Part shown: positions 1 through 64,000 of the stretch, in pieces
Position numbering within the stretch: the first letter of the stretch is position 1
Layout: each line of letters opens with the position of its first letter
Assembly (NCBI GenBank): GCA_040285745.1
Contig: JAUFOR010000002.1
Location: 992,001 to 1,056,000 of the forward strand
Origin: Barthelona sp. PCE
Lineage: Eukaryota
DNA length: 64,000 nucleotides
Reading direction: 5' to 3'
The notes under the pieces: generated by a model
Database searches by the model: none
What the model was told of the DNA's origin: nothing
Seen by the model: the letters and a program-made list of their open reading frames with translations, nothing else
Translations under genes and position numbers: made by a program

Positions 1-1
1 G

Positions 2-190
2 GAGGATGATTCCAAATCTTCTGGCAAGAACCCATGTCTTCAATGTCACGATGTGCCACGTGAAGCGATTATTGGAACTTTCATTAACGATCTGTTCAGT
101 TCAATCATCGCAAAAACAAAGCACATGAGTGATATCACAACACGCATTCACAGTGCTATGAACTCTCTTAAACTCCCTGTTCTTGAGTAA
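2..190 (+). CDS. 3' end of a gene of unknown function, truncated by the window edge
   Basis: Open frame from base 2 (EDDSKSSGKNPCLQC...KLPVLE) to TAA at 188-190, followed by an A/T-rich tail. Confidence 0.6.
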   Translation, partial: EDDSKSSGKNPCLQCHDVPREAIIGTFINDLFSSIIAKTKHMSDITTRIHSAMNSLKLPVLE

Positions 191-213
191 AAATTAGAAA
201 ACTATTTTATTTA

Positions 214-1218
214 TTAGTAAACACGGTTCTTCTTACGAGACTCCTTTCTTAACTTCTTATCGCGAAGTTTCTTCTGCTCAGCAGGTGTCAACTTGGCACG
301 AGCCTTACGCTCCTCCTTTAAACGCTGAAGCTTCCTTTCCTCTGTTGCTTCCTGACTGCGCTGGTTCTGACGGGTAGCGATAGCCTTCTTGATTGCATCG
401 CGGATACGCTTTGAACGCTTGGCATCCTCTGTCTCGAGCTTAGCAGCAAACAATGTGTCAATAATATTCATAACAATATCGTAATTGGCTTCAATGTCAA
501 AGTCTTCCTGACAAAAGTTAGAAAATTGAACATCGAGCTTGACAGTATCGTTATCAATGGCATAAAATACAAAGTAGTCAACGTTTTTCAATTGATCAAC
601 AGTCTTTTTCATTACCTGACCGAACTCAGGACAATCACACAACCAAACCATGGGCTGATATGAACCTCCAACAAGATTCTCCAACTGGGCGTGGTCCTCG
701 TAAAGGCTCTTCATGAAACGACGCTTGGAGAAAACAAATGCAACCTTTGCAGGTGCACGATGGAATGTGAATACCGAACGCATGGTGTCTTTACGAGTAG
801 AAATCATGTTGTACGCAGTGCTGACGAGGTCAGGTGAGGATCTGAACTTGATGGAAGTGGTAGCTGTATCAACGTGAGTGTTACCAGTTGCGTGGCAGTA
901 AAAACTATCACTTGTATCAAGGAATATCTTACGCTCATTGGCTTTTTTAACTTCAGTCTCGATTTCCTCATCGTCCTCCAACTTGTTCAATTCAGGTAAG
1001 GTGTTTTCAACGGAAAAAAACGTGAACTTCTTTCTGAAAATGCTGGAGAGAATGTGTGCCACTTTGAGTGACTTATCGATGTTTCTCTTACGATTCACAA
1101 AGTAATAAATGATATAGATAATTAGAATGGGTAGAAATATAATTTCCCAACTATCAATAGCCTCAACTATCCTTCCCAGTGTTGTGTCGGGGTCGAATGC
1201 AAACAGTTCTGTCAACAT
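214..1218 (-). CDS. CCDC47: CCDC47/DUF1682-like ER membrane protein (PAT complex subunit)
   Basis: N-terminal TM helix, 'FYCHATG...IKFRSSPDLV' block, and basic coiled-coil tail 'QEATEERK...LTPAEQKKLRDKK'. Confidence 0.7.
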   Translation of the reverse strand: MLTELFAFDPDTTLGRIVEAIDSWEIIFLPILIIYIIYYFVNRKRNIDKSLKVAHILSSIFRKKFTFFSVENTLPELNKLEDDEEIETEVKKANERKIFLDTSDSFYCHATGNTHVDTATTSIKFRSSPDLVSTAYNMISTRKDTMRSVFTFHRAPAKVAFVFSKRRFMKSLYEDHAQLENLVGGSYQPMVWLCDCPEFGQVMKKTVDQLKNVDYFVFYAIDNDTVKLDVQFSNFCQEDFDIEANYDIVMNIIDTLFAAKLETEDAKRSKRIRDAIKKAIATRQNQRSQEATEERKLQRLKEERKARAKLTPAEQKKLRDKKLRKESRKKNRVY

Positions 1219-1282
1219 TATTATGAATTGACTTTATGGAAAGACGGCAAAAACTTCTTTACAAGTGAACCTGCAGTTTTTT

Positions 1283-3004
1283 TTATTGATCAGTCTGTGA
1301 TAATTCCTCCTCCTTTGCTTCATTTATCTCCGTCTTTAGCCTCTCAACTGAATCAGAATGTGAGATATGCATGATGCACTTTTTTTCAACATCAATCATA
1401 ACATATAAAACACAGTTTGTTGTTGAGCGGAGCCCTTGAAGGTCCTCTGCGCTAAAATTGTCCATCTCTGTAAAGACCACTTGCTTCATGCCACTCTTCT
1501 TCCCGAACCTCTCATCTAAAAGATCGGAGACGCGCTGCATGCGCTCTGTCTCTGTCTCAATGATCTCGTATTGTGGTTGACCGCCGGAGTTGTGTTCAAA
1601 TCTGCTCACAAATCTCTTTGAACCAACCCAAAAGTTTTTCTTAAAAATGCGTTTCAAAAACTTAAGATCCTTGGTCGTTTTCTGTGACTTGAACACCTTG
1701 CGCAACACAAGAGCTACGGCTAGAGCGTCTTCAATGGGACAGTGACCGTTGTCAAGATCCACAAAAGGCACGTTCTCACCGATGCTCATAAACTCGCTCT
1801 CTTCAACAGTCTTCAACAACGCAGGGTACTTGGTGCAGCCCTGGACACTGCGCTTGACATACTTCTTGGACATGCCCTTCAGAGAATGGACGCTCCTCGT
1901 TACTGACCAAATAGTCCCGTTGATCATCTCGGTCACGTCCAATATGAATCCGTGACTCATGTTGAGAGACAGTAAGTCATTGAAAACAGAGTGTCCACAG
2001 ATGATACTAAGCGGGTGGACGTAGCGCTGCATGACAGACAGCATCTCTTCATGTGGAACACCAAACTTAGCTACATCATCAAGCGTTAGGCCTGTGTACT
2101 GTGTTCGAATCTCAACTATGTCATCCAACGAAACAATGACATCCCACAGCAACTGACACGGTTCGTTGGGGAACTTTCCCTGCATGAGGTCCATGAGTGC
2201 GTTCTCCAGCTCACCGTTGTCTTCCGGATGTCTGTCGGACGATCCACGGGGGTACATCTCACACTGTTTCTTAAAGAGAAGACTCAGAGTCGGAAAAACA
2301 TCAACCGCAGCAATACGTACGCATCTGTCTGCTCCGCTTGTACCAACCATCTCGCAGTCGATGGACACAAACAGGCGAGGGTCCTGGACATTCCAATTGG
2401 TGAATTCCAATACATTTTCTGTAGGGGCAGTGACTGCAACTGTTGGCGGACCGTAACTCGGTAATGGTATCTTTGAAGCTGTATAGTAATCTGTGGGGTA
2501 TAAAAAGGGGATAATAGGCTCAAGGAAGTGCATCTCATATGAATTAGAGTCACTGCTCAACTCAATCCTTCCACGACTTCGATCATATGAACCTAAAGCG
2601 TGTAATGGCGGGTCTCTGAGTGTGTATTGGTGGGGGAAAACGTCCTCATTGAAACCAGAAAGTGGAGTTTTGGACACAATAACTGCCATTGATCGAATAA
2701 GTTGTGAAAAGCTAATTTTAAGATAATTAGGCATGGGTATGGATTGCGTAAGGCCTAAAATTGTGTTTCTGAATCCCGCTCCTGAAAAAGAGAATCCTGC
2801 GAGAGGCTGCAAAATTTCTGGTGGCTCTATCCTCGCTCGCATAATCTCGTTGGCCTTACGGCACTTCTCCTGCTCCTCTTCCTTGCTTTCACCAATGACA
2901 GTACACTGCGCTTTTGGTGGAGTTGGATCCCTGTTATTCATCTCCTTTGTTTGTTCAGCTGACCGTTTCCTGGCATCCTTGTGTAAACTTTCCTCAATTT
3001 CCAT
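1283..3004 (-). CDS. DEDDh RNA exonuclease, REXO1/Rex1-like
   Basis: ExoI 'SIDCEMV', ExoII 'ICGHSVFNDL', ExoIII 'GHCPIEDA'. Confidence 0.8.
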   Translation of the reverse strand: MEIEESLHKDARKRSAEQTKEMNNRDPTPPKAQCTVIGESKEEEQEKCRKANEIMRARIEPPEILQPLAGFSFSGAGFRNTILGLTQSIPMPNYLKISFSQLIRSMAVIVSKTPLSGFNEDVFPHQYTLRDPPLHALGSYDRSRGRIELSSDSNSYEMHFLEPIIPFLYPTDYYTASKIPLPSYGPPTVAVTAPTENVLEFTNWNVQDPRLFVSIDCEMVGTSGADRCVRIAAVDVFPTLSLLFKKQCEMYPRGSSDRHPEDNGELENALMDLMQGKFPNEPCQLLWDVIVSLDDIVEIRTQYTGLTLDDVAKFGVPHEEMLSVMQRYVHPLSIICGHSVFNDLLSLNMSHGFILDVTEMINGTIWSVTRSVHSLKGMSKKYVKRSVQGCTKYPALLKTVEESEFMSIGENVPFVDLDNGHCPIEDALAVALVLRKVFKSQKTTKDLKFLKRIFKKNFWVGSKRFVSRFEHNSGGQPQYEIIETETERMQRVSDLLDERFGKKSGMKQVVFTEMDNFSAEDLQGLRSTTNCVLYVMIDVEKKCIMHISHSDSVERLKTEINEAKEEELSQTDQ

Positions 3005-3043
3005 TCATCTAACCGTGAAAAGGAACAAAATTCATTTTACAAT

Positions 3044-4444
3044 CTACATAGGATGTGGTTTCACTACAAAAAGTGGATTTTCATTTGAGAGTACACGATC
3101 GTTGACAGACAATCCATCCACAAAGTTCTGCAATACATACTTCAATTGTTGATTCTCATCAAGCATCTTATTATACTCATTTTCCAACAATAATCTATCG
3201 AGTGTGACCTTAGAAATCTTCTTCGAGAAGAAATGAAGATTATCTAGCTCAGGAACCTCATTTTTGAAATCTGACAGACGTTGCTCCACCTCTCTTTTCA
3301 TATCTTCATCGCTATCAACCAGTGATCTGTAAAAGGGGGTCACCTTCTCAGCTTCAGTCTCGTATTTGCTATTCAGATGACATAGCTTGAGCAGGGATTC
3401 TCCCAAAACCAAGGCGTCGTCGATCCTCATATTGGCACGCTCTGCACTTGTTATCATATTAACAACCCTCCTATTTTGCATCGTAGTGTAGTTGGCCAAC
3501 TCACTGTCTAAATTATTGAGATGCTTCTTGATAACCCGTTGCTCTTCCCCGATTGCCCTAGATTTCTCAGTGAAATCGTTTTGACTGTTCTGCAACTTTG
3601 TCTTCTGCTGATTGATCTGCCTCTGTAATTTCTCAATTTTCTCCTTCTGAAGTGTGATATCTCTCTTGTTAATCATGTCTTTTCTTCTCAGACGCTCAAA
3701 ATCAATTCTGTTATCATCATTACGCTGGTAGTAATTCTTAAAATTCCGGTCTGCATGGGTAAACATATCCTCCAGTGCTTGGTCAAGCATGAGCTTAAGA
3801 AGATTAAAGTTCTCAAGATGCTTATCTCTCAAACCCTGGTATTTGACTTCGAAATCTTCCCTAGCCTTCTCGCCCTCGATATTAAAGCGCAACTCCATGC
3901 TTTTCAATAGATCCTCGAACTCCTTTCTAATTGTATTGAAACGCTCCTCCGCGTCTTTCATCTCCGAAAAATTCTGTTTCTTGAGACCCAAAACCTGTGC
4001 GTGGAACTCGTTACTGAGCTGCTGCACCGTCTGTTTGTGTAAGTCGATGAGTGAATCAATGTTCTGAAGGTGATTTGTTTGAGCTAATGAAGAAATCTCT
4101 TCTGAGCTCGCCAATTCCTGAGTTAATAGCTTTAAAACGTTATCTTTTCGATCCACCTGACGCTCGTGGTTGGCTGCAAGGATACCAATTTCGTTCTTAA
4201 CTTCCTCAACACGACGTGTTTGCATGATTTCACGCCATTGCTGCATAATTGTTGAATCATTGATCTTAGTAAGGTTCTTCTCGCGCTTGTACTTGATCTG
4301 GAGTTGCTCGCGGATGAGCTCACGCTGCTGCAGCTCCTCTTCAATCTTCTTTTGACTCTTATCCTTCTTGCCTTTCTTTTTTCCTTTTTTGGACTTCTTC
4401 TTGAGGTCGGGGTCCCCCTTGCCAACCTTACCCATAGCTGGCAT
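3044..4444 (-). CDS. CCDC65: Dynein regulatory complex subunit 2 (CCDC65/DRC2)
   Basis: 'QQWREIM', 'HERQVDRKD', 'KYETEAEKVTPFY', C-terminal 'DGLSVNDRVLSNENPLFVV'; coiled coil throughout. Confidence 0.85.
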   Translation of the reverse strand: MPAMGKVGKGDPDLKKKSKKGKKKGKKDKSQKKIEEELQQRELIREQLQIKYKREKNLTKINDSTIMQQWREIMQTRRVEEVKNEIGILAANHERQVDRKDNVLKLLTQELASSEEISSLAQTNHLQNIDSLIDLHKQTVQQLSNEFHAQVLGLKKQNFSEMKDAEERFNTIRKEFEDLLKSMELRFNIEGEKAREDFEVKYQGLRDKHLENFNLLKLMLDQALEDMFTHADRNFKNYYQRNDDNRIDFERLRRKDMINKRDITLQKEKIEKLQRQINQQKTKLQNSQNDFTEKSRAIGEEQRVIKKHLNNLDSELANYTTMQNRRVVNMITSAERANMRIDDALVLGESLLKLCHLNSKYETEAEKVTPFYRSLVDSDEDMKREVEQRLSDFKNEVPELDNLHFFSKKISKVTLDRLLLENEYNKMLDENQQLKYVLQNFVDGLSVNDRVLSNENPLFVVKPHPM

Positions 4445-4620
4445 CTTGAATGTGAGCTTGTATTAGTAGTAAAGGGTTAAATAAGCGAAAACAATAAGCT
4501 ATAGTGTTTCTGCTCGTGTGAACTTGTTACTACATGCCATTTAAGTCTCAAAACCCAATGTAAAAGGCAAAATAGAAAACTCACCGTTTTATCTTATCCA
4601 ACTCTCTCCATTCGCATGAT

Positions 4621-7600
4621 ATGAGTGAAATTTTCTTAGAACCAATCCCGGATAACATCAAGAACTCACGGTGGCTGAATCAGAAAGACTCTGTGGGGCC
4701 TGAACTCAAAGATACTAACCTTAGTGTCTCTGAAAAGCTTTTAAGACAAAGACGATTAGAAGGAAGCAACAGTTCATCCAGAGCTACGGGGGGAAAGATC
4801 GATTTATTAAGCGCCAGAGTAGAAACATCAAAGAAACTAATTGAGATTAACGATCGTGTTAGTGAAGCGGTGGGAGAGTTCGAAAAGGTGTTCTCCAACA
4901 CGCTTATTGACGACGATGAACCACGTGGCCTTGCAAATCTGCTCGATGATTACGAACGTCTTTCACTGGATAGAGAGGGGTTAATTGGAAGCTTGAGTAC
5001 GTTTTTCAAGCACCAAAAGCGGAACATCACCAACTATAAGGATGATCCCATCATTGGTGAAAACGTCGAATCGGAGGACATGCTTAGCGCAAAGACTCGG
5101 GTAGATACAATCTTCAATGAAACCTCAGCGCAGACAAAGAGCATCATCTCTGAGCTCAGGAACACCCAGGATCAGATGGTGGGCTTTTTTAAGAGCATCA
5201 TCATGGAACTGAATGACGCAGGTGATAAACGCAAGCTTGAAAGTACAGAACAGAAGTTGCATGCAGCAGAGAGGAGGCTAAACAACCTGAGCGAGCAGCT
5301 TTCGAGCAGCATCAAGAAGATGCAGCAGAACCAAGCGAGAAATGCCCAGCTCAAGAAGGAGGTCACGCAATCAGAAGCACAGAAAGAGAAGCTTGTAGAA
5401 GAGCACGAGGAGTACGTTGCCATCATGAAAGAGGCCCAGGAAAAGAACCTGCAGCGAATCCACGCACTAGAGCTGGAACTGAGCAACGTAAAGCAAGTCG
5501 TTGATGATAAAGAGGACGCAATTAATATTTTGCAACGCGATTTGGCGCAGCTCAAGTCTAACTCATCAGAGGAGTCGGATCTTCTTAAGCAATTTATGAA
5601 AAACGCCCGACGAACCGCAAAATTATCCTTCAGTCTTCTTAAGAACGTTTGTGACTACACTGAGTTCAGTAAGGTTATTAAAACACTTGAAAAAGAGGTT
5701 GATGACTCGTTTTCGCAGACTGTGACCAAGGAATTGATGCCGGAACATATAGGACTGGACGGCACCCTTCGTATCAGCTCGCCACCACCACGTGTAGAGA
5801 CCCCGCCTCCGACCCCGCCTCCGTCGAAGGAGGAAGTGGAGCTGAAGCAGACAGTTGAACTGCAGGCCACAATGTGGCCTGGTGCAATGATTTTCATTCG
5901 ACACATTGATCGTTTTGACACTGAAGAGTTGGGTGATATCAGCGCGAACCTTGTTGAACTCAAAAAGCAGAAGGAACTGGAGATTGCTAATCGGACGCCC
6001 ACTCCTCCACCAAAGCCAAAACGCCAAGCGACACCACCTTCACCGCTTCATGAGCCAGAATCCACAAGCGCAGTGGCTGAACGTGAGCCAAGAATAGACG
6101 TACACACTAAGCCAAAGACAGATCATAAAACGGGAATCTTTGATCCTTCCAAACCAAAAACGGTCACCGATGATGGTATGGAGAAGGTTGCGGCAACAGA
6201 AGTATTGGCTGAGCTGCAAAATGAGGTTAAGCATATAAATGAGCAGGTTGATGATCGCATCGCAGTTGTTGAAGCGACTGAAGCAGGGCATGACGCTCTT
6301 TCCAAAAAGGAAATTGCTAAATTCAATGCAATGATCAGTGATTTAAAGAACAAGCTGCAGAAGAAGGGCAAGCTTCCGTCTACCGTTGAAATCGATGAGG
6401 AGGTTGCCATGATGAACGATATTGACTCTCTTGAGATCTTGGTGGATAACTTCCGTGATAACCTTGAGGATGTGATTGCCATCATCAATGAAGAAATTGA
6501 CAACCCAACCGTAACGTACGTACAACCCGAGCCCAGAGATCAGCCTGGAACTCGTGTGTTGCTTCCAGAGCTGCCCGGCACGCCAAGCAATGTGAGCAGC
6601 CCTGTTAATGAACAGGTTGAACCACCCAAGCTGACCACGGCTGAGATCATTGCGAACGAGGTGGGTAACGTGGAGCTAAAGACTCATGCTGACATTGAAC
6701 AAGAGGAGCTTAAAGAGTTAGAGGAGAGAAAGAAGCAGTTTGATTATGCAAGGGAACGCCGACATTCAAACAAGCCGGAGACTGCTGCTCACGACTATGC
6801 TTACACGGATATCAAACCTGTTGAGGTTACGAAGCCTGCTGAGCAGCCGAGGACGACAATAGCTCCAACAATGCGTTCAAATCTTGATATCATGGAACAG
6901 CCTGAGCCGGTCGCGAAACCAGCAACAGCAGCACCCACTCAGTCAACCAATACATCAAGGAAACCGGATGTGACACCTTCAAAACCTTTTAATGATAGGA
7001 CTCCTGTTAGGAGAACAAGTGAGCATGAAGGACGATATTCTGAACGATACCATCCAGAGGAGAGGTCTGTTGTTGAACGACAGTATCCTGAGAAGCCAAG
7101 TACCCCAAAGAGGGATTCCCGCTTCTTCGATGATGAAGAAAAACACATTGAGACAACACTACCAGATCGTAAACTGCACACTTCAACTGGAGTATCACAA
7201 CCGTTCCCTAAACCCAAACCAATTGCAAGAAAGACCCCCCGCTCTCTCACCCAACATGCTTCAGAGTCGATTCCAGATCTACACGCAGCTGAGCAACGCT
7301 ATCAACAGCAAGCTAGTGTTTTTGAGCGCCGTGCCAACATACATCGTGCGGAGCTTGTTGCGTTGAAGCGAATTAAGGCAAGCACCGAACCTACAGTGTT
7401 CACTGGAAGTGATGCGATCGGTCGCGCAATTAATAGGATGGAGAGTCATCACGAGAGAGCAATTAACAAATGGGAACGGAAGAAATTCAACATTCTGAAG
7501 GAGCGTCTTTCTTACTATGATGAAGTTCTCAAGGGTATGATTGGAGAACAAGGCGATCTAAAGATCAGAGTACGGAATTTGTTACCTGGTTCGTCAATTA

Positions 7601-8118
7601 CTTCATCGAGAACACAAACATTGAAGAGGACTCCGCGGACAAGAGTCAAGCGAAGATTTGTACCATCATTTAATCACCACCCGTCTTCAGAGAAGAAGAA
7701 TCCCACGTATCACAGAATGACTGAAAAGAAGGCTGTACTTGATATACAATTAAAGAAGCCTCAAACAGCAAGGCCTAGTTTTAGGACAAAGCGGCAGCGT
7801 GCTAAGGATTTGTTAGAAAAGACACATTGGAAGTTACCGAAACAGAACAAGTATGTCAGTGGCGAAATGGATATCGGTGCTTTATATCAGACTACCCCAC
7901 GTTCCATTCGTTCTCCACGGTTTAAAAGAACGAGGAAATCAACTTCGCATGGTGATCTTTCAATGTCTTCATCTCCTTACACCAAGAACGCACCTATAAA
8001 ACTCCCAACGGTTGATATGTCTATTAGTGGAGTTGGAAGGTCTGATAAGAAGACAGAGAGGACTATTCACCACAGCAAGTTGGATAACGATACCCTCACA
8101 GGTTTTGCTCCCTTGTGA
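4621..8118 (+). CDS. Large coiled-coil, Pro-rich protein with a basic tail; function unknown
   Basis: 1165-aa ORF with N-terminal coiled coils, PTPPP tracts and a K/R-rich C-terminus. Confidence 0.75.
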   Translation: MSEIFLEPIPDNIKNSRWLNQKDSVGPELKDTNLSVSEKLLRQRRLEGSNSSSRATGGKIDLLSARVETSKKLIEINDRVSEAVGEFEKVFSNTLIDDDEPRGLANLLDDYERLSLDREGLIGSLSTFFKHQKRNITNYKDDPIIGENVESEDMLSAKTRVDTIFNETSAQTKSIISELRNTQDQMVGFFKSIIMELNDAGDKRKLESTEQKLHAAERRLNNLSEQLSSSIKKMQQNQARNAQLKKEVTQSEAQKEKLVEEHEEYVAIMKEAQEKNLQRIHALELELSNVKQVVDDKEDAINILQRDLAQLKSNSSEESDLLKQFMKNARRTAKLSFSLLKNVCDYTEFSKVIKTLEKEVDDSFSQTVTKELMPEHIGLDGTLRISSPPPRVETPPPTPPPSKEEVELKQTVELQATMWPGAMIFIRHIDRFDTEELGDISANLVELKKQKELEIANRTPTPPPKPKRQATPPSPLHEPESTSAVAEREPRIDVHTKPKTDHKTGIFDPSKPKTVTDDGMEKVAATEVLAELQNEVKHINEQVDDRIAVVEATEAGHDALSKKEIAKFNAMISDLKNKLQKKGKLPSTVEIDEEVAMMNDIDSLEILVDNFRDNLEDVIAIINEEIDNPTVTYVQPEPRDQPGTRVLLPELPGTPSNVSSPVNEQVEPPKLTTAEIIANEVGNVELKTHADIEQEELKELEERKKQFDYARERRHSNKPETAAHDYAYTDIKPVEVTKPAEQPRTTIAPTMRSNLDIMEQPEPVAKPATAAPTQSTNTSRKPDVTPSKPFNDRTPVRRTSEHEGRYSERYHPEERSVVERQYPEKPSTPKRDSRFFDDEEKHIETTLPDRKLHTSTGVSQPFPKPKPIARKTPRSLTQHASESIPDLHAAEQRYQQQASVFERRANIHRAELVALKRIKASTEPTVFTGSDAIGRAINRMESHHERAINKWERKKFNILKERLSYYDEVLKGMIGEQGDLKIRVRNLLPGSSITSSRTQTLKRTPRTRVKRRFVPSFNHHPSSEKKNPTYHRMTEKKAVLDIQLKKPQTARPSFRTKRQRAKDLLEKTHWKLPKQNKYVSGEMDIGALYQTTPRSIRSPRFKRTRKSTSHGDLSMSSSPYTKNAPIKLPTVDMSISGVGRSDKKTERTIHHSKLDNDTLTGFAPL

Positions 8119-8169
8119 GGTGAGAATAAACAAATGCAATATCTTTTTTTAACCTTTACATTATTTAGG

Positions 8170-8904
8170 ATGCATGAATACGAGAAATCATTCTGCTACG
8201 TATATCGCAATAACCCTAAATATCTTAAAACAGTCATCATTTCAACAATTGTTGTGTTTCTGCTTTGTGGATTCTTATTTGTGAGTGACAGGATGGGGTA
8301 CGACCTTAAAGATCTTCACTATACGGAGATCACAGCGCAGAAGGAGAAGCCCATACTCTTACCAATTTTGGGAATTTTGTGCATTATTTGCTTGGTTATT
8401 GCCTTCATTTTCGGTATAATTCTGCTGGTCAGTGAGGGTTGGCTGATGAATCACCCTCAGATAAACAAAAGAATTACTGTTTTTTGTTTCATTTTACTTC
8501 TCGCTTCAATTCCCTTTATTTCCGTTTCATTCACAGAGCCCTCGCATATAGTTCACCTTGATCAGGTTGGAATTCTGGATATAGAGGTACATAAAGGAGA
8601 TTTTTACACTAACTGTACCCTGACCCATGCATCTCTTTCAGCTATAAACGAAAAGAACTTCACAATGGTGTTTGTGGACACAGATTACCACAACCGCTTT
8701 AACCATGAACTTCAGTACTTGACTGGAAGCGCTGTCTGCATCAAATTATTTTCCATGCCCAACATCACACAGTCTATAACAGTTCCATGCCGGTCAACGA
8801 AGATCAAGCGTGTGGCTGTCTACAGCGACCCTGTGTACTTTGATCACACAGTTGATTCAGTAGGAACTTTCCTCATCGACTCGTATTTCCAAGTTAGCGT
8901 GTAG
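8170..8904 (+). CDS. Hypothetical membrane protein (3 TM plus C-terminal extracellular domain)
   Basis: Three hydrophobic segments; start at 8170 preferred, although 8134 is also an ATG. Confidence 0.65.
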   Translation: MHEYEKSFCYVYRNNPKYLKTVIISTIVVFLLCGFLFVSDRMGYDLKDLHYTEITAQKEKPILLPILGILCIICLVIAFIFGIILLVSEGWLMNHPQINKRITVFCFILLLASIPFISVSFTEPSHIVHLDQVGILDIEVHKGDFYTNCTLTHASLSAINEKNFTMVFVDTDYHNRFNHELQYLTGSAVCIKLFSMPNITQSITVPCRSTKIKRVAVYSDPVYFDHTVDSVGTFLIDSYFQVSV

Positions 8905-8906
8905 GT

Positions 8907-10649
8907 TTATTCGCAAAGTTGAGGCACGGCTCTGTGCAGCACAGTATCCGCCAGGCGGTACAGCGATAGTGGGGCGTGCTTCGTAATATATGTGTTTTGA
9001 CCAAACTGAAGCGACATATTCCTGGATACAACTTCTATGAAGAAGTACAACACATTTTTAACACGCTTTTCTTCGCTTAAGCTATTGATAGATAACCCTA
9101 AAACAGTATCTTCACCAATGGGGCGTCTGTATTCGAAGATCTCGTTTCCTACCACGCTTAGTTGTTCATAAACACCAGTAAAATGTGATATACATCTCCT
9201 CAAATCACTATGATCTAACGCTGTCAATGGATACTGCACAACGTGGAGCAACTTCTTGATAACCCTGATCGTTGAGGGATTACACAGCATCGACTCCTTG
9301 CTGAGTAAGTAATCACATGCATTGTGCATTGTGTTCACGCTCCAATCTGGCAGTGCTAACAAGAAAGTCCACTCACATAGCTGGATGTTTCCTGAAAGCC
9401 TTGCATACAAGAACGCGTCTGTGAAGGAACACGCCTCGGTGAAGTGTAGAGCGATGGATCCAAATAGCAAATAGTCTGGAATACAAACATCCGCAAAAAT
9501 TTTTGAGTAAGGGTCTGCAAGCAGCTCGAGAGCTCTCTGTTTATGTAAAGACATTGCATCATCTCCATTAATGATAGAAGACATGCTGATGCCCTTCAAC
9601 ACCAAGGACAAAAGGTTGTAATGATCGTCGCCCAGTAATGCAGCATAAAGTGCACACTTAATCTGTTCCTGTTGCAAAAAGTATGGTACCACTTTGGCCA
9701 TCTCCCTCTGAAAATCTGCAGTATTGATAGACACGATCATACGCTGAAGATCTGAAAAAACGCCAACATCAGTGGCTGAACCGACGCTACGATAAAGAAC
9801 GTACATACATAGCTCATTCATATGGTTATTCTCCAGTTCAGCATGTGCGTTAACAAAATCCTTGATTGGAGCATGCGTCGGCAAGTAGAAGGTTAATGCA
9901 GACAGAGTTAGAAGCCAATGCAGTGTAGATTTAGACTCATCCTGAAAAACGCTGGGATCACCGCAAAGCATGCTTAGGACATCGACCATGACCAACTCTT
10001 CGCCCACCGGTGGTTTTCTCTTTTCTACATAACTGTTTAGTGTATCACGAAGGAAAACATTACGGCATGTTGTCAACAGAGACGCAAGTCGGCCTTTCTT
10101 CAGCTTGAGGGCAATGGAAGACGCCGTGAGGAGATCGTTGGATAACATACTAAACACGAGCTTTGCCTCAATAACCGAGGTGTAACGCTTTATCAATACA
10201 TCCATAATCTCTTGCTTGTGTCGGTTTAAGCAGTCAAATATCCACTCCAAAAACCTCTCGCTACGATTGTCCGACTGTAATACGTGCATAAGGGTCAAGA
10301 CATCAACAAATGAAGATGCGCTAAGACCTTTTACGCTCTGAATGAAGTGATCGAATTTTTCACTACAAAAAAGCAGCCTTGACTCCTTAAATTCGCTGTT
10401 TTCGAACAAGAAATCCATCAAAAACTCTTCATCTCTGCGTTGCATGAGCTTAGCATCTTCAACTGTAGTTTGAATATTTGCAGTCTTTGCACCAGGGCCG
10501 AAAACATCGTTCACGGTCTGTGGATTTAATGAAAATCCCGCAAGTGTCGTTGAACTAATGCCAAATTTTCCTTTCTTCCGTTTAAGACCTTTTGACTTAG
10601 TAAGGGGATCATTGTGCTTACGGCTCGAGAAATTAAGCTTAGTTTGCAT
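8907..10649 (-). CDS. Nup96/Nup145C-like nucleoporin, stand-alone
   Basis: 'VFSMLSNDLLTASSIALKLKKGRLASLLT' and 'LHWLLTLSALTFY' resemble Nup96 core motifs; all-helical. Confidence 0.55.
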   Translation of the reverse strand: MQTKLNFSSRKHNDPLTKSKGLKRKKGKFGISSTTLAGFSLNPQTVNDVFGPGAKTANIQTTVEDAKLMQRRDEEFLMDFLFENSEFKESRLLFCSEKFDHFIQSVKGLSASSFVDVLTLMHVLQSDNRSERFLEWIFDCLNRHKQEIMDVLIKRYTSVIEAKLVFSMLSNDLLTASSIALKLKKGRLASLLTTCRNVFLRDTLNSYVEKRKPPVGEELVMVDVLSMLCGDPSVFQDESKSTLHWLLTLSALTFYLPTHAPIKDFVNAHAELENNHMNELCMYVLYRSVGSATDVGVFSDLQRMIVSINTADFQREMAKVVPYFLQQEQIKCALYAALLGDDHYNLLSLVLKGISMSSIINGDDAMSLHKQRALELLADPYSKIFADVCIPDYLLFGSIALHFTEACSFTDAFLYARLSGNIQLCEWTFLLALPDWSVNTMHNACDYLLSKESMLCNPSTIRVIKKLLHVVQYPLTALDHSDLRRCISHFTGVYEQLSVVGNEIFEYRRPIGEDTVLGLSINSLSEEKRVKNVLYFFIEVVSRNMSLQFGQNTYITKHAPLSLYRLADTVLHRAVPQLCE

Positions 10650-10680
10650 TGTGAAAAGGGTAAAAAAGTCAATGACACTG

Positions 10681-11727
10681 TCAGAACTTTATTTTTTTTT
10701 GATAGGTATTTTTCTTAAATTTATCAGCCGTAAAACGGGATACTCTGACTCTGTTGGGTTGTGTTGGTGTTAATTCAGTGTTCACTATGCTTGAAATTGT
10801 TGATGTATTGTTTAATAACATCGAATTCAATTGAGAGCTCATAACATTAGCTTTCTTTCTAACTAAATCTTTCCTGCGCTTTTTCTCGTCTCTGTCTCTG
10901 CGCTTTAAACTCTCAAGATGCTTCTTTTGTTCCATATGTTGTTGACGGAAGACTTTCAACTGTTTCTTCAGTGCTTTGCTCTTTCTTTTGTACTTTTCAA
11001 CCGATTCCAGCAGCTCAGACTTCTCTTTGACCTCATTAAAGCTCTCTAATCGATCAATAAGAGAAAAATATGTTGCAACCGACTGCTCAATTGCTCTACA
11101 ACTAGCTCCTTTTTCCTCTGCTTCTCCTTCCTCTTCCTCCTTCTCTTTGTCTTCTATGACACTAATAGCGGGTATGTTGGCGACTTCTCGTTCCTCTAAA
11201 TCAGCAAGAATATCAAGAAATGGAGTCAGCCTTGTGAATGAAACCTCATTCACACCTTTAGCAGTGATCAAACTATCTACTTGATCTGATGTGACCTTTT
11301 CCTGCTCAGTCAGCTCATCCAAGTCTGCTGACATTATATCCTTCAAATCTTTGTGTTGACTTATCCGCTCTCTTATTGTACTGATATTCTCTGATACAAT
11401 CATTGACCTTTCCTTTAAGATTTTGCAGGTTTTGAGTACCATGGAGTGATCGCTGTCATCTAAAATAAGCTTTTGACTGATATCAAGCCCAAAAATTCGA
11501 TGGAAACGGTTAACTGTTGGTTTTCGGCAACATGGACATGAATATATATTGACAACGCCCTGTATCTTCCCATTTGCCAGTTCAAGTTCAACTTCCTGAT
11601 CAAAACATCGCTTATGCAATAATCGTCCACAATTACACCCTGCAAATCCCACATAATCATGCTCTAGATCTGTAAACAGTGACGTCCCGCATATGGCACA
11701 CCTGTTCAAGCTAATTTGTTCCGATAT
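10681..11727 (-). CDS. RING-finger plus coiled-coil E3 ligase (TRAIP-like architecture); start codon uncertain
   Basis: CAIC...CNCGRLLHKRC...CPCC followed by coiled coil; no in-frame ATG before the RING, ATA at 11727 proposed. Confidence 0.65.
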   Translation of the reverse strand: MSEQISLNRCAICGTSLFTDLEHDYVGFAGCNCGRLLHKRCFDQEVELELANGKIQGVVNIYSCPCCRKPTVNRFHRIFGLDISQKLILDDSDHSMVLKTCKILKERSMIVSENISTIRERISQHKDLKDIMSADLDELTEQEKVTSDQVDSLITAKGVNEVSFTRLTPFLDILADLEEREVANIPAISVIEDKEKEEEEGEAEEKGASCRAIEQSVATYFSLIDRLESFNEVKEKSELLESVEKYKRKSKALKKQLKVFRQQHMEQKKHLESLKRRDRDEKKRRKDLVRKKANVMSSQLNSMLLNNTSTISSIVNTELTPTQPNRVRVSRFTADKFKKNTYQKKIKF

Positions 11728-11830
11728 ATTTAAAGAATAAGAACGAAAAGCCAAAAACAATTCGTATTCCTCTTTTTCACTCTTTTTCTGTTTTCAAAAG
11801 TCGTTGAATTTATTGCATTATTCTGTTTTT

Positions 11831-14800
11831 ATGCAGTTTTTATTTTTTTTAACAACATTTCTCATTTTTACCAACGTATTTGGGTTCACGGGGATAAAGA
11901 ATGATGTTAGACCAACAGAGGTGAACTTATTTGTTCCAACAGAGTCTAATATTCATTCTAAATACCACATTCTAAACATAGACATGTTCAAAAATTGTCA
12001 TATAGCTTGTGGTCCATACAACGGCTTATTCCGTGTCAAAACTACGTGTTCTGAGGCTGGTAACAGTCGGAAATACGACGTTATTACATATGCAACAAAC
12101 CACAAGGCACACAACTGCCCACAAGGTATCACATACCTAAAAAGAGACATTGATGATGAAAGTTTATTTGAAGTTGTTCAATTAGAGGATATAGTAGATT
12201 TTTTCGATGGAAATTACAGTATTTCATCGAGAAATAATTTTAAGACTCTTGGATACAGCAATTTAGTATCCAGTAGCAAACACTCAACGATGTGGAACGA
12301 CCCAGATAATGAGTTCATCAACTTGATCAACAGCGGTATTGTCTTCAACGGAGGGTTGGAGATACAGTTCACAAAGGAAATCGGTGTGACAAAATTCATT
12401 TTTCACACTTCCATGACCGTCACACAATTAATGACAACCCACTGGGACGTGAACAAGGAGCGTGTGATGCTTGAACAGTTTGATTTACTCATGGACAGAA
12501 CCTTTGTCATATATTTCGATGTGATCCCCGTTAACATAAATCTTAAATGCACTTTAAACTCAAAGTTCATCCCCATCACGTTTCGGTCCAATCTTAAGTA
12601 CACTGGAGATGTTTCTACAACTGTTTTAACCGAGGTTTATGCAGATTATCGTCATGGTAGCCGCTTCATATCATCTGTAAGTTCAGTATTACAGAAACAC
12701 AGTGTTGATACAAAAGCCTTGTCCACACGAGTGGAGGCGGAGTTTAACGTTACAACTGAGTATATTTTTGCAGTAGTCTTAAAGCAGCAGGAGTTGTTCT
12801 CGTTCACGACGGCCAATATACTTCACTATCACATTCTTGCCAATACGGTGCTCTGCCCCGACGACAACATACAGAACAATCTGAAGTGGCAAAGTTTTGC
12901 TACTTTTACGGTTCCGAATCAAGTTATTGTTACTTCTACGTCGAATTACCTCACGTTACCATTTGCCCCATCGAGCGCATATTTCTCATCAAAGATTGCA
13001 TATGACATGGTCTTGGGGTGTCTGAACAGCGTGGATTATCTAAGTCAGCAGCGTATCTTGGAGCATTGGGAGAAGGACAGTAACCTTGTTGCATTTGTCC
13101 CAAACGTTACTTTAAGCAGTATAGTCCAGGAAGGGTCGCTAGTGTACATCACAATGCATTGTTCCAACACGCCAAAGGTTGTCAGGACACCGTATGTGAC
13201 GGTCACTGAGCTTGGTCGTCTTGCCACCTTCGATCACCAGTTTGTGTTTCCATTCTCGGCGTCGATGGCGTGTTCCATCAGCGTGAGCGTTGATTCGTTC
13301 ACTGGCAGGCGCGACCTGACAACGTGGAACATCAGGCCTGTCTCTGAGTTCAAACTGGCCAAGAGCAATATAACCAGTTTGTGTCGTATTGGTACGAACT
13401 CAGCGTGCTTTGACTTTCTGTTGGTTCATCCGCTTGCGTCAAATAGGTGGTTTCATGTACATTTTCCATTGTTTTTTACGCTTCGTACTTCTTTGTCGCT
13501 GAGTTCAGGAGCATACATTCTCCCCAAAATCAACGTCAGGAAAGTTCGAAAGGAGGCGCAAATCGATGCCGACTACATTAACCTCATGGGACATGTGGAC
13601 CTGATACCTGGTGCAGATTGTGTATACCCGGATAGTGCTCGCTGCATTCGTATTCCATTAGACTTCTCATCCAGCAACGACATCGATCTCTCAGTCATAG
13701 ACAATTATTTCATTGCTGAAATCACAAGGATAAAGCACAGTGAGAGCCTTGATATGGGATACCAGCTGTTTGTCAAGCGGAGCACACAACGTGAGTGGAT
13801 CTCTTTAGGTAAGTATGTTAGCAATGATGTTCAAACATCATTTTTTGTTGGGTCCCCATTCCACAGTGATTCGGTAAGTATCATGGTGGAAAACGCGCTC
13901 ACGAGGAAGGAGATCTGCCGAATGGTCATCACTACAGATCAAACAAACTCAAACATCGAGGCCGCATGCCAGTCCACTACTGGATTGCGTTTTCACATTA
14001 CGCTCCAGCTGAAGAACTCTACCGAGGTTGGAACGGTCACATTCTACTCGAGTGAGGCACTGATTCAGGATACAAAGATCAGTAGATTCTGTCAGAGGTT
14101 CTGGTCGTGCAGCTGCGCCTTTTTCTTGAACAAATACTCCATAAACGATTTCACAGTCAAGTACAGTACTGATTTTGTTATTGATTCGCATCGAATTGCG
14201 CGCATGGACCTTGAGCAGGAGACTGAGACGGTTATCTACATTGGGTCACAGTTCTTCTCGTTCACCGAAAATATTCTAATTAAGGTGAATGGCGACGACA
14301 ACGCAGACGCCATACCCCTCATCACTGTGTTTTGCAATAAGAACTTTACTGGATCAAGTGACGTAGGATATGTTGAGCTTTCTACCAAAAACACAGATGT
14401 CCAGATCGTCCTATCTACATTAGAGCGTTCTTTCTTCGGATCGCTGCTCATTTACCCTATTCACAACGTCAGGCATGCCGATGTGATCCAGCCCTTTATA
14501 TATCCAATCATTTTAAGATTCCCCGTACTGCACTACTACTATATTTCCATTTCGACAACAGAGAACGCCATGGCGGAGCTGTACCGTGTCGGTTCCCTCC
14601 GTGACTCGTTCGTTCCGTTTGATGCGTTCGTTGTGAACAACCCCGTTCATTTCCAGCTGGACAACGACAACCAGATTTTCTTGCAACTCAGCACAAACTA
14701 CCCGTCTCTGTTCCTGACGCTCCGCTACGGGCAGACAATGAAGCCGGGTAGGCTTTATAGGGCTCAAGAGCACTGGAACTCAACATACTTTATCCTGGAG

Positions 14801-15739
14801 CATAGCGCCAACAAGAACAACAAGTTCTTTGCGAGCTGGGACCTTGCTGTTTCCACTGCATACTACATATGTAACGATACACGCAGCGTTTTAGTAACTG
14901 GAATTTCAACGCTGCCAGCGTGTGAAAATGATGTTATACTATATATGCCAGAGGTGATTAGAGGAAATATAGTTTTTGGTCACTTTGTTGAGCCTCTTGT
15001 CAACTCCACGGGCCTGTATATGGCTGGAGGACTACTGCTTGTTAATGACAAGGATATCAGTTCCAGCGACATCTTTACAATTTCGAGCAGATATGTTCCA
15101 GAGGTGATTCACACGAACGGGCACACGTCACAGTGCGTGCGTCTTTCTGAGGCGGAGGACGGGATGGTGACCTCAAAATGCGTTCTGTTCCAAAGGAGTC
15201 AAGCTGTGATCATACAAACAACGTCTACTGGTCTTGTTTTCTTAGAGAAATCTGAATTCAAGTCACTCTCCAATTATATCCCTGCATATTACACGCAGAC
15301 GGAGTCATGGAATCAGGGGACCAAGTTTGCAGTCAAGCTACCACCGAACTACGTCATGCATCCAGACTTTCTCTCCTCTTTCTTCTATGTCAATATCACG
15401 TGTGATTCGAGCCTAGCGTTTGGGTCTCTCGCAGAAAGCGGAATAGACACGGTTTACATATTCCTTGTCAGTGGTTCAGTCAGCAAGAACGAACGTTGTT
15501 TCTTTACTTTGCCTTACTCCAGCACAACTTTCCCTAACGCAGAGGTCACAGTGGAGTTTGTCCACATTAACCAAAAGCAATGGATCGACTGGGTTTATAC
15601 AAGCATCCTAGTTGTTGCTGTTTTCTTCGGTGCACTCTTAATTACACTGCAAATTACTCAAAAGGAAGACAGAGATGATATTGGCGATCCCTATTTGTAT
15701 CAGCTATTCATCCACCAAGTTCAGACAGACCTACTTTAA
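11831..15739 (+). CDS. Large type-I membrane/surface protein, unknown function
   Basis: Signal-like 'MQFLFFLTTFLIFTNVFG', long beta-rich ectodomain with N-glycosylation sequons, single TM near the C-terminus, short tail. Confidence 0.75.
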   Translation: MQFLFFLTTFLIFTNVFGFTGIKNDVRPTEVNLFVPTESNIHSKYHILNIDMFKNCHIACGPYNGLFRVKTTCSEAGNSRKYDVITYATNHKAHNCPQGITYLKRDIDDESLFEVVQLEDIVDFFDGNYSISSRNNFKTLGYSNLVSSSKHSTMWNDPDNEFINLINSGIVFNGGLEIQFTKEIGVTKFIFHTSMTVTQLMTTHWDVNKERVMLEQFDLLMDRTFVIYFDVIPVNINLKCTLNSKFIPITFRSNLKYTGDVSTTVLTEVYADYRHGSRFISSVSSVLQKHSVDTKALSTRVEAEFNVTTEYIFAVVLKQQELFSFTTANILHYHILANTVLCPDDNIQNNLKWQSFATFTVPNQVIVTSTSNYLTLPFAPSSAYFSSKIAYDMVLGCLNSVDYLSQQRILEHWEKDSNLVAFVPNVTLSSIVQEGSLVYITMHCSNTPKVVRTPYVTVTELGRLATFDHQFVFPFSASMACSISVSVDSFTGRRDLTTWNIRPVSEFKLAKSNITSLCRIGTNSACFDFLLVHPLASNRWFHVHFPLFFTLRTSLSLSSGAYILPKINVRKVRKEAQIDADYINLMGHVDLIPGADCVYPDSARCIRIPLDFSSSNDIDLSVIDNYFIAEITRIKHSESLDMGYQLFVKRSTQREWISLGKYVSNDVQTSFFVGSPFHSDSVSIMVENALTRKEICRMVITTDQTNSNIEAACQSTTGLRFHITLQLKNSTEVGTVTFYSSEALIQDTKISRFCQRFWSCSCAFFLNKYSINDFTVKYSTDFVIDSHRIARMDLEQETETVIYIGSQFFSFTENILIKVNGDDNADAIPLITVFCNKNFTGSSDVGYVELSTKNTDVQIVLSTLERSFFGSLLIYPIHNVRHADVIQPFIYPIILRFPVLHYYYISISTTENAMAELYRVGSLRDSFVPFDAFVVNNPVHFQLDNDNQIFLQLSTNYPSLFLTLRYGQTMKPGRLYRAQEHWNSTYFILEHSANKNNKFFASWDLAVSTAYYICNDTRSVLVTGISTLPACENDVILYMPEVIRGNIVFGHFVEPLVNSTGLYMAGGLLLVNDKDISSSDIFTISSRYVPEVIHTNGHTSQCVRLSEAEDGMVTSKCVLFQRSQAVIIQTTSTGLVFLEKSEFKSLSNYIPAYYTQTESWNQGTKFAVKLPPNYVMHPDFLSSFFYVNITCDSSLAFGSLAESGIDTVYIFLVSGSVSKNERCFFTLPYSSTTFPNAEVTVEFVHINQKQWIDWVYTSILVVAVFFGALLITLQITQKEDRDDIGDPYLYQLFIHQVQTDLL

Positions 15740-17763
15740 GTTCTGTCAGCAACTAGCGTCTCAACACATGGTAAATAGTTACCTGCACATCTAAATTGGA
15801 AGGGGCCTGCCAAGTTAAACGTCACACTGACTTGTGCATTAGCGTTTGTTGCGTACATCATGATTGTCGGGTATATTTCAAACGTAGACGCGGAGAAGGG
15901 GATGTAATCCTGCTCTGTAGCTGCAATTCGGACCATTTCTCCGTTGACCATAAAGATAACGTTCTTTCCGTCCACGTCAATACCGACTCCCACAACGTCA
16001 CCAACACCAAACACGACGTTGGTCTCGTACGACTTACCGTTGGCGTGCATCCTACCGTCATTCATAATCATCATTCCGTACTCATCATTTTCTGTTTTTT
16101 GAAGACCAACAACGGTGTTTTCAACGTCTTCCCTGGCGAAATCAACCCCAACGCCAACAATTACACGGTCTTGTAATGCAGCGCCATCAATAGAAATTGT
16201 AAAGAATGATTTAGCTGATATATGCTGAGTGATTGGTTGAGACAATCGCACGTACGAAATCTGGAACGGTTTACGGATGATTGCACTGAGTCCAGTGATT
16301 TCCACAGCGTCTTTCATCGATTCATAAGCAACGACAATAGCCAGATCAGGGTTTGCCTTTGATCTTCTTGTGATTTCGGATTCAACAAGATCTCTAAACT
16401 CGTTCTCATCGTGCACTAATAAATTACGAAGCTGGGCGTTCGTCATCTTCAAATACTGTGTCGATGCAGCCTTCCTTCTCACATTCAATTCAATCCTGAC
16501 GAGATCCCGACGAATACTTGGCTTATCAACTTCGAGAAGCTTCCGCAGATAGTACACTGACAGCTGACTGAGGATTGCGCGATAAGTTTGATCGCTCAGT
16601 ATTGTATTCTCACGAAGGGGTTCAGACTCTATGTAAGTGTCAAAATGCTTAACGATTTCGTTGATGGCTGATCGCTTGATGTCGAATGCCTGCAGATCTT
16701 CAGCCAACAGCAATACTTTGACCGCGCTGTTGCGGAAAACCTGGTTGACTTCATACTTGAGCTTATCCAGTTCGGTCTCCAACCGTTCCGATTCCCTGTG
16801 CCTGCTTTTCTCAGTTATCTCCTCAATGCGCTCAAACTGGTTGTTAAAAAACGCTTCGACTCCATTTGTAATATTCTTCCATAGCCCATTTATCTCCCCG
16901 TTCTTCTTCTCCTTAAGCATCTGATATTTGGTCCTGATCAGCCTGATCTCGTCTTCAAACTTACGGTCCAGCTCTCCGTTCACCTCGCTGAGCATCTGAA
17001 CTCTCAATGAATCTGCATAATCAAATCTATGCGACATTGCTTTGCGGAAAGTTCCTACGATAGCCTCCTTGTGAAGTTCAAATGTGTTTTCCAGATCGTG
17101 CAGCTGGCGGGTCAGCTCTCGCTCCTTTAGGTGAATCCCGGGGTTCATGCAGCACTGCAAAAAACGCATGAAATTTGAGTATTCAAAGTGGTTATACGTA
17201 CGGCTGCCCTCATATTCTGCTGTCATGTCGCTCAGGACAACATGCTGCACCTGCTTGACCCCAGCAAACGCATATCCCTCTGTCTGCCGAGCGAGATACT
17301 CACTTTGCTCTGCTAATGGACCCAAACTGGTTACAAATGTCTTTGTAGGAAACCCGTACCCCTCAAGGGTGATCTTCACCTTCTGACCGTTCGTGTCAGG
17401 GGCCTCAGCCTCCGACTCTTTCTGACCATTATCGCTTGTTTTGCTGGTTGTTGTTGTAAACCATCTCTCCAGTAAATCAACCCGGGATTTGTAGATATTC
17501 AGTGAGGTAAGAGCGAGGTAACGGTTATACAGCACGTCTGGCGTGACTTCTGAGCGTGGAAAGTTACTTGGATTCCTCTTCCGACGATGTCCATACATAG
17601 ACACAACCTGGCGCCATGATTTCTTGTCTTGGCCCATCTGCGTGCCTATGATCAGCTCATCTTCAAAAATAGTCCAAGAATCGCGAATAACTTGTTCATA
17701 TAAATGTTTCTCGGATATATCCTTCTTTTTATCATAGTTTGTGTTTAAAGAGGGTACAAACAT
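15736..17763 (-). CDS. Coiled-coil protein with C-terminal SPRY domain and possible split BTB-like region
   Basis: SPRY signature 'FGVGDVVGVGIDVDGKNVIFMVNG', 'IYPTI', 'FNLAGPFQF'. Confidence 0.7.
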   Translation of the reverse strand: MFVPSLNTNYDKKKDISEKHLYEQVIRDSWTIFEDELIIGTQMGQDKKSWRQVVSMYGHRRKRNPSNFPRSEVTPDVLYNRYLALTSLNIYKSRVDLLERWFTTTTSKTSDNGQKESEAEAPDTNGQKVKITLEGYGFPTKTFVTSLGPLAEQSEYLARQTEGYAFAGVKQVQHVVLSDMTAEYEGSRTYNHFEYSNFMRFLQCCMNPGIHLKERELTRQLHDLENTFELHKEAIVGTFRKAMSHRFDYADSLRVQMLSEVNGELDRKFEDEIRLIRTKYQMLKEKKNGEINGLWKNITNGVEAFFNNQFERIEEITEKSRHRESERLETELDKLKYEVNQVFRNSAVKVLLLAEDLQAFDIKRSAINEIVKHFDTYIESEPLRENTILSDQTYRAILSQLSVYYLRKLLEVDKPSIRRDLVRIELNVRRKAASTQYLKMTNAQLRNLLVHDENEFRDLVESEITRRSKANPDLAIVVAYESMKDAVEITGLSAIIRKPFQISYVRLSQPITQHISAKSFFTISIDGAALQDRVIVGVGVDFAREDVENTVVGLQKTENDEYGMMIMNDGRMHANGKSYETNVVFGVGDVVGVGIDVDGKNVIFMVNGEMVRIAATEQDYIPFSASTFEIYPTIMMYATNANAQVSVTFNLAGPFQFRCAGNYLPCVETLVADRT

Positions 17764-17876
17764 TGCTGAGAGTTCAGACAATGGGCAAAAAAATGTGAAA
17801 AAGGAAGAAAGCGTTAAAACCTGTTTTGGAGACAAAGTCTTCTTTATTACTCGTTACATTTTATTTTTTAGTATAA

Positions 17877-18461
17877 ATGAGCGAAATTTCTATTTACAGA
17901 GCTCTTTTCAGTAACTACGAGAATGCACCAGTCACTAAAGCATTTTTTAGTACTTTAAACAACATGGACAGCTACATTACACCTTCTGTTCCTGAATTCA
18001 GCTTTTCAACTCCACAAGAGAGCGATTTAAAAACTGAGAATAATCATTTAAAGAAAGAAAACGAAAAATTAGAACAAGAAATCAGATTCATAAAAACGTT
18101 TCTCCATCACCAACTTAATATTCCTGAAGGAACATCCCAGGAAATGATGCGACATCTAAAGAATCAGCAGACCCATCATACACCCGTTGGGCATACCCAC
18201 GCTAAACGAAAACTGCGCCGAGTGAAAAAGATTATTGAACAGAAAGAACGAGCCAATCTATGCCCAATCTGTCTCTCCCATGCCAAAAACGCAATGTTGT
18301 TACCTAGCAGACAAACTGTATGTAACAGCTGCGCAACTGAACTCGTAAATAAGGGTATGAGAGATCCATTCACCAGATCACGAATCGAAAATGTTGTCTA
18401 TGATGCATTAAAGTTTCAAGAAAGCCCTGTTAGAACCAATTTGTTCAGTACACCAAGATAA
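17877..18461 (+). CDS. Coiled-coil protein with degenerate RING/U-box domain
   Basis: 'CPIC...LLPSRQTVCNSC...RDPFTRSRI'; AT-rich like the adjacent island. Confidence 0.7.
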   Translation: MSEISIYRALFSNYENAPVTKAFFSTLNNMDSYITPSVPEFSFSTPQESDLKTENNHLKKENEKLEQEIRFIKTFLHHQLNIPEGTSQEMMRHLKNQQTHHTPVGHTHAKRKLRRVKKIIEQKERANLCPICLSHAKNAMLLPSRQTVCNSCATELVNKGMRDPFTRSRIENVVYDALKFQESPVRTNLFSTPR

Positions 18462-18528
18462 TCAAAATAAAACTTATTCAACAAAGCTGAATAACAAAGA
18501 AGCAGAAAAAAAATCTTGAAGCATTACA

Positions 18529-18546
18529 TAAGGATGCACAAATGCT
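18529..18546 (+). repeat. Left TIR
   Basis: TAAGGATGCACAAATGCT, preceded by CATTACA at 18522-18528. Confidence 0.92.
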
Positions 18547-18738
18547 CTCTTTCTTAAAATGACAACACATGCTGAATATGCTAGTCACCAAAATGTACGG
18601 GTAGGTTTGATATTTATTAAGTCTGCTGCTAAAGCGTGTAAAATTGTTTCTTTCGTTTTTTAGGCAAAGATTTTCCAAATTCTCACGTTTCATATACCAG
18701 CTTTTCTTTATATGCACATTAAATCTCAGTAGATCAAC

Positions 18739-21700
18739 ATGTCAACGAAAATTCAGTTCATTGAACATGTTAATGATGATTTAAAAAAAATCTTGAAGCA
18801 CAAGAAAAAGTACGATAAAGTTACTCATGAAGAAGCTTTGTTAAAGAAAATTATGAATGATATCTGTGACGAAATTGAAAAAAGGAACCCAGTTGATGAA
18901 TTGCAAAAAAGTGCTTTAGAATTTTTCAAAAACCATATTGCAACCATGGAACCTGGCAATCGTGATGGTTTTTTACCAAGATCAGCAGTTACTCCATTTG
19001 GAAAGAATACCACCAAGCAAAGTCAAATTGGTTTGATTTATGTGGATTCCCGTGATTTCCATATAATAGCTGATGATCTCAACTTTTTTGTAACCCAGTT
19101 AGAAGGGCAGAGAAATGACATATTTGAGGGAAAGACGATTGTTAAGAACCTAAACTCAACCAAGATGGCACATTTACGTGATAGGTGTTATTCATGTAGA
19201 AATTACATCAATACAAAACTTATTAACAGATGGGATACGTTTAAAAAAAGTGTAATGAAGGTTTAGTGGATGAAAAGGACTTCATTTTTTGGATGAAAAG
19301 AATCAGAAATTCTATTAGTTCTAACATGGAATCAACCCATCTCTTCCAGCTTGATGGAAATTATGTGTTATGTAGTGAAAAATGGGAAGAAAAAATGTAT
19401 AAACTATCATTTAGAAAGATATTTGTCCCTGAGAAGTCCATTCCACCAGCTGGATGGCCCCGTACCTCACAATGGAGTCTGATAAACTTGAATATAAAGG
19501 ATAATAATCCGGAAAACAGAACATTACTTAATATAGAGCTTAAGAAACTCTTTATAGTAGGTTTTTGGATTATCATACAAGGTTCTTACGAAGCAATATT
19601 ACCAATCCAAATATCTAAGTATTTAGCAGAGTTAAATATGCATACTTATGTTGAAGCTGAATGTTACAATCAGTCTATTGATGCAATTTCTGATCTTTTA
19701 TGTTTTTCAAAGGCTGTTAAAAGGAAATATCAAATCACATCCCCTAAAAGATCATCCAAAAACATGAAATTGTTGCATTGTGCAGAGCAAGCTCGATATG
19801 TTTATTGCAAACAATTATGCAAGTCTATCGTTGAAGCAGGTCTTCCAGTGCATTTGATGTTGGATAAGTGGACACCTAACACTGTCAAAGATTCAATTAT
19901 GGCGATCATGATTAAGATACCAACTGAAACAAGAAGTTTCAATATTGATCACCCAATATTTTCGAATGCATTATTTATTTCCCATGATGACGTTACACCA
20001 ATTCATTATGGATATATTTTGCCCACTATTCGTAACAAATTTATTCTTTTAGACGTCCATTTTGATATGAAAGGTAAACATAATTACATTTTCAACGCAA
20101 TTATTTCCACTGTTTTCCGCTTTGGATTACATAAGGCTAAGCAGCTTTATTTCATTTCTGATCGTGGATTGCCTGAGTTAAAGGCGTTGAATTTTGTTGA
20201 AGAATATTTTAATGGAATTGGATCTGCAAAAGTTTTAATGGATATAATGATTGATAGCATCGTGAAACGTTATTCAAGTAACACTGATGCTGATCGCTTT
20301 AGTTCGCAGTTCAATGAGCATGATTATTTGGACATTGTATCGAGTACAGAGATTGTTTCAGAAAAAAAATTAAGGGAAATACTTTTGGAACACTACTTGC
20401 ACAATTACAAAGTTCCAGTTTTACCTTTTAATTGTATGTTCCATATGGTAAACAACTTTATCCGCTGCTTTGTACCTGTTATTACAATTGAAACAAGAGG
20501 GAATTACATGAGAGTGGAACCTGGAACTTTTCAAAAACAGTTTACAAAGCTTGTTAATTACTTTTCCATTCAGAAATGTGACATTATTTATAACACTGAA
20601 AGGAACAAATCACTTATACGTCTTATTGATTGTTTTTTGGGTGAATACTTTAACGTTTTAAAAACCCGCTCTGAGCAAGAAGCTGAAGAAAAAGGAATAC
20701 CAATGAAGGAAAAGCCCTACAGAAACATGAGCGCTACTCAAAAAAAAAAGGAAAAGAAAAGATGGAGCAATTCTCTAGAAGATAGAAAGCCTTATAAGTG
20801 GTATAATCGGGTTACCCAGAATAATTTCGATGATTTCTTTGAGGAAACATTGAATTTCAACATTGGATATTATGAAGAATCTGTTTTCGACGAAGCAATT
20901 AGGAGGGTACTTAAAAAAGATGAAAAGAAAGGATGGTACAAGGATTATGCATCGCATACGATTGTTCCAATTTATTTAGAGGATTTATTCGAGCATATTA
21001 GACAGCTTTTCATTGCAAACAAAGAACAGGTTGCCATTTTAAGAAGAGTGCTGCCTGTCTGGTCAAATTTATATGGAAAAACACGAGTCATTTTCCAGTT
21101 GTTTTTTGAGACTCTTTTTGAAGATTCTAGTAAGTTTAATGACAATTTTGCAAAGGCCTTTGCCATTACTGATATCTTTAAGCAGATTGAGAGCATTATT
21201 AACGATCCTGATGGAGATCCGCTTAATACGATTTACTGTTCCTTTACTGAAGATGAGCTGAGATGGGTTCTATTCTTCTGCTTCGTTGTAAGAAGGTTTA
21301 AGAAACTGTCTCTGCTAATTGAACAAGATAGTTTTACACTACAACAAGCAATTATTCAATTTCGTTCAATAATTAGAGATATTCAGGAATACGACATCTC
21401 AATGCCTAATTCTATTCCTATTATCGATAAGGAAGTGCCTGATATCATAGAAGAATCGCCATACTCAGATGGCTTACCCTCTTCTTTACTTACAATTATG
21501 TTTGATAATGTTAATGATACTAATACAATGCATAAAGATAAAGCTACAAGAATTAAGGCGAATCTGAAGCCAAGTTGCGTCAACGACTTGCATATTCATT
21601 CTGCAGTACGCTGTTGCATGCGTGGTTTTGAGGAAATGAAAGTGCAGGATGGTGAAAAAAATGTAATTGGCACTGTCAAATGTGATTCAGGAGCGAGTCT

Positions 21701-22220
21701 CGGCCTTCTTGAAGACGTCAAAACCCTTGTTATCACTGCGTTTGCGATGTATTTTGATAGATGTGCTAATAACAAATTTTTTTTCAAACAGTATATCGGA
21801 AGTGCACCCTTTTGGTTTGCAAAAGTTAGTAATAACGCGTTCATTGATTATTTATGCGAAGACCAACCAGAATTCCTTAATACACCCGCTACAACGTGTC
21901 CAGTTGAGCGCGTTTTTTCTCACTATGCATTTTTGGAGAGTCAAATGGGCAAGGCTACTTTACACGCTACTTTACGATTGAAAATGAGGCTCCACCGGTC
22001 ACTACATCATTGGGTGTGTATGGATTCAGCCCGAATATCCGACTATTCTGAACATGTTGACGAATTTAGGTTCAGGGAGTTGGAAGAGCTTGCCAGGAAG
22101 CGAACATCAAGTAATTTGTTTGATAATATAAAATCTGAATTCGATGATGATATACAACATTCTTTACTGCTTGAAAGTGATGATGAAAATGAAAGTGATG
22201 ATGAAAGTGGGTTGGAATAA
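18739..22220 (+). CDS. hAT-like transposase 1, split into two frames (18739-19266 and 19245-22220)
   Basis: D1 'HLMLDKWT', D2 'FISDRG', CxxH 'CMFH', 'PVWSN', C-terminal hAT dimerisation motif 'PATTCPVERVFS'; acidic tail. Confidence 0.8.
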
Positions 22221-22756
22221 TTTGATGGGGTATCATAGCTTTTTCACTTTCATGTTTGGAGGATCCAATTTTACTATTACTTGAACAATTGAATAGTATT
22301 TTATCTTCATGTGTTTTGACAATAATTGCACACCATATTCGATTCGAGTATATGTTGAAAATCCGTTTGACCTGTATCATTACCATTTGCAATGATAAAA
22401 CTCGCTGTAAACTCATTTGAATTTTTTCCTCCCTTTTACGTTTTTGCCATTCAACATTTACCATTGTAGGTTGGAGGATTTTGCACCGGGGCTATGTTTG
22501 TTGAGATGACGCATTGATTTTAGCATTCCGCATCATTTTTTCATAAAAATTTTTGTTTAAGAATTTACACAGTCTACGAAGTATGATCTATGATGGCAAG
22601 TTGATCTCATGTTGCCGAACTACACTTTTTTGTTCTTACAGTGTAAGCACAAAGAAAAAAAGTTGGAAATGTTTTCACCACAAGTAAAGAGAGTTTGTTA
22701 ATATAAACACCATATTCAATCTAACAGCAGTTTTTAGCTACTGTACAGAAACTACC

Positions 22757-22774
22757 AGCATTTGTGCATCCTTA
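22757..22774 (-). repeat. Right TIR
   Basis: AGCATTTGTGCATCCTTA, followed by CATTACA at 22775-22781. Confidence 0.92.
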
Positions 22775-24124
22775 CATTACAACTTTTTTATTGTTTGCAC
22801 TTTAAAGCTTTGACTTCGAGATATTGTATCGATTCTTCATCAGAAATCCTAAAATTAGCTGATTTAACGTATATAAAGAAGCAATATGTATATCGAGCAT
22901 TTTTTATGGATGTAAGTGAATGAATAATTTTTAATTACACCATAATAATGCATATTATACTAATAATATTCCATAAAATGAGAAGAAAAAAAATCTGAGT
23001 ACCATTACTACATTTAGTTTATTGTAATATAAACCATTTAAATACTTCTCAATTGATTTTGCTTACCTCCTTAATGTTTTTTGATTGCCTAATAAAAATT
23101 TTCTCAACGTTTACTTTATGTACAGATTTTTAAAAGATACAATCATTCATTGTACAAATAATTGTCTGTCAAATATACTTTTTATTAATGAATATAGGCA
23201 ATATATTAAAAGTGCAATTGAAAGAAATTTTCAGGAATGTTTTATCGATAATCCATTCACTATTCTCTCAATATAATCTGCCCACTATATCAAATCAATG
23301 TGTATGGATCAGGAAAAATGTTCCACCCTGTTTAATAAAAAAAGTTGATCAAACCCGGTATTAGACAATACATGACCAGAACATGGATTAAACACGAATC
23401 GAATATCTGTGAACGAGAGTACTGCAACTGTTAACAGATTGTACTTTGTGTAATTGTTTATGATATTAACCTTCTTTTGCCTGCACAAATCGCAACCTTC
23501 ATTAATACAGTTGATTGCAAGCAATGGTCATAAACACAAGCAGAAAAAAGCAAATAGTTGCTTTAGTGATATTGAAATATAGATTCACAGGCATTCATCT
23601 TTCTTGTTTTTAAGCGTATAGAACATGATATATAGACATTATACAGTACGATAAACTGCATGGAATGGATAAAACTGCATCAAAAAGATAACTTTTTTTT
23701 TTTCTCCTAATCGTTTTATATTACAGTATTTTTATGTGATTTCAGTGCATCTTTGATGGTTTTTAGGCCATATCTCGACTTTTGTTAAGGTTGAAGTTTG
23801 TAGTTATAGAATTTCAAGATTTATTTCTTGTTAAAGGTGAATCGGATAATGAAAATTCGCTGAACTTCCAAAATTTATTTAAAATTTATATCAGAGATGT
23901 AGGTTTGATTCCTACTTCGCCTATAAAATTTTTATTTTTTTTTCCACTCAGTAGCAAAGTTTTTTTAGACAAAGAATACTTGAAACTGTATCTCAACGCT
24001 TCTAAATTGAACTCTAAAGTGATAAAAAATGAAGATCTGATGTTGTTTTTTTTGCAACTTTTTGTTGAATGATGGAAGCATGTGGTTGACGGAACTCATG
24101 GCAGAGTGAATCTGTGACTCATGA

Positions 24125-27100
24125 ATGTGCTGTCCGAATTACGTCCTTTATCGTACATTCCGGATTTCTCTTTTTTACTATTTTTATGGGGTGGGATCTC
24201 AATTACCCGACCTCGATCTTAGGAACCATGATCAACCACCCCATAAAGTGGGTAGTGTAAAAACTGTAACAAACAAAGTAACGATTTGGAGTTCAGAAGT
24301 CAAAAATTCAATGTTATTACTATTCCATGAATTTAATGCTTCTAAGTACGCGTTATTAAATCACAAAGAGCTTTTGGATACTTATAACAAGATATCCAAC
24401 AAAGAAAATATCAAGATCCATCTGGTTCAGGATTCAATATTTCCACTTCTTTTCAAGCAATTATCACGGCAAAATCAGCAAATCACTCTGATGAAGGTAT
24501 CACCAGCTAAAGTTAATGCTGGTAGGGGCTTTGCTTTGCCATTTGTATTTTTAGCTATGGATAAAAGTTTGAAGAACATTAGATCTGAATACGGTCCAGG
24601 TTCTGAGATGGCTTTCAGGGATTACACAACATATTACGGTGAGGTTGTGCACCCTTACATTCTGGAAACCATTTTTAACTCTGCTTATGTTCAAGCAGCA
24701 AACAATTCAGAAAACGTAACTCTTTTTATGGAATTTGATCTGTCAAGCGATGTACGCAAAGATGATGCACTTATTATGTTGAAGGTACCAACCGATCTGG
24801 AACTTGTTTGGGTCGAGCATCCATTTTTGGAGAGCTCTACGAAAATGTACACAAAAAAGCATTTAATAATCACACTAGAGCAATATTTGGATTCTTTAAA
24901 AGGTAAGTTTATCATCTTTGATATATTTTCAACCGAGTTCACTGTTTCCCACGCAACTGAAGTTGTTATTAATCCTCTTGATTACCCAGATTTCACTGTG
25001 CGTAATTTTGTAGTACCTGAAATCAGCAAGGCGGAATACAAACGTGCTCAGGATCTGTGCGAACAGTTTTTGTCTCGGCTTAAAAAATACAAAATCATCC
25101 AGTCATATTCAATCATCGAGAGGAAAAACAGGGATCGCTGGTGCTTAGAAGATGTTATTATTGACATGGGTGATTCTGAAGTTAAGATTGTTGTTGGAAC
25201 TGATAATGGCACGCCAGAACAGCTCGCCTTTCAAAAGATATGTGATGCATGCTCGTCAATATCACGAGTTCCATGTGTTTGTCATGTTTTAAATAAGATT
25301 ATGGCAAAAACCAGTGGGTTTGAGTTCTTTCCTAGTCATATTCAGCATCAATCCTACAGTCCTCCTTATTTTGATAGTTTTAATTCGTTGAGAGTCTCCA
25401 ATGAAACCGTCACTATGGATATCATCGATCAAGTTTCACAAAATCCATTTGTTGAAGCGTTGTTTAAGAAGCTAGATTTATCAAATTTATTCACCAACCG
25501 TACCATTTCACGTTCTGCTGCTGCTCGACTTAACAGCGTTGTTTCTCTCCATGAAACTCATCCAATCTTTGCACTTTCTGAACCTGCAGCAGAGAATGAG
25601 AGTGTTACAGATGATATTTCTGGTGCAACTATCAACAATTTAACAGAAGAATGGATCGAGTCATTTGTTCATTCTGACAGTGATGTGGTTGAAGGTGGTT
25701 TGATTTCTGACGATAAGCTCATGTTTACCTTTGCATATACATCATTTCACGAATGTCAACACCTTGAAAACTTGTTAAGTCAGCGCAATGCTTGCCTGTT
25801 AGGCGTTGATTTGACCTTAAGTAACTCTCTTTCAAATGATGCCTATCGTTTCAATGTACTTGAGCATTATACTGAATTCATTGATCATCTTGCCATGATT
25901 TCTTTAGAGAAATATGCAAAAATGTTGGATGATCAGCAGAAATCTCTCGCCAATTTTTCAAAGATACAGACGCTGTTAACAGTTGATACTATGCGTGTGT
26001 TTTATAAATACCATACAGTCTGGTGTGAAGTAACGGGAAGATCCATATCTCTTTCGAATGTTCGTTGGGATACACTGGAATGGATTTATGATGTATTGTG
26101 TGGTGGACTGTACATGGACATCCCCAAGATACTATTTTTACCTGAGGGAACAGAAACAATTCCTGATGATTTTGCAATAACATGGTCTCATTTTGATATC
26201 ACTGATATGATTCTTCGTCTGAAGTACCACGAAGGTAAGGATTTGGAGATTAAGCGGATGTTAAAGAGCAATAATACTGTTTGTGACGAGGATCATTATC
26301 GGCATTTTCTTTCTCCTTTTTATGAGGCCATGAAGGATGGGAATAAGCAGCCTCATGGATTTTCTCTGGGCCCTGATATGTGGGTATTGGCAAGGAATTA
26401 TTTTTCTACTTATTCTCGTATGATCTTCATTCAACGTATGAGCAGTAAGAATGATTTTTCAGTTTTACAATCATATTTCCAAGTTTCCATTCTTTTGCAT
26501 GAATTGCGAAAGTGGCGCTCAGATTTAAGAATAGAAAATGCAACAAGCCTTGCTACAATATACCATGATGGTCTTTTTGAGTATGTTCGTCATTATTTTT
26601 GCAAATTCCTCATCATGCCCGAACCTTTAGTGGCTTTTCTTCTCTCAGATTTAAGCACTGTTGAGCTCCAGGATCATAATAAGGAGGTTAAAGATATCAC
26701 AAATGATAAACCCAGAAAGAGTTGTTTGAAGGAAGAATTATACCAACTGTATGTTGATGCAAAGATACCCAATATTAACAGAGGAGGTTTAGTTAAGGTT
26801 ACAGACAGGGAACTTGTAAGACTAAAAGGTATGATGGTTTTTTCATTTTTGCCCACCAAGTTCAAGCGCTGTGGAAGTGAATGTCCCGCATTACATCTTA
26901 TTAGTGATCACGTTTATGTTAATATGGCAAAAGATTTTAATGATCCTTTGTTGTATAGAGGGTTAGTGGGGTATATAATTTCGATTCTTTGTACCAATTA
27001 CTATTTAGACTTTTCACCATCCAATGAAGATCGAAAGAAGGTCGTAATGCGCTATACACCAGAAGTGGAACCCCAAACAATTGTATTACCATTATCGACA

Positions 27101-27511
27101 GGCTTTCTCAGTCCTAGTCGCCGTTCTTCCAATCGTATGGAGAGTGAACTATCTCCAAGTGCCCAAAGTGTGCATGAGCCCCCTTTAAGTGCTCAAAGGG
27201 TGGCCGATGAGTTCGATTTCAGTGATACAGGAATTAGAGAAAGAGATGTTCGTGCAGCACTTGTTCATGGCCACACCCACGAATCTGTGGAGGGTTTACC
27301 CGGTTTCCGAGCTATAATTAGACAATATAGCAGTGCATCTGCCAGCAATTCTGGAGTTGAGCATGGATTTTCTAAGGTAAAAGGACTGGATTCCAAGATT
27401 CGAGTCAGATTAACAACTCGTACACGTTTTAATTGGACTTTATTAAATGAAGCTTCTGCAGTCCCAAGGATTACGTATGATGAACTGAAAGAAATAGTGA
27501 AGACTATCTAA
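24125..27511 (+). CDS. hAT-like transposase 2; true 5' end uncertain
   Basis: D1 'FMEFDLSSD', D2 'GTDNG', CxxH 'CVCH', 'VRWDT', 'SASASNSGVEHGFS'. Confidence 0.8.
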   Translation: MCCPNYVLYRTFRISLFYYFYGVGSQLPDLDLRNHDQPPHKVGSVKTVTNKVTIWSSEVKNSMLLLFHEFNASKYALLNHKELLDTYNKISNKENIKIHLVQDSIFPLLFKQLSRQNQQITLMKVSPAKVNAGRGFALPFVFLAMDKSLKNIRSEYGPGSEMAFRDYTTYYGEVVHPYILETIFNSAYVQAANNSENVTLFMEFDLSSDVRKDDALIMLKVPTDLELVWVEHPFLESSTKMYTKKHLIITLEQYLDSLKGKFIIFDIFSTEFTVSHATEVVINPLDYPDFTVRNFVVPEISKAEYKRAQDLCEQFLSRLKKYKIIQSYSIIERKNRDRWCLEDVIIDMGDSEVKIVVGTDNGTPEQLAFQKICDACSSISRVPCVCHVLNKIMAKTSGFEFFPSHIQHQSYSPPYFDSFNSLRVSNETVTMDIIDQVSQNPFVEALFKKLDLSNLFTNRTISRSAAARLNSVVSLHETHPIFALSEPAAENESVTDDISGATINNLTEEWIESFVHSDSDVVEGGLISDDKLMFTFAYTSFHECQHLENLLSQRNACLLGVDLTLSNSLSNDAYRFNVLEHYTEFIDHLAMISLEKYAKMLDDQQKSLANFSKIQTLLTVDTMRVFYKYHTVWCEVTGRSISLSNVRWDTLEWIYDVLCGGLYMDIPKILFLPEGTETIPDDFAITWSHFDITDMILRLKYHEGKDLEIKRMLKSNNTVCDEDHYRHFLSPFYEAMKDGNKQPHGFSLGPDMWVLARNYFSTYSRMIFIQRMSSKNDFSVLQSYFQVSILLHELRKWRSDLRIENATSLATIYHDGLFEYVRHYFCKFLIMPEPLVAFLLSDLSTVELQDHNKEVKDITNDKPRKSCLKEELYQLYVDAKIPNINRGGLVKVTDRELVRLKGMMVFSFLPTKFKRCGSECPALHLISDHVYVNMAKDFNDPLLYRGLVGYIISILCTNYYLDFSPSNEDRKKVVMRYTPEVEPQTIVLPLSTGFLSPSRRSSNRMESELSPSAQSVHEPPLSAQRVADEFDFSDTGIRERDVRAALVHGHTHESVEGLPGFRAIIRQYSSASASNSGVEHGFSKVKGLDSKIRVRLTTRTRFNWTLLNEASAVPRITYDELKEIVKTI

Positions 27512-27778
27512 ATTCAATTTTTTCATTTTTATGATGGAGAAAAAGCATTTTTGTGGATTTATTGTGAGTTATTTGGTTCACAAGGTACATGAAAGCTTTC
27601 ACATGTATTTCTGAGCACTCTAATATTTTAATATGTTTGTAAATTTGTACTGAAATTCCCCCAATAAAACCGGAATTACACTTTTACAATGTTTATATCT
27701 GGGATCCGTCTCTTCATGTCGTCAACCTTTCGACCCACCGTGTTCAGTATACCTACGGTTTAGTCAAACATAAATGAT

Positions 27779-29515
27779 TTACAACTTGTTATCTGCAGTT
27801 ACAATGAAGTTCAGCGACTCAATGATAGATGAAGCATCTTGTGCAGCATCGTCACACAGAGCAATGAAGGACTGTATGACCTTCCTATGCGGTTTGCTGA
27901 TTGGCTTGCCTATGGACACAGCAATATCGGTAATAACCTTTGGGTACTGTGACAGAACTGTTGTAGCATCCAAATCTTTAATCTTACGTCGTTCAACACC
28001 AAGACCTGTTAATGCGATTTTGATTCTATGCAACGTGGGGAGCAGCTCGTCAATAGCTGTGACGAGGTCTATCAGTTCTGAGACAAGCTTGTTTTGTTTC
28101 TCTAGATTTCGTGTAACACCCAGATATGATGCGCTTTCGTGGAATAAATTCTCCAGGATCAAAATACGACGGACAGAAGCGCTGGCCTTCAGCAGCACCT
28201 TGTAGTGTGCTGGGAGTTCATCCTCAAATACATCACGGTCTTCTGCGGCCATCTTTCTCTGCTCGATCATTGGGAAAATCACAAACTTATCGTATTGCAT
28301 CATTTTTTGTTGCTCAATTACGTGCTGCTCGTCATACTTCACCATTTCGTATTGTTCTTCTCTCTCTAAGAGACGTTCTTCCTCGTTCAATTGCTCAGAA
28401 GTGATGGAGCTCACCTCCACCTCAAGCTCCCTCCACTCATCCTTCATGACGTTGGGGGTGGGCGCTCTTGTAGATTGCGACATACGGCTCTCTGCTCGCT
28501 CTGAATTAGCTTTTTTCGACTTGGCTGCGTCCTCCAACGCCTTGATTTGCTCCAGGTCACGACGCGCTTCAGCATCCAGCGCGTCTTCCGGTGGCAGTAG
28601 GAACCACAAATCGATATTTCCATTTGGTACAGTCTGCAAAGAAAACGCTATGGGCTCTGGGATACTGCTATCGTCCAACAATGGAGACATTGGATCTAAG
28701 ATGGAAAGGCACTCACCAAGGATCTTGATTAATGAGCTGAGATACCCTCCAACCTCGTTCAAACGACTAGCTTCCATCTTTCCAGCCATTACTCTGGCGA
28801 ATTTCAAAATTGCTCTAGCAAAATTCTTATTTTTCTTATTGAGCGCTGCGAGCTCGTCCAGTCGAGCATTGATGTGGTTGGGCAAGTCTAAATCATCTTT
28901 TTTAACCTCAAAATCTTCCAAATCAGATATATGTTTTCTAAATCGCATCAGTAAAGAAAAGCACAAAGCTGCTGCATACCTCTTAGGAAACGATGATACA
29001 ACTGGTTGTCCTTTATATTCTGGTATTTCTTTAACGCTTTGGGGAATTGGTGCTGATGGATTACCAAAATTATCCTTTGAAACGTCAGGACGACGTCCAC
29101 AGACCTCAATGGGCTTGAATGTATTACCATATATACCTCTCATCAAGGCATTATACCTGGTAATATGTTTAACTACGTGACCGGAATCCTTCTCTTTTTT
29201 CTTCTCGGATTTAGTCATTCGCGGAATATAGTTCTCCCCTCCGAAATCATCAGGCTTCGGGGGTGGAGGTAAGGAGAATCCAGTAGATTTCTGGCCTGAA
29301 ACAGAAAGTTTTTCTTTGGCTAAATTGTAGATTTCCTTTGATACAGGCTTTGTTCTGGGATTAACAGAGTAGGGAGAAAAGAACTTGACATGTGCGTACT
29401 CCTTCTTTTTCCTCTTGTTGGAGAAATTGGTTTTCACCAATGATTCCCTAGCTGTTTTGTATTTATCGGGCTTTTTACGCTGTATGCGACTATCTGTACG
29501 TGTGGAGCTATCCAT
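27779..29515 (-). CDS. Hypothetical coiled-coil protein with basic N-terminus
   Basis: 578-aa ORF with host-like composition. Confidence 0.7.
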   Translation of the reverse strand: MDSSTRTDSRIQRKKPDKYKTARESLVKTNFSNKRKKKEYAHVKFFSPYSVNPRTKPVSKEIYNLAKEKLSVSGQKSTGFSLPPPPKPDDFGGENYIPRMTKSEKKKEKDSGHVVKHITRYNALMRGIYGNTFKPIEVCGRRPDVSKDNFGNPSAPIPQSVKEIPEYKGQPVVSSFPKRYAAALCFSLLMRFRKHISDLEDFEVKKDDLDLPNHINARLDELAALNKKNKNFARAILKFARVMAGKMEASRLNEVGGYLSSLIKILGECLSILDPMSPLLDDSSIPEPIAFSLQTVPNGNIDLWFLLPPEDALDAEARRDLEQIKALEDAAKSKKANSERAESRMSQSTRAPTPNVMKDEWRELEVEVSSITSEQLNEEERLLEREEQYEMVKYDEQHVIEQQKMMQYDKFVIFPMIEQRKMAAEDRDVFEDELPAHYKVLLKASASVRRILILENLFHESASYLGVTRNLEKQNKLVSELIDLVTAIDELLPTLHRIKIALTGLGVERRKIKDLDATTVLSQYPKVITDIAVSIGKPISKPHRKVIQSFIALCDDAAQDASSIIESLNFIVTADNKL

Positions 29516-29812
29516 TCATAAATTAAAAGGGTGTGCGATGCAAGGAGGGAAATAAATGTACAAACAAACATTTCTTCTGTGTTGGTGTGAGACACAGAGT
29601 GCAAATATATATTATGGCACGTGTGTTACACTATTTCCTCACATTATCACATTATGTGTAGGAAACTGATTCTCGCGTTATTAAAATATTTGTGGGTTAT
29701 TACTACGATTATTGTGTGTTAAACTGTGACTTTAGTATCTGAATGTAGTCCAACAACCTGTTTAAGGCAACACGATTTGTTTCACTTTTTTACACCTTTT
29801 CATTTTTTTTTC

Positions 29813-30259
29813 ATGGCTGATATAGATGTCCTGAACAAGTTTTCCATCTGGCCATTTGCATATTCGTATTTGATTTGGCCATTCATCGCCATAATAATGG
29901 ATTTTGCTTTTGTTGGGTCAACACTGAGTTTTTATTTGTTTTTTTGCTCATATTTTGACATACTCCTCCCATTCTTGTTTGTCAACAACAACACAGATAG
30001 ACATACCATTTTTCTCTATTTGTGCGTGATACCCATTGTTTCACGTACGTTCTATTATGATGCAAGCGAGACATTTGTCCCCACCACATGGTTTTTCGGA
30101 ATCCCAACCGTCCGTTCACATGCAATGGCTTTGCTGAGTACGCTTCACATTATTGTATCCTTTTATTGTGCACGTAAATTAGGTCGTTATTACCAAAAGA
30201 GGCAGTGTCTTCTGGACATGGGGACATTTCTTGACACTTTTGATAGGTCAAATTCATAG
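29813..30259 (+). CDS. Small multi-pass membrane protein
   Basis: About 4 hydrophobic segments; ATG follows a T-rich leader. Confidence 0.55.
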   Translation: MADIDVLNKFSIWPFAYSYLIWPFIAIIMDFAFVGSTLSFYLFFCSYFDILLPFLFVNNNTDRHTIFLYLCVIPIVSRTFYYDASETFVPTTWFFGIPTVRSHAMALLSTLHIIVSFYCARKLGRYYQKRQCLLDMGTFLDTFDRSNS

Positions 30260-30309
30260 GATCACAAGATTTTGTGTAGTTGTTTGTAAAAGCAAAAAAT
30301 TATTTTTTC

Positions 30310-31506
30310 ATGGTTTTATTACGTTCATCGTTCGTTTTTGGGGTCATCATACTTGTTTTACTAACAAGATTTAGCTATGCAGTTAATATAGATGTTACTA
30401 CACCCCCCAATGCCCATATTTGGGACACAGTGAAAGTTCATTTCGAAGGAGAGGGATCTTTTGCGAACGCCTACACAGTAGACATAAGTAGAAAGAGGGA
30501 TAATGCTACAATAACGCTGTGTGGAATTGGTGATGATTTATTAAGCTGTTCTTGGAATGAGTCGTTTATCCCGATTCAAAGAGGGTTGAGAGACGGAGAC
30601 AACATCAAGATCATTGTCTCTTTGGGTGCATTTCGTAGTTCCAGTGATTATTTCCATATCTTTTCTGAATCAACCGGGCTCTCATCATTTGTGAGCATTT
30701 TTTCGTTTTTAATTGGCATTGCCACATTCGTACATACCGTATATTTGGTCACATCATACGTTCATGTGACATTCAAATTATCCACCCTCTATCACACTAT
30801 CATAACCATTCATGCATCACAGTTTGTCTTGGGGTTTATCAACTACATTTTTCAGATCAAGTCTCAGTCTTGGTGTGTCATTTACGTCTGGTTTTACCTC
30901 ATGTGTAACACAGCAATTATTTTGATTAGCATTTTGATACCAGTTGTTATACTCGGAACAATTGTGGGTGTGAGATTCGACAATGCAACTCTGTTATCGG
31001 TCACAGTTGCAGTGTTTTCGGTCGTTTTCGCATCGTATATACTCAGCACAGATTTGATATACCCGTTGCAGCCGTTGAAGACTTTTTCGGATACTAGTAA
31101 TCAGTGTACATTGGGATTTGAAGATGCACGCTTTCTAGTCGATGCACTGATGGTGTTCGATACGGTTGTTGTTGTGGTTTTTATATTTTTTTCGGTTGTA
31201 ATCGTGTTGAAATTGGTTGAAATGAGATTGTTGAAAAAAAAGTATCATCGAACTTTATTGGGTGATTTTCTTATGTTAGTTTTAGTTCCCTTTTGTCTCA
31301 TACTTGCAGTAGAACTCTATTATTTTATTTTCGATTCATTTTCGACTATAAATAGCTTTTTAGAGATAAAGTTGGATTTCTTGGATTTTATTTTCGATGT
31401 TCAATGCTTCCTCATTCTTTTGTTTTATTATATTAATAGATCCCGTTGGACCAAAGACAAGGACACAAGGATATCAAAACTTCACACAGAATATTCAACA
31501 GTCTAA
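30310..31506 (+). CDS. 7TM GPCR-like receptor with signal peptide and small ectodomain
   Basis: Seven TM segments after the ectodomain; Cys at top of TM3 ('WCVIY') and in ECL2 ('NQCTL'); TM7 'DVQCFLILLFY'. Confidence 0.65.
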   Translation: MVLLRSSFVFGVIILVLLTRFSYAVNIDVTTPPNAHIWDTVKVHFEGEGSFANAYTVDISRKRDNATITLCGIGDDLLSCSWNESFIPIQRGLRDGDNIKIIVSLGAFRSSSDYFHIFSESTGLSSFVSIFSFLIGIATFVHTVYLVTSYVHVTFKLSTLYHTIITIHASQFVLGFINYIFQIKSQSWCVIYVWFYLMCNTAIILISILIPVVILGTIVGVRFDNATLLSVTVAVFSVVFASYILSTDLIYPLQPLKTFSDTSNQCTLGFEDARFLVDALMVFDTVVVVVFIFFSVVIVLKLVEMRLLKKKYHRTLLGDFLMLVLVPFCLILAVELYYFIFDSFSTINSFLEIKLDFLDFIFDVQCFLILLFYYINRSRWTKDKDTRISKLHTEYSTV

Positions 31507-31507
31507 C

Positions 31508-32182
31508 CTAGTTTTTGATTTTTTGAAGCAAATCTTGGATAATGTCACACAATTTTTCTTTTTCAACCTCTAAAGAGTGCACTCGATCTTCGTATATACC
31601 GAGTTTCTTTTGCAGAAGTATATTTTCTCTTCTTAGTAAACCATTCCTGTTATGTAAACCATCAATGATTTCCGAAGCATTGCTTGGGGTGATGACTGCA
31701 AACTTTTCAATTTCTCCCTCCATTACTTCCGACGGAACAGGTACCTCCTGTTTCTTAGGACTCCCGCTCATCAAACGTGATGCATGACGATAGGCAATTG
31801 TGAAATAGACAAACCATTGCGTTATGGTTGTCAGCACAGGTGGATATAACGTGCCACTCAAAGCATGTTCTGACATGCTCTCCAGGCTTGCAATGCCCCT
31901 AACTAGGTCATGGTCTGCTAATATATCGTAGGGATTTAAATCCATCAGGGACTTCTTGAACGTTTGGTAATCAATGTCATCAACGCTGGAGATTTTAAGA
32001 CAGAAGCAGAGCATCTGTTGGATGAGACTGACAAGTCTCCCAGCGAAACCATTGGGTGTACATTTCAATGAGATGAATTGCTCGAAGTGATCTGGTGTGA
32101 AATTTTGTTTTATGTATAATCTGCCCCTCTGAACGCATTCATTGACCGTTTTATTCCCCCTTAGGGGTGTGGAAGAGGTCAT
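31508..32182 (-). CDS. Hypothetical protein with C-terminal coiled coil
   Basis: ORF filling the intergenic space; heptad repeats at the C-terminus. Confidence 0.65.
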   Translation of the reverse strand: MTSSTPLRGNKTVNECVQRGRLYIKQNFTPDHFEQFISLKCTPNGFAGRLVSLIQQMLCFCLKISSVDDIDYQTFKKSLMDLNPYDILADHDLVRGIASLESMSEHALSGTLYPPVLTTITQWFVYFTIAYRHASRLMSGSPKKQEVPVPSEVMEGEIEKFAVITPSNASEIIDGLHNRNGLLRRENILLQKKLGIYEDRVHSLEVEKEKLCDIIQDLLQKIKN

Positions 32183-32436
32183 AACTTTGGAATAGGGATG
32201 AAAGTTGTGAAGCACTGTTTGTATCAAAGTTGTGGTTGTCGGAACTTGTTCATAAGCTTAGCAAGTTCATAAGTCCACAACTGTGAGTTTTCGTAGTTAT
32301 CAATATTTTCTTGTTCTTCTCTTAATCATGGTTTTGTTAAGTTCGTTGGGTGGTGTAATATCCCAATAGAAGCCTTTGAAGAGTTTGCTATTGGTAGAAA
32401 TGGACTCATTCATAGCAACATTTTTATCCCTTTTCT

Positions 32437-33495
32437 ATGGCAGAAAATTTAGCACGCAGACATCAATCGATCTCTGCAAACCACTGTCAGTTCTACCATG
32501 ATGTTGGGGCTTGTCGGCATGGAAACTCTTGCACTAGACAGCATATGGTGCCAACGATCAGTCGTTGTATTCTCATTCGAAAGATGTATGAGGATCCAAG
32601 TCGGCAGAGGTATGATCTGGAGGGCAATGCATTACCGGTTCTGAGCGATATGGGGGAGATAGAGGATCATTTTCTCGACTTTTACCAAGACGTCTGGTTC
32701 CAACTGATGGAGTTTGGAGAGATCGAGGAGATGATGGTTTCTCTGCACAACAAGGCCGATCATCTGAAGGGGAATGTATATCTTTTGTTTTTTACTCCTG
32801 AAGATGCCAAAAAAGCTCTTCTTGAGGGATTGAAGGGTCGTTGGTTCCGCCAAAAGCCGATCTTCGCCGAGTTCTGCCCGGTTACAGATATGAAAACGGC
32901 GAGATGTCCTGAGTTTGACATCGGTCAATGTAAGAGAGGCGATTTCTGTAACTACGTTCACGCTCAAGATCCAGACCCAGATCTGCTTGAACACCTCATA
33001 TCGGAGCAAAGAGAGTACTGGAAGTCTCGTGGTCGAGTGGATGATCCCCATCAGGGATTAAGAATACAGCGTGAAGAACAGAGACAAAGATACAGGCACA
33101 CTTTTGAACGAAAACAGGAGTTCAACAGACGGGTTTACCAGGAGCACTCTCGGCGGATGAACGATAAGCAGAGGTTTGAACAACCGCATCAGCAGAGACG
33201 ACAACAACCACAACATTTTCATCAGCAGTCTTTTCAGTCTCAGCAGTCTTACCAGCCGCAGAATAGGGTCAACCCACCACATTATCGTCCCAACCAGTCG
33301 CACAGAAACAGTAATGGTGCACCAAGACAGGATCGTCGTCAACATCACAATGGTTATCAGCATCAACAGTACCAACAGCATAGGCCACAACAAAGACAGC
33401 AACGTCCACCGCAGCAGTACCATCAGCCACGGAACACTGTTAGGAGACCAAATGAGTACGGGAATAATAACCGTAATACCGAATTTTTGTGGTAG
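32437..33495 (+). CDS. U2AF1: U2 snRNP auxiliary factor small subunit (U2AF35 family)
   Basis: CCCH 'CQFYHDVGACRHGNSCTRQH', UHM with 'HLKGNVY' and 'GRWF', second CCCH 'CPEFDIGQCKRGDFCNYVH'. Confidence 0.9.
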   Translation: MAENLARRHQSISANHCQFYHDVGACRHGNSCTRQHMVPTISRCILIRKMYEDPSRQRYDLEGNALPVLSDMGEIEDHFLDFYQDVWFQLMEFGEIEEMMVSLHNKADHLKGNVYLLFFTPEDAKKALLEGLKGRWFRQKPIFAEFCPVTDMKTARCPEFDIGQCKRGDFCNYVHAQDPDPDLLEHLISEQREYWKSRGRVDDPHQGLRIQREEQRQRYRHTFERKQEFNRRVYQEHSRRMNDKQRFEQPHQQRRQQPQHFHQQSFQSQQSYQPQNRVNPPHYRPNQSHRNSNGAPRQDRRQHHNGYQHQQYQQHRPQQRQQRPPQQYHQPRNTVRRPNEYGNNNRNTEFLW

Positions 33496-33548
33496 TAAAT
33501 TGTTTCACTTTTTTAACCTTTTTCTACATATATTGTGATAAAGTGGGG

Positions 33549-34502
33549 ATGCCAACATTGAGTGATAATGCACATTTGATTTTAAGCAAAATGTCGAGCT
33601 TTTCTCAGCAAGGTGCCAAGATTTCTTCGTTAAGAACAAAAGTGAACCTTGCACACTCGCAATTCGACGCAGCACTGTCGGAGTTGGAAGCTAATTTACA
33701 AATAGTTATCATTGCACAAACCACAGTTGCAATTTCACCATTTAGACAACGTCAGAGGGAAAACCCGTCAGAGGCAGAGATCGTTATCGTCAGGAGGCTC
33801 GCAGAGGCGGGAACAGGAGGTTATTTTTTGAAGGATTTGAGGAAAGTGTGTCAGTTGCCCACCAAAGATGCAAACGATGCTACAAAGACCCTTATCAACG
33901 AGAACATCATCAAGAAGGTACCCACTGTCAAATCAAAGAAGCTTCGACTCTACATGCTCTTCATGTTGGAACCGAGTATCGAACACACTGGAGGTGCATT
34001 TTACAACAGAGGAGAGTTTGACAGCGGATATGTGTACGCCGTGAAGGCAAAGCTCATTGAGATGATGACGAGACAGCAGTTACGTGATAAATCTAGTTGG
34101 CTTCTTACTGTACCTGCCATTCTTCAATGGTACGACTCATCACAGATCAGTTCTGTCCCCCTCAACGAAGAGAGTATGAGGGAGCTCCTGAACAGTATGG
34201 TATACGAAGGACTGCTTGTTGAGTATAACAATTGTTTTTTCCCATTATTGGATATGACGACATGTCCCAAGGGGAATCAGGAGATGTATGATGTATTCGA
34301 GCGCCGCCAGAAAACAGAGGCGGATGATATCGATGATAATGATATAGCTGGCACACATTTTCAGTCTGGACGACTGTGCTGCATGCGTTGCCCAGTCTTG
34401 CAACAGTGTGTATGTGATGTGGAGGCTGCAATAAGCCCTCACTCATGCCCTCTTTTGAAGGCACAGATTACAGACAATATATATACTAGTCAAGACAGAT
34501 AG
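33549..34502 (+). CDS. POLR3F: RNA polymerase III subunit C34/RPC6
   Basis: 'IIKKVPTVK...LYMLFMLEPSIEHTGGAFY..GEFD' and C-terminal Cys cluster 'CMRCPVLQQC...ISPHSC'. Confidence 0.85.
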   Translation: MPTLSDNAHLILSKMSSFSQQGAKISSLRTKVNLAHSQFDAALSELEANLQIVIIAQTTVAISPFRQRQRENPSEAEIVIVRRLAEAGTGGYFLKDLRKVCQLPTKDANDATKTLINENIIKKVPTVKSKKLRLYMLFMLEPSIEHTGGAFYNRGEFDSGYVYAVKAKLIEMMTRQQLRDKSSWLLTVPAILQWYDSSQISSVPLNEESMRELLNSMVYEGLLVEYNNCFFPLLDMTTCPKGNQEMYDVFERRQKTEADDIDDNDIAGTHFQSGRLCCMRCPVLQQCVCDVEAAISPHSCPLLKAQITDNIYTSQDR

Positions 34503-36744
34503 GCACTGAATCAATTCCGACACCGAGAATAAAGAGGTTTCCATCATGCACGAAGCACGCACGGGGTTTTCGGATCATCAACGATGCATATTGACGGATG
34601 GAACGATCTGCACTTATATAGTACACAAAACTGTCATCGCTAACCGCAAACACCCCTTCATCAACTGAACACACGCATCTAACACTTGCGAACCCGCACA
34701 TGACCGGATCATCGTCGAAATAAACGTTGTGACCGTCTGTTGCCTGCACCAAAACATCACCAAAAGTGCACATGTCGGTGACAGCACCATTACACTGTCG
34801 GACGAGCTCAACTTCTTCACCCACCGAGTAAACAGCACCAGAAGAGCACCCGAAATAAGCGATGTTTCCGTGAATATGTGCTGATAAGGCAACAGAAGAA
34901 AGTGTTGCAACACTACTCTGTGATGATTTTCGAAAAACGTTACCGCAACCAGTCGCGAACAATATATCGTCGTCAATAGCCACACCGCACGTGATACGGT
35001 GTTGCATTGTCCAAAAAGAAACTTTTGTTGTTGATATTGAAGCGATCCCCATATCACCCAAAACTATTACTCCTGCTTCGTTGGGTAATCCAATGACATA
35101 ATGCGGCTTGAAAGGTAGCTCGTAACTGCCTTTAATGTCTCCGTATATCAATAACCTGTTTTCTTGACGTGAAACGCCGAAATATATGTTTCCCATATTA
35201 TTCCCATGTTTAAAAACACAATGGGAGCTTACAACAATGCGTGATGCACTCATTGCCGGACTTAGGGTCTGTTTTATGAGCCTATGAGCCTTGGATTTGA
35301 AAGTTATAACAATCTCAGACTCAAAATCTTCTATAAGCAAGGGGTCCCCTATAGTTTTCAGGAATTCGTGATTAAAAATACATGCGCGACTCATGACATC
35401 AAAGACACCCTTGGTCGTGACAACAACCGGAAAGGATTCCTCAGCGACAACCATTGGACAAACACCTATCAAGCTGTCAAATCGCAACCATCCATTTTTG
35501 AAAAAAAGATCTTTTCCGCCACAAAATAGAGCAATTCCACACACCTCAACAACTTTTCTGGGTTTGAAATTGTCAACGCAGAGATTTATAGACCATTCAT
35601 CTGACTTTAAAAGAAAACCTCTACCGTTGGGTACTATCCCTGCCGTTTTGCTGTACCTGTTCTTCTTCGAAAATACAGAATCGCTTGCTATCAAGTGTTG
35701 TTCACGAATCCCAGTGTGTACGTCAAGTGTGATAACACTTTTATCAAAGAGGTCTCTCCCAATGACTTTTGACCCAGAAAGCGAAAGAAACGCCATCCTG
35801 CCACAGCTCAAGTCAGATATTTTTTCTCCGTCCCAGACGCTAATGTGCTCATTTTTAACGTTCGTTACTCCAAAAATTTCACCATTACTGTATGAAAACT
35901 TTACGAAACCTGAAGGGGCATCGATAGGATTGTGGGAACACTTGCCAGTTCCAATACTTAGCATATAAGCTCCACCATCTTTTAGACCAACCAAACACCT
36001 GTCACCAACAGTCTTTGCGCATGTTACGTTAACCTTACTGAGTTCAATCTGCCCCAATAGTTCCGCTGTGCAGCCGTTGATCTTCCACGCAGATACACAT
36101 CCCTGCATATCACCAATTATGGCGTATTGTCCAACAAGTGCAGCATGCGTTAACTTCATGTTATGACCATGAAACTCAGAGTTTTCTCCTGTTTCAAGGT
36201 CTACAACACACACAGTTCTACTTTCCCCACAAAGGACACATAAATTTTCAGAAATCGCAATGTCAAAGACAAACCCAGTTATGCAAACATTAATTTGTCG
36301 TTCAAAGCCACCAACGACCGACCGAATGGACAGAAATCCACCTAGGACGCATACTGAGCACAGGGACCCATCAATATAACCGAGCTTATGCTTGAAGGAT
36401 ATTTGATTGTGTAGTTCAAGCATTCTTTCAATAGTTTCAGCAACGGTATCAACTTTAATAACTACACCGTTAAGGTAGGCAATGTAAATTTCAGTCCCTA
36501 CAGTCACAGTATCTGAAATTAATGAAAAAGTGAACGGAAGTGTGATTGAAAGGCCAGAGTCCAGCATATGAACACGTTTAGGCGTTATTACAGCCATCAG
36601 ATCGCATGAAATACCAAAAATAACTTCCCTAAATGGAAGAACCCACAAGTTAGAATCAGAAATGCGAAGCACTCTATTTGAAGAGCTTATAAAAACATCA
36701 TGCAGATTATCAAACGCATCTGCAGCCCTTATTGCCCCTTGCAT
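34486..36744 (-). CDS. Divergent WD40/beta-propeller protein, possibly WDR6/Trm734-like
   Basis: 'LCGESRTVCVVD...FHGHN', 'SDDSFVY' and repeated short beta-strand pattern. Confidence 0.6.
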   Translation of the reverse strand: MQGAIRAADAFDNLHDVFISSSNRVLRISDSNLWVLPFREVIFGISCDLMAVITPKRVHMLDSGLSITLPFTFSLISDTVTVGTEIYIAYLNGVVIKVDTVAETIERMLELHNQISFKHKLGYIDGSLCSVCVLGGFLSIRSVVGGFERQINVCITGFVFDIAISENLCVLCGESRTVCVVDLETGENSEFHGHNMKLTHAALVGQYAIIGDMQGCVSAWKINGCTAELLGQIELSKVNVTCAKTVGDRCLVGLKDGGAYMLSIGTGKCSHNPIDAPSGFVKFSYSNGEIFGVTNVKNEHISVWDGEKISDLSCGRMAFLSLSGSKVIGRDLFDKSVITLDVHTGIREQHLIASDSVFSKKNRYSKTAGIVPNGRGFLLKSDEWSINLCVDNFKPRKVVEVCGIALFCGGKDLFFKNGWLRFDSLIGVCPMVVAEESFPVVVTTKGVFDVMSRACIFNHEFLKTIGDPLLIEDFESEIVITFKSKAHRLIKQTLSPAMSASRIVVSSHCVFKHGNNMGNIYFGVSRQENRLLIYGDIKGSYELPFKPHYVIGLPNEAGVIVLGDMGIASISTTKVSFWTMQHRITCGVAIDDDILFATGCGNVFRKSSQSSVATLSSVALSAHIHGNIAYFGCSSGAVYSVGEEVELVRQCNGAVTDMCTFGDVLVQATDGHNVYFDDDPVMCGFASVRCVCSVDEGVFAVSDDSFVYYISADRSIRQYASLMIRKPRACFVHDGNLFILGVGIDSVPICLD

Positions 36745-36821
36745 TTGAATGGAAAAGGATTAAAAATTGGATCTATTTTATTGTGGGTATATACAAATTC
36801 TGATGATATAATACACATTGG

Positions 36822-37628
36822 TCAGCTTGAAAACAGCCCAATTATGCGAGACATACCTAATGCACTAGATTTTCTGGTCACTTCAGCTTCCTGCACATAC
36901 GAGCTTGACCACACCATGTCTGCTTGTAGTCTATAATATCTCATAGCACATTCAATGATACCTGCCATTTCTTTTGTCACCTTTCTGTGTATTGTAGGCG
37001 ATTCTATAGTCTCATTATTAGAAATTTTTGGTTTATATGTTTTAAACGAACAAAAGTCTGAATTCATCTTCTCTTTCAACGTTAAGTTCTCCGGATCAAC
37101 ACCTTCCTCTGTGAATAGCCTGATTGCGAAAGTTTGATTGCCGTTACTGTCATATTCAAAACGATTACTAAATACAGGTCCCCAGACCATCCTGCAAATA
37201 TCTGTGATGTGTGTTATAGTTGCTTTCACCAATACTCCAGCGCTGTTTGTCTTTATGTGATAAACACGGCGAGTTGTAATTAAGATAATTCTTTCTTGCT
37301 CAACATCCCATTGGTTTATAGCCAGAACACGGTATCCTTTAATAAAATCCTCGTCGCTCTGCACCAGGGAATCCCTTAAATCCCTCATTATTTCGATATA
37401 TTCTGTGTTTGATGGTGTGTAAAAGCATTGTGTTTTATCTTCTTCTAAGAGTTTTATAACCTGTTCAACGTCCCCCAACTGCACATAAGAGTCAAATAAA
37501 GTCTGTAAATGTGCAGAATTCTTTGCCAAATTGGATAACGTTTCAGAAAAATTAACTGAATGTGTTGTTTCTGGTCGAATGTCTGCAGGGCCCCTCGATG
37601 ACATCCCATGGGGCAGTTGTGATGTCAT
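36822..37628 (-). CDS. hSac2-domain (TPRG1-like) protein
   Basis: 'INQWDVEQERIILITTRRVYHIK' resembles the hSac2 motif. Confidence 0.6.
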   Translation of the reverse strand: MTSQLPHGMSSRGPADIRPETTHSVNFSETLSNLAKNSAHLQTLFDSYVQLGDVEQVIKLLEEDKTQCFYTPSNTEYIEIMRDLRDSLVQSDEDFIKGYRVLAINQWDVEQERIILITTRRVYHIKTNSAGVLVKATITHITDICRMVWGPVFSNRFEYDSNGNQTFAIRLFTEEGVDPENLTLKEKMNSDFCSFKTYKPKISNNETIESPTIHRKVTKEMAGIIECAMRYYRLQADMVWSSSYVQEAEVTRKSSALGMSRIIGLFSS

Positions 37629-37942
37629 TTTGCAAATATATATGCTGAAAGGAAAATGAAATGGTGAAAGTTTTGTTTATCACTGTTTTATTCTTTAGAT
37701 TGCATATCATCGTTTTTTAACTGCAGGGCAGAGGTGGTTTGTCGATGAATATTGCGAATATTTGTGAATTGTATTGACAGAAATTTGCGCAGGTGAGTTT
37801 TTAAAAGGTTATATTATGTGAATTTTTATCGTCAAAGCTGACAGCAAAAGTTGATTAATTTTTTTGTTTCCTTTGTTAAGATGTTTTTACATATTTTCCT
37901 TTTTTCTTGAAATTCATTTCAGTTTCGATAGTTTAATTGAAA

Positions 37943-38308
37943 ATGGCACAACCCATACCACATGCTCAGCTTACAGATCTTATGAAAAGGGCTGGAATTG
38001 CTCAAAATCCCAATTCATTGCAAGAATTCACTATTCATCATAAATTAAAGAAGTCCCTCATAGATTTACCCTCAAATGTCTCATTTACACAGTTTTTTCT
38101 TTTCTGTGAAGGTCTTTTCGGAGAAACGCAGTCAGATTTGAGCATTATTTTGGTTACCGTTGACAGCAACGAAGAAGAACTTGAACGTATTCCTATTGTT
38201 ACTCGCTTTGAGTTCGAGAGTGCATTGACCTCAATCGGAGGTGTGAAAGATGGACATAAGTGTATCTTTATTTTAGAAGAGGCACCTAGAAAAGGATGTT
38301 GTTGTTAA
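37943..38308 (+). CDS. Small protein with C-terminal lipidation-like motif
   Basis: Ends 'PRKGCCC*'; PB1/ubiquitin-like pattern possible. Confidence 0.6.
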   Translation: MAQPIPHAQLTDLMKRAGIAQNPNSLQEFTIHHKLKKSLIDLPSNVSFTQFFLFCEGLFGETQSDLSIILVTVDSNEEELERIPIVTRFEFESALTSIGGVKDGHKCIFILEEAPRKGCCC

Positions 38309-38566
38309 AGTCATGTGTTTTTGTTTGCATAGCCTTGTAAATTAAGTAACTTGTCGATTATTTCAGGTTACCGTAGATTTTTTTGTTTTGATGAATGAAA
38401 TGCAGGTTGCGATTTTTCTGCAATTGTTAAAAATTCATTAGTGTAAATGTGTCTGTGAGCATGATCGAACAATGATTGACCTTATAATAGTAATAGAAAC
38501 TATTTGTTTTCCAAATATCTCCCCTTTCAAATTGAACGAGATTAATTCTCTAGAAATGCTTTGATC

Positions 38567-39259
38567 ATGACTTATACCATTCCTACACACACAACAAACA
38601 TATCCATCGCCCATATAGACTTTAATCCGTTGGATGTTTCTCCTCAAGCTAAAAGCAGTCCTATCCGGAGTGCTAACAAGGCTGAACGGCTACGAAAGCT
38701 CAGGATACAGTCTCTCCATCGTGAAAAACAGCGTAAAATTGAAGAAGCAAGGGAATATGGACAAAAAACAAAGTTATTAGCAAATGCTATTCGAAAACGT
38801 GAGTCAGATGCAAAGAAAAGACGAGTACGGAATTTTAAGCAGTCTTTAAAAGCTTCTAAGATGTGTTTTCAACAAATTAATTTGAGGAAGAAATCGCAGT
38901 CTGATGAAAGAGCTCGTCCTCACACGTCCATGGGGTTCTCCAGAAACGCACCCCAAGTGTCAGATGTCATGACAGACTTTGAGTTGGAAGAGAAATTCCC
39001 GACTATGATGTTCAATTTTAACACAGAAGATCGAGTTTATCCCAGTCGTGCATTTGTTCCTGCCGCAGCAACTAGTTATGGAGGGGGTTTTACACTGAAC
39101 TGCTATAATGCAAAACGAAAAATGCAGAAAAAAGCAGTGTTCAGTCCTCCAAAGCGACCAAAAACGAGCAAAAAGAAGCGTAGACCACGTCCAAGGACAG
39201 CATCAAGACAAAATATTGACCATTATATTCGACAAAGGCCTCAATCAAGTCTTCTGTAG
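38567..39259 (+). CDS. Basic low-complexity hypothetical protein
   Basis: K/R-rich with repeated RP.T/S motifs. Confidence 0.6.
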   Translation: MTYTIPTHTTNISIAHIDFNPLDVSPQAKSSPIRSANKAERLRKLRIQSLHREKQRKIEEAREYGQKTKLLANAIRKRESDAKKRRVRNFKQSLKASKMCFQQINLRKKSQSDERARPHTSMGFSRNAPQVSDVMTDFELEEKFPTMMFNFNTEDRVYPSRAFVPAAATSYGGGFTLNCYNAKRKMQKKAVFSPPKRPKTSKKKRRPRPRTASRQNIDHYIRQRPQSSLL

Positions 39260-39327
39260 TGTAAAAATATAATTCCCTTGCATTCCTTTACAATTCCTTT
39301 TCAATATACTTTACATTAATAAGTAGG

Positions 39328-39642
39328 ATGTCCGCACACATTAATGAACAAGATCACGTACCGGAAGACTTTTCAAACGATCTTATGTCTTTTCTTACAA
39401 AATACGTTCGTCCGGGATTTTCTCATCGTTTAGAGATTTTTCTCAAGATTCTTCTTGGTTTTGTCGTGGTTATGTTGTTCTTTTACAGGTTAATGTTTCC
39501 ACCAGAGCTTCGTATCGCTGCAGATATCATGTTTGGCATTTCTATCGTTTTAATGGTTGCTGTCTTCCTCTTCGCACGTCTCTACAGGAAGAGCATCCAC
39601 ATAGACCACTCATTTGATGAAATCAAAGAGAAAAAAGAATAA
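39328..39642 (+). CDS. Small two-TM protein, possibly Pkr1-like
   Basis: 'YVRPGF' followed by two TM helices and a charged KEKKE tail. Confidence 0.5.
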   Translation: MSAHINEQDHVPEDFSNDLMSFLTKYVRPGFSHRLEIFLKILLGFVVVMLFFYRLMFPPELRIAADIMFGISIVLMVAVFLFARLYRKSIHIDHSFDEIKEKKE

Positions 39643-39680
39643 ATTTCACCAAATCGAAATTTCGAAATCTTGCTTTTTTA

Positions 39681-41111
39681 TTATTCATATTTAGCAAGGA
39701 AAGTGGCATGGAAGTTTCTAATGTTACCCAAGAAAACATCAAACTTCTCTTCAGCGGGGAGAATAGTGCACCTCAAATGGTAGGTTCCTTCAACTTGTTT
39801 AAACCCAGAACCAGGTACAGCACATACACCGGTGGAATGCAGCAACTCAAGAGCATAAAGCATATCGGGAGCGACACCTTCTTTCTCAGCAGCAACGATT
39901 GCACCTTGAGGCATGGTGATTTTTGGGAAAGAGTACATAGAGCCCTGTACAGTCTGGCAAGTGACGCCAGGAAGGCTGTTCCAGAACTCAGTGAGACGAG
40001 CTGCGCGACGCTTGTAGCTTTCACTGAGTGCTGTGATCTCTGTGTTGCATGACTCATATGAAGTATCACCGGGTTTGGGAAGGGAACACATGCAAGCGAC
40101 AGCGATCTGGCCGTCAATGTTAGGGCAGAGACGGACACTGCTGAGCTTATAGATGAGTGACAGGAACTCCTCAGGGAAGTTGATATACTCACCATAGCCA
40201 CCTCGACGGCCGCATTCACCAAAGTATCCTTTGGAAGTAGAGTGGAAAGAAGCAAGGCGGCACTGGTCACGGTATTCGCTCTCAAACAAAACTTGGCGGA
40301 ATGAAGTCCATTCGCCCTGATAAATGTTCATCTGGTAAACCTCATCAGCCAACAGGAGGATGTCATTATCAACACAAAACTTAATGATCTCCAGCTGGGC
40401 TTGGCGGGTGAGAACTTGACCAGTAGGATTGCCGGGATTAATGACAACCATGGCACGGGGGTTGATGTTGTTATCTTTGGCATATTTCAAGGCGTTGCTC
40501 AAAGGAGTGAGGTCTCCGATACCCCAACCGTCCTCTTCAATGAGGTAGTAGGGCACCAGAGAGCCACCGTTAAGAGCAATGGAGGCGGAGTAGAGAGGGT
40601 ATTGAGGAATGGGAGTTAGAATACCGTCTTGAGGTCCTCTGATAATGGTTTGCAGGAGAGATTGGATTGCAGGTGATGCGCCGTCTGTGAAGAAAATATG
40701 GTCACGGTTGACCTCTCCCTTAGGAAGGCTGTCACGGTTTTCGATGAAATCTCCAACATACTCACGGAGAGCAGCGTGGCCCTTTGAGTGTGTGTAAGCG
40801 GCGGTGCGTGGGATGTCGGCCAGAATTTCGCGTGCCCTGGCGGTCACGTCCTCGGGATAAGGGGAATTCTCAAGCAAATTAGGATCATTGACCAAAGCAA
40901 GAAGTTGACGGTAAAATGTGATTGGCTGCTGGCCTAAAGCAGCAGGATTGCCAATATTACAAAAGTAAACTTCATCAAAAGGTAAACCGTGGTTGGGGGT
41001 CTTGACCTTTTTGGCAAGCTCGCCAGCTTCTATGGCGATTCGACCACGGACTGCGTACTGTGCGTTGACTACGCCCTGGTTAAGCTCATTGTTGTCGAAA
41101 ATAAAAGACAT
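39681..41111 (-). CDS. GPT: Alanine aminotransferase
   Basis: 'YAVRG', 'CNIGNP', 'INPGNPTGQV', 'ADEVYQ', PLP-Lys motif 'SFHSTSKGYFGECGRRGG'. Confidence 0.95.
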   Translation of the reverse strand: MSFIFDNNELNQGVVNAQYAVRGRIAIEAGELAKKVKTPNHGLPFDEVYFCNIGNPAALGQQPITFYRQLLALVNDPNLLENSPYPEDVTARAREILADIPRTAAYTHSKGHAALREYVGDFIENRDSLPKGEVNRDHIFFTDGASPAIQSLLQTIIRGPQDGILTPIPQYPLYSASIALNGGSLVPYYLIEEDGWGIGDLTPLSNALKYAKDNNINPRAMVVINPGNPTGQVLTRQAQLEIIKFCVDNDILLLADEVYQMNIYQGEWTSFRQVLFESEYRDQCRLASFHSTSKGYFGECGRRGGYGEYINFPEEFLSLIYKLSSVRLCPNIDGQIAVACMCSLPKPGDTSYESCNTEITALSESYKRRAARLTEFWNSLPGVTCQTVQGSMYSFPKITMPQGAIVAAEKEGVAPDMLYALELLHSTGVCAVPGSGFKQVEGTYHLRCTILPAEEKFDVFLGNIRNFHATFLAKYE

Positions 41112-41383
41112 GTGAAGAAAGTGGTGAAATAATAATCTCCAGGTGAAGTAGATATAATGACCACCTGAATTGCATCTTTAGCCTTGGATTATCCACAAAG
41201 TACTTGATAATTGTTCAATAACCTAAAGATGACCTCTCAAAGATAGGAACAATCCTGTTTTTTTGCTTATTTCAATGTTTTACACAGAGAAACCTTTGCT
41301 AATCGCCATATTGTCTGCAGATTTCCTGCAGATTCTCTGTTTAGCGATATGTTTCTGCAGTATCTTTTTTGTGCATTATTTTT

Positions 41384-43003
41384 ATGGCAAAGGTTTTTCC
41401 TGAAGGGCTTGGCATTTTTTTGAGCGAGGAATGTGGGGTTTGCACAAATTTAGTTCTTGTGAACAAGCAAGAATTATTACCACATTCAACTCTTCATGAG
41501 ATGCTTGAAAGGGGAAATACAATTGTTCCCGTGCTTCACTCGGATATGTATTGCGAGCTTGTTCGAGATGAACATGTTCTACGGTATTTTAGGATAGATG
41601 ATAGTATGAATTGCATATTTTCACATGAACATAATATTTTAAAGCATAAAATGTCCATGAAAACAGTGAAAAAGGGCTATTTGTTAGGAAATAATTGGTT
41701 TTCTATGAAAAATAACGATGTGATTGCATTTTTTAACTTTGTTGATGGTAGGCGAATGAGAAGTGAAGGTTTTAATTTACTGAACAGACTATCCAGCGCA
41801 ACGGTCGGTGGCCACTCTGCAGTGCTTATGTTTAACAAATATAGGCAATGATATTGATATAGTTGATATTGTGGACAGTTGTTCAACCGAAGGAGCTACC
41901 ACTGTGGGTTGCACGGACAGAAAGCTCCAGGCCATTTTTGGTGTTGAGGAACCGTTTTTTGTTGACGATAGAGGAGAAAGAAAGGGAAAGAAGTGGATGA
42001 ATTTTTTTTGCTTCAATTTGAAGAATATGCTGTGATGGGAACGCCCCCAATGACAGGGAAGCTCATCGGTATGCAGCCTGGTGATGATTTTATAAGCGTT
42101 GACGAGCATGTTCGGATCAAAGATGGGTTGATGCTCGTTAACAGTTGTGTTATTGATTTCGAGACAAAAACACTGTTAACAGGGTATCCCACATGCAAAA
42201 AAGACGGAGATGGGGGTATCACAGTGTGGACATCTACATGTATATCTCGCTTGCAGAATAGAGTGTTTTTGAATATTAGACCATATCAGCAGGAGGAAGT
42301 AATGCTTGCAATGTCGGCCGGTGATACCATATATCGCATTGGATCACGACTGTTTTACAACGGGGAAGAGGTGGACCGATACAGCAATCGAGAAATATTA
42401 TCGGCTTCGATTGTTGGTGATACAGCTTTTATCCTTATCCAGGCAGAGGACCTGATGTTAAGTGTGCGTCATATGAGCGAGGGATTACCAGAGAAGTATT
42501 TGGTGTCCCATGTGTTCTGTGACACCAGACGAGCAACTTTTACTTTGCATTGTAACCCATTCAGCTCTGATATGTTTTTGGTAGAAGTCATGTACACGAT
42601 TAGTCGAGAAAAAGAAATGCATTTGGTCAGGTTTGCAAAAGAAACTGAATCTTTTGTTTTTGAACCGTTATCAGTAACATACTTTGATAAATATGATCCA
42701 TTCTTTATTGGACCCAGAACAATGATATGGGGAGACATTGTTAATGTGAATGGCAATGTGCTTTATGATAACTGCTCTTTTATTGACATGGATCTTGATC
42801 TTTGGGATATATCATTACCCGAAAGGATGTGGATGCGCCACAGCAATGAGCTTTGCATCCTAGAAGGTATGAAACTGCATGATTTGCAGATTTTTGTTTT
42901 TGTTTTTGAGGTGATGGAAAATAAGGTTGAATTTGTTCGTAAAGAGCAGATAAGTCTATTGCAGATAGAGTCAGACGATTGGTATATTAATAAAATGATT
43001 TGA
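41384..43003 (+). pseudogene. Lineage-specific gene broken into three consecutive frames
   Basis: Overlapping ORFs 41384-41851, 41808-42035 and 41972-43003 on the same strand with similar composition. Confidence 0.5.
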
Positions 43004-43058
43004 TGGAGTGTTTGTCAAATTTTCTTCCTTTTTTCGCTTTTATACTTTTCAAAGCACG

Positions 43059-43631
43059 ATGAGCACCAACAAACTTAAGATTTGTCTCGTTGGAGACAGC
43101 GCAGCAGGGAAAACTGCATTATTAGAGTTCTTTCTTTTTGGACGGGACCACAAAGTACTTTCAGAACAATCAACAACCGGCGTTGACATGTTCGAGTTTA
43201 CATACAAGAAGGATGGTGTCGATTGGCTTATAGAGTTTTGGGATGCAGCTGGTCAAGATGATTATGATCCCTATCATCCAAGTTTCTTCTTTTGCTCGGA
43301 TTGTTGTATATTTTGCTTTGATTCCGTGAGAAGAATCACATATAAGAACCTTAAACAATGGTATAGAGATATGATTTCTATAGCTACAACAGGTTCAATT
43401 CCGTGTTTCGTTTTTTGCAATAAGGTTGATTTAAACCCTGATGCAACGAAGCGTACGTACAAGTTTGCTACAGAACGTAATTTTCCATTGTTCTTTACGA
43501 GTGCCGCCGATGGTACAAATGTTGTTCAAGGTTTCACAACGGCTATCGATGAAGCAATCAGGATGCGAGCAGAGCGTGAGGCGGGTAATGTTGATGATTT
43601 AGTTAGAGATGTGATGGATGTATTGGAATAG
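43059..43631 (+). CDS. RABL2: Rab-like GTPase RABL2
   Basis: 'GDSAAGKT', 'WDAAGQ', 'RRITYKNLKQWY', 'NKVD', 'TSAADGTNVV'; no C-terminal prenylation Cys. Confidence 0.85.
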   Translation: MSTNKLKICLVGDSAAGKTALLEFFLFGRDHKVLSEQSTTGVDMFEFTYKKDGVDWLIEFWDAAGQDDYDPYHPSFFFCSDCCIFCFDSVRRITYKNLKQWYRDMISIATTGSIPCFVFCNKVDLNPDATKRTYKFATERNFPLFFTSAADGTNVVQGFTTAIDEAIRMRAEREAGNVDDLVRDVMDVLE

Positions 43632-43695
43632 TAAAAACAGTGATATTATTATTATTTAGCTTTTCAACAAAGGGCATACAGCTTTTTTGCGTGTT

Positions 43696-44091
43696 ATGGT
43701 TAGTTTCACAGGGAAATTAGTACTAGTTTTACTTTTTACACATTTTTATTATTCTGCTGCAATAGATTATGGAAATGATGACTATTTTACCAATGGAAAT
43801 CCGCTCTGGGAGAGAGCTAAGGAGTATGGATGCACAGATGAGCGTGATTGGGTGTGTGTTGAGTATGATACCGGCAAATTTCAGAATCATTTTGTTGATG
43901 AGTCTTTTAACGAGGAAGAGGTGTCAATTCGGAGATTTAGACGCAATACGTATGAGTATGCTGATTTATTTAATCCCTGTATTGCGGAAGCATTAGGTTT
44001 TGATCGTGTTTATGCAGGAAAGTGTTGTTTTGAGCTTCATGGAAAACAAATACACACATTTTTATGTGAAGGAGCTCGACGTATTGTGTAA
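43696..44091 (+). CDS. Small secreted Cys-containing protein
   Basis: Signal-peptide-like N-terminus and six Cys. Confidence 0.55.
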   Translation: MVSFTGKLVLVLLFTHFYYSAAIDYGNDDYFTNGNPLWERAKEYGCTDERDWVCVEYDTGKFQNHFVDESFNEEEVSIRRFRRNTYEYADLFNPCIAEALGFDRVYAGKCCFELHGKQIHTFLCEGARRIV

Positions 44092-44302
44092 ATCGATAAT
44101 TTTGTAATAAACAGGCACCGGTATTTAGTTAGATATACAAGTAAACAAAAGTGTTACATGCACCGCATACTATCGTTTCAACATATCCAGCTGATAAAAA
44201 GACTCTATAGTGGATGTAGTGTTAACAAAAAAAAATAAAACAACAATGAAGAGTTACGTTCTCTTTTTACTGGGCTTGGCAGGTTAATCAGGCCGAGTGA
44301 TC

Positions 44303-44674
44303 TTACTTCTTGGGGGTAGAAAGGTTGAGCTCACGGTTGAACTTGGAAACCATATCCATAGTGACGGAGTCGACAATAATGCCAACCTCGGGACCAGTAG
44401 GAATGGCAGAGGTGGAAGGAACGTAGTTATCACGGCGTTCGCGCTCCTCCTCAAGCAATTTGAAGGAAATACCACGTACGGGCCCGGCAGCGAGTCTACG
44501 CATAAGGTGGGTAGTGTAACCAGCAACCTTGTTCCTGAGGCGCTTGGATTGGATGACACAGACATCCTCGATCAACTTCTTGTTGAGATCGTAATCCAAG
44601 GTAAGCTTGGGGTAGTACTTCTCGATGATCTTTTTAGAAGCACGCTTAACAGTCTTAGTACGGACACCTCCCAT
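44303..44674 (-). CDS. RPS17: 40S ribosomal protein S17 (eS17)
   Basis: '[13 protein letters not shown]...[16 protein letters not shown]...[20 protein letters not shown]'. Confidence 0.97.
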
Positions 44675-44971
44675 TGTTAGTAGCAGACGAAAAAGGAATA
44701 AAAGCAAAAGGAAGTTAATTATGCACTTCCAAGGTTCCAATGAACTTTACTTGACAATAAATGGCGTTTGTGACTATGATTTTTACTGAGAAATTCTTCA
44801 AAAAGTATTCTACTGTTGCTAGAAGTAGAAAAAATTCACTTTCTAGAACAAGTTCTTATTTTGTAACAATGTTACAGGTGCATGTGTTTACCATAGCTAT
44901 TCTATGCCTCTCACAATTCAATAAAACCAGCAATTCGTGTAATCCTTTTTAAACGCATTATCAAGTCAGTG

Positions 44972-45193
44972 ATGAAGGTAACAGAGATTCCCATCGATTC
45001 CAATGAGACAAAATCCTTTTCAGGAGGTCTCCCTGATTCAGAGTACATCAGAAACTACATTAATCAGAATTTGGAAGCAGTATTGCAAGATGCCTTGGCA
45101 GAATTAGCAAAGGTGAAGCCTGAGGACCCTCTTCTGTGGTTGGCAAACTACTTACTCAAGAATAACACAAACACTCCAAAGGTCGAGGAGTAA
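44972..45193 (+). CDS. Dpy-30 domain protein
   Basis: 'IRNYINQNLEAVLQDALAELAKVKPEDPLLWLANYLLKNN'. Confidence 0.85.
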   Translation: MKVTEIPIDSNETKSFSGGLPDSEYIRNYINQNLEAVLQDALAELAKVKPEDPLLWLANYLLKNNTNTPKVEE

Positions 45194-45273
45194 TCTTGTT
45201 TTTCTTTTTTACATAATGTATCATACTTTTGTACTATATAGTCACATAGACCGCATGGAATAAGCACAACGCA

Positions 45274-46554
45274 TCATTTTTCAACCAATAAATGATTGTT
45301 TAACGTATTTCTCAATTTTTCGTTCTCTATGACAGTTAAATCTAGATTTAAAGGATTTTCAAGGGATAAAACAGTACATATACGCTTGAAATCAGCCATG
45401 TAATCACAAAAAACATGAAATTGTGAAACCTTTTCTTCTAAGTCAGTCATAACCATTGATAACTGCAATTGAAATTTCAGAATTAATGATAGATTGCGGT
45501 CTCTGTACAGCACCAATAACGGGAACAGATGTTTTCTAAGCAATGTGACCAGCAAAAGTTCATGTACTATATCTTGCTCTTTAGAGATGATCAATTCACA
45601 GTTGACATAAAACCGCAATATGCCCAGTTTGATATTGTTAAAGTAAACATGAACGCATTGGTGTAATTGTTGAAGAATGATAAGAGGAAATATGCATTGA
45701 TCAGGAGGTGTGATACGTTCCTTTTCTGTTATAAACGAAGCTATGCTGAATTCATCATATGTTTTAAGCAGATCTACATTAAAAACATTTGTCTCTCTCA
45801 CATACAATGAAAACTCATATAAAAAAGACATTATAGCTAATGTTTTCTCGACAATGTAAGGTTCTAGATACTTAAAAACCATCAAAACCGTCTCTTCATG
45901 TACATTCATAAAATCTTCGTCGAGCAATAGAGCAAAATTCGAAAACGCAAACTGGGATTCTAACTGATTTCCTATGTTAGAATAGTATTCACCAATAAAC
46001 ACAAGTCTTACTGCGCTGATGTTACGTTCCATCACATCAAAGCGTATCTCCAGATCTCTTACTTCAGAAATACGTTTATCGTCAACCTCGTTTTCAGAAT
46101 CAAAAACACTTTTTGTTAAGGTAGATTTTGTATTGGGGCTCACCATGTCCGCCTTTATGTTGGTCATCTGTTTCAGAAGGGCCCAACTGTGCTGTCGTTG
46201 TATATTTGAACGCTGTACGGCAAAGGAAATGTGTACCATTATGTTGACTTTAATTACAATGTTTGCTCCCAATGCGTGCGATATGAGAAGTTCATGATTG
46301 AATACACATGGGTTTCTCTGTGATACGTCTAAAACGCCATTTCCAAGTAATCTATCATTTTCAAACAACTCAAAGAAGAGTTTGAACGTGCTGTCTGTGG
46401 AAGAATAGCCCAAAATAATCGGTTCGCTACTAGTAAGCTCTTCTTTAACAGAATCTTGTACAAGAAGTAAATGCATGTCGTCAATTCGTGCATTTACGAC
46501 ATCAATTGATGTGAGGCACAGCGATATGTGTTCAGAAAGCACACTTACGCTCAT
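45274..46554 (-). CDS. Hypothetical protein
   Basis: 426-aa ORF with no recognised motif. Confidence 0.6.
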   Translation of the reverse strand: MSVSVLSEHISLCLTSIDVVNARIDDMHLLLVQDSVKEELTSSEPIILGYSSTDSTFKLFFELFENDRLLGNGVLDVSQRNPCVFNHELLISHALGANIVIKVNIMVHISFAVQRSNIQRQHSWALLKQMTNIKADMVSPNTKSTLTKSVFDSENEVDDKRISEVRDLEIRFDVMERNISAVRLVFIGEYYSNIGNQLESQFAFSNFALLLDEDFMNVHEETVLMVFKYLEPYIVEKTLAIMSFLYEFSLYVRETNVFNVDLLKTYDEFSIASFITEKERITPPDQCIFPLIILQQLHQCVHVYFNNIKLGILRFYVNCELIISKEQDIVHELLLVTLLRKHLFPLLVLYRDRNLSLILKFQLQLSMVMTDLEEKVSQFHVFCDYMADFKRICTVLSLENPLNLDLTVIENEKLRNTLNNHLLVEK

Positions 46555-46613
46555 GATTCCTACCTCATAATTGAGTAAGAGAAAGAAAAATATATATCAC
46601 TCTCCATAATTGT

Positions 46614-47399
46614 TTATTGGTTAAAGAAAACGTAAGAGTTATTCCATACAGTTTCTTCGACGGTAAATCGATCAATTTCAAAGAAATTTGCAAGTTCTAT
46701 TATAGTGCCTGCAAGAGAATCAAATCTTGTTTGAATATATGGGTAGTCACTCTCCAAAATAATCCGTTCAAGGCCCAATCTCCGAATGAGTTTGCTCATA
46801 CCTTTGCTATTTGAGAAACCTGGTTGAATCGAAAAAAGTACACTTCTGGCGTCATCTTCAACAAGATCTCGCACATACGAGTATTTATCTGTGAAATTAT
46901 GCAGAATTATCCTCTGAATTGGTGATTCTTTTAAAACCTGCGTTACACGCTTACCAGCATATCTTGAATGAACAATAATAGGGAGGTTGTACTGGTCAGC
47001 AAACGATACTTGTGCTGCAAACACCTCTTCTTGCCAATCTAATGTATCTCTACGGTCTTTTGCTCCGTCCATGCCAATCTCTCCAACACCCACCATTTTG
47101 TTCACATAACCCATGAGTATTTGATCTAAATCTGCTAGAGAATGAACCCTATCCACATACCATGGATGTATGCCCAGAAACAAATGAAATTTTATGCTTC
47201 CTTCATACATATCAATAAAACGCATACATCTATGGCATTCATTCTCAGTTATTCCACACAGACACACTTCCTTTACATATCCAATCGCTTCTAGATCGGA
47301 GTTCAAGTCAGTATTCAAGTGAATGTGGGTGTCGAAAATTTTCGTTGGTGTGTAGCAATCTTCATTCACAAAAGCTCCTTCAAGTTCATTTTTAAACAT
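46614..47399 (-). CDS. TatD-family DNase
   Basis: 'DTHIH', 'GIHPW', 'VGEIGMD', 'IVHSR', 'ILHNF', 'LESDYP'. Confidence 0.92.
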   Translation of the reverse strand: MFKNELEGAFVNEDCYTPTKIFDTHIHLNTDLNSDLEAIGYVKEVCLCGITENECHRCMRFIDMYEGSIKFHLFLGIHPWYVDRVHSLADLDQILMGYVNKMVGVGEIGMDGAKDRRDTLDWQEEVFAAQVSFADQYNLPIIVHSRYAGKRVTQVLKESPIQRIILHNFTDKYSYVRDLVEDDARSVLFSIQPGFSNSKGMSKLIRRLGLERIILESDYPYIQTRFDSLAGTIIELANFFEIDRFTVEETVWNNSYVFFNQ

Positions 47400-47483
47400 G
47401 TAAAACGAAAATTTAAGAATTTACAACCGTTTATTCAATAGCATCCTTTTCCAACATTTTAAAACACTACAAGTTCTTTTATT

Positions 47484-49934
47484 ATGCTTGACAAGCTTAG
47501 ATTAGAAGAAGAATTGACCAGCGTTGAAGTTCTTAAGAAGCTTCTTGTGGGGGATGATTCCCACAAGATGACGGCCTTGAAGCGACTGGTAGGTTGCGTG
47601 GCCATGGGCAAATACGTTGAGGAGGTGTTTGTTGATATCGTTAACCTTGTTAGCTCTCCAGTTCAACAAATTCGCCGTCTATCACACATTTACATACAAT
47701 ACCACGTTTCATTGAATGAAGAGGTGGCCATCATGGCAATTTCATCATTGCAGAGCCAGTTACTGGATAGGGATCACGTTGTTCGTGCCAACACTATCAA
47801 GATTCTGGCCAGCATGAACTTATTGTCTTCCATTCCCACCCTCCAAGAGGCTATTCAAACGGGTGTTTCAGACAGCTCCCCGCTAGTTCGCAGGACGTCA
47901 TACGCTGCTCTACTGTCCTACGTTGACATTCTTGAGTCAAATGATGCTTATGAGGATCAACATGATGATTTCGTACTCACAACCCTTGAGCGCGGCTTCA
48001 AGGACCGCATCCCGTTCGTTTTGTCGATGGTCTATAGTTGCTGGAACGCTTTGCTCCCTGATTCACACCACTTGGTCCATGATCAATATTTCAAGATGGT
48101 CAAGTATCTTGCTGACCTGGACGAGACAGGAATCCTTGCTACGCTTGACATCCTTAACAGATATGTCCGAATCGAGTTCACCGATCCGCAGTTGGTGGAC
48201 GCTGATGATGTCACTGAAGACATTGATTTTGACATTATCCACGCGGACCACCGCAAATACATAGATGCGCTCAAGATATTGTTGTTGCACTCCGCTCCAT
48301 GCGTTATTACAAAGGTGGTTGAAGCTATGGTTTCTATCGCACCACGCAGTGAGTTACATGTTGTTGTTGACCCTATCCTTCGGTTGTTAAGACACAGCAA
48401 GTCGCTCAGGCCTCTGTTGTTAAAGTTCATCGAGCAGCTCATGCTCATTGACCCTTCCCTCTTCGAACACCACTTTAAGCTGTTCTTACTGCAGCCTATG
48501 GATACGCACGAGATTGCACGCACGAAGCTCCGTTTGCTGGCGGCAATCATCAGTGAAGAGAACGTGCATTTTGTTGTCTCCTATCTCTTTGATATTATTC
48601 TCCGATGCTCCTTCCACGTTCAGAAAGAAATCGTGGATTGTCTCGGTAAGATATCGTTTGTCCAGGGCGGATTCTCCCAGTTTATCCTTTTGGAGGCTAT
48701 TAAGTTCTTGCGCTCACACAATCTATTGCTGGTCAACGAAGTATTGGTTTTGGTTAAGAATCTCGTTAAGAGACACATTTCTGTCCAACCTACCGTTGAA
48801 GATCTTGATGCAAACGCCATTTTCAGTAAGTTGGTGGCTATTGTCTTCAGTGATACCGTTCTTTTGCCTGAAAGCCTGGTTGCCGTTCTGTATCTGTGTG
48901 GCGAATACTTGCCTCGCATTTTACACTTTGCTCCTGATATGCTACGTGTGATTGCGTTGAACTTTAAAACATATGAGGTCAGTGTCAAGCTTGAGGCTCT
49001 TAGTTTTGTCGTTAAATGCATGAAGCTTTTTGATCCCCGCTTGCTCAATCCCAAGAAGGTTGAGGAGGTTGTTGAGGAGCCCGAAGAGACTCTTGATGAT
49101 TTCCTAGCCAGTGAAGGCGAAGAAGAAGAAGAAAAAGAAGAAGAAGAAGAAGAAAAAGAGAGTGAAGAACTCGTCGCTGAAGAACCTGTTCCGGAAAAGC
49201 CTGTTTTTGAAGAACCTGCCACTGAAGAACCTGTTATTGAGGCGAAGAGTGTATATCCTGACGAGCTCAACACAAAGTTAATACAAATTGTTGATTACAT
49301 CTTCCGCATGTGCCACTTTGACGGAAATCCAGAAGTCCGCGACAAGTATCGATTGATTGAGAAGTCGCTGGAGTTCGGCGGATCCTTTATCGAGGCTTTG
49401 TGTCTGAACATGCCTGCTCCAGTCTTACAGGAGGACTTGATGATCAGCAGTGGTCTCTTGATGTGCTCCATGTCATTTCACTTGGGGCGTAGGCTGGAAG
49501 ATTATTACGATCTTCCTATTTGGTCAACAGAAGTCAACAAGCATGGATTGAGAGTTGATGATACTGAGGTTGTGATGAAGGAAGACCAAGGGTTCACTAT
49601 GGACGATTTATCTTCCGGATATGACGATGAGTATGACCAATATGATGATTATGATGAAAGTGAGGTGGAAACAGATGAGAAGCCTATTAAATTGGTTGAG
49701 CCCAAGATTGAGTTAGAAAAGGGTGCCTCCCTCGATGACTGGCTTAACAGCGACGAGGAAGAGGAGGGAGAGACTGCACCTGCAGGTGCAATCTCATTAG
49801 GAAGTATATCACTTCCTGTTACCCTGCAGCAACCCACTCCTTTGAGCCCTGTTGAGGTTGAGGAGGAGGATAAGGAAGACGAACTCGAAGATGCATATGA
49901 GTCTTACTATGATAGCGAAGAAGAACTAGAATAA
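47484..49934 (+). CDS. AP3B1: AP-3 complex beta subunit (trunk plus acidic hinge)
   Basis: Beta-adaptin HEAT trunk ('DSSPLVRR', 'DHRKYI', 'EVRDKYR', 'SMSFHLG...YYDLPIW') followed by an acidic tail. Confidence 0.8.
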   Translation: MLDKLRLEEELTSVEVLKKLLVGDDSHKMTALKRLVGCVAMGKYVEEVFVDIVNLVSSPVQQIRRLSHIYIQYHVSLNEEVAIMAISSLQSQLLDRDHVVRANTIKILASMNLLSSIPTLQEAIQTGVSDSSPLVRRTSYAALLSYVDILESNDAYEDQHDDFVLTTLERGFKDRIPFVLSMVYSCWNALLPDSHHLVHDQYFKMVKYLADLDETGILATLDILNRYVRIEFTDPQLVDADDVTEDIDFDIIHADHRKYIDALKILLLHSAPCVITKVVEAMVSIAPRSELHVVVDPILRLLRHSKSLRPLLLKFIEQLMLIDPSLFEHHFKLFLLQPMDTHEIARTKLRLLAAIISEENVHFVVSYLFDIILRCSFHVQKEIVDCLGKISFVQGGFSQFILLEAIKFLRSHNLLLVNEVLVLVKNLVKRHISVQPTVEDLDANAIFSKLVAIVFSDTVLLPESLVAVLYLCGEYLPRILHFAPDMLRVIALNFKTYEVSVKLEALSFVVKCMKLFDPRLLNPKKVEEVVEEPEETLDDFLASEGEEEEEKEEEEEEKESEELVAEEPVPEKPVFEEPATEEPVIEAKSVYPDELNTKLIQIVDYIFRMCHFDGNPEVRDKYRLIEKSLEFGGSFIEALCLNMPAPVLQEDLMISSGLLMCSMSFHLGRRLEDYYDLPIWSTEVNKHGLRVDDTEVVMKEDQGFTMDDLSSGYDDEYDQYDDYDESEVETDEKPIKLVEPKIELEKGASLDDWLNSDEEEEGETAPAGAISLGSISLPVTLQQPTPLSPVEVEEEDKEDELEDAYESYYDSEEELE
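49119..49160 (+). repeat. (GAA)n-rich coding microsatellite (poly-Glu)
   Basis: gaagaagaagaagaaaaagaagaagaagaagaagaaaaagag. Confidence 0.8.
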
Positions 49935-49988
49935 ATGTTTTTGATTTTATTCCTTTTCACATCACTTTTCACCGCATAAATTATTGTG

Positions 49989-51227
49989 ATGAGTGACGTA
50001 TATGTGCCATCATCGGGTACCGATAGACGTGTTTTGAACAATGGGAGTGCTGAAACCGTCGCTTCGGTCGTTTCTCCATTCTCCTTGATGACGGAAGTTC
50101 TTGTGAAGCTGCGCATCTTGAACTATCTGGAGGAATTCCCAGCGCGCGATAGTTTTCCTGCGGTTCACCAATATAGCTTTTCTATTCCCCAAAAGAACAC
50201 CAGTGATCAATTCTTTCATTTCGCATCTCTTTCAGCTTGGCTTCTGTCAAAGTTGAACGTTGACATGCCCCTCCCTACACAATTTGATGATCCAGAATTC
50301 GTTGCTGGAGACATCCGTCGTCATGTTGCACGTGTTTTTGAGTCAATCACCGTTCAATACCCAGATTTACTGTCCCAGTTCAAGAACGTATCACCAAATA
50401 AGTTCTCTGTCCCATCATTGAGGAAAGGAAACGGGGAAAATGTCTGTTGGATTCTCAACTTCTTGTGTGACGTGCTCATCAGTCAGCAGGATAACCTTAT
50501 CGGTAGGCCCTCGCACTGGACGTATCAGTCGCTGACGGACACCGAAGAGGACGAGGACGACGAATATCTAGTTGACAGCTCTTATGAAATCGATGATGAG
50601 CTCGTTGTTAAGGCGCAGCAATCTGTTTTAACTGTCAACGAGACCGAGCGGGCCGTGTCGCGTAAGTCAGCGAAACCCCCAATAGACGAGCCAGAGGACA
50701 TTGTGTATGAAGAATGGTTAGCTCAGGTTGCCAGAGTAGCACCTCAACTGGCATCATCACCACACAGTCGTATGACGTGGCAGAACCAGCTTACTGCACT
50801 GGCGCACCACGTAAAGACATTAAGCGAAGAGAGTGATGCTATTATTCGAAACGCGACACGCTTGAAGCATCAGGTAACGAAGGATCTTGAAAAGATTGAG
50901 AACAGAGAGCAGTTCCTTGGGCAGCAGCTCGAACAGACCGTCAGCGTACACTCAACAGTTGATAAGGAGTTGCGTAAGGTAGAACAAGAGCACAATGAAT
51001 TGAGAGAGCATTTGGAGAATTCAGAGAATGAGCTCATTGACGTAGAGACAAGATTGGAGATGATCAAGGAGTCAATGGACGAGAGAGGTTCCTCAGTGAA
51101 AGATACAGGACCAGTCAAGCGAATGCGTCAAGCGATCAAAGATCTTAAGAAGGAGATAAAGGATTTACGTATTCAACAGACGGTTTTGCACACCCTGTGG
51201 ATCAGTGATCTCTTACAGTCCAGTTAA
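49989..51227 (+). CDS. IFT57: Intraflagellar transport protein 57
   Basis: 'KLRILNY', 'QFFHFASLSAWL', 'QFDDP', 'LRKGNGENVC', 'RVAPQL', 'LEKIENREQFL', 'MDERGSSVKDTGPV'. Confidence 0.92.
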   Translation: MSDVYVPSSGTDRRVLNNGSAETVASVVSPFSLMTEVLVKLRILNYLEEFPARDSFPAVHQYSFSIPQKNTSDQFFHFASLSAWLLSKLNVDMPLPTQFDDPEFVAGDIRRHVARVFESITVQYPDLLSQFKNVSPNKFSVPSLRKGNGENVCWILNFLCDVLISQQDNLIGRPSHWTYQSLTDTEEDEDDEYLVDSSYEIDDELVVKAQQSVLTVNETERAVSRKSAKPPIDEPEDIVYEEWLAQVARVAPQLASSPHSRMTWQNQLTALAHHVKTLSEESDAIIRNATRLKHQVTKDLEKIENREQFLGQQLEQTVSVHSTVDKELRKVEQEHNELREHLENSENELIDVETRLEMIKESMDERGSSVKDTGPVKRMRQAIKDLKKEIKDLRIQQTVLHTLWISDLLQSS

Positions 51228-51387
51228 TATGGAGTAAACGTGTATTATATTGTCTTTGAACAAACAAGGTTCATAAGTTAGGCTAATACTGAGGTGATTC
51301 GTGAACTGTACCATTCTTGCTTATTATATAAACCTAATATTTGTGGTGCAAAGAACTGTTTTTCATTTTTTCACTTTCTTTCAACGT

Positions 51388-54375
51388 ATGGAGGTACGTT
51401 CTTTTTTGTATTCCGTCTTTGAGGGCGATCCGGAGTCAGTATCCTTGAGCATGCTACCTTTTGACGAAGAGGGACTTCAACATTTGGCAGTCTGCATTAA
51501 TCATAACGCAAACCTGAAAAGGCTTGATTTATGGTCTTGCAACTGCTCCAATCTCGTTCATCTTTTCCCACTCATATCACAATCTCGCATAGAGTCTTTG
51601 AATTTGGGAGCGAACAATTTGGATGATGAAAGTATGTTTGTTTTAAGCGAGTATGTCCAGAAGGACGGTGCGCTTCCAGCTCTCCGCGAACTAGATCTTT
51701 CAAATAACTCTATTACAAAAGTTGGTTGTCGTTATCTAATGGTTTTGTTAAGGTTGCGCAATTTAACGAGTCTTGACTTAAGGGCAAACAAAATTGACTC
51801 AAGGGGGCTCATCCACCTGATCGAGGCCATTCCATCTTCTTTGTTGTCTCTGTGTATGTTTAATAATCCCATTCAGAATGATGGCGCACATGCTTTGGTG
51901 AGAGTTCTCAAGAACAACAAGACTTTACAGTATATAGACCTGCGTGCCACTCTCATTACCGACATTGCGGTGTTGTGTGAGCTTAACAGCATGTTGCTTC
52001 GTAACAGGACGGATGTTAGCGTTGGGTTTGAAAGAGCACCAGCAGTGAGCACAAAATTCCAGAAAGCAATTCTGCCTGTTGTATCTCCAAAGGTGCATGA
52101 GCGAGCTTCCTTTTTTGAGGTGCCAAACGTAGCGCCAGCAACACCGGTAGTTAAGAAAACGGTCGTTCAAACGATGGATTCTCCACTCGGGTCGATCACG
52201 GATAGCAGAGAGAACTTGGCACCGATGGATGCAAACGACAGCACACAGGAGTTGATCGATAACCAGCTTGATGAGATTGCATCTTTGAGGAGTGAAGTCA
52301 AGAGTACACGTAGTACACTTCTGAAGACCAGCGATCTGCTGGAGTCAACAACGACCGAAAACGTGGCGTTGCGAGCAGAGACAGCGGAGCTCAAACAGGA
52401 TAACAAGAACCAGGAGAAATCCCTGGAGGAATTGAGGAGCAATGTTGATTTGTTAACAAAACAGTTAAACTCAGCCGTTGAGGAGAGCGCTTCGTTGCAC
52501 GCAAAGAGCAAGGACTCCACGGCCCATGTTGAATCAATGGATGCTCTTGTTGCTGAATATAAGGTTATGATTGGTGAGCTTAAGGAGGAACGTAAGACGT
52601 TGAAGACAGATATGTCAACATTAACAAATGATAATCGTCGTTTGAGAAAGGCTGCAGTTGAACTGGCTGACCGTGAACGAGATCTGACCCAACTACAGGC
52701 CAAATATGCAGAAGCTGCCGTTGATCATGTGGATGTTAAAGATAAATTGGATAAAGTATATAAGGAGCTAAATTCCACCACGCTGGAGTTGCGCGAGCGC
52801 ACACAGGAGCTAAGTATATTCAAAAAGGATTACCATGATCTTCTCAGGGAAGATGAGGAGATGGAGACAAACTACAAGTTGTTAGAAAAGAGATGTGACG
52901 CTGAGAGTGAGAAAGTACGTTCTCTGGAGCAGGATGTCCAGCTCAAGGACCAGCAAATCGCTAACCTCACTGAGAAGAAGGATGATTTGTTGAATGCGAT
53001 TGATCTAGTTAAGAAGGAGCGTATTAGAGTCAATGCAGCCATGGAAACGATGCAAAACGACCTTTCGAAAGCTTTAGAGGAGAAGAAAAGCGCAGTGGAT
53101 GAGGTTAAACAATTGAACGAGAGGAATGATGAAGATTGGCGTCAGTTTTACGTTGAGAAGGATGATTATCGCCGAGAAATCGATAAAGCAAATGCACGTC
53201 GAATGGATGTTGAAGATGAGGTTCTGAGGCTCAATGGTATCATTACAGAGTTAAAGGAAGAGGATGTTATCCAGCAGCGAAAAATTGACCAACTGACGCT
53301 AGGTGAAGGAAAAGCACTCGCTGCATGTGAAGAGCTACGCCACGAATGTGCATCATGGTCAGAACGCTTCAAGAAGAAGGAGCTTGAGTATACTACTCAA
53401 ATTTCCGAAAAGGATGGTCTGGTAGAGGAGCTGTGCACTGAGTTGGATTCCACACGTACTAAGTTAGACATATCGGAGGAGACGTTGGCGAGGTATAAGA
53501 CCGACTATCAACGTGTACAGGAGGAGTACGAGACGTATCAGAGTGAAAACCCAACAGAGATGCTGGTTGACTTGGAAACTTTGAAGACAGAAAACGCAGA
53601 GTTACTGACACAGCTGAACAATGCAGCGGTTGTGTATCAGAGCGACAGCGTCGACCTAGCCAAGCAGAACGCAGAGCTTGCGGACCAAATCACAGAATTG
53701 CAGAACACAGTAGAGGAGCGCCAATCCAGACTGGATGATCGCCAGAAGCTTTTTTCACAGGCCCTCGACGAGGTGGATGGTCTGAAGCGTTCAAACGAAG
53801 CATTGAAGACAGAACTGGAGCAGGTTAAAAGTCAGCTGGGAGAGGTCACAGCGGAGCGAGATGCAGCATTGGAAACGACGACTGTGTTACAGAACCGTGT
53901 TGTTTCTGTCGATGCCATTGAAGAGGAGCTGGAACAGAGAGAGGATATACTTGAGTTTTATATTAGAGAGGTTGATGGTTTGAAATTGGAGAACAAAGAA
54001 TATGTTAAGAAAATTGAGCAATTAAACGCTAAAATTGAGCATTTTGTGGCACACACAGCAGAGTTAGAGACTGCAATGGTGTATGAAGTACAGGAAAAAG
54101 AGGTTATGACTAATATGTTAAGTGAGTTGTGTACCCCACCTGCGAACAAGCCTTCTAGTGTTATCACTGATATGTCAGAGAAGTCTCCGGCTTCAGAGCG
54201 CCTATTGAAGTCAAGACAATCGGTGAACGATGAATTAAGTAGAATTAGTGCCTCACCATTAAGAAAAACACAGTTATTTATTGAAAGAGAAGATGAATTT
54301 GAAGAGGTTTCTAACCCAGAGCAATTGTTCCGTCAGTTTTTAAGTCCAGAAGAACTAGAACAGATCAATGTGTAA
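51388..54375 (+). CDS. RNI-type LRR plus long coiled-coil protein (LRRC45-like architecture)
   Basis: LxxLxLxxNxI repeats in the N-terminal part, then extended heptads. Confidence 0.75.
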   Translation: MEVRSFLYSVFEGDPESVSLSMLPFDEEGLQHLAVCINHNANLKRLDLWSCNCSNLVHLFPLISQSRIESLNLGANNLDDESMFVLSEYVQKDGALPALRELDLSNNSITKVGCRYLMVLLRLRNLTSLDLRANKIDSRGLIHLIEAIPSSLLSLCMFNNPIQNDGAHALVRVLKNNKTLQYIDLRATLITDIAVLCELNSMLLRNRTDVSVGFERAPAVSTKFQKAILPVVSPKVHERASFFEVPNVAPATPVVKKTVVQTMDSPLGSITDSRENLAPMDANDSTQELIDNQLDEIASLRSEVKSTRSTLLKTSDLLESTTTENVALRAETAELKQDNKNQEKSLEELRSNVDLLTKQLNSAVEESASLHAKSKDSTAHVESMDALVAEYKVMIGELKEERKTLKTDMSTLTNDNRRLRKAAVELADRERDLTQLQAKYAEAAVDHVDVKDKLDKVYKELNSTTLELRERTQELSIFKKDYHDLLREDEEMETNYKLLEKRCDAESEKVRSLEQDVQLKDQQIANLTEKKDDLLNAIDLVKKERIRVNAAMETMQNDLSKALEEKKSAVDEVKQLNERNDEDWRQFYVEKDDYRREIDKANARRMDVEDEVLRLNGIITELKEEDVIQQRKIDQLTLGEGKALAACEELRHECASWSERFKKKELEYTTQISEKDGLVEELCTELDSTRTKLDISEETLARYKTDYQRVQEEYETYQSENPTEMLVDLETLKTENAELLTQLNNAAVVYQSDSVDLAKQNAELADQITELQNTVEERQSRLDDRQKLFSQALDEVDGLKRSNEALKTELEQVKSQLGEVTAERDAALETTTVLQNRVVSVDAIEEELEQREDILEFYIREVDGLKLENKEYVKKIEQLNAKIEHFVAHTAELETAMVYEVQEKEVMTNMLSELCTPPANKPSSVITDMSEKSPASERLLKSRQSVNDELSRISASPLRKTQLFIEREDEFEEVSNPEQLFRQFLSPEELEQINV

Positions 54376-54659
54376 AGTGAAAAGTTTCTCTTCTTATTTT
54401 TGTATTTCAGTTTCTAAAAAAAACGGTTTGTGGGTGGATCAGGATAGTGAACTTGTTCTATAAAATAGATTCTATAGAATCCAGGTTGAGGGGCCTAATC
54501 TAAAGATTTTTTGTGCTCTTTGTTTTTATAGAGTGCTATACATCACAGATACTGGATGTTCATGAACAAGTAAATCTGTTTAGAGTGTTAGATATGTGCA
54601 GAAGATAAGCTCAGTTTGTATTTTACATATTTCCCTACATTCATTGAATACGCAATTCA

Positions 54660-56090
54660 ATGAGTAAAGCCCAGTTGAAAAACACCCCGTTAAGTACCAA
54701 TATTCGGACTGAAGGCTCTTTTCTGGCCAAATCTGTCAGTTTCCTGCGCTTAAGTTTTCCAAGATTAGCATCGTTTGCCAGTGGTCTTGACGGGCTTGCC
54801 GTTAACGTTGATGTGGAAAAAGACCCTTATTTAGCGGCGCTTAACGTTGATGATGATGCTGATCAGATCGCAGATTCATTTAAGACAACCGGTGCAGGAC
54901 CCAACGTACAGAGCTTCCGCGCAACAGCTTCAATCAACAGCACGGCAGTCAATCTCGCTAACTCAATGATTGGGGCCGGCCTTCTGAGTTTCTCTCTTTT
55001 TCTTCGCCTTGCTGGTTTAGTCACTGGTGCCTTGATTATGATGGGCCTCGCCCTACTCTCCCGCTTCACATTGACCTTATTAATCAGATGTTGTGTACTC
55101 ACCAGACGGTATGACATTAAGGGTATTCTTAAGAAGTCTTTCCCAACAGGAATTGCCAAAATTGTTGATTTTCTTGTTGGTTTCTATGGTTTCCTCTTCC
55201 TAATTGCATATCTCCTCATTTTTGGAAGTTATTTACCTGAATTATTACAAACTTGGACTGGAAATGATACATCATTTTATTTCCAGGCTTGGTTCCTCAA
55301 GTTAATCGCTCTAGTTTTTGTTCTCATTCCATTGTGTATGCTAGAAGATCTTAATGCATTGAGATTTGCTTCTGCTGGTGCATTAGTCGCTATTTTATAC
55401 ACTGTTTTTACTGTTTTTGCACGTACTTTGGAGCTTGCTTCTCTTGATAACATCAAAATAATCAAAATAGATTTCGAATTGATGGATGCTATCCCTCTTT
55501 GCATTTTTGCGTTCTCAGCTCATCTTTTGATTGGTAATCTCTACAAGGAACTGCGTCATAGAAGTGTTCCCCGAATGGTAAAGTCCATCAACATTGCCCT
55601 TTCTATCAATTTCTGCTTTTATTTCCTCATTGGCGTTTGTGGATATCTCTGTTTCGGTGATGAGACTCCAGATAACGTATTAATGGGCTTTGATAGTGAT
55701 GATTTCTTGATTCAAACTGCAAAATTAGCAATGTGTTTCGTGGTTCTATCTTCTTATCCCATTTTACATTATGCTTCAAACGTAGCGTTCTCTAGTCTTC
55801 TCCCAGAGTTCAAGAACCGTCGTGTTTATCTCGCCATTTTCCTCACTTCATTGAGTTACGTTGTCACTCTCTTTGTTGATTCTTTAGGGTTGATTCTATC
55901 ATTCACTGGTGCTGCTGTGTCAACATTCATTGTCTATATCCTGCCAGGCTTTGCATTCCTCAAGTTTTCGCAGCGAAAGAAGAATAGCGAGAAGTTTAAA
56001 TCTTTGCGAACTAAGTCAATCATGGTAATTATTTTTGGCTTCTTCGTTTCTATTTTCTCAATTACCCGTCTTATTATTAAGAACTTTTAA
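54660..56090 (+). CDS. Amino-acid transporter, AAAP/SLC38 family
   Basis: 'NLANSMIGAGLLS', 'FAFSAH', 'GYLCFG', 'YILPG'; about 11 TM. Confidence 0.9.
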   Translation: MSKAQLKNTPLSTNIRTEGSFLAKSVSFLRLSFPRLASFASGLDGLAVNVDVEKDPYLAALNVDDDADQIADSFKTTGAGPNVQSFRATASINSTAVNLANSMIGAGLLSFSLFLRLAGLVTGALIMMGLALLSRFTLTLLIRCCVLTRRYDIKGILKKSFPTGIAKIVDFLVGFYGFLFLIAYLLIFGSYLPELLQTWTGNDTSFYFQAWFLKLIALVFVLIPLCMLEDLNALRFASAGALVAILYTVFTVFARTLELASLDNIKIIKIDFELMDAIPLCIFAFSAHLLIGNLYKELRHRSVPRMVKSINIALSINFCFYFLIGVCGYLCFGDETPDNVLMGFDSDDFLIQTAKLAMCFVVLSSYPILHYASNVAFSSLLPEFKNRRVYLAIFLTSLSYVVTLFVDSLGLILSFTGAAVSTFIVYILPGFAFLKFSQRKKNSEKFKSLRTKSIMVIIFGFFVSIFSITRLIIKNF

Positions 56091-56144
56091 CTCACTTATC
56101 CCCATTATTTTATTCATGCCCCAATAAATATCTCAAATAATTTT

Positions 56145-57977
56145 TTATTCATCATCTGTTTTGCCTTGCATAGAGCTTAAATTAGAACTTCCATGTAAGA
56201 GTTCACGATACATCATTGTTGCAAATACACCCTTACACAATCTGAAAGTTAAGCGAGCAGCGTTATGGGTACCAGGCTCAGGCTCAACAAACTCAGCACC
56301 AATAGCCTCTGTAAAGGGATCCTTTTGCAGGTCGGCGTCAACAAAACTGTCGCTGTACGTGAATAGTTCACAATTCATATCAAATACTTCCTGAATTACA
56401 CGACGGTATCCACCAATAATGTCAACACCAATACGTTTTAAATTGCTAAACATGTCCTTGGTGAGTTCTAGCTCCTCCAACACAGTGGCGGCGGCCTCTT
56501 CCAGAACAGGGGGAAAGCGGACGCCTTCACCGTAACAAGGGATTACGATGTCAGCAAAGCGATGTTCACCTATATTCTCGGCAGTAATCTCAATAGCTTG
56601 CAGCATGCGGTCGTCGGCGGGGTCGTCCACCAGATCTCCGACCATCAGAGCATGACCCATCGAAAGGCGGACGGTTACGAGTCGGTTGAATATGAGAGAC
56701 TGGATCGCATGGACGTAAAGGGTTCTCAGCTTACGAGGTACATAGTTAAGAAGACTTTCACCGCGTGAGCCTTCGAGCACACCGCCTATGATGTTACGCT
56801 GGACCTTAAAGCGACGATCAGCAGCTTGCATAGCTTCATTAAACTTGCCTTCCTTAACCAGAGCCTTGACAGTGCGTAATTGTTCACTGTCGCTTGGGTT
56901 CGGGTGCGAAATGAGGGAGTCAATGACGAAGCGTGCATCACCCTTGACACAGGCGGCGCCCAACATAGCTGTATTATACTCAGCATCGTTACCAAAACGT
57001 TGGAGACCGTAATAGTTGATAAAACCATTCTTTCCAACGAGCTCAGCGTTTCTCTTCAACGTTTCAGGCTCTGAAACATCCCTCAGAATAATCTGGAACT
57101 CGTTACCCCACAGTTTTCCAACAGCGATATCCTCTTTTTCGAATGAAAGGTTACCAAGGCGAATGGGCTTATCGAGGCGCTCCAAAGACCCAATGACGTT
57201 GTGGAAGTTAACAGGGTCGAGCTCAGAAACGCAACATTTCTGAATTGTGACACCACGCTTATCCTTGATTCCAGCAACTTTAAAGTACTTATCCTTCATT
57301 CTCATAAGCCTACACAGGTTATTAGTGGCGTTGAGGGTGTCAATACCTCTCTTAAGCATGGTAAAATGAACAAACTTGGGGAATCCTGGAGGAAGTTTGC
57401 GACGACGGTTACTTCTACGCTGTTTTGTCAACGTGATACCGTGCTTATCAGTCCTGGAGTCAAAACCGTAGAAATGCTCACGAATGAATTTATGAATTTT
57501 GCCTCTCTCACTCTTATCATGAAAAACAACAGGTATTAATAAATCTTCAGGGGCTGTTTCATTAGTGAGGTTTTCAAAGAAGCCAGTGATTAGTTCAGTT
57601 TGACCCTCGAAAAAAGTGCAGAACTCAGCAACTTTCTCCATGCTGAAACGGATCTTGTGCTTGGGAAGAACTGTAAAAGTGCTTGTGACAGCATACCCGT
57701 CTCCGTCTTCGGTGCGCTGGGCCTTCTGTGGGGGCTCACCGGCCTCAGATTGAGGTTGAGGTTGCTCAATATCAATGAATGCAAATGGACGCTCAAACTC
57801 GGGATGCTTCTCTATGAGCCCGGCAGCTGTGAACTTTTCGAACTTTAGAGGCTCTGTACTACCTTCAGGGATTTCTCTAACAATAAAATCGGAAAAACGA
57901 TATTTAAGAATGCCCGTACAACTATTTTCGGTGGAAAGATAGGCTAAAATGCCAACTTGATCTTCGGTTGGTTTCAT
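56145..57977 (-). CDS. PUS7: Pseudouridine synthase 7 (TruD family)
   Basis: 'GILKYRFSDFIVRE', catalytic 'AGIKDKRGVTIQ', 'GFINYYGLQRFG', 'YVHAIQS'. Confidence 0.95.
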   Translation of the reverse strand: MKPTEDQVGILAYLSTENSCTGILKYRFSDFIVREIPEGSTEPLKFEKFTAAGLIEKHPEFERPFAFIDIEQPQPQSEAGEPPQKAQRTEDGDGYAVTSTFTVLPKHKIRFSMEKVAEFCTFFEGQTELITGFFENLTNETAPEDLLIPVVFHDKSERGKIHKFIREHFYGFDSRTDKHGITLTKQRRSNRRRKLPPGFPKFVHFTMLKRGIDTLNATNNLCRLMRMKDKYFKVAGIKDKRGVTIQKCCVSELDPVNFHNVIGSLERLDKPIRLGNLSFEKEDIAVGKLWGNEFQIILRDVSEPETLKRNAELVGKNGFINYYGLQRFGNDAEYNTAMLGAACVKGDARFVIDSLISHPNPSDSEQLRTVKALVKEGKFNEAMQAADRRFKVQRNIIGGVLEGSRGESLLNYVPRKLRTLYVHAIQSLIFNRLVTVRLSMGHALMVGDLVDDPADDRMLQAIEITAENIGEHRFADIVIPCYGEGVRFPPVLEEAAATVLEELELTKDMFSNLKRIGVDIIGGYRRVIQEVFDMNCELFTYSDSFVDADLQKDPFTEAIGAEFVEPEPGTHNAARLTFRLCKGVFATMMYRELLHGSSNLSSMQGKTDDE

Positions 57978-58054
57978 GATATGTGTATTAAAGACTTTTT
58001 CACGAAAACGTTGTTGGATTTATCAAAACCTTTTACATGAATTGTCATCTGTAG

Positions 58055-59221
58055 ATGAACGTTTCCTACCCACACAGACTTAAATTGGTGTTCGAGGAAG
58101 TGCAGGCAAGGCTTAAATCATACAACACAAATATTAGCTTGTCTTGGGTTATTGATTACTTCATTAAAGCTAATCTCAAGTTTTCAACGGGCCTAACTAC
58201 CGAGGTTCTCCTCACAGAGATTCTGCATCAAATACATACGATGAATACTACATCGTTATTCAGAGCACATGTTGTAATTGATACATTTCAGCTTGATGAG
58301 AGTGTTTTATACACCAAAAAGCTAACAAAGCCCATCTTGCTCGATACATATTCCCGTCGTTCAGCTCAACATGCCCTTGAAAACGGCAAGTCTCTTTTTT
58401 GTGAATTGCTTCAACCACTTAATGATCACTTCATCCCATTAAAACCTCTTGTGGTCCACGACAGTGCAGGAATCCAGACTAGTGACGATCCATCTTGGTT
58501 GATTGAGGAGCAAGATTTTGTCCTGAACCATCACTCATATTCCGGTTTTGCTTTTGTTATTGGTCATGCTCAGAAGGACGACAATACTGTCGGAGTTCGA
58601 CTGCGCTTTTTTGATGCCTTCACCATTGATCTGACGATATTTCGTAAAGCTGGAGAGCTTGACCCTTTGGTTTCAGTGTTAAAAGTTGGTTGTTTTATAT
58701 GTTTCAGGAATATGCTTTTAAAAAGGGTGAAGGGACCAATGGGCGGACCAACAGAGCTTTACTTCACATCAAGTCTCTCCTTAAATTCTAACTTGAGCTT
58801 TACCAATGTCGGTAGCCTCTTTGGGTTTTTGAAGATTTTGGGAGTCACGTGCAAAAAATTGATTATTGAAGGATTTGAAACACACCAGACTTGTGGAGAA
58901 TGCGGATCTTTTTGTGTCTCTGCGGATTCAGTCAATGAAAGTCAGGGAGATTTTTGCATCATGTGTAACGAATTTAAACAATTTACCAATTCAGAACATT
59001 TTTTTTTAGCAAACTTTGCATCTTTATCCGGTGTTATGCGCCAGGTTATTGTACCCCTGGATGTTATGGGTGTGTTAATATCTTATTCATTTAGTGAAGA
59101 ACTGCAGCGCTTAATTAGTGATCCTAAAAGTGTTACGTACCCCATTGTTTTCGAGCAAGATTGTTTGCTGTTGAAGGACGATCGAGATTGTGCTGTATTT
59201 GCAGATGTGATTTTTCAATGA
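58055..59221 (+). CDS. Probable OB-fold protein with a Zn ribbon (CTC1/RPA1-C-like)
   Basis: 'LKVGCFICFRNMLLKR' OB-like strand; CGEC...CIMC inserted in the C-terminal domain. Confidence 0.45.
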   Translation: MNVSYPHRLKLVFEEVQARLKSYNTNISLSWVIDYFIKANLKFSTGLTTEVLLTEILHQIHTMNTTSLFRAHVVIDTFQLDESVLYTKKLTKPILLDTYSRRSAQHALENGKSLFCELLQPLNDHFIPLKPLVVHDSAGIQTSDDPSWLIEEQDFVLNHHSYSGFAFVIGHAQKDDNTVGVRLRFFDAFTIDLTIFRKAGELDPLVSVLKVGCFICFRNMLLKRVKGPMGGPTELYFTSSLSLNSNLSFTNVGSLFGFLKILGVTCKKLIIEGFETHQTCGECGSFCVSADSVNESQGDFCIMCNEFKQFTNSEHFFLANFASLSGVMRQVIVPLDVMGVLISYSFSEELQRLISDPKSVTYPIVFEQDCLLLKDDRDCAVFADVIFQ

Positions 59222-59270
59222 AGAAAAAAAAAATAAAAAATTGTGTTTTTGTGTTAGAGTTTACACGAGT

Positions 59271-59714
59271 TTAACATTGGGAGATCCAGTTGGCAATGGC
59301 ACCCTTGGTATCGTTGGTCATCTCCATACGGCCGTTGTTGGAAACAGTCTCACCAGTCTCAGCGTTGAGAACAATCATGGTAGGGATACCTCTGACATTG
59401 TAAGTACCAGGAAGAGAGTTCCTCTCCTGGGAATCGTAAGGGACGGCATAGGTCTGGAGGGTCTCTTGCATGTAACCCTGCATAGCATCGGAGCTACGAT
59501 CACGGGAAACAAAGATAACCTTGAAACCATCAACCTCATCCTTAAGATAAGGGCCAATAACACCGTTAGAGAAAGCACGGCAAGGGGGGCACCAGTGAGC
59601 GGAAAAATAAAGGGCAATAGCCTTGACACCTTCCAAAGCTTCAGCTGTAGGGACGGAATTGAAATCCTTATCAACTAAGTGGGAACCGAGTAATTCAATG
59701 ATCTTGTTGGACAT
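59271..59714 (-). CDS. Nucleoredoxin/tryparedoxin-like thioredoxin
   Basis: 'LYFSAHWCPPCRAF', 'VIFVSRD', 'VRGIPT'. Confidence 0.93.
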   Translation of the reverse strand: MSNKIIELLGSHLVDKDFNSVPTAEALEGVKAIALYFSAHWCPPCRAFSNGVIGPYLKDEVDGFKVIFVSRDRSSDAMQGYMQETLQTYAVPYDSQERNSLPGTYNVRGIPTMIVLNAETGETVSNNGRMEMTNDTKGAIANWISQC

Positions 59715-60250
59715 GTTGTGGATTTGTGTAGTTTGTGTAAATTTAATAAAGGTAGTATATTAAAATGCAAGAAGATTATTGAGAGCAAGCGTTCCAAGCA
59801 TTTATGTGAGCTTTATTCATGTTCCATGGGGTTGTTTCTATTCGTTATCCATGCGAACGATGTTGGTATTGCATTGTATTAATAAAAATTAAAATTGGGA
59901 CGAATCAATCAAGATATCACAAAATTCTCATTTGAACACTTCAGAGTTCGAATGAAGGCAGTTGAAGGTGATTTATGTGGAACAGATCCTGCTACAAAGG
60001 CTCAGAGATGAGAAAACAGTTTTTTCTTAACTGCAGTGCTTAACTCTTAAATTGATACATTTCTCGGGTATTATTGACAAAATACCGCACATTAATGCAC
60101 ACTAAAAGAACAAGAAGGGAGATATCGGATTTATTTTGTTTTTTTGGCTTACTCTCATTTAAGCTTGAAAATTACGCTTGTATGGTCAGTATGTGTGTGG
60201 TATTTACACGCAGTGTTGCAATCACTTAATACAAAAAAAAACTATCACAT

Positions 60251-60736
60251 TTATTCCTCAATGGGCTTAGGCTCAATCTCGACGACCATGACATCAAAAA
60301 CAAGATCGCTGTTGGCAGGGATGAGAACAGTGTCATCAGGACCAGGAACTTCTCTCTCACCATATCCAAGCCAAGCAGGGATCGAACAGCGTCTAATCTC
60401 ATCAACAGCAGCACCGTACAAACAACGTTCCATACCGGGGATGACTTTACGAGCACCAATTTGGAAGGAGAAAGGTTGACCACGCTCAAATGAACTGTCA
60501 AAAACTTTCTCTTCGCTTTCCAAAACCAGTTTACCCCTATAGTGAACACTAACAGTGTCACCGAGACCAATGCGGTGAGAGGAGTCATCAGAAGGCTCCT
60601 TGAGAATACCGATTTTCAACTTGGGCTTATCAGCGAATGGATCAGCAGTTTCTTCCATTCCAACGTTCTCAGCGACTTCTTCTGCGAATGCGACGACAGA
60701 CAGTAGTAATAATGTGAACACTAGGCTTTTAAGCAT
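60251..60736 (-). CDS. Secretory FKBP-type peptidyl-prolyl isomerase (FKBP2-like)
   Basis: Signal peptide; 'VHYRG', 'FDSS', 'VIPG', 'IPAWLGYG', 'IPANSDLVFDV'. Confidence 0.92.
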   Translation of the reverse strand: MLKSLVFTLLLLSVVAFAEEVAENVGMEETADPFADKPKLKIGILKEPSDDSSHRIGLGDTVSVHYRGKLVLESEEKVFDSSFERGQPFSFQIGARKVIPGMERCLYGAAVDEIRRCSIPAWLGYGEREVPGPDDTVLIPANSDLVFDVMVVEIEPKPIEE

Positions 60737-61026
60737 TGTTATGTGGGTGATATTTGTTAAAACAACACATTTTGAGTTGTTCTATCCCCATTTACACTTT
60801 GTCATATAGTAATCCAGATGTTTAGCTTAATATTTTGTACGGAAGGAAGGGTTTTGATCTTTTGATATCCAAGAGAATGACCATGAACAATGTGGCTATT
60901 TATGGATCAACAGGCCTTGGGCATGCGTGATTTTCCAAAGTATACTCACAGGAAAACTGGTAGAAACAACTCTCAGCAAAAAGCTTGCTTTTTCTTTACT
61001 TACTTTCTTTACATATTTTTATAGTA

Positions 61027-62073
61027 ATGTCACCCCCACCAACGAAGATACACGCAGGGAACTCCAAGGAGTCACCTACAGTTGCAGAATATTACAAAGA
61101 ATTTGATCCACTCGACTTTTGGGTTGGAGGCCACTATAGTGTAGGAAATGGCCCGGTGAACGCACTCAACAGCATGATAGAAGACGGAGGCTCTGGTCTA
61201 GCATTCTTTCCTTCTAATCCTCGTGGATATGCAGTCAAACCATACTCAACACATGTTGTTAGCGACTTTGTTAATGGTTTTGAGGGATCAACAGACGGAA
61301 ACACAAACCGTGTTCTTGTCCACGCAGCATACATAGTCAATCCTGCTTCGCCTGATGAAGCAATGCTTCAAAAGACAATGACAAAGATGATTGCAGAGTG
61401 CAAACAGGTTCGTCTCCTCGGGTTGCAGTATTACAACTTCCACCCTGGTAGCACAAAGGGAGAGATCGATCGCGATGCTGGTCTCAGAATGGTAGGTGCT
61501 TGCATCAATACTTTGCATAAAGAGGCTCCAGGAATTATTCCAGTCATTGAAATGACAGCTGGAAGCAAGCCGAAGCGAGGTGAGGCAGTGGGATATAAGT
61601 TGGGCGATCTTATTTCAGATTGTAAGAAGATAATTGACAGTGTTGAGGATAAGGATCATGTAGGTGTTTGTGTTGACACATGTCACATCTACGCAGCGGG
61701 CTACGATATTAGCACCACGCGTGGATGCGATTCATTTTTTAGAGAGTTTGATGAAGTTGTTGGCTTAAAATATTTATTGGGTATGCACATTAACGGAAGC
61801 AAAACGGCTTTAGGCAGCCATCATGATAAGCACGCTTCGCTATATGCCGCAGATAACCAGCTTGGTGATGCTGTGTTTTACTATATTATGAATGATAAAC
61901 GTTTCAAACACATTCCACTTATTCTTGAAACACCAGACACCTCCCTTTGGAGTGATGAGATTAATTGGCTCCGCTCCCTTGTCAACCAAGGTAAGAAGGT
62001 CGATGTAGAACCATCTGTTAAAGGTCGCAAACGACGTGCACGTCAGCAAACCATATCTGATTTTTTTGGATAG
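61027..62073 (+). CDS. APN1: AP endonuclease, endonuclease IV family
   Basis: 'HAAYIVN', 'NFHPG', 'IEMTAG', 'DTCH', 'DKH', 'LILETP'; basic tail ending in a PIP-like 'QQTISDFF'. Confidence 0.92.
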   Translation: MSPPPTKIHAGNSKESPTVAEYYKEFDPLDFWVGGHYSVGNGPVNALNSMIEDGGSGLAFFPSNPRGYAVKPYSTHVVSDFVNGFEGSTDGNTNRVLVHAAYIVNPASPDEAMLQKTMTKMIAECKQVRLLGLQYYNFHPGSTKGEIDRDAGLRMVGACINTLHKEAPGIIPVIEMTAGSKPKRGEAVGYKLGDLISDCKKIIDSVEDKDHVGVCVDTCHIYAAGYDISTTRGCDSFFREFDEVVGLKYLLGMHINGSKTALGSHHDKHASLYAADNQLGDAVFYYIMNDKRFKHIPLILETPDTSLWSDEINWLRSLVNQGKKVDVEPSVKGRKRRARQQTISDFFG

Positions 62074-62074
62074 A

Positions 62075-63640
62075 TTAAACACTGAAACGAGTCACAATCT
62101 CAACAATTGCGTTCGCAGGGAGCTTAGGTACTGGGATACACTTTATATATGATGCATCAACATTCTCCAACAAAACGTTTGGTTGATGACCGACATAAAA
62201 GATTCGAACCTCGACGGCATCACTGAAGCACACCCCCATTGTGCGCATGATACTTTCTGTGTTTGTGAGCGACTGGGCATACTGGTTTTCCGGTTCAACG
62301 AGCTTCATTGTTTCAGGACAGAGACCAATCTGTCCACTGATGTAAACATTGTTTTTGGTTTTCACAGCTTGTGCGTACGGCCCAATACACGCAGGGGCCC
62401 ACGACGATACACTCTGTACATGTAGAGTGCTCTGTCTATAACCAAAGTGCAGCGTGATTTCGCCAACAGAAGATATACTTTGTTGAACACAAGAACGACA
62501 CGGTGGAGGGATGCTAAAAACTGTGGAAAATGCACTATTTAGCACAGAAAAGTCAGATAAATCGCGCAATTCAACTTCAACATAAGCAATCAAATGTTGG
62601 AATTGGTCGAAACATTGCAAGAAAGTTAAGGCGTCTGTTCCCACATCATGCAACGTGGCCGTTGTGCGGACTCCATCCAGCTCTCCATACTCATCGGGTA
62701 CATCAAAACCTGCTTTTGGACGATCACGCAAGGTGTACAGTTTCTCGATGATTTCAGAATTTTCAATCAGTGTTTCTTCATGGAAAAACTGCATATCTGG
62801 CCCAGGGATCCGTTCTGTATTTGTTCCAACACCAGAATACGCGAAATTGATTTTTATCTGTGTGGTATCTTCACCAGCACCGGAGTAAAAATCGTTGGGG
62901 ATCAGATTAAACTCAGCTTTGTTCATCAGAAGGTGGGCGACCGGGGCCCATTCGTCGTCTGAAACAACGTCCACGCTACATTTTGTGATTTCAATCGACT
63001 TAGAAAACAAATTGCTGCTCACACATGTTGTTTCGTATTCTCCTCCTTCACCGCTTATGTGCATTCCACAGTCGCGAGACGCCTTTTGAAGGCGGGGGAA
63101 TAACTCTAGTAGGGATTTACCAAGCATATTGGGTGCCAACCCCCAGCTCGCAACTTTAACTAGTATTGATCTTTGGTGACACGCAAACATGTCCCTTAGC
63201 AGCTGCTCTTGATCATATTCCCACAAATAGGCGAGGGAAACGTACTGTAAACGGGAACACACGTTCTCAACACGAAGACGCTGATAATTACTTAGGACTG
63301 CTCCAGCTGCAACAGCATTCACAGAAGGATGCTGTTGTTTTACCTTTGCTAACAGGGCGTATAGCTCCTCCACCTCATCATCTGCGGTGGGTTGGTAGTA
63401 CTGTGTTGTGTTCTTGGTGATTGCATTGAATTTATGCTTGATTAACGGAATTTGCATTGATGCTGCAATGTATTCAACGTTTTTGGATGCCACGGTCTGG
63501 AAGCAGTGTGAATTAAGCTCCTCTTCTGTTGAGTCTGGTATGAGAGTAGCTAAAGCAACAATTTGATGCCCAAAATCCACACATTTTTGCAAACTGAATA
63601 TGGAGTCCTTGCCACCTGAAATCAGCCCAACAACTTTCAT
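62075..63640 (-). CDS. DPH6: Diphthine-ammonia ligase with C-terminal RidA/YjgF-like domains
   Basis: 'GLISGGKDS', 'YQRLRVENVC', 'GEGGEYET', 'LHVQSVSSWAPACIGPYAQA'. Confidence 0.95.
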   Translation of the reverse strand: MKVVGLISGGKDSIFSLQKCVDFGHQIVALATLIPDSTEEELNSHCFQTVASKNVEYIAASMQIPLIKHKFNAITKNTTQYYQPTADDEVEELYALLAKVKQQHPSVNAVAAGAVLSNYQRLRVENVCSRLQYVSLAYLWEYDQEQLLRDMFACHQRSILVKVASWGLAPNMLGKSLLELFPRLQKASRDCGMHISGEGGEYETTCVSSNLFSKSIEITKCSVDVVSDDEWAPVAHLLMNKAEFNLIPNDFYSGAGEDTTQIKINFAYSGVGTNTERIPGPDMQFFHEETLIENSEIIEKLYTLRDRPKAGFDVPDEYGELDGVRTTATLHDVGTDALTFLQCFDQFQHLIAYVEVELRDLSDFSVLNSAFSTVFSIPPPCRSCVQQSISSVGEITLHFGYRQSTLHVQSVSSWAPACIGPYAQAVKTKNNVYISGQIGLCPETMKLVEPENQYAQSLTNTESIMRTMGVCFSDAVEVRIFYVGHQPNVLLENVDASYIKCIPVPKLPANAIVEIVTRFSV

Positions 63641-63713
63641 GTAAAAACGAAGATGTAAAAGGTAGTGTTGTGTAAAAGAAAAGAAATCTCTTTCCTGTCG
63701 TCATTCAATTACT

Positions 63714-64000
63714 ATGGGCATTTTTGGTAATATAAAGGGGGCCATTGCGAGTAACCTGAAGCATGCGCGAAACCAAGCGCTTAAATTAACAAATCAGTTA
63801 GAAGAAATTAAGGAAGCTTCCGAATTCGTTGCTCTTTTACATGAAGGAGACAAGCTAATCAATTTATCGGGTTCCATAGTCAAGACCATGATGAATATAT
63901 ATAATTTAAGAAGACAAGAGGCACAAGCGCTGAAGGAACTGTCTGAAATTTTCGGTAGTTCACGTTCTGATACTAATTCAGAGGCCATAAACCGCATTGA
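63714..64000 (+). CDS. 5' part of a gene running off the window, BAR-like amphipathic N-terminus
   Basis: ATG at 63714 open to the window end: MGIFGNIKGAIASNLKHARNQALKLTNQLEEIKEASEF...; absent from the ORF track because it has no stop. Confidence 0.65.
   Translation, partial: MGIFGNIKGAIASNLKHARNQALKLTNQLEEIKEASEFVALLHEGDKLINLSGSIVKTMMNIYNLRRQEAQALKELSEIFGSSRSDTNSEAINRI

Follow-up and report, generated by a model that had tools for sequence, protein, structure and literature searches.

Positions 18529-22774 (plus strand) of the window, by which we mean the whole 64-kb stretch of DNA analysed, are occupied by an element of 4,246 bp, made up of two terminal inverted repeats (TIRs), a 5' non-coding part of 192 bp (18547-18738, plus strand), one transposase gene for a protein of about 1,160 aa, and a 3' non-coding part of 536 bp (22221-22756, plus strand). 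The host is the metamonad protist Barthelona sp. PCE, whose genome, at 10.2 Mb, is the smallest reported for a free-living eukaryote (PMC11316075), in agreement with an earlier note on this DNA that had supposed a compact protist genome. The passages searched in the genome paper make no mention of Barthelona transposons (PMC11316075). The element lies in a spacer of unusual length, 60 bp downstream of a RING-finger gene, and its G+C content of 34.1% is below that of the window (40.9%) and of most neighbouring genes. The same spacer also carries, just downstream of the element, a tRNA gene and a decayed transposon of a second family.

The left TIR, TAAGGATGCACAAATGCT at 18529-18546 (plus strand), is answered at 22757-22774 (minus strand) by its exact reverse complement. 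In a repeat search of the window the pair is complementary at 18 of 18 nt (100%), and complementarity stops at 18 nt. With up to three mismatches allowed, the motif is found at two sites only in the 64-kb window, both of them ends of the element; the expectation from shuffling is 0.04 matches, and none of 100 shuffles gave two or more. The heptamer CATTACA directly abuts both TIRs, at 18522-18528 and 22775-22781, and was both read directly and recovered in a blind scan. Because the outward base beyond it is G on the left and A on the right, there is no 8-bp register for a target site duplication (TSD). The blind scan, which covered all combinations of left and right ends around the open reading frame (ORF), ranked the same TIR pair first (no mismatches over 14 nt, plus a 7-bp flanking repeat); ranks 2-4 were this pair offset by 1-2 bases, and rank 5 was an unrelated pair with three mismatches and a 3-bp repeat. 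TIRs, a flush TSD and multiple transposase-encoding copies, by which cut-and-paste TIR transposons are recognised, are all present. The earlier note's description of a fully delimited cut-and-paste element, with perfect 18-bp TIRs flanked by CATTACA and a 7-bp duplication that no 8-bp register can replace, is thus borne out. The heptamer CATATTC, present once towards the 5' end (minus strand, 18574) and twice towards the 3' end (plus strand, 22334 and 22711), is a weak candidate for a subterminal binding motif.

The transposase gene is split into two ORFs on the plus strand, at 18739-19266 (175 codons plus stop) and 19266-22220 (984 codons), which are identical to annotated Barthelona sp. PCE proteins: the first corresponds exactly to P0003, and P0004 (964 aa) starts 20 codons inside the second. 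The break falls at a run of seven A residues (19243-19249, plus strand), located by alignment with the intact paralogues P0001 and P0005, which read FKKKCNEGLVDEKDF across it and have the residues F-K-K-K-C-N-E-G at this point. One extra base would be required at 19243-19249 to match them, and in tblastn the second frame resumes from 19245. Since its gene is split at the A-run, this copy is probably unable to make transposase itself.

Other copies encode KAL0236823.1 and KAL0234793.1. The genes for P0001 (1,163 aa) and P0005 (1,171 aa), whose products share 93.0% and 96.9% identity with the window's read-through protein, are uninterrupted; these 93-97% identical paralogues, placed on the same contig and on another, are known from their proteins alone. 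Further lineages are represented by P0002 (42%), P0006 (27%) and the fragment P0007, all annotated in Barthelona sp. PCE, giving at least three lineages of the transposase family, every one of them in this organism. Searched exhaustively with HMMER, 1.84 billion representatives yielded no relatives outside the Barthelona genome, metagenome and viral searches found no relative of the transposase family, and a search of the PDB with the family profiles gave nothing relevant, the only listed match being a seed lipoxygenase (E 2.7). As no relative is detectable beyond the Barthelona genome, it is fair to speak of a possibly undescribed family, as the earlier note did. Its proposal of a recent insertion is also plausible, given the perfect TIRs and TSD, a single disabling lesion and a closest paralogue at 96.9% identity (protein).

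Three motifs in the transposase, read by eye, may contribute a D, D, E catalytic triad. LMLDKWT (19854-19874, plus strand), invariant in all four family members, contains the proposed first Asp (D379 of P0001) at the end of beta-1, a strand placed by a low-confidence model. YFISDRG (20148-20168, plus strand), with the proposed second Asp (D478), lies just past predicted beta-4, and this Asp is invariant in eight of eight sequences across both transposon families of the spacer. CPVERVFS (21897-21920, plus strand), at the start of a predicted helix, contains the proposed Glu (E1060 of P0001) and is part of P-A-x-x-x-P-x-E-R-x-F-S, invariant in four of four members, which appears to resemble, at the level of the motif, the hAT C-terminal dimerisation region. 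Between the second Asp and the Glu the same low-confidence modelling predicts a long all-helical stretch. In the Hermes-type fold a large all-alpha insertion domain splits the RNase H core; strands and helices are predicted in an order that would fit it, at low confidence, both AlphaFold models having a mean pLDDT too low for use (33 and 31). A possible C-x-x-H, in FNCMFHM (20427-20447, plus strand), is located 91 residues past the second Asp and not near it, which counts against hAT, and it is not conserved, since its His is replaced by Tyr in P0006.

The hAT-like character claimed in the earlier note is partly supported, by indirect evidence from termini, motifs and language-model neighbours, and fails at the level of Pfam domains and HMMER. 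Not one member of the transposase family has a Pfam match above threshold. The hAT dimerisation domain PF05699 is absent up to E 10 from three whole proteins and from the C-terminal 117 aa searched alone, and the DUF659, hAT-like_RNase-H and ZBED RNase-like families have no match in the family of the window element. HMMER detects no homology to known hAT transposases, the profiles matching only Barthelona's own proteins. hAT transposases carry an N-terminal BED zinc finger and typically generate 8-bp TSDs. Here, neither BED nor any other DNA-binding domain was found, nor any Pfam zinc finger in the N-terminal 340 residues, where the conserved C153, H201 and C212 follow no recognised pattern, and the TSD of the single copy examined is 7 bp. 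On the positive side, the TAAGG with which the TIR begins fits the terminal motif described for hAT elements, YARNG (PMC3014272), and its 18 bp fall within their TIR range of 10-25 bp (PMC3942097, PMC3014272). Pfam families linked to hAT (Dimer_Tnp_hAT, DUF659, hAT-like_RNase-H, ZBED1 or ZBED5 RNase-like) are carried by 8 of the 10 ESM Atlas neighbours listed for P0001 and by 9 of the 10 listed for P0006, at scores of 0.84-0.90, those under 0.9 being no more than leads on the calibration of the tool itself. A sub-threshold DUF659 signal comes from the neighbouring transposon family. Taken together, we consider the hAT assignment probable, not proven.

The neighbouring, second family is represented in the window by a truncated hAT-like gene, P0008 (24125-27511), with paralogues P0009, P0010 and P0011; its complete proteins have 1,227-1,247 aa. 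The window copy is 5'-truncated, and neither TIRs nor a TSD were found for it. P0008 and its paralogues are homologous to the family of the window element in the beta-1 to beta-3 region: hhalign gives a probability of 75.5% (E 2.4e-5) for the full profiles and 92.6% (E 4.4e-7) for the sliced core, and between their C-terminal motifs alone the match does not reach significance (E 0.12). In the second family G-T-D-N-G is followed 24 residues on by C-V-C-H. DUF659 weakly matches P0008 and P0009 over the region of the second Asp and C-x-x-H (E 0.095 and 0.11), with scores well under the curated cut-off (12.8 vs 34.7 bits), and is absent from two of the four second-family proteins scanned.

Our best explanation, to which we assign a probability of about 0.7, is that positions 18529-22774 hold one class II (DDE) cut-and-paste transposon of autonomous type, from a family known so far in Barthelona sp. 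PCE only, and that its transposase is most plausibly a very remote relative of hAT, oversized and either within the superfamily or sister to it. The transposase, of about 1,160 aa, would bind both 18-bp inverted ends, probably together with the subterminal DNA next to them, excise the element and join its 3' ends to the target at cuts staggered by 7 bases, repair of which would leave the CATTACA duplication. The two paralogues with uninterrupted genes could mobilise the present copy in trans, and the family may still be active.

The element might instead belong to another superfamily with 7-bp TSDs (P-like/Galileo, Dada, Kyakuja/KDZ or Mutator-like) or to an undescribed one, its hAT-like motifs being convergent or over-read. 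The missing HMM-level link to hAT leaves room for this, as does a length far above the 597-677 aa given for Buster-type hAT transposases (PMC12637253), and 7-bp TSDs are described for Galileo (PMC2775673) and Kyakuja (PMC12730594). Moreover, [C/D]-x-x-H is not specific to hAT and also occurs in the P signature (PMC8230255). We nevertheless judge such an origin unlikely. Transposase Pfam domains of other kinds, THAP, P-element and MULE among them, are absent up to E 10, and Kyakuja termini are described as 5'-CA..TG-3' without TIRs (PMC12730594), against the TAAGG-initiated TIRs found here. P, MULE and Kolobok families occur in none of the listed Atlas neighbours that so largely carry hAT-linked ones, and the sole transposase-related Pfam signal of the second family is DUF659, a family found together with Dimer_Tnp_hAT in Atlas clusters.

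It is rather improbable that the family normally makes 8-bp TSDs and that this copy lost a junction base after insertion or integrated atypically. The TSD was read in one copy only, and at least one single-base length difference from the paralogues exists, at the A-run, showing that this DNA is not free of small indels or homopolymer errors, in an assembly that is Nanopore-based with Illumina polishing (PMC11316075). The TIRs and both 7-bp repeats are, however, otherwise perfect, the junction bases lie outside any homopolymer, and the loss would have had to strike one of a few positions within 4.2 kb. Nor is 7 bp implausible as a rule, since hAT lineages with fixed TSDs of 5, 6 and 7 bp (hAT5, hAT6 and hAT7) have been described (PMC12730594); on the strength of this one copy, we infer that a 7-base stagger may hold for the family. 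It is hardly credible that there is no mobile element here and that an ordinary host gene is flanked by inverted repeats by chance or through faulty assembly. Even though DNA was seen for this copy alone, the 18-nt motif occurs twice where 0.04 occurrences are expected, inverted and each time beside the same 7-mer, near-identical paralogues exist at at least two other loci or contigs together with diverged lineages, and most neighbouring genes are richer in G+C.

The reading of a Barthelona-restricted, distantly hAT-related transposon can be extended, tentatively and with less confidence than we attach to the element itself, to a whole clade of oversized hAT-like transposases (1,130-1,250 aa) in Barthelona, deeply divergent and restricted to its lineage. 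At least four lineages in two or more families would make up this clade, placed at the margin of the hAT superfamily in its present definition or outside it, with a fixed 7-base stagger, and it might still be mobile and collecting in a rare long spacer beside a tRNA gene. That DNA transposons are present, near-intact and in multiple copies, in so streamlined a genome is relevant to the question of how mobile elements survive strong genome reduction, and a transposase family with no link among 1.84 billion representatives widens the sampled diversity of DDE enzymes on a deep eukaryotic branch. If the 7-base stagger is the rule, the family would provide an independent case, beside fungal hAT7, on target spacing in hAT-type transpososomes. 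There is also a bearing on annotation, where these genes at present carry the label "hypothetical protein".

Among known systems, the P superfamily, with Galileo, resembles the Barthelona element in its 7-bp TSD (PMC2775673) and, going by the predicted features of the latter, in a DDE core interrupted by an insertion domain with a [C/D]-x-x-H motif (PMC8230255). It differs in its termini, the Barthelona element gives no THAP or P-element transposase Pfam signal, and no P-type family appears among the Atlas neighbours listed for the Barthelona proteins. The hAT superfamily at large (hobo/Ac/Tam3, with the Ac, Buster and Tip groups) shares an element size of 2.5-5 kb, one transposase gene, short TIRs and a YARNG-type terminus (PMC3014272, PMC3942097), as well as a predicted D...D...E with a very long helical stretch ahead of the E. 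Against this stand a transposase of about 1,160 aa instead of the roughly 600-700 aa of Buster-type enzymes (PMC12637253), a TSD of 7 instead of 8 bp, and the lack of BED, Dimer_Tnp_hAT and hAT RNase-H Pfam matches. The earlier note had confined 7-bp TSDs to minor groups such as hATw, a term for which a literature search returned nothing relevant among the papers listed; hAT7 of rust fungi, described in 2025 as hAT elements with 7-bp TSDs (PMC12730594), is a published precedent, so that this TSD length alone is not new for hAT. The likeness to hAT7, beside which we set our element by its description only, is in the 7-bp instead of 8-bp duplication. As reported, plain similarity to known hAT proteins was the basis for classing hAT7 transposases, which group with Ac/Tam3-type elements of fungi and plants (PMC12730594), whereas the Barthelona protein has no such similarity, its host is a metamonad and not a fungus, and the element carries no TET/JBP passenger gene. 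The second family of the same genome is only 14-16% identical to that of the window element and differs in its conventionally placed C-x-x-H and weak DUF659 match, but it shares an oversized transposase, a homologous beta-1 to beta-3 core, an aligned second Asp and an E-R/H-x-F-S C-terminal motif.

The element at positions 18529–22774 of the window is bounded by terminal inverted repeats (TIRs), the left one (TAAGGATGCACAAATGCT, read directly on the forward strand) at 18529–18546 and the right one (reverse strand), its exact reverse complement, at 22757–22774; a repeat finder run on the window returned the pair as 18 nt, 100% complementary. Allowing for up to three mismatches, the TIR motif occurs only at these two sites in the window, against 0.04 expected by shuffling, and two or more matches were found in 0 of 100 shuffles. 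A blind scan of all combinations of left and right ends also placed this pair first (0 mismatches over 14 nt, with a 7-bp flanking repeat), ranks 2 to 4 being the same pair offset by one or two bases. The target-site duplication (TSD), CATTACA, lies flush with both element ends (18522–18528 and 22775–22781), and since the bases outside it are unlike (left G, right A), 7 bp is the longest flush repeat and an 8-bp register does not fit. The ends thus stand as the earlier note described them, i.e. perfect 18-nt inverted repeats directly flanked by CATTACA, with no 8-bp fit. The 7-bp TSD is solid for the window copy; for the family, the sample is one. The element is 4,246 bp long with a G+C content of 34.1%, compared with 40.9% for the window, and the site without it would be expected to read ...GAAGCATTACAACTTTT.... 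It is close to certain that this is a copy of a class II transposon. The sole subterminal repeat in the expected orientations, the 7-mer CATATTC in three copies, is too weak to be claimed as a feature.

The transposase gene is present as two open reading frames (ORFs) in the ORF listing, one of 175 codons (18739–19266) and one of 984 codons in another frame (19266–22220). By tblastn, the annotated protein P0003 is identical to the first and P0004 corresponds without difference to a part of the second, which places the window in the Barthelona sp. PCE assembly. The junction of the two ORFs is a run of seven A residues (19243–19249), across which the paralogues P0001 and P0005 read ...WDTFKKKCNEGLVDEKDF... 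without interruption, while the window copy has ...WDTFKK in one frame and continues as KCNEGLVDEKDF... in the other; the window copy is therefore one base shorter in the A-run. This difference may reflect a genuine mutation, or a homopolymer error persisting in the long-read assembly, where the region is repeated. When the break is filled with X, the protein of the window copy shares 96.9% identity with P0005 and 93.0% with P0001. Given the perfect TIRs and TSD, with the A-run break as the sole lesion, the insertion looks recent, if not entirely fresh. Codon composition is uninformative as to horizontal transfer: the GC3 of the element (0.32) is the lowest listed, yet several host ORFs have values of 0.32–0.35.

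Several repeats were observed in and around the gene. The sequence AAAAAAAATCTTGAAGCA occurs in two exact copies 277 bp apart, one in the left flank (18506–18523), overlapping the first two TSD bases, and one within the transposase ORF (18783–18800), where the match covers a Lys codon at a position that is Glu in P0001 and P0005. No other non-tandem exact direct repeat in the 64-kb window reaches 17 nt, and the pair may have arisen by chance, as filler DNA from an earlier repair, or by short-patch conversion. Positions 22172–22207, at the acidic tail with which the transposase ends, hold an 18-nt tandem repeat (TGAAAGTGATGATGAAAA/G), and P0005 carries a separate Lys/Glu-rich repeat expansion elsewhere in the protein.

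Searching of 5.8 billion protein clusters yielded two proteins at E ≤0.001 among 7,239 candidates, P0001 (1,163 aa, 93% identity) and P0002 (1,127 aa, 43%), both annotated as “hypothetical protein” of Barthelona sp. PCE. The P0001 cluster has four members: P0001 itself, P0005 (1,171 aa, from another contig), P0003 (175 aa) and P0004 (964 aa). A HMMER profile of three full-length members, searched against 1,835,955,588 representative proteins, matched three at E ≤0.001, namely P0001 and two newcomers that are also from Barthelona sp. PCE, P0006 (1,137 aa, E 7.5e-72) and P0007, a 69-aa fragment that nearly matches the C-terminal end of P0002. A C-terminal profile, built from the last 136 residues and searched against 5.8 billion proteins, returned three at E ≤10 among 4,553 candidates, all of them from this family (family 1), and at that threshold it drew in none of the true hAT proteins that share E-R-x-F-S words. 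The family-1 profile gave 316 pattern matches in metagenome contigs, of which 0 were confirmed, and the profiles of family 1 and of the neighbouring family 2 gave 153 and 144 pattern matches in viral contigs, again with 0 confirmed. The exact 18-nt TIR was found at 13 metagenome loci, with a single match in each; none has a second inverted copy or a related ORF, the best additional stretch of similarity to the element is 36 nt at 86% (chance level), and the best tblastn E value is 0.034. With a single TIR and no similarity of interior or protein, these loci were rejected as chance matches. As far as the searched collections show, family 1 appears to be confined to Barthelona sp. PCE, where it comprises at least three lineages: the window copy with P0001 and P0005, P0002 with P0007, and P0006.

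The earlier note had interpreted the element as a divergent, possibly undescribed hAT relative, a reading that the analysis supports in part. Formal membership of hAT is not borne out: the TSD of the window copy is 7 bp and not 8 bp, and neither the Pfam hAT dimerisation domain, nor a BED domain, nor homology to known hAT proteins was detected. Pfam lists no family for the 984-aa ORF at E ≤1, and nothing relevant for P0001, P0002, P0006 and the C-terminal 117 aa at E ≤10. In PDB, the C-terminal profile has no match, and the sole match of the family-1 profile, a seed lipoxygenase (E 2.7), is irrelevant. Two structure predictions with mean pLDDT of 33.4 and 31.1 are unusable, and fold matches to them would be meaningless.

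The hAT-like character of the element is supported by indirect lines. Three motifs, LM-x-D-x-W, F-x-x-D and P-A-x-x-x-P-x-E-R-x-F-S, are invariant in four diverged members of family 1. The last of these, at the C-terminus, presumably resembles the hAT dimerisation region at the level of the motif. In a low-confidence model, the motifs would fall at the end of the first strand, just past the fourth strand and at a helix start, with some 400 helical residues between. This predicted order would resemble that of a DDE core of the RNase H-like type interrupted by an insertion domain, the arrangement reported for Hermes, RAG1 and P transposase (PMC8230255). The terminus of the element, TAAGG, fits the YARNG terminal motif reported for hAT elements, and the 18-bp TIRs are within their reported range of 10–25 bp (PMC3014272, PMC3942097). 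Among language-model neighbours (ESM Atlas), hAT-linked Pfam families appear in eight of the ten rows listed for P0001 (scores 0.87–0.90) and nine of the ten for P0006 (0.84–0.86), a protein only 26–27% identical; scores at this level are leads by the tool's own calibration. A possible C-x-x-H motif was left out of the hAT case because it lies 91 residues past the second Asp and reads C-x-x-Y in P0006.

A further line is family 2, another hAT-like family, a copy of which lies next to the element. Its transposase gene (24125–27511, forward strand), which was first met as a weak tblastn match, encodes P0008 (1,128 aa), with paralogues in the same genome: P0009 (1,227 aa, 94%), P0010 (1,247 aa, 92%, in a four-member cluster) and P0011 (734 aa, 89%). 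P0008 contains F-M-E-F-D, then V-V-G-T-D-N-G followed 24 residues on by C-V-C-H-V-L-N, the placement of GTDNG and CVCH being conventional, and near its C-terminus S-N-S-G-V-E-H-G-F-S, where P0010 has V-E-R-E-F-S in place of V-E-H-G-F-S. It carries no equivalent of residues 1–58 and 92–220 of P0009 and P0010. Comparison of the two family profiles by hhalign gave a probability of 75.5% (E 2.4e-5) over strands β1 to β3 with full profiles, and 92.6% (E 4.4e-7) with the sliced core, and the second Asp is aligned in all eight sequences of both families (MAFFT). The C-terminal motifs are each other's best local match, at a level that is not significant (E 0.12). Over the stretch with the second Asp and C-x-x-H, Pfam DUF659, which is found together with Dimer_Tnp_hAT in Atlas clusters, matches P0008 (E 0.095, 12.8 bits) and P0009 (E 0.11, 12.7 bits) below its cut-off of 34.7 bits, and has no match in P0010 or P0011. 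Taken as a check of a single prior hypothesis, this match carries more weight than its library-wide E value implies, yet it is weak. The PDB matches of P0008, a proteasome subunit (E 0.69) and FCP5 (E 1.9), are not relevant, and the family-2 profile has none. On these sequence comparisons, family 2 points to a bridge from family 1 towards hAT. No convincing TIR and TSD pair could be found for the P0008 copy with its left end placed at 22782–24300 or 18440–18521, so it provides no second measurement of the TSD.

An origin from another superfamily with a 7-bp TSD, as reported for Galileo of the P superfamily (PMC2775673) and for Kyakuja (PMC12730594), was weighed as a rival and finds no support. 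No other transposase superfamily is among the listed Atlas neighbours. As all the indirect lines point the same way and none of the rival superfamilies has left a trace, we put the probability that the element is hAT-like at roughly 0.75–0.8. Since two defining features, an 8-bp TSD and the Pfam hAT dimerisation domain, were looked for and not found, it is described as hAT-like in its working and probably a very divergent relative, and is not filed as a member of hAT.

The gene layout of the window is extremely compact, with many ORFs 3–80 bp apart, spacers mostly of tens to a few hundred bases and no introns evident in the long ORFs. The element is inserted 60 bp past the stop codon of a RING-finger gene (17877–18461), with a SPRY-domain gene further upstream. 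Downstream of it is an A+T-rich spacer of 1,053 bp (22782–23834, approximately 30% G+C), unusually long for so dense a window, with no ORF of at least 150 aa and no resemblance found to family 1 or family 2. A tRNA gene (23835–23923, forward strand; Rfam score 38.8 bits, threshold 29) lies between the element and the family-2 copy, 201 bp before the family-2 ORF. It has an insert of approximately 20 nt after the anticodon loop, is not called by ARAGORN, and by reading of the loop would have the anticodon UCC (Gly). A tblastn match over this gene (23824–24024) is at chance level. That two transposon copies and a tRNA gene share this long spacer may mean that insertions are tolerated there, an impression drawn from a single locus.

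Barthelona sp. PCE is reported to be a free-living marine metamonad with a 10.2-Mb genome, assembled from Nanopore reads with Illumina polishing and said to be smaller than any other known from a free-living eukaryote (PMC11316075); the dense, apparently intron-free window fits this size. In the full-text literature, searching for Barthelona transposons led to the genome paper alone, in the covered text of which the three “transpos-” mentions are Skoliomonas false positives and a reference title; its supplements may list repeats. The element is a new, lineage-restricted, oversized hAT-like transposon with a 7-bp duplication. Its host genome is of special interest for its small size, and the element is no new kind of system.

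That 8 bp is the normal TSD length for hAT, as the earlier note held, agrees with the published descriptions (PMC3942097, PMC3014272). Full-text searching for “hATw” gave only unrelated medical papers among the matches listed. The exceptions to 8 bp named in the covered text of PMC12730594 are hAT5 and hAT6 (Repbase Reports 2007, as cited there) and hAT7, the last comprising families of Puccinia and Melampsora that have 7-bp TSDs and cluster with Ac/Tam3-type elements. As hAT7 is published, a 7-bp TSD is a rare but known variant, and it is shared by the elements of these rust-fungus genera and the Barthelona element. If 7 bp is confirmed in the Barthelona family, it would be an independent occurrence of this variant in an unrelated lineage.

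Follow-up and report, generated by a model that had tools for sequence, protein, structure and literature searches.

The described systems closest to the genes reported here are the hAT transposases, for which the cited excerpt of PMC6027215 lists a conserved residue set of D, D, C..H, R-W and E, with F/W at E+3 and then S at E+4. In maize Ac these positions are D301, D367, C401, H404, R463-[W/F]464, E719, [F/W]722 and S723 (PMC6027215). The elements are described as having YARNG termini and a target-site duplication that is typically 8 bp (PMC3014272), with a range of 4-8 bp quoted in another source (PMC6027215). The D-D-C/DxxH-E signature itself is not diagnostic of hAT, because it is common to hAT, Kolobok, P, MuDR and Dada (PMC3706591). 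According to the same source, Dada elements encode a DDE transposase with a DxxH motif, generate 6-7 bp duplications and target small-RNA genes. In another metamonad, Trichomonas vaginalis, the hAT families hAT.1, hAT.2 and hAT.3N1 have been named (PMC7845603).

We analysed a stretch of 64,000 nucleotides (hereafter the window; contig JAUFOR010000002.1, positions 992,001 to 1,056,000) from Barthelona sp. PCE, whose genome of 10.2 Mb, with a repeat content of 4.46%, ranks by the account of PMC11316075 as the smallest of any known free-living eukaryote. Two transposase-like genes, A and B, lie here head to tail within one intergenic gap of this very compact genome. Our analysis leads to the verdict that they represent a new, very divergent and oversized variant of hAT-like transposons. 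That they are transposase genes of mobile, multi-copy elements is supported, while their membership in hAT can be asserted with moderate confidence.

A sequence-only reading of the window had described the two products as oversized, mutually divergent transposases of a distinct lineage, each over 1100 aa and each preserving the order D-D-CxxH-W-E. Both lengths hold: gene A spans 18739-22220 and yields a product of ~1160 aa once a loss of 1 nt in an A-run is bridged, and the ORF of copy B (24125-27511) encodes 1128 aa. The residue order could be located in both translations. In gene A (P0002 numbering) it comprises D200, D299, C390/H393, W599 and E881, with codons at 19863, 20160, 20433/20442, 21060 and 21906, respectively. 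In gene B (P0003 numbering) the corresponding residues are D205, D360, C384/H387, R647-W648 and E1079, with codons at 24737, 25202, 25274/25283, 26063-26068 and 27359. The C and H of the CxxH motif are invariant in alignments of 10 and 12 sequences, and the W is nearly invariant in one alignment. A VRW motif is present in every full-length family-B protein that keeps this region; family A has V-W in place of R-W, with an arginine 3-4 residues upstream, and shares only the tryptophan of the pair. The context of the glutamate is VERVFS in A (E881, F884, S885) and VEHGFS in B (E1079, F1082, S1083), and it varies among the subfamilies as VERGFS, VEREFS, IELGFS and VESAFS. Like Ac, the window proteins carry D, D, CxxH, (R)W and E-x-x-F-S.

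The spacing of these residues is where the two proteins depart from the described systems. The D1-D2 distances (99 vs 155 aa) and D2-CxxH distances (91 vs 24 aa) given for A and B in the sequence-only reading match ours exactly. In Hermes (PDB 8edg, 6dwz), D1 and D2 are 68 residues apart, D2 and W are separated by 71 residues (300 in A, 288 in B), and W and E by 253 (282 in A, 431 in B). The residue numbers that the excerpt of PMC6027215 gives for Ac and Hermes served as the reference for the insertion sizes; for Ac these give a D2-C distance of 34, compared with 91 in A (unusually long for hAT) and 24 in B, and a C-W distance of 63, compared with 209 and 264. Overall, the proteins are ~1.5-2 times the canonical hAT transposase length quoted in that earlier reading, and the extra length is spread over the N-terminal region and the D1-D2 interval, the D2-CxxH interval of family A, the CxxH-W interval of both families and the W-E interval of family B. 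The insertions may carry extra functions such as targeting, as the sequence-only reading proposed; no domain was recognisable within them.

The relationship between A and B is distant. All four motif pairs pointed out previously (IMIKIPTE/IMLKVPTD, DHPIF/EHPFL, KFILLDV/KFIIFDI and DRGLPELKAL/DNGTPEQLAF) are present in the translations, and the best BLASTP segment is the stretch from IMIKIPTE to KFILLDV (51 aa, 25% identity, E 0.01). One profile comparison gave an E of 0.0019 over 54 columns (probability 14%), and a second an E of 0.007, collinear across 765 columns (probability 5.5%). By sequence statistics alone this similarity is marginal. It is collinear, however, with shared alignment columns for D1, the I..P in the strand that follows, CxxH and W.

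Features of the two copies in the window (coordinates are window positions)
Feature	Position	Strand	Description
Left target-site duplication of element A, CATTACA	18522..18528	+	Read off the sequence; same as 22775-22781, abuts the TIR directly
Element A, whole transposon	18529..22774	+	4246 bp, complete copy with a single transposase gene; TIR pair and 7-bp direct repeat, ORFs inside
Left TIR of element A, TAAGGATGCACAAATGCT	18529..18546	+	Begins TAAGG; inverted pair of 18 nt, 100% complementary
Gene A, first frame	18739..19266	+	175 aa, frame 1; N-terminal 168-170 residues homologous, remainder an out-of-frame tail
A7 run at the gene A frame break	19243..19249	+	-1 shift required; one A fewer than intact paralogues
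Gene A, second frame	19245..22220	+	991 codons stop to stop; 984-aa ORF at 19266-22220, open from 19245
Right TIR of element A	22757..22774	-	Partner of 18529..18546, perfect 18-nt pair
Right target-site duplication of element A, CATTACA	22775..22781	+	Copy of the left 7 bp
AT-rich stretch	22782..24295	.	~30% GC, lacks long ORFs; separates element A from the family-homologous part of copy B
Copy B remnant	24296..24394	+	Matches paralogue residues 59-91, 55% identity
Copy B main block	24416..27511	+	1031 homologous codons and stop

Element A is structurally complete, with perfect 18-bp terminal inverted repeats (TIRs), a 7-bp duplication and one frameshifted ORF. Its TIR sequence has only 2 matches in the window when up to 3 mismatches are allowed, and 2 matches were obtained in none of 100 shuffles. 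The terminal TAAGG fits both the hAT motif YARNG and the plant hAT consensus (T/C)A(A/G)NG. The duplication is an exact 7 bp rather than the typical 8 bp (in the one copy available); an 8-bp duplication was considered and rejected, the flanking 8 nt being GCATTACA on one side and CATTACAA on the other. Subterminal repeats were not apparent within the element: no 8-mer occurs three or more times, and the repeated 6-7-mers are mostly A/T-rich. The first frame of gene A is 91% identical to residues 1-188 of the paralogue P0025 (counting the out-of-frame tail) and the second 95.7% identical to its residues 170-1171, with an overlap of 22 nt around the A7 run. Two intact paralogues, P0008 with 1163 aa and P0025 with 1171 aa, read FKKKCNEGLVDEK in a single frame across the break point, giving the junction peptide FKKKCNEGL. 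Since both stay in frame there, the window copy is one A short of the implied A8; the break reflects either a genuine mutation that inactivates the gene or an error in the assembly.

Copy B belongs to a family of 1227-1247-aa proteins, relative to which it is truncated at its 5' end or rearranged; it lacks their N-terminal region, and its own frame of 1031 codons is still open. Its codons at 24416-27508 match P0004 (93.7% identical) and P0005 (91.8%) from residue 221 to the end; paralogue residues 92-220 are absent between the remnant and the main block, and the ORF opens with ~57 codons of read-through that lack homology to the family. A search for TIRs of copy B (22700-24300 against 27400-27900) gave a longest exact inverted match of 12 nt, outside any plausible end, and local alignment of its flanks gave scores of 21-23, equal to the direct-repeat control, so that neither TIR nor duplication was found. 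Between the two genes (22221-24295), tblastn for coding remnants of the families at E up to 10 returned chance-level matches only. The GC content is 30-38% over 18-28 kb, compared with 41-44% in the flanking 2-kb bins. A tRNA scan of the window returned 0 genes.

Both genes belong to repeat families. At least 21 named gene models, together with the two of the window (P0001 and P0024), form five subfamilies, all from Barthelona sp. PCE, with copies on at least 6 different contigs and identities of 89-97% within a subfamily. Truncated and frameshifted copies also occur, and P0011 is an internal-deletion derivative of 269 aa that joins 136 N-terminal to 133 C-terminal residues. Among ~15 billion proteins, every match at E <= 0.001 was from Barthelona sp. 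PCE and none from any other organism (the T. vaginalis hAT families, which we compared by description only, were accordingly not among them), while the D1-CxxH region of P0025, searched at E up to 10, retrieved P0008 alone. Normal-sized homologues had been named beforehand as one thing that could account for the insertions; the collections searched held no close full-length one, and the shorter relatives (131-792 aa) derive from the long forms, either as fragments or through internal deletions. Three observations go beyond the sequence-only reading: element A has TIRs and a target-site duplication, copy B is truncated, and both genes are members of repeat families as opposed to single genes.

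An N-terminal BED-type zinc finger is common, albeit not universal, in hAT transposases. In contrast to Hermes, the A and B families reach 1160-1250 aa and no BED finger was detected, none of the scanned proteins matching zf-BED at E up to 1-10. The Pfam models Dimer_Tnp_hAT, hAT-like_RNase-H, ZBED1 and zf-BED likewise had no match at E up to 10 in the scanned proteins and pieces, and the missing match to the hAT dimerisation model sets both families apart from Ac and plant hAT. The only recurring weak match was to DUF659, at 12.7-17 bits and thus below the cut-off of 34.7; of the 13 family-B proteins in which the D2-CxxH region is present, 5 showed it (E 0.0047-0.11), each time over positions 81-146 of the profile, and no family-A protein did. 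Sequence and profile searches of the PDB (P0003, P0002, the family-B alignment and the C-terminal alignment) at E up to 10 gave no relevant match, to Hermes or otherwise.

In an Atlas language-model search with the gene-A product P0024, hAT-linked Pfam families (Dimer_Tnp_hAT, DUF659, hAT-like_RNase-H and ZBED1_RNase-like) occur in 8 of the 10 clusters listed, at scores of 0.87-0.89. Scores below 0.9 are, by the tool's own rating, 'a lead only', and the first cluster has the unrelated family DUF7963. One cluster near gene A is mostly parabasalid, with Dimer_Tnp_hAT in 15% of its members. With the family-B protein P0018, no usable match was obtained among named clusters.

A comparison of predicted structures with Hermes had also been proposed. 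The AlphaFold model of A (pLDDT 30.4) is unusable, its structure search returning only short helical hairpins (residues 660-716). The model of B is poor on average (mean pLDDT 42.5) and reaches 67-84 over residues 57-170; it would put D1 where strand 1 ends and D2 shortly past strand 4, followed by the CxxH helix. Foldseek with this model gave no match in the PDB at E <= 0.001. Hermes was the sole transposase among the best 50 of 48,161 chains in the structure search, with 14% sequence identity over the aligned residues.

Overall, the RW and E-x-x-F-S motifs, the TAAGG terminus and the Atlas clusters speak for a hAT assignment; the failure of every Pfam model to exceed its threshold, the 7-bp duplication and the V-W of family A speak against it. 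Of the earlier description, the transposase identity, the hAT residue set and the exceptional length stand, and the assignment to hAT is retained at moderate strength. As part of the whole explanation given here, we consider it probable that A and B are two distantly related families of hAT-like DDE-type cut-and-paste DNA transposons. By analogy with Hermes and Ac, the transposase made by intact copies would bind the TIRs and form oligomers via its C-terminal region. An RNase H-like active site (D, D and E with Mg2+), aided by CxxH and (R)W, would excise the element, probably through hairpins on the flanking DNA, and the 3'-OH ends of the element would be joined to target DNA with a 7-nt stagger, giving rise to the duplication. 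The families would have diversified to at least five subfamilies within one organism.

A more far-reaching interpretation, which we find doubtful, sees in the five subfamilies a deep lineage not described before, lying at the border of hAT or sister to it, with an expanded core, 7-bp duplications, recent activity and new modules. If so, the catalytic core would have been expanded by several hundred residues (with 91 aa between D2 and CxxH in one family and >200 aa between CxxH and W in both), recent activity would be reflected in the intact copies of 1163-1247 aa and in the copy with perfect TIRs and duplication, and the added segments would be new functional modules, e.g. for recognition of ends or targets.

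It appears rather unlikely that the elements are not true hAT and instead fall into a different C/DxxH superfamily (P, MuDR/MULE, Kolobok or Dada) or an unnamed sister superfamily. Such an assignment could draw on the failure of all Pfam hAT models, on proteins far longer than canonical hAT transposases and on the C/DxxH motif after the second D, shared across this group. The sources on hAT nevertheless quote the same E-R-x-F-S context, RW motif and YARNG terminus, most of the listed Atlas clusters are hAT-linked, and the absence of any P-element, RAG/Transib or Mu-type chain from the best 50 of the structure search argues weakly in the same direction. Kolobok duplicates TTAA, which CATTACA is not. 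Dada, with which we compared the elements by description only, shares the C/DxxH-type motif, and the 7-bp duplication of element A is compatible with its 6-7 bp (PMC3706591) as well as with the group range of 4-10 bp. Unlike Dada, the window proteins have CxxH and the insertion is intergenic. Between the two, the context of the glutamate points to hAT, as may the match of the predicted structure.

We see very little room for the proposal of domestication, under which the genes would be ZBED-like host genes descended from hAT transposases, an expanded family that is no longer mobile. The long frames do stay open, including 1031 stop-free codons in copy B, whose protein differs from its paralogues by ~6-8%; several copies carry the annotation of ordinary genes, and copy B has no identifiable TIR. 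These points are outweighed by the perfect TIR and target-site duplication of element A, by the many truncated, frameshifted and internally deleted copies, by the spread of copies over at least 6 contigs, by the lack of any match outside Barthelona sp. PCE among ~15 billion proteins and by the AT-rich composition relative to the flanks.

A-runs such as the one on which the two gene A frames overlap are known slippage sites. A programmed -1 ribosomal frameshift or transcriptional slippage, with no defect in gene A, is nonetheless scarcely credible, given that two paralogues read the same junction in one frame, that TTT AAA AAA AGT, as read in the zero frame, does not conform to the canonical X XXY YYZ heptamer and that a homopolymer error within a repeat is plausible because the assembly consists of Nanopore data polished with Illumina reads (PMC11316075).

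Read as hAT-like transposons, the two families widen the known sequence space of such transposases, because standard domain models miss them, and they provide natural examples of how much sequence is tolerated between the catalytic residues of a hAT core. They also bear on the question of how genome reduction and mobile elements coexist, as a genome of this size and repeat content (PMC11316075) would still harbour several diversified and apparently recently mobile DNA-transposon lineages. At the level of annotation, 20-odd 'hypothetical proteins' of Barthelona sp. PCE can be re-annotated as transposase genes or fragments.

The first of the two neighbouring hAT-like transposase loci, element A, is bounded by a perfect 18-nt inverted repeat, each arm of which directly adjoins a copy of CATTACA; we therefore take it to be 4246 bp long and to have a target-site duplication of 7 bp. 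Even when 3 mismatches are tolerated, the inverted-repeat sequence matches at just two places in the 64 kb (0.04 expected), and two matches were seen in none of 100 shuffles. A weak direct repeat (local score 23) flanks the whole two-element block, scoring no higher than the inverted matches at chance level in that test, and a 130-aa ATG ORF overlaps both the gene A 3' end and the 3' subterminal region of the element.

Features of the two transposase loci and their surroundings (window coordinates)
Feature	Position	Detail
Large nearby ORFs	4621-8118, 8907-10649, 11804-15739, 27779-29515, 34486-36744	578-1311 aa
Weak direct repeat	18442-18471 and 27741-27774	TGTTCAGTAYACC...ATAAA
CATTACA copies	18522-18528 and 22775-22781	
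Left inverted-repeat arm, element A	18529-18546	TAAGGATGCACAAATGCT
Gene A, first frame	18739-19266	
Similarity to P0020 residues 1-46	18853-18987	gene A residues 39-83
Seven-A run	19243-19249	
Gene A, second frame	19245-22220	open
130-aa ATG ORF	22072-22464 (- strand)	
Right inverted-repeat arm, element A	22757-22774	complement of left arm
Low-GC stretch	22782-24295	~1.5 kb
Gene B	24125-27511	ORF of 1128 aa
Gene B, family residues 59-91	24296-24394	55% identity
Gene B, P0004/P0005 residues 221 to end	24416-27508	93.7% and 91.8% identity

Gene A is divided between two frames, whose 22-nt overlap contains the seven-A run. In its intact paralogues, P0008 (1163 aa) and P0025 (1171 aa), the frame runs unbroken (...NRWDTFKKKCNEGLVDEKDF...) through the break point, where the window copy has FKKSVMKV* (frame 1) and KKCNEGLVDEK (frame 3). 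As both paralogues stay in a single frame here, one A is missing from the window gene, which would encode ~1160 aa with its frame restored. With residues 170-1171 of P0025 the gene shares 95.7% identity, and its own products in the window, P0001 (175 aa) and P0024 (964 aa), belong to the same 90% cluster as the two paralogues.

Both proteins exceed 1100 aa, as the sequence-only reading had it, and the D-D-CxxH-W-E motifs and spacings that it described proved exact in both translations. The signature D-D-C/DxxH-E is common to the hAT, Kolobok, P, MuDR and Dada superfamilies (PMC3706591, in the portion available), and by itself does not identify hAT. Compared with the essential or conserved residues listed for Hermes and Ac in the accessible text of PMC6027215, the set is complete in family B, including VRW and E-x-x-F-S, and in family A complete except for the R directly before W. 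The element A terminus TAAGG fits the hAT motif YARNG (PMC3014272; PMC6027215, as far as accessible), whereas its 7-bp duplication differs from the typical 8 bp, within the 4-8 bp range of PMC6027215.

Conserved residues and their spacings (Hermes and Ac numbering from the accessible text of PMC6027215, spacings computed from it; genes A and B numbered on P0002, the second-frame translation, and P0003)
Position or interval	Hermes	Ac	Gene A	Gene B
D1	D180	D301	D200	D205
D2	D248	D367	D299	D360
CxxH		C401/H404	C390/H393	C384/H387
(R)W	R318, W319	R463, [W/F]464	W599	R647-W648
E	E572	E719	E881	E1079
After E		[F/W]722, S723		
D1-D2	68	66	99	155
D2-C		34	91	24
C-W		63	209	264
W-E	253	255	282	431

The sole recurring weak Pfam match, DUF659, always lies over D2-CxxH and was obtained for 5 of the 13 family-B proteins having that region. 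The same domain occurs together with Dimer_Tnp_hAT in clusters returned by an Atlas feature search with P0024, where hAT-linked Pfam families appear in 8 of the 10 clusters listed; the first-ranked cluster carries the unrelated family DUF7963, and the scores (0.87-0.89) are leads by the tool's rating. Built on 11 aligned sequences, the AlphaFold model of copy B has a mean pLDDT of 42.5 and is poor overall, yet usable at residues 57-170 (pLDDT 67-84), with a long helix followed by strands, the first of which ends at D1; further on, a strand ends at D2 and is followed by the CxxH-bearing helices. An RNase H-like order of this kind is expected of DDE enzymes, and the predicted arrangement was counted in favor of hAT, as were the DUF659 match, the Atlas clusters, the conserved residue set and the terminal motif TAAGG. 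On the other hand, the structure model of gene A was unusable, which was counted against hAT, as was the 7-bp duplication, and the structural comparison suggested with the sequence-only reading gave, for the copy B model, no Foldseek match at E ≤ 0.001. No curated hAT model reaches threshold in the proteins scanned, and sequence-level PDB searches returned no match. For the large nearby ORFs, too, Pfam yields nothing at E ≤ 1e-5, indicating a divergent proteome in which an argument from missing Pfam hits loses weight. Overall, we rate families A and B as a new, very divergent and oversized form of a known kind of element.

The size excess is spread over several insertions, as seen from the longer intervals and from a later D1 (~376 in intact family A and ~324-328 in B1; Hermes has it at 180 and Ac at 301). 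The biggest insertion in both families is in the CxxH-W interval. Scans detected no known domain within the insertions of either family; the added functions proposed for them in the sequence-only reading are conjectural. Common ancestry of A and B is probable, sequence alone giving no proof. BLASTP aligns only the D1-proximal stretch IMIKIPTE...KFILLDV (E 0.01); hhalign gives 54 columns at E 0.0019 with a low probability (14%) and a collinear alignment over 765 columns at E 0.007 with a lower one (5.5%). With MAFFT, alignments of 10 and of 12 sequences bring D1, I and P from the following strand, the CxxH cysteine and histidine, and one W into shared columns.

Both families are mobile and multi-copy, with 21 named gene models besides the two of the window, on contigs of six different lengths. 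They comprise subfamilies A (P0008, P0025 and the window copy), B1 (P0004, P0005, P0006, P0011), B2 (P0007, P0010, P0013, P0018, P0019), B3 (P0009, P0012, P0016, P0017, P0020) and B4 (P0014, P0015, P0021, P0022, P0023). Full-length members have 986-1247 aa, and many gene models are fragments. P0011 (269 aa, outside the window) fuses the N-terminal ~136 and C-terminal ~133 residues of a B1 transposase, as would be expected of an element that has lost its interior and may be non-autonomous. Residues 1-46 of P0020 (1202 aa) are 57% identical to the family-A N-terminal region (BLASTP E 2e-10; 59% by tblastn against the window), which could reflect an N-terminal module common to both families, chimerism of the element, or the fusion of two nested elements in one gene model.

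All relatives of both genes are named Barthelona sp. PCE. P0003 was run exhaustively with HMMER against 1.84 billion representatives and gave 8 proteins at E ≤ 0.001, all from this organism. Gene A was searched by word index, which returned its own cluster only, and distant family-A relatives may exist in other organisms. Annotated hAT elements are reported from another metamonad, Trichomonas vaginalis (PMC7845603, in part), and no description of families A or B turned up in searches of the literature on protist hAT or on Barthelona sp. PCE.

Gene B is homologous to its family only in the two tabulated segments. Nothing in it corresponds to paralogue residues 1-58 and 92-220, and no family remnant is detectable in 22221-24295; copy B is therefore 5'-truncated and rearranged at that end, and the ~57 codons with which its ORF opens are fortuitous. 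A TIR for copy B was searched for in the window and none was found, as expected if the 5' end is lost. Most likely, copy B is an immobile remnant. The low-GC stretch between the elements (roughly 30% GC) has no ORF above ~100 codons and no similarity to family members, and is unusually large for a window whose intergenic gaps span tens of bases. Either a decayed 5' portion of element B or an unrecognised third element may account for it.

What the analysis establishes for element A is its anatomy, its multi-copy nature and its conserved residue set. By analogy with hAT biology, intact copies would produce a transposase able to bind the TIRs and to oligomerise; it would cut out the element by DDE chemistry via flank hairpins and integrate it with a 7-nt stagger. 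If its frameshift is not an assembly error, the window copy of A would depend on transposase supplied from elsewhere.

The assembly consists of Nanopore reads corrected with Illumina data, in 8 contigs (10.2 Mb, 40.3% GC, 4.46% repetitive), and the accessible text of the genome paper gives repeats only as this percentage and as a masking step preceding gene prediction (PMC11316075). The window is densely packed with long ORFs that lack introns and lie tens of bases apart, products next door carrying an adaptin N-terminal, a SPRY and a flagellar NYD-SP28 domain, as befits a flagellate eukaryote with a compact genome. Within it, the 18-28 kb interval is AT-rich, with 30-38% GC compared with 41-44% in flanking bins.
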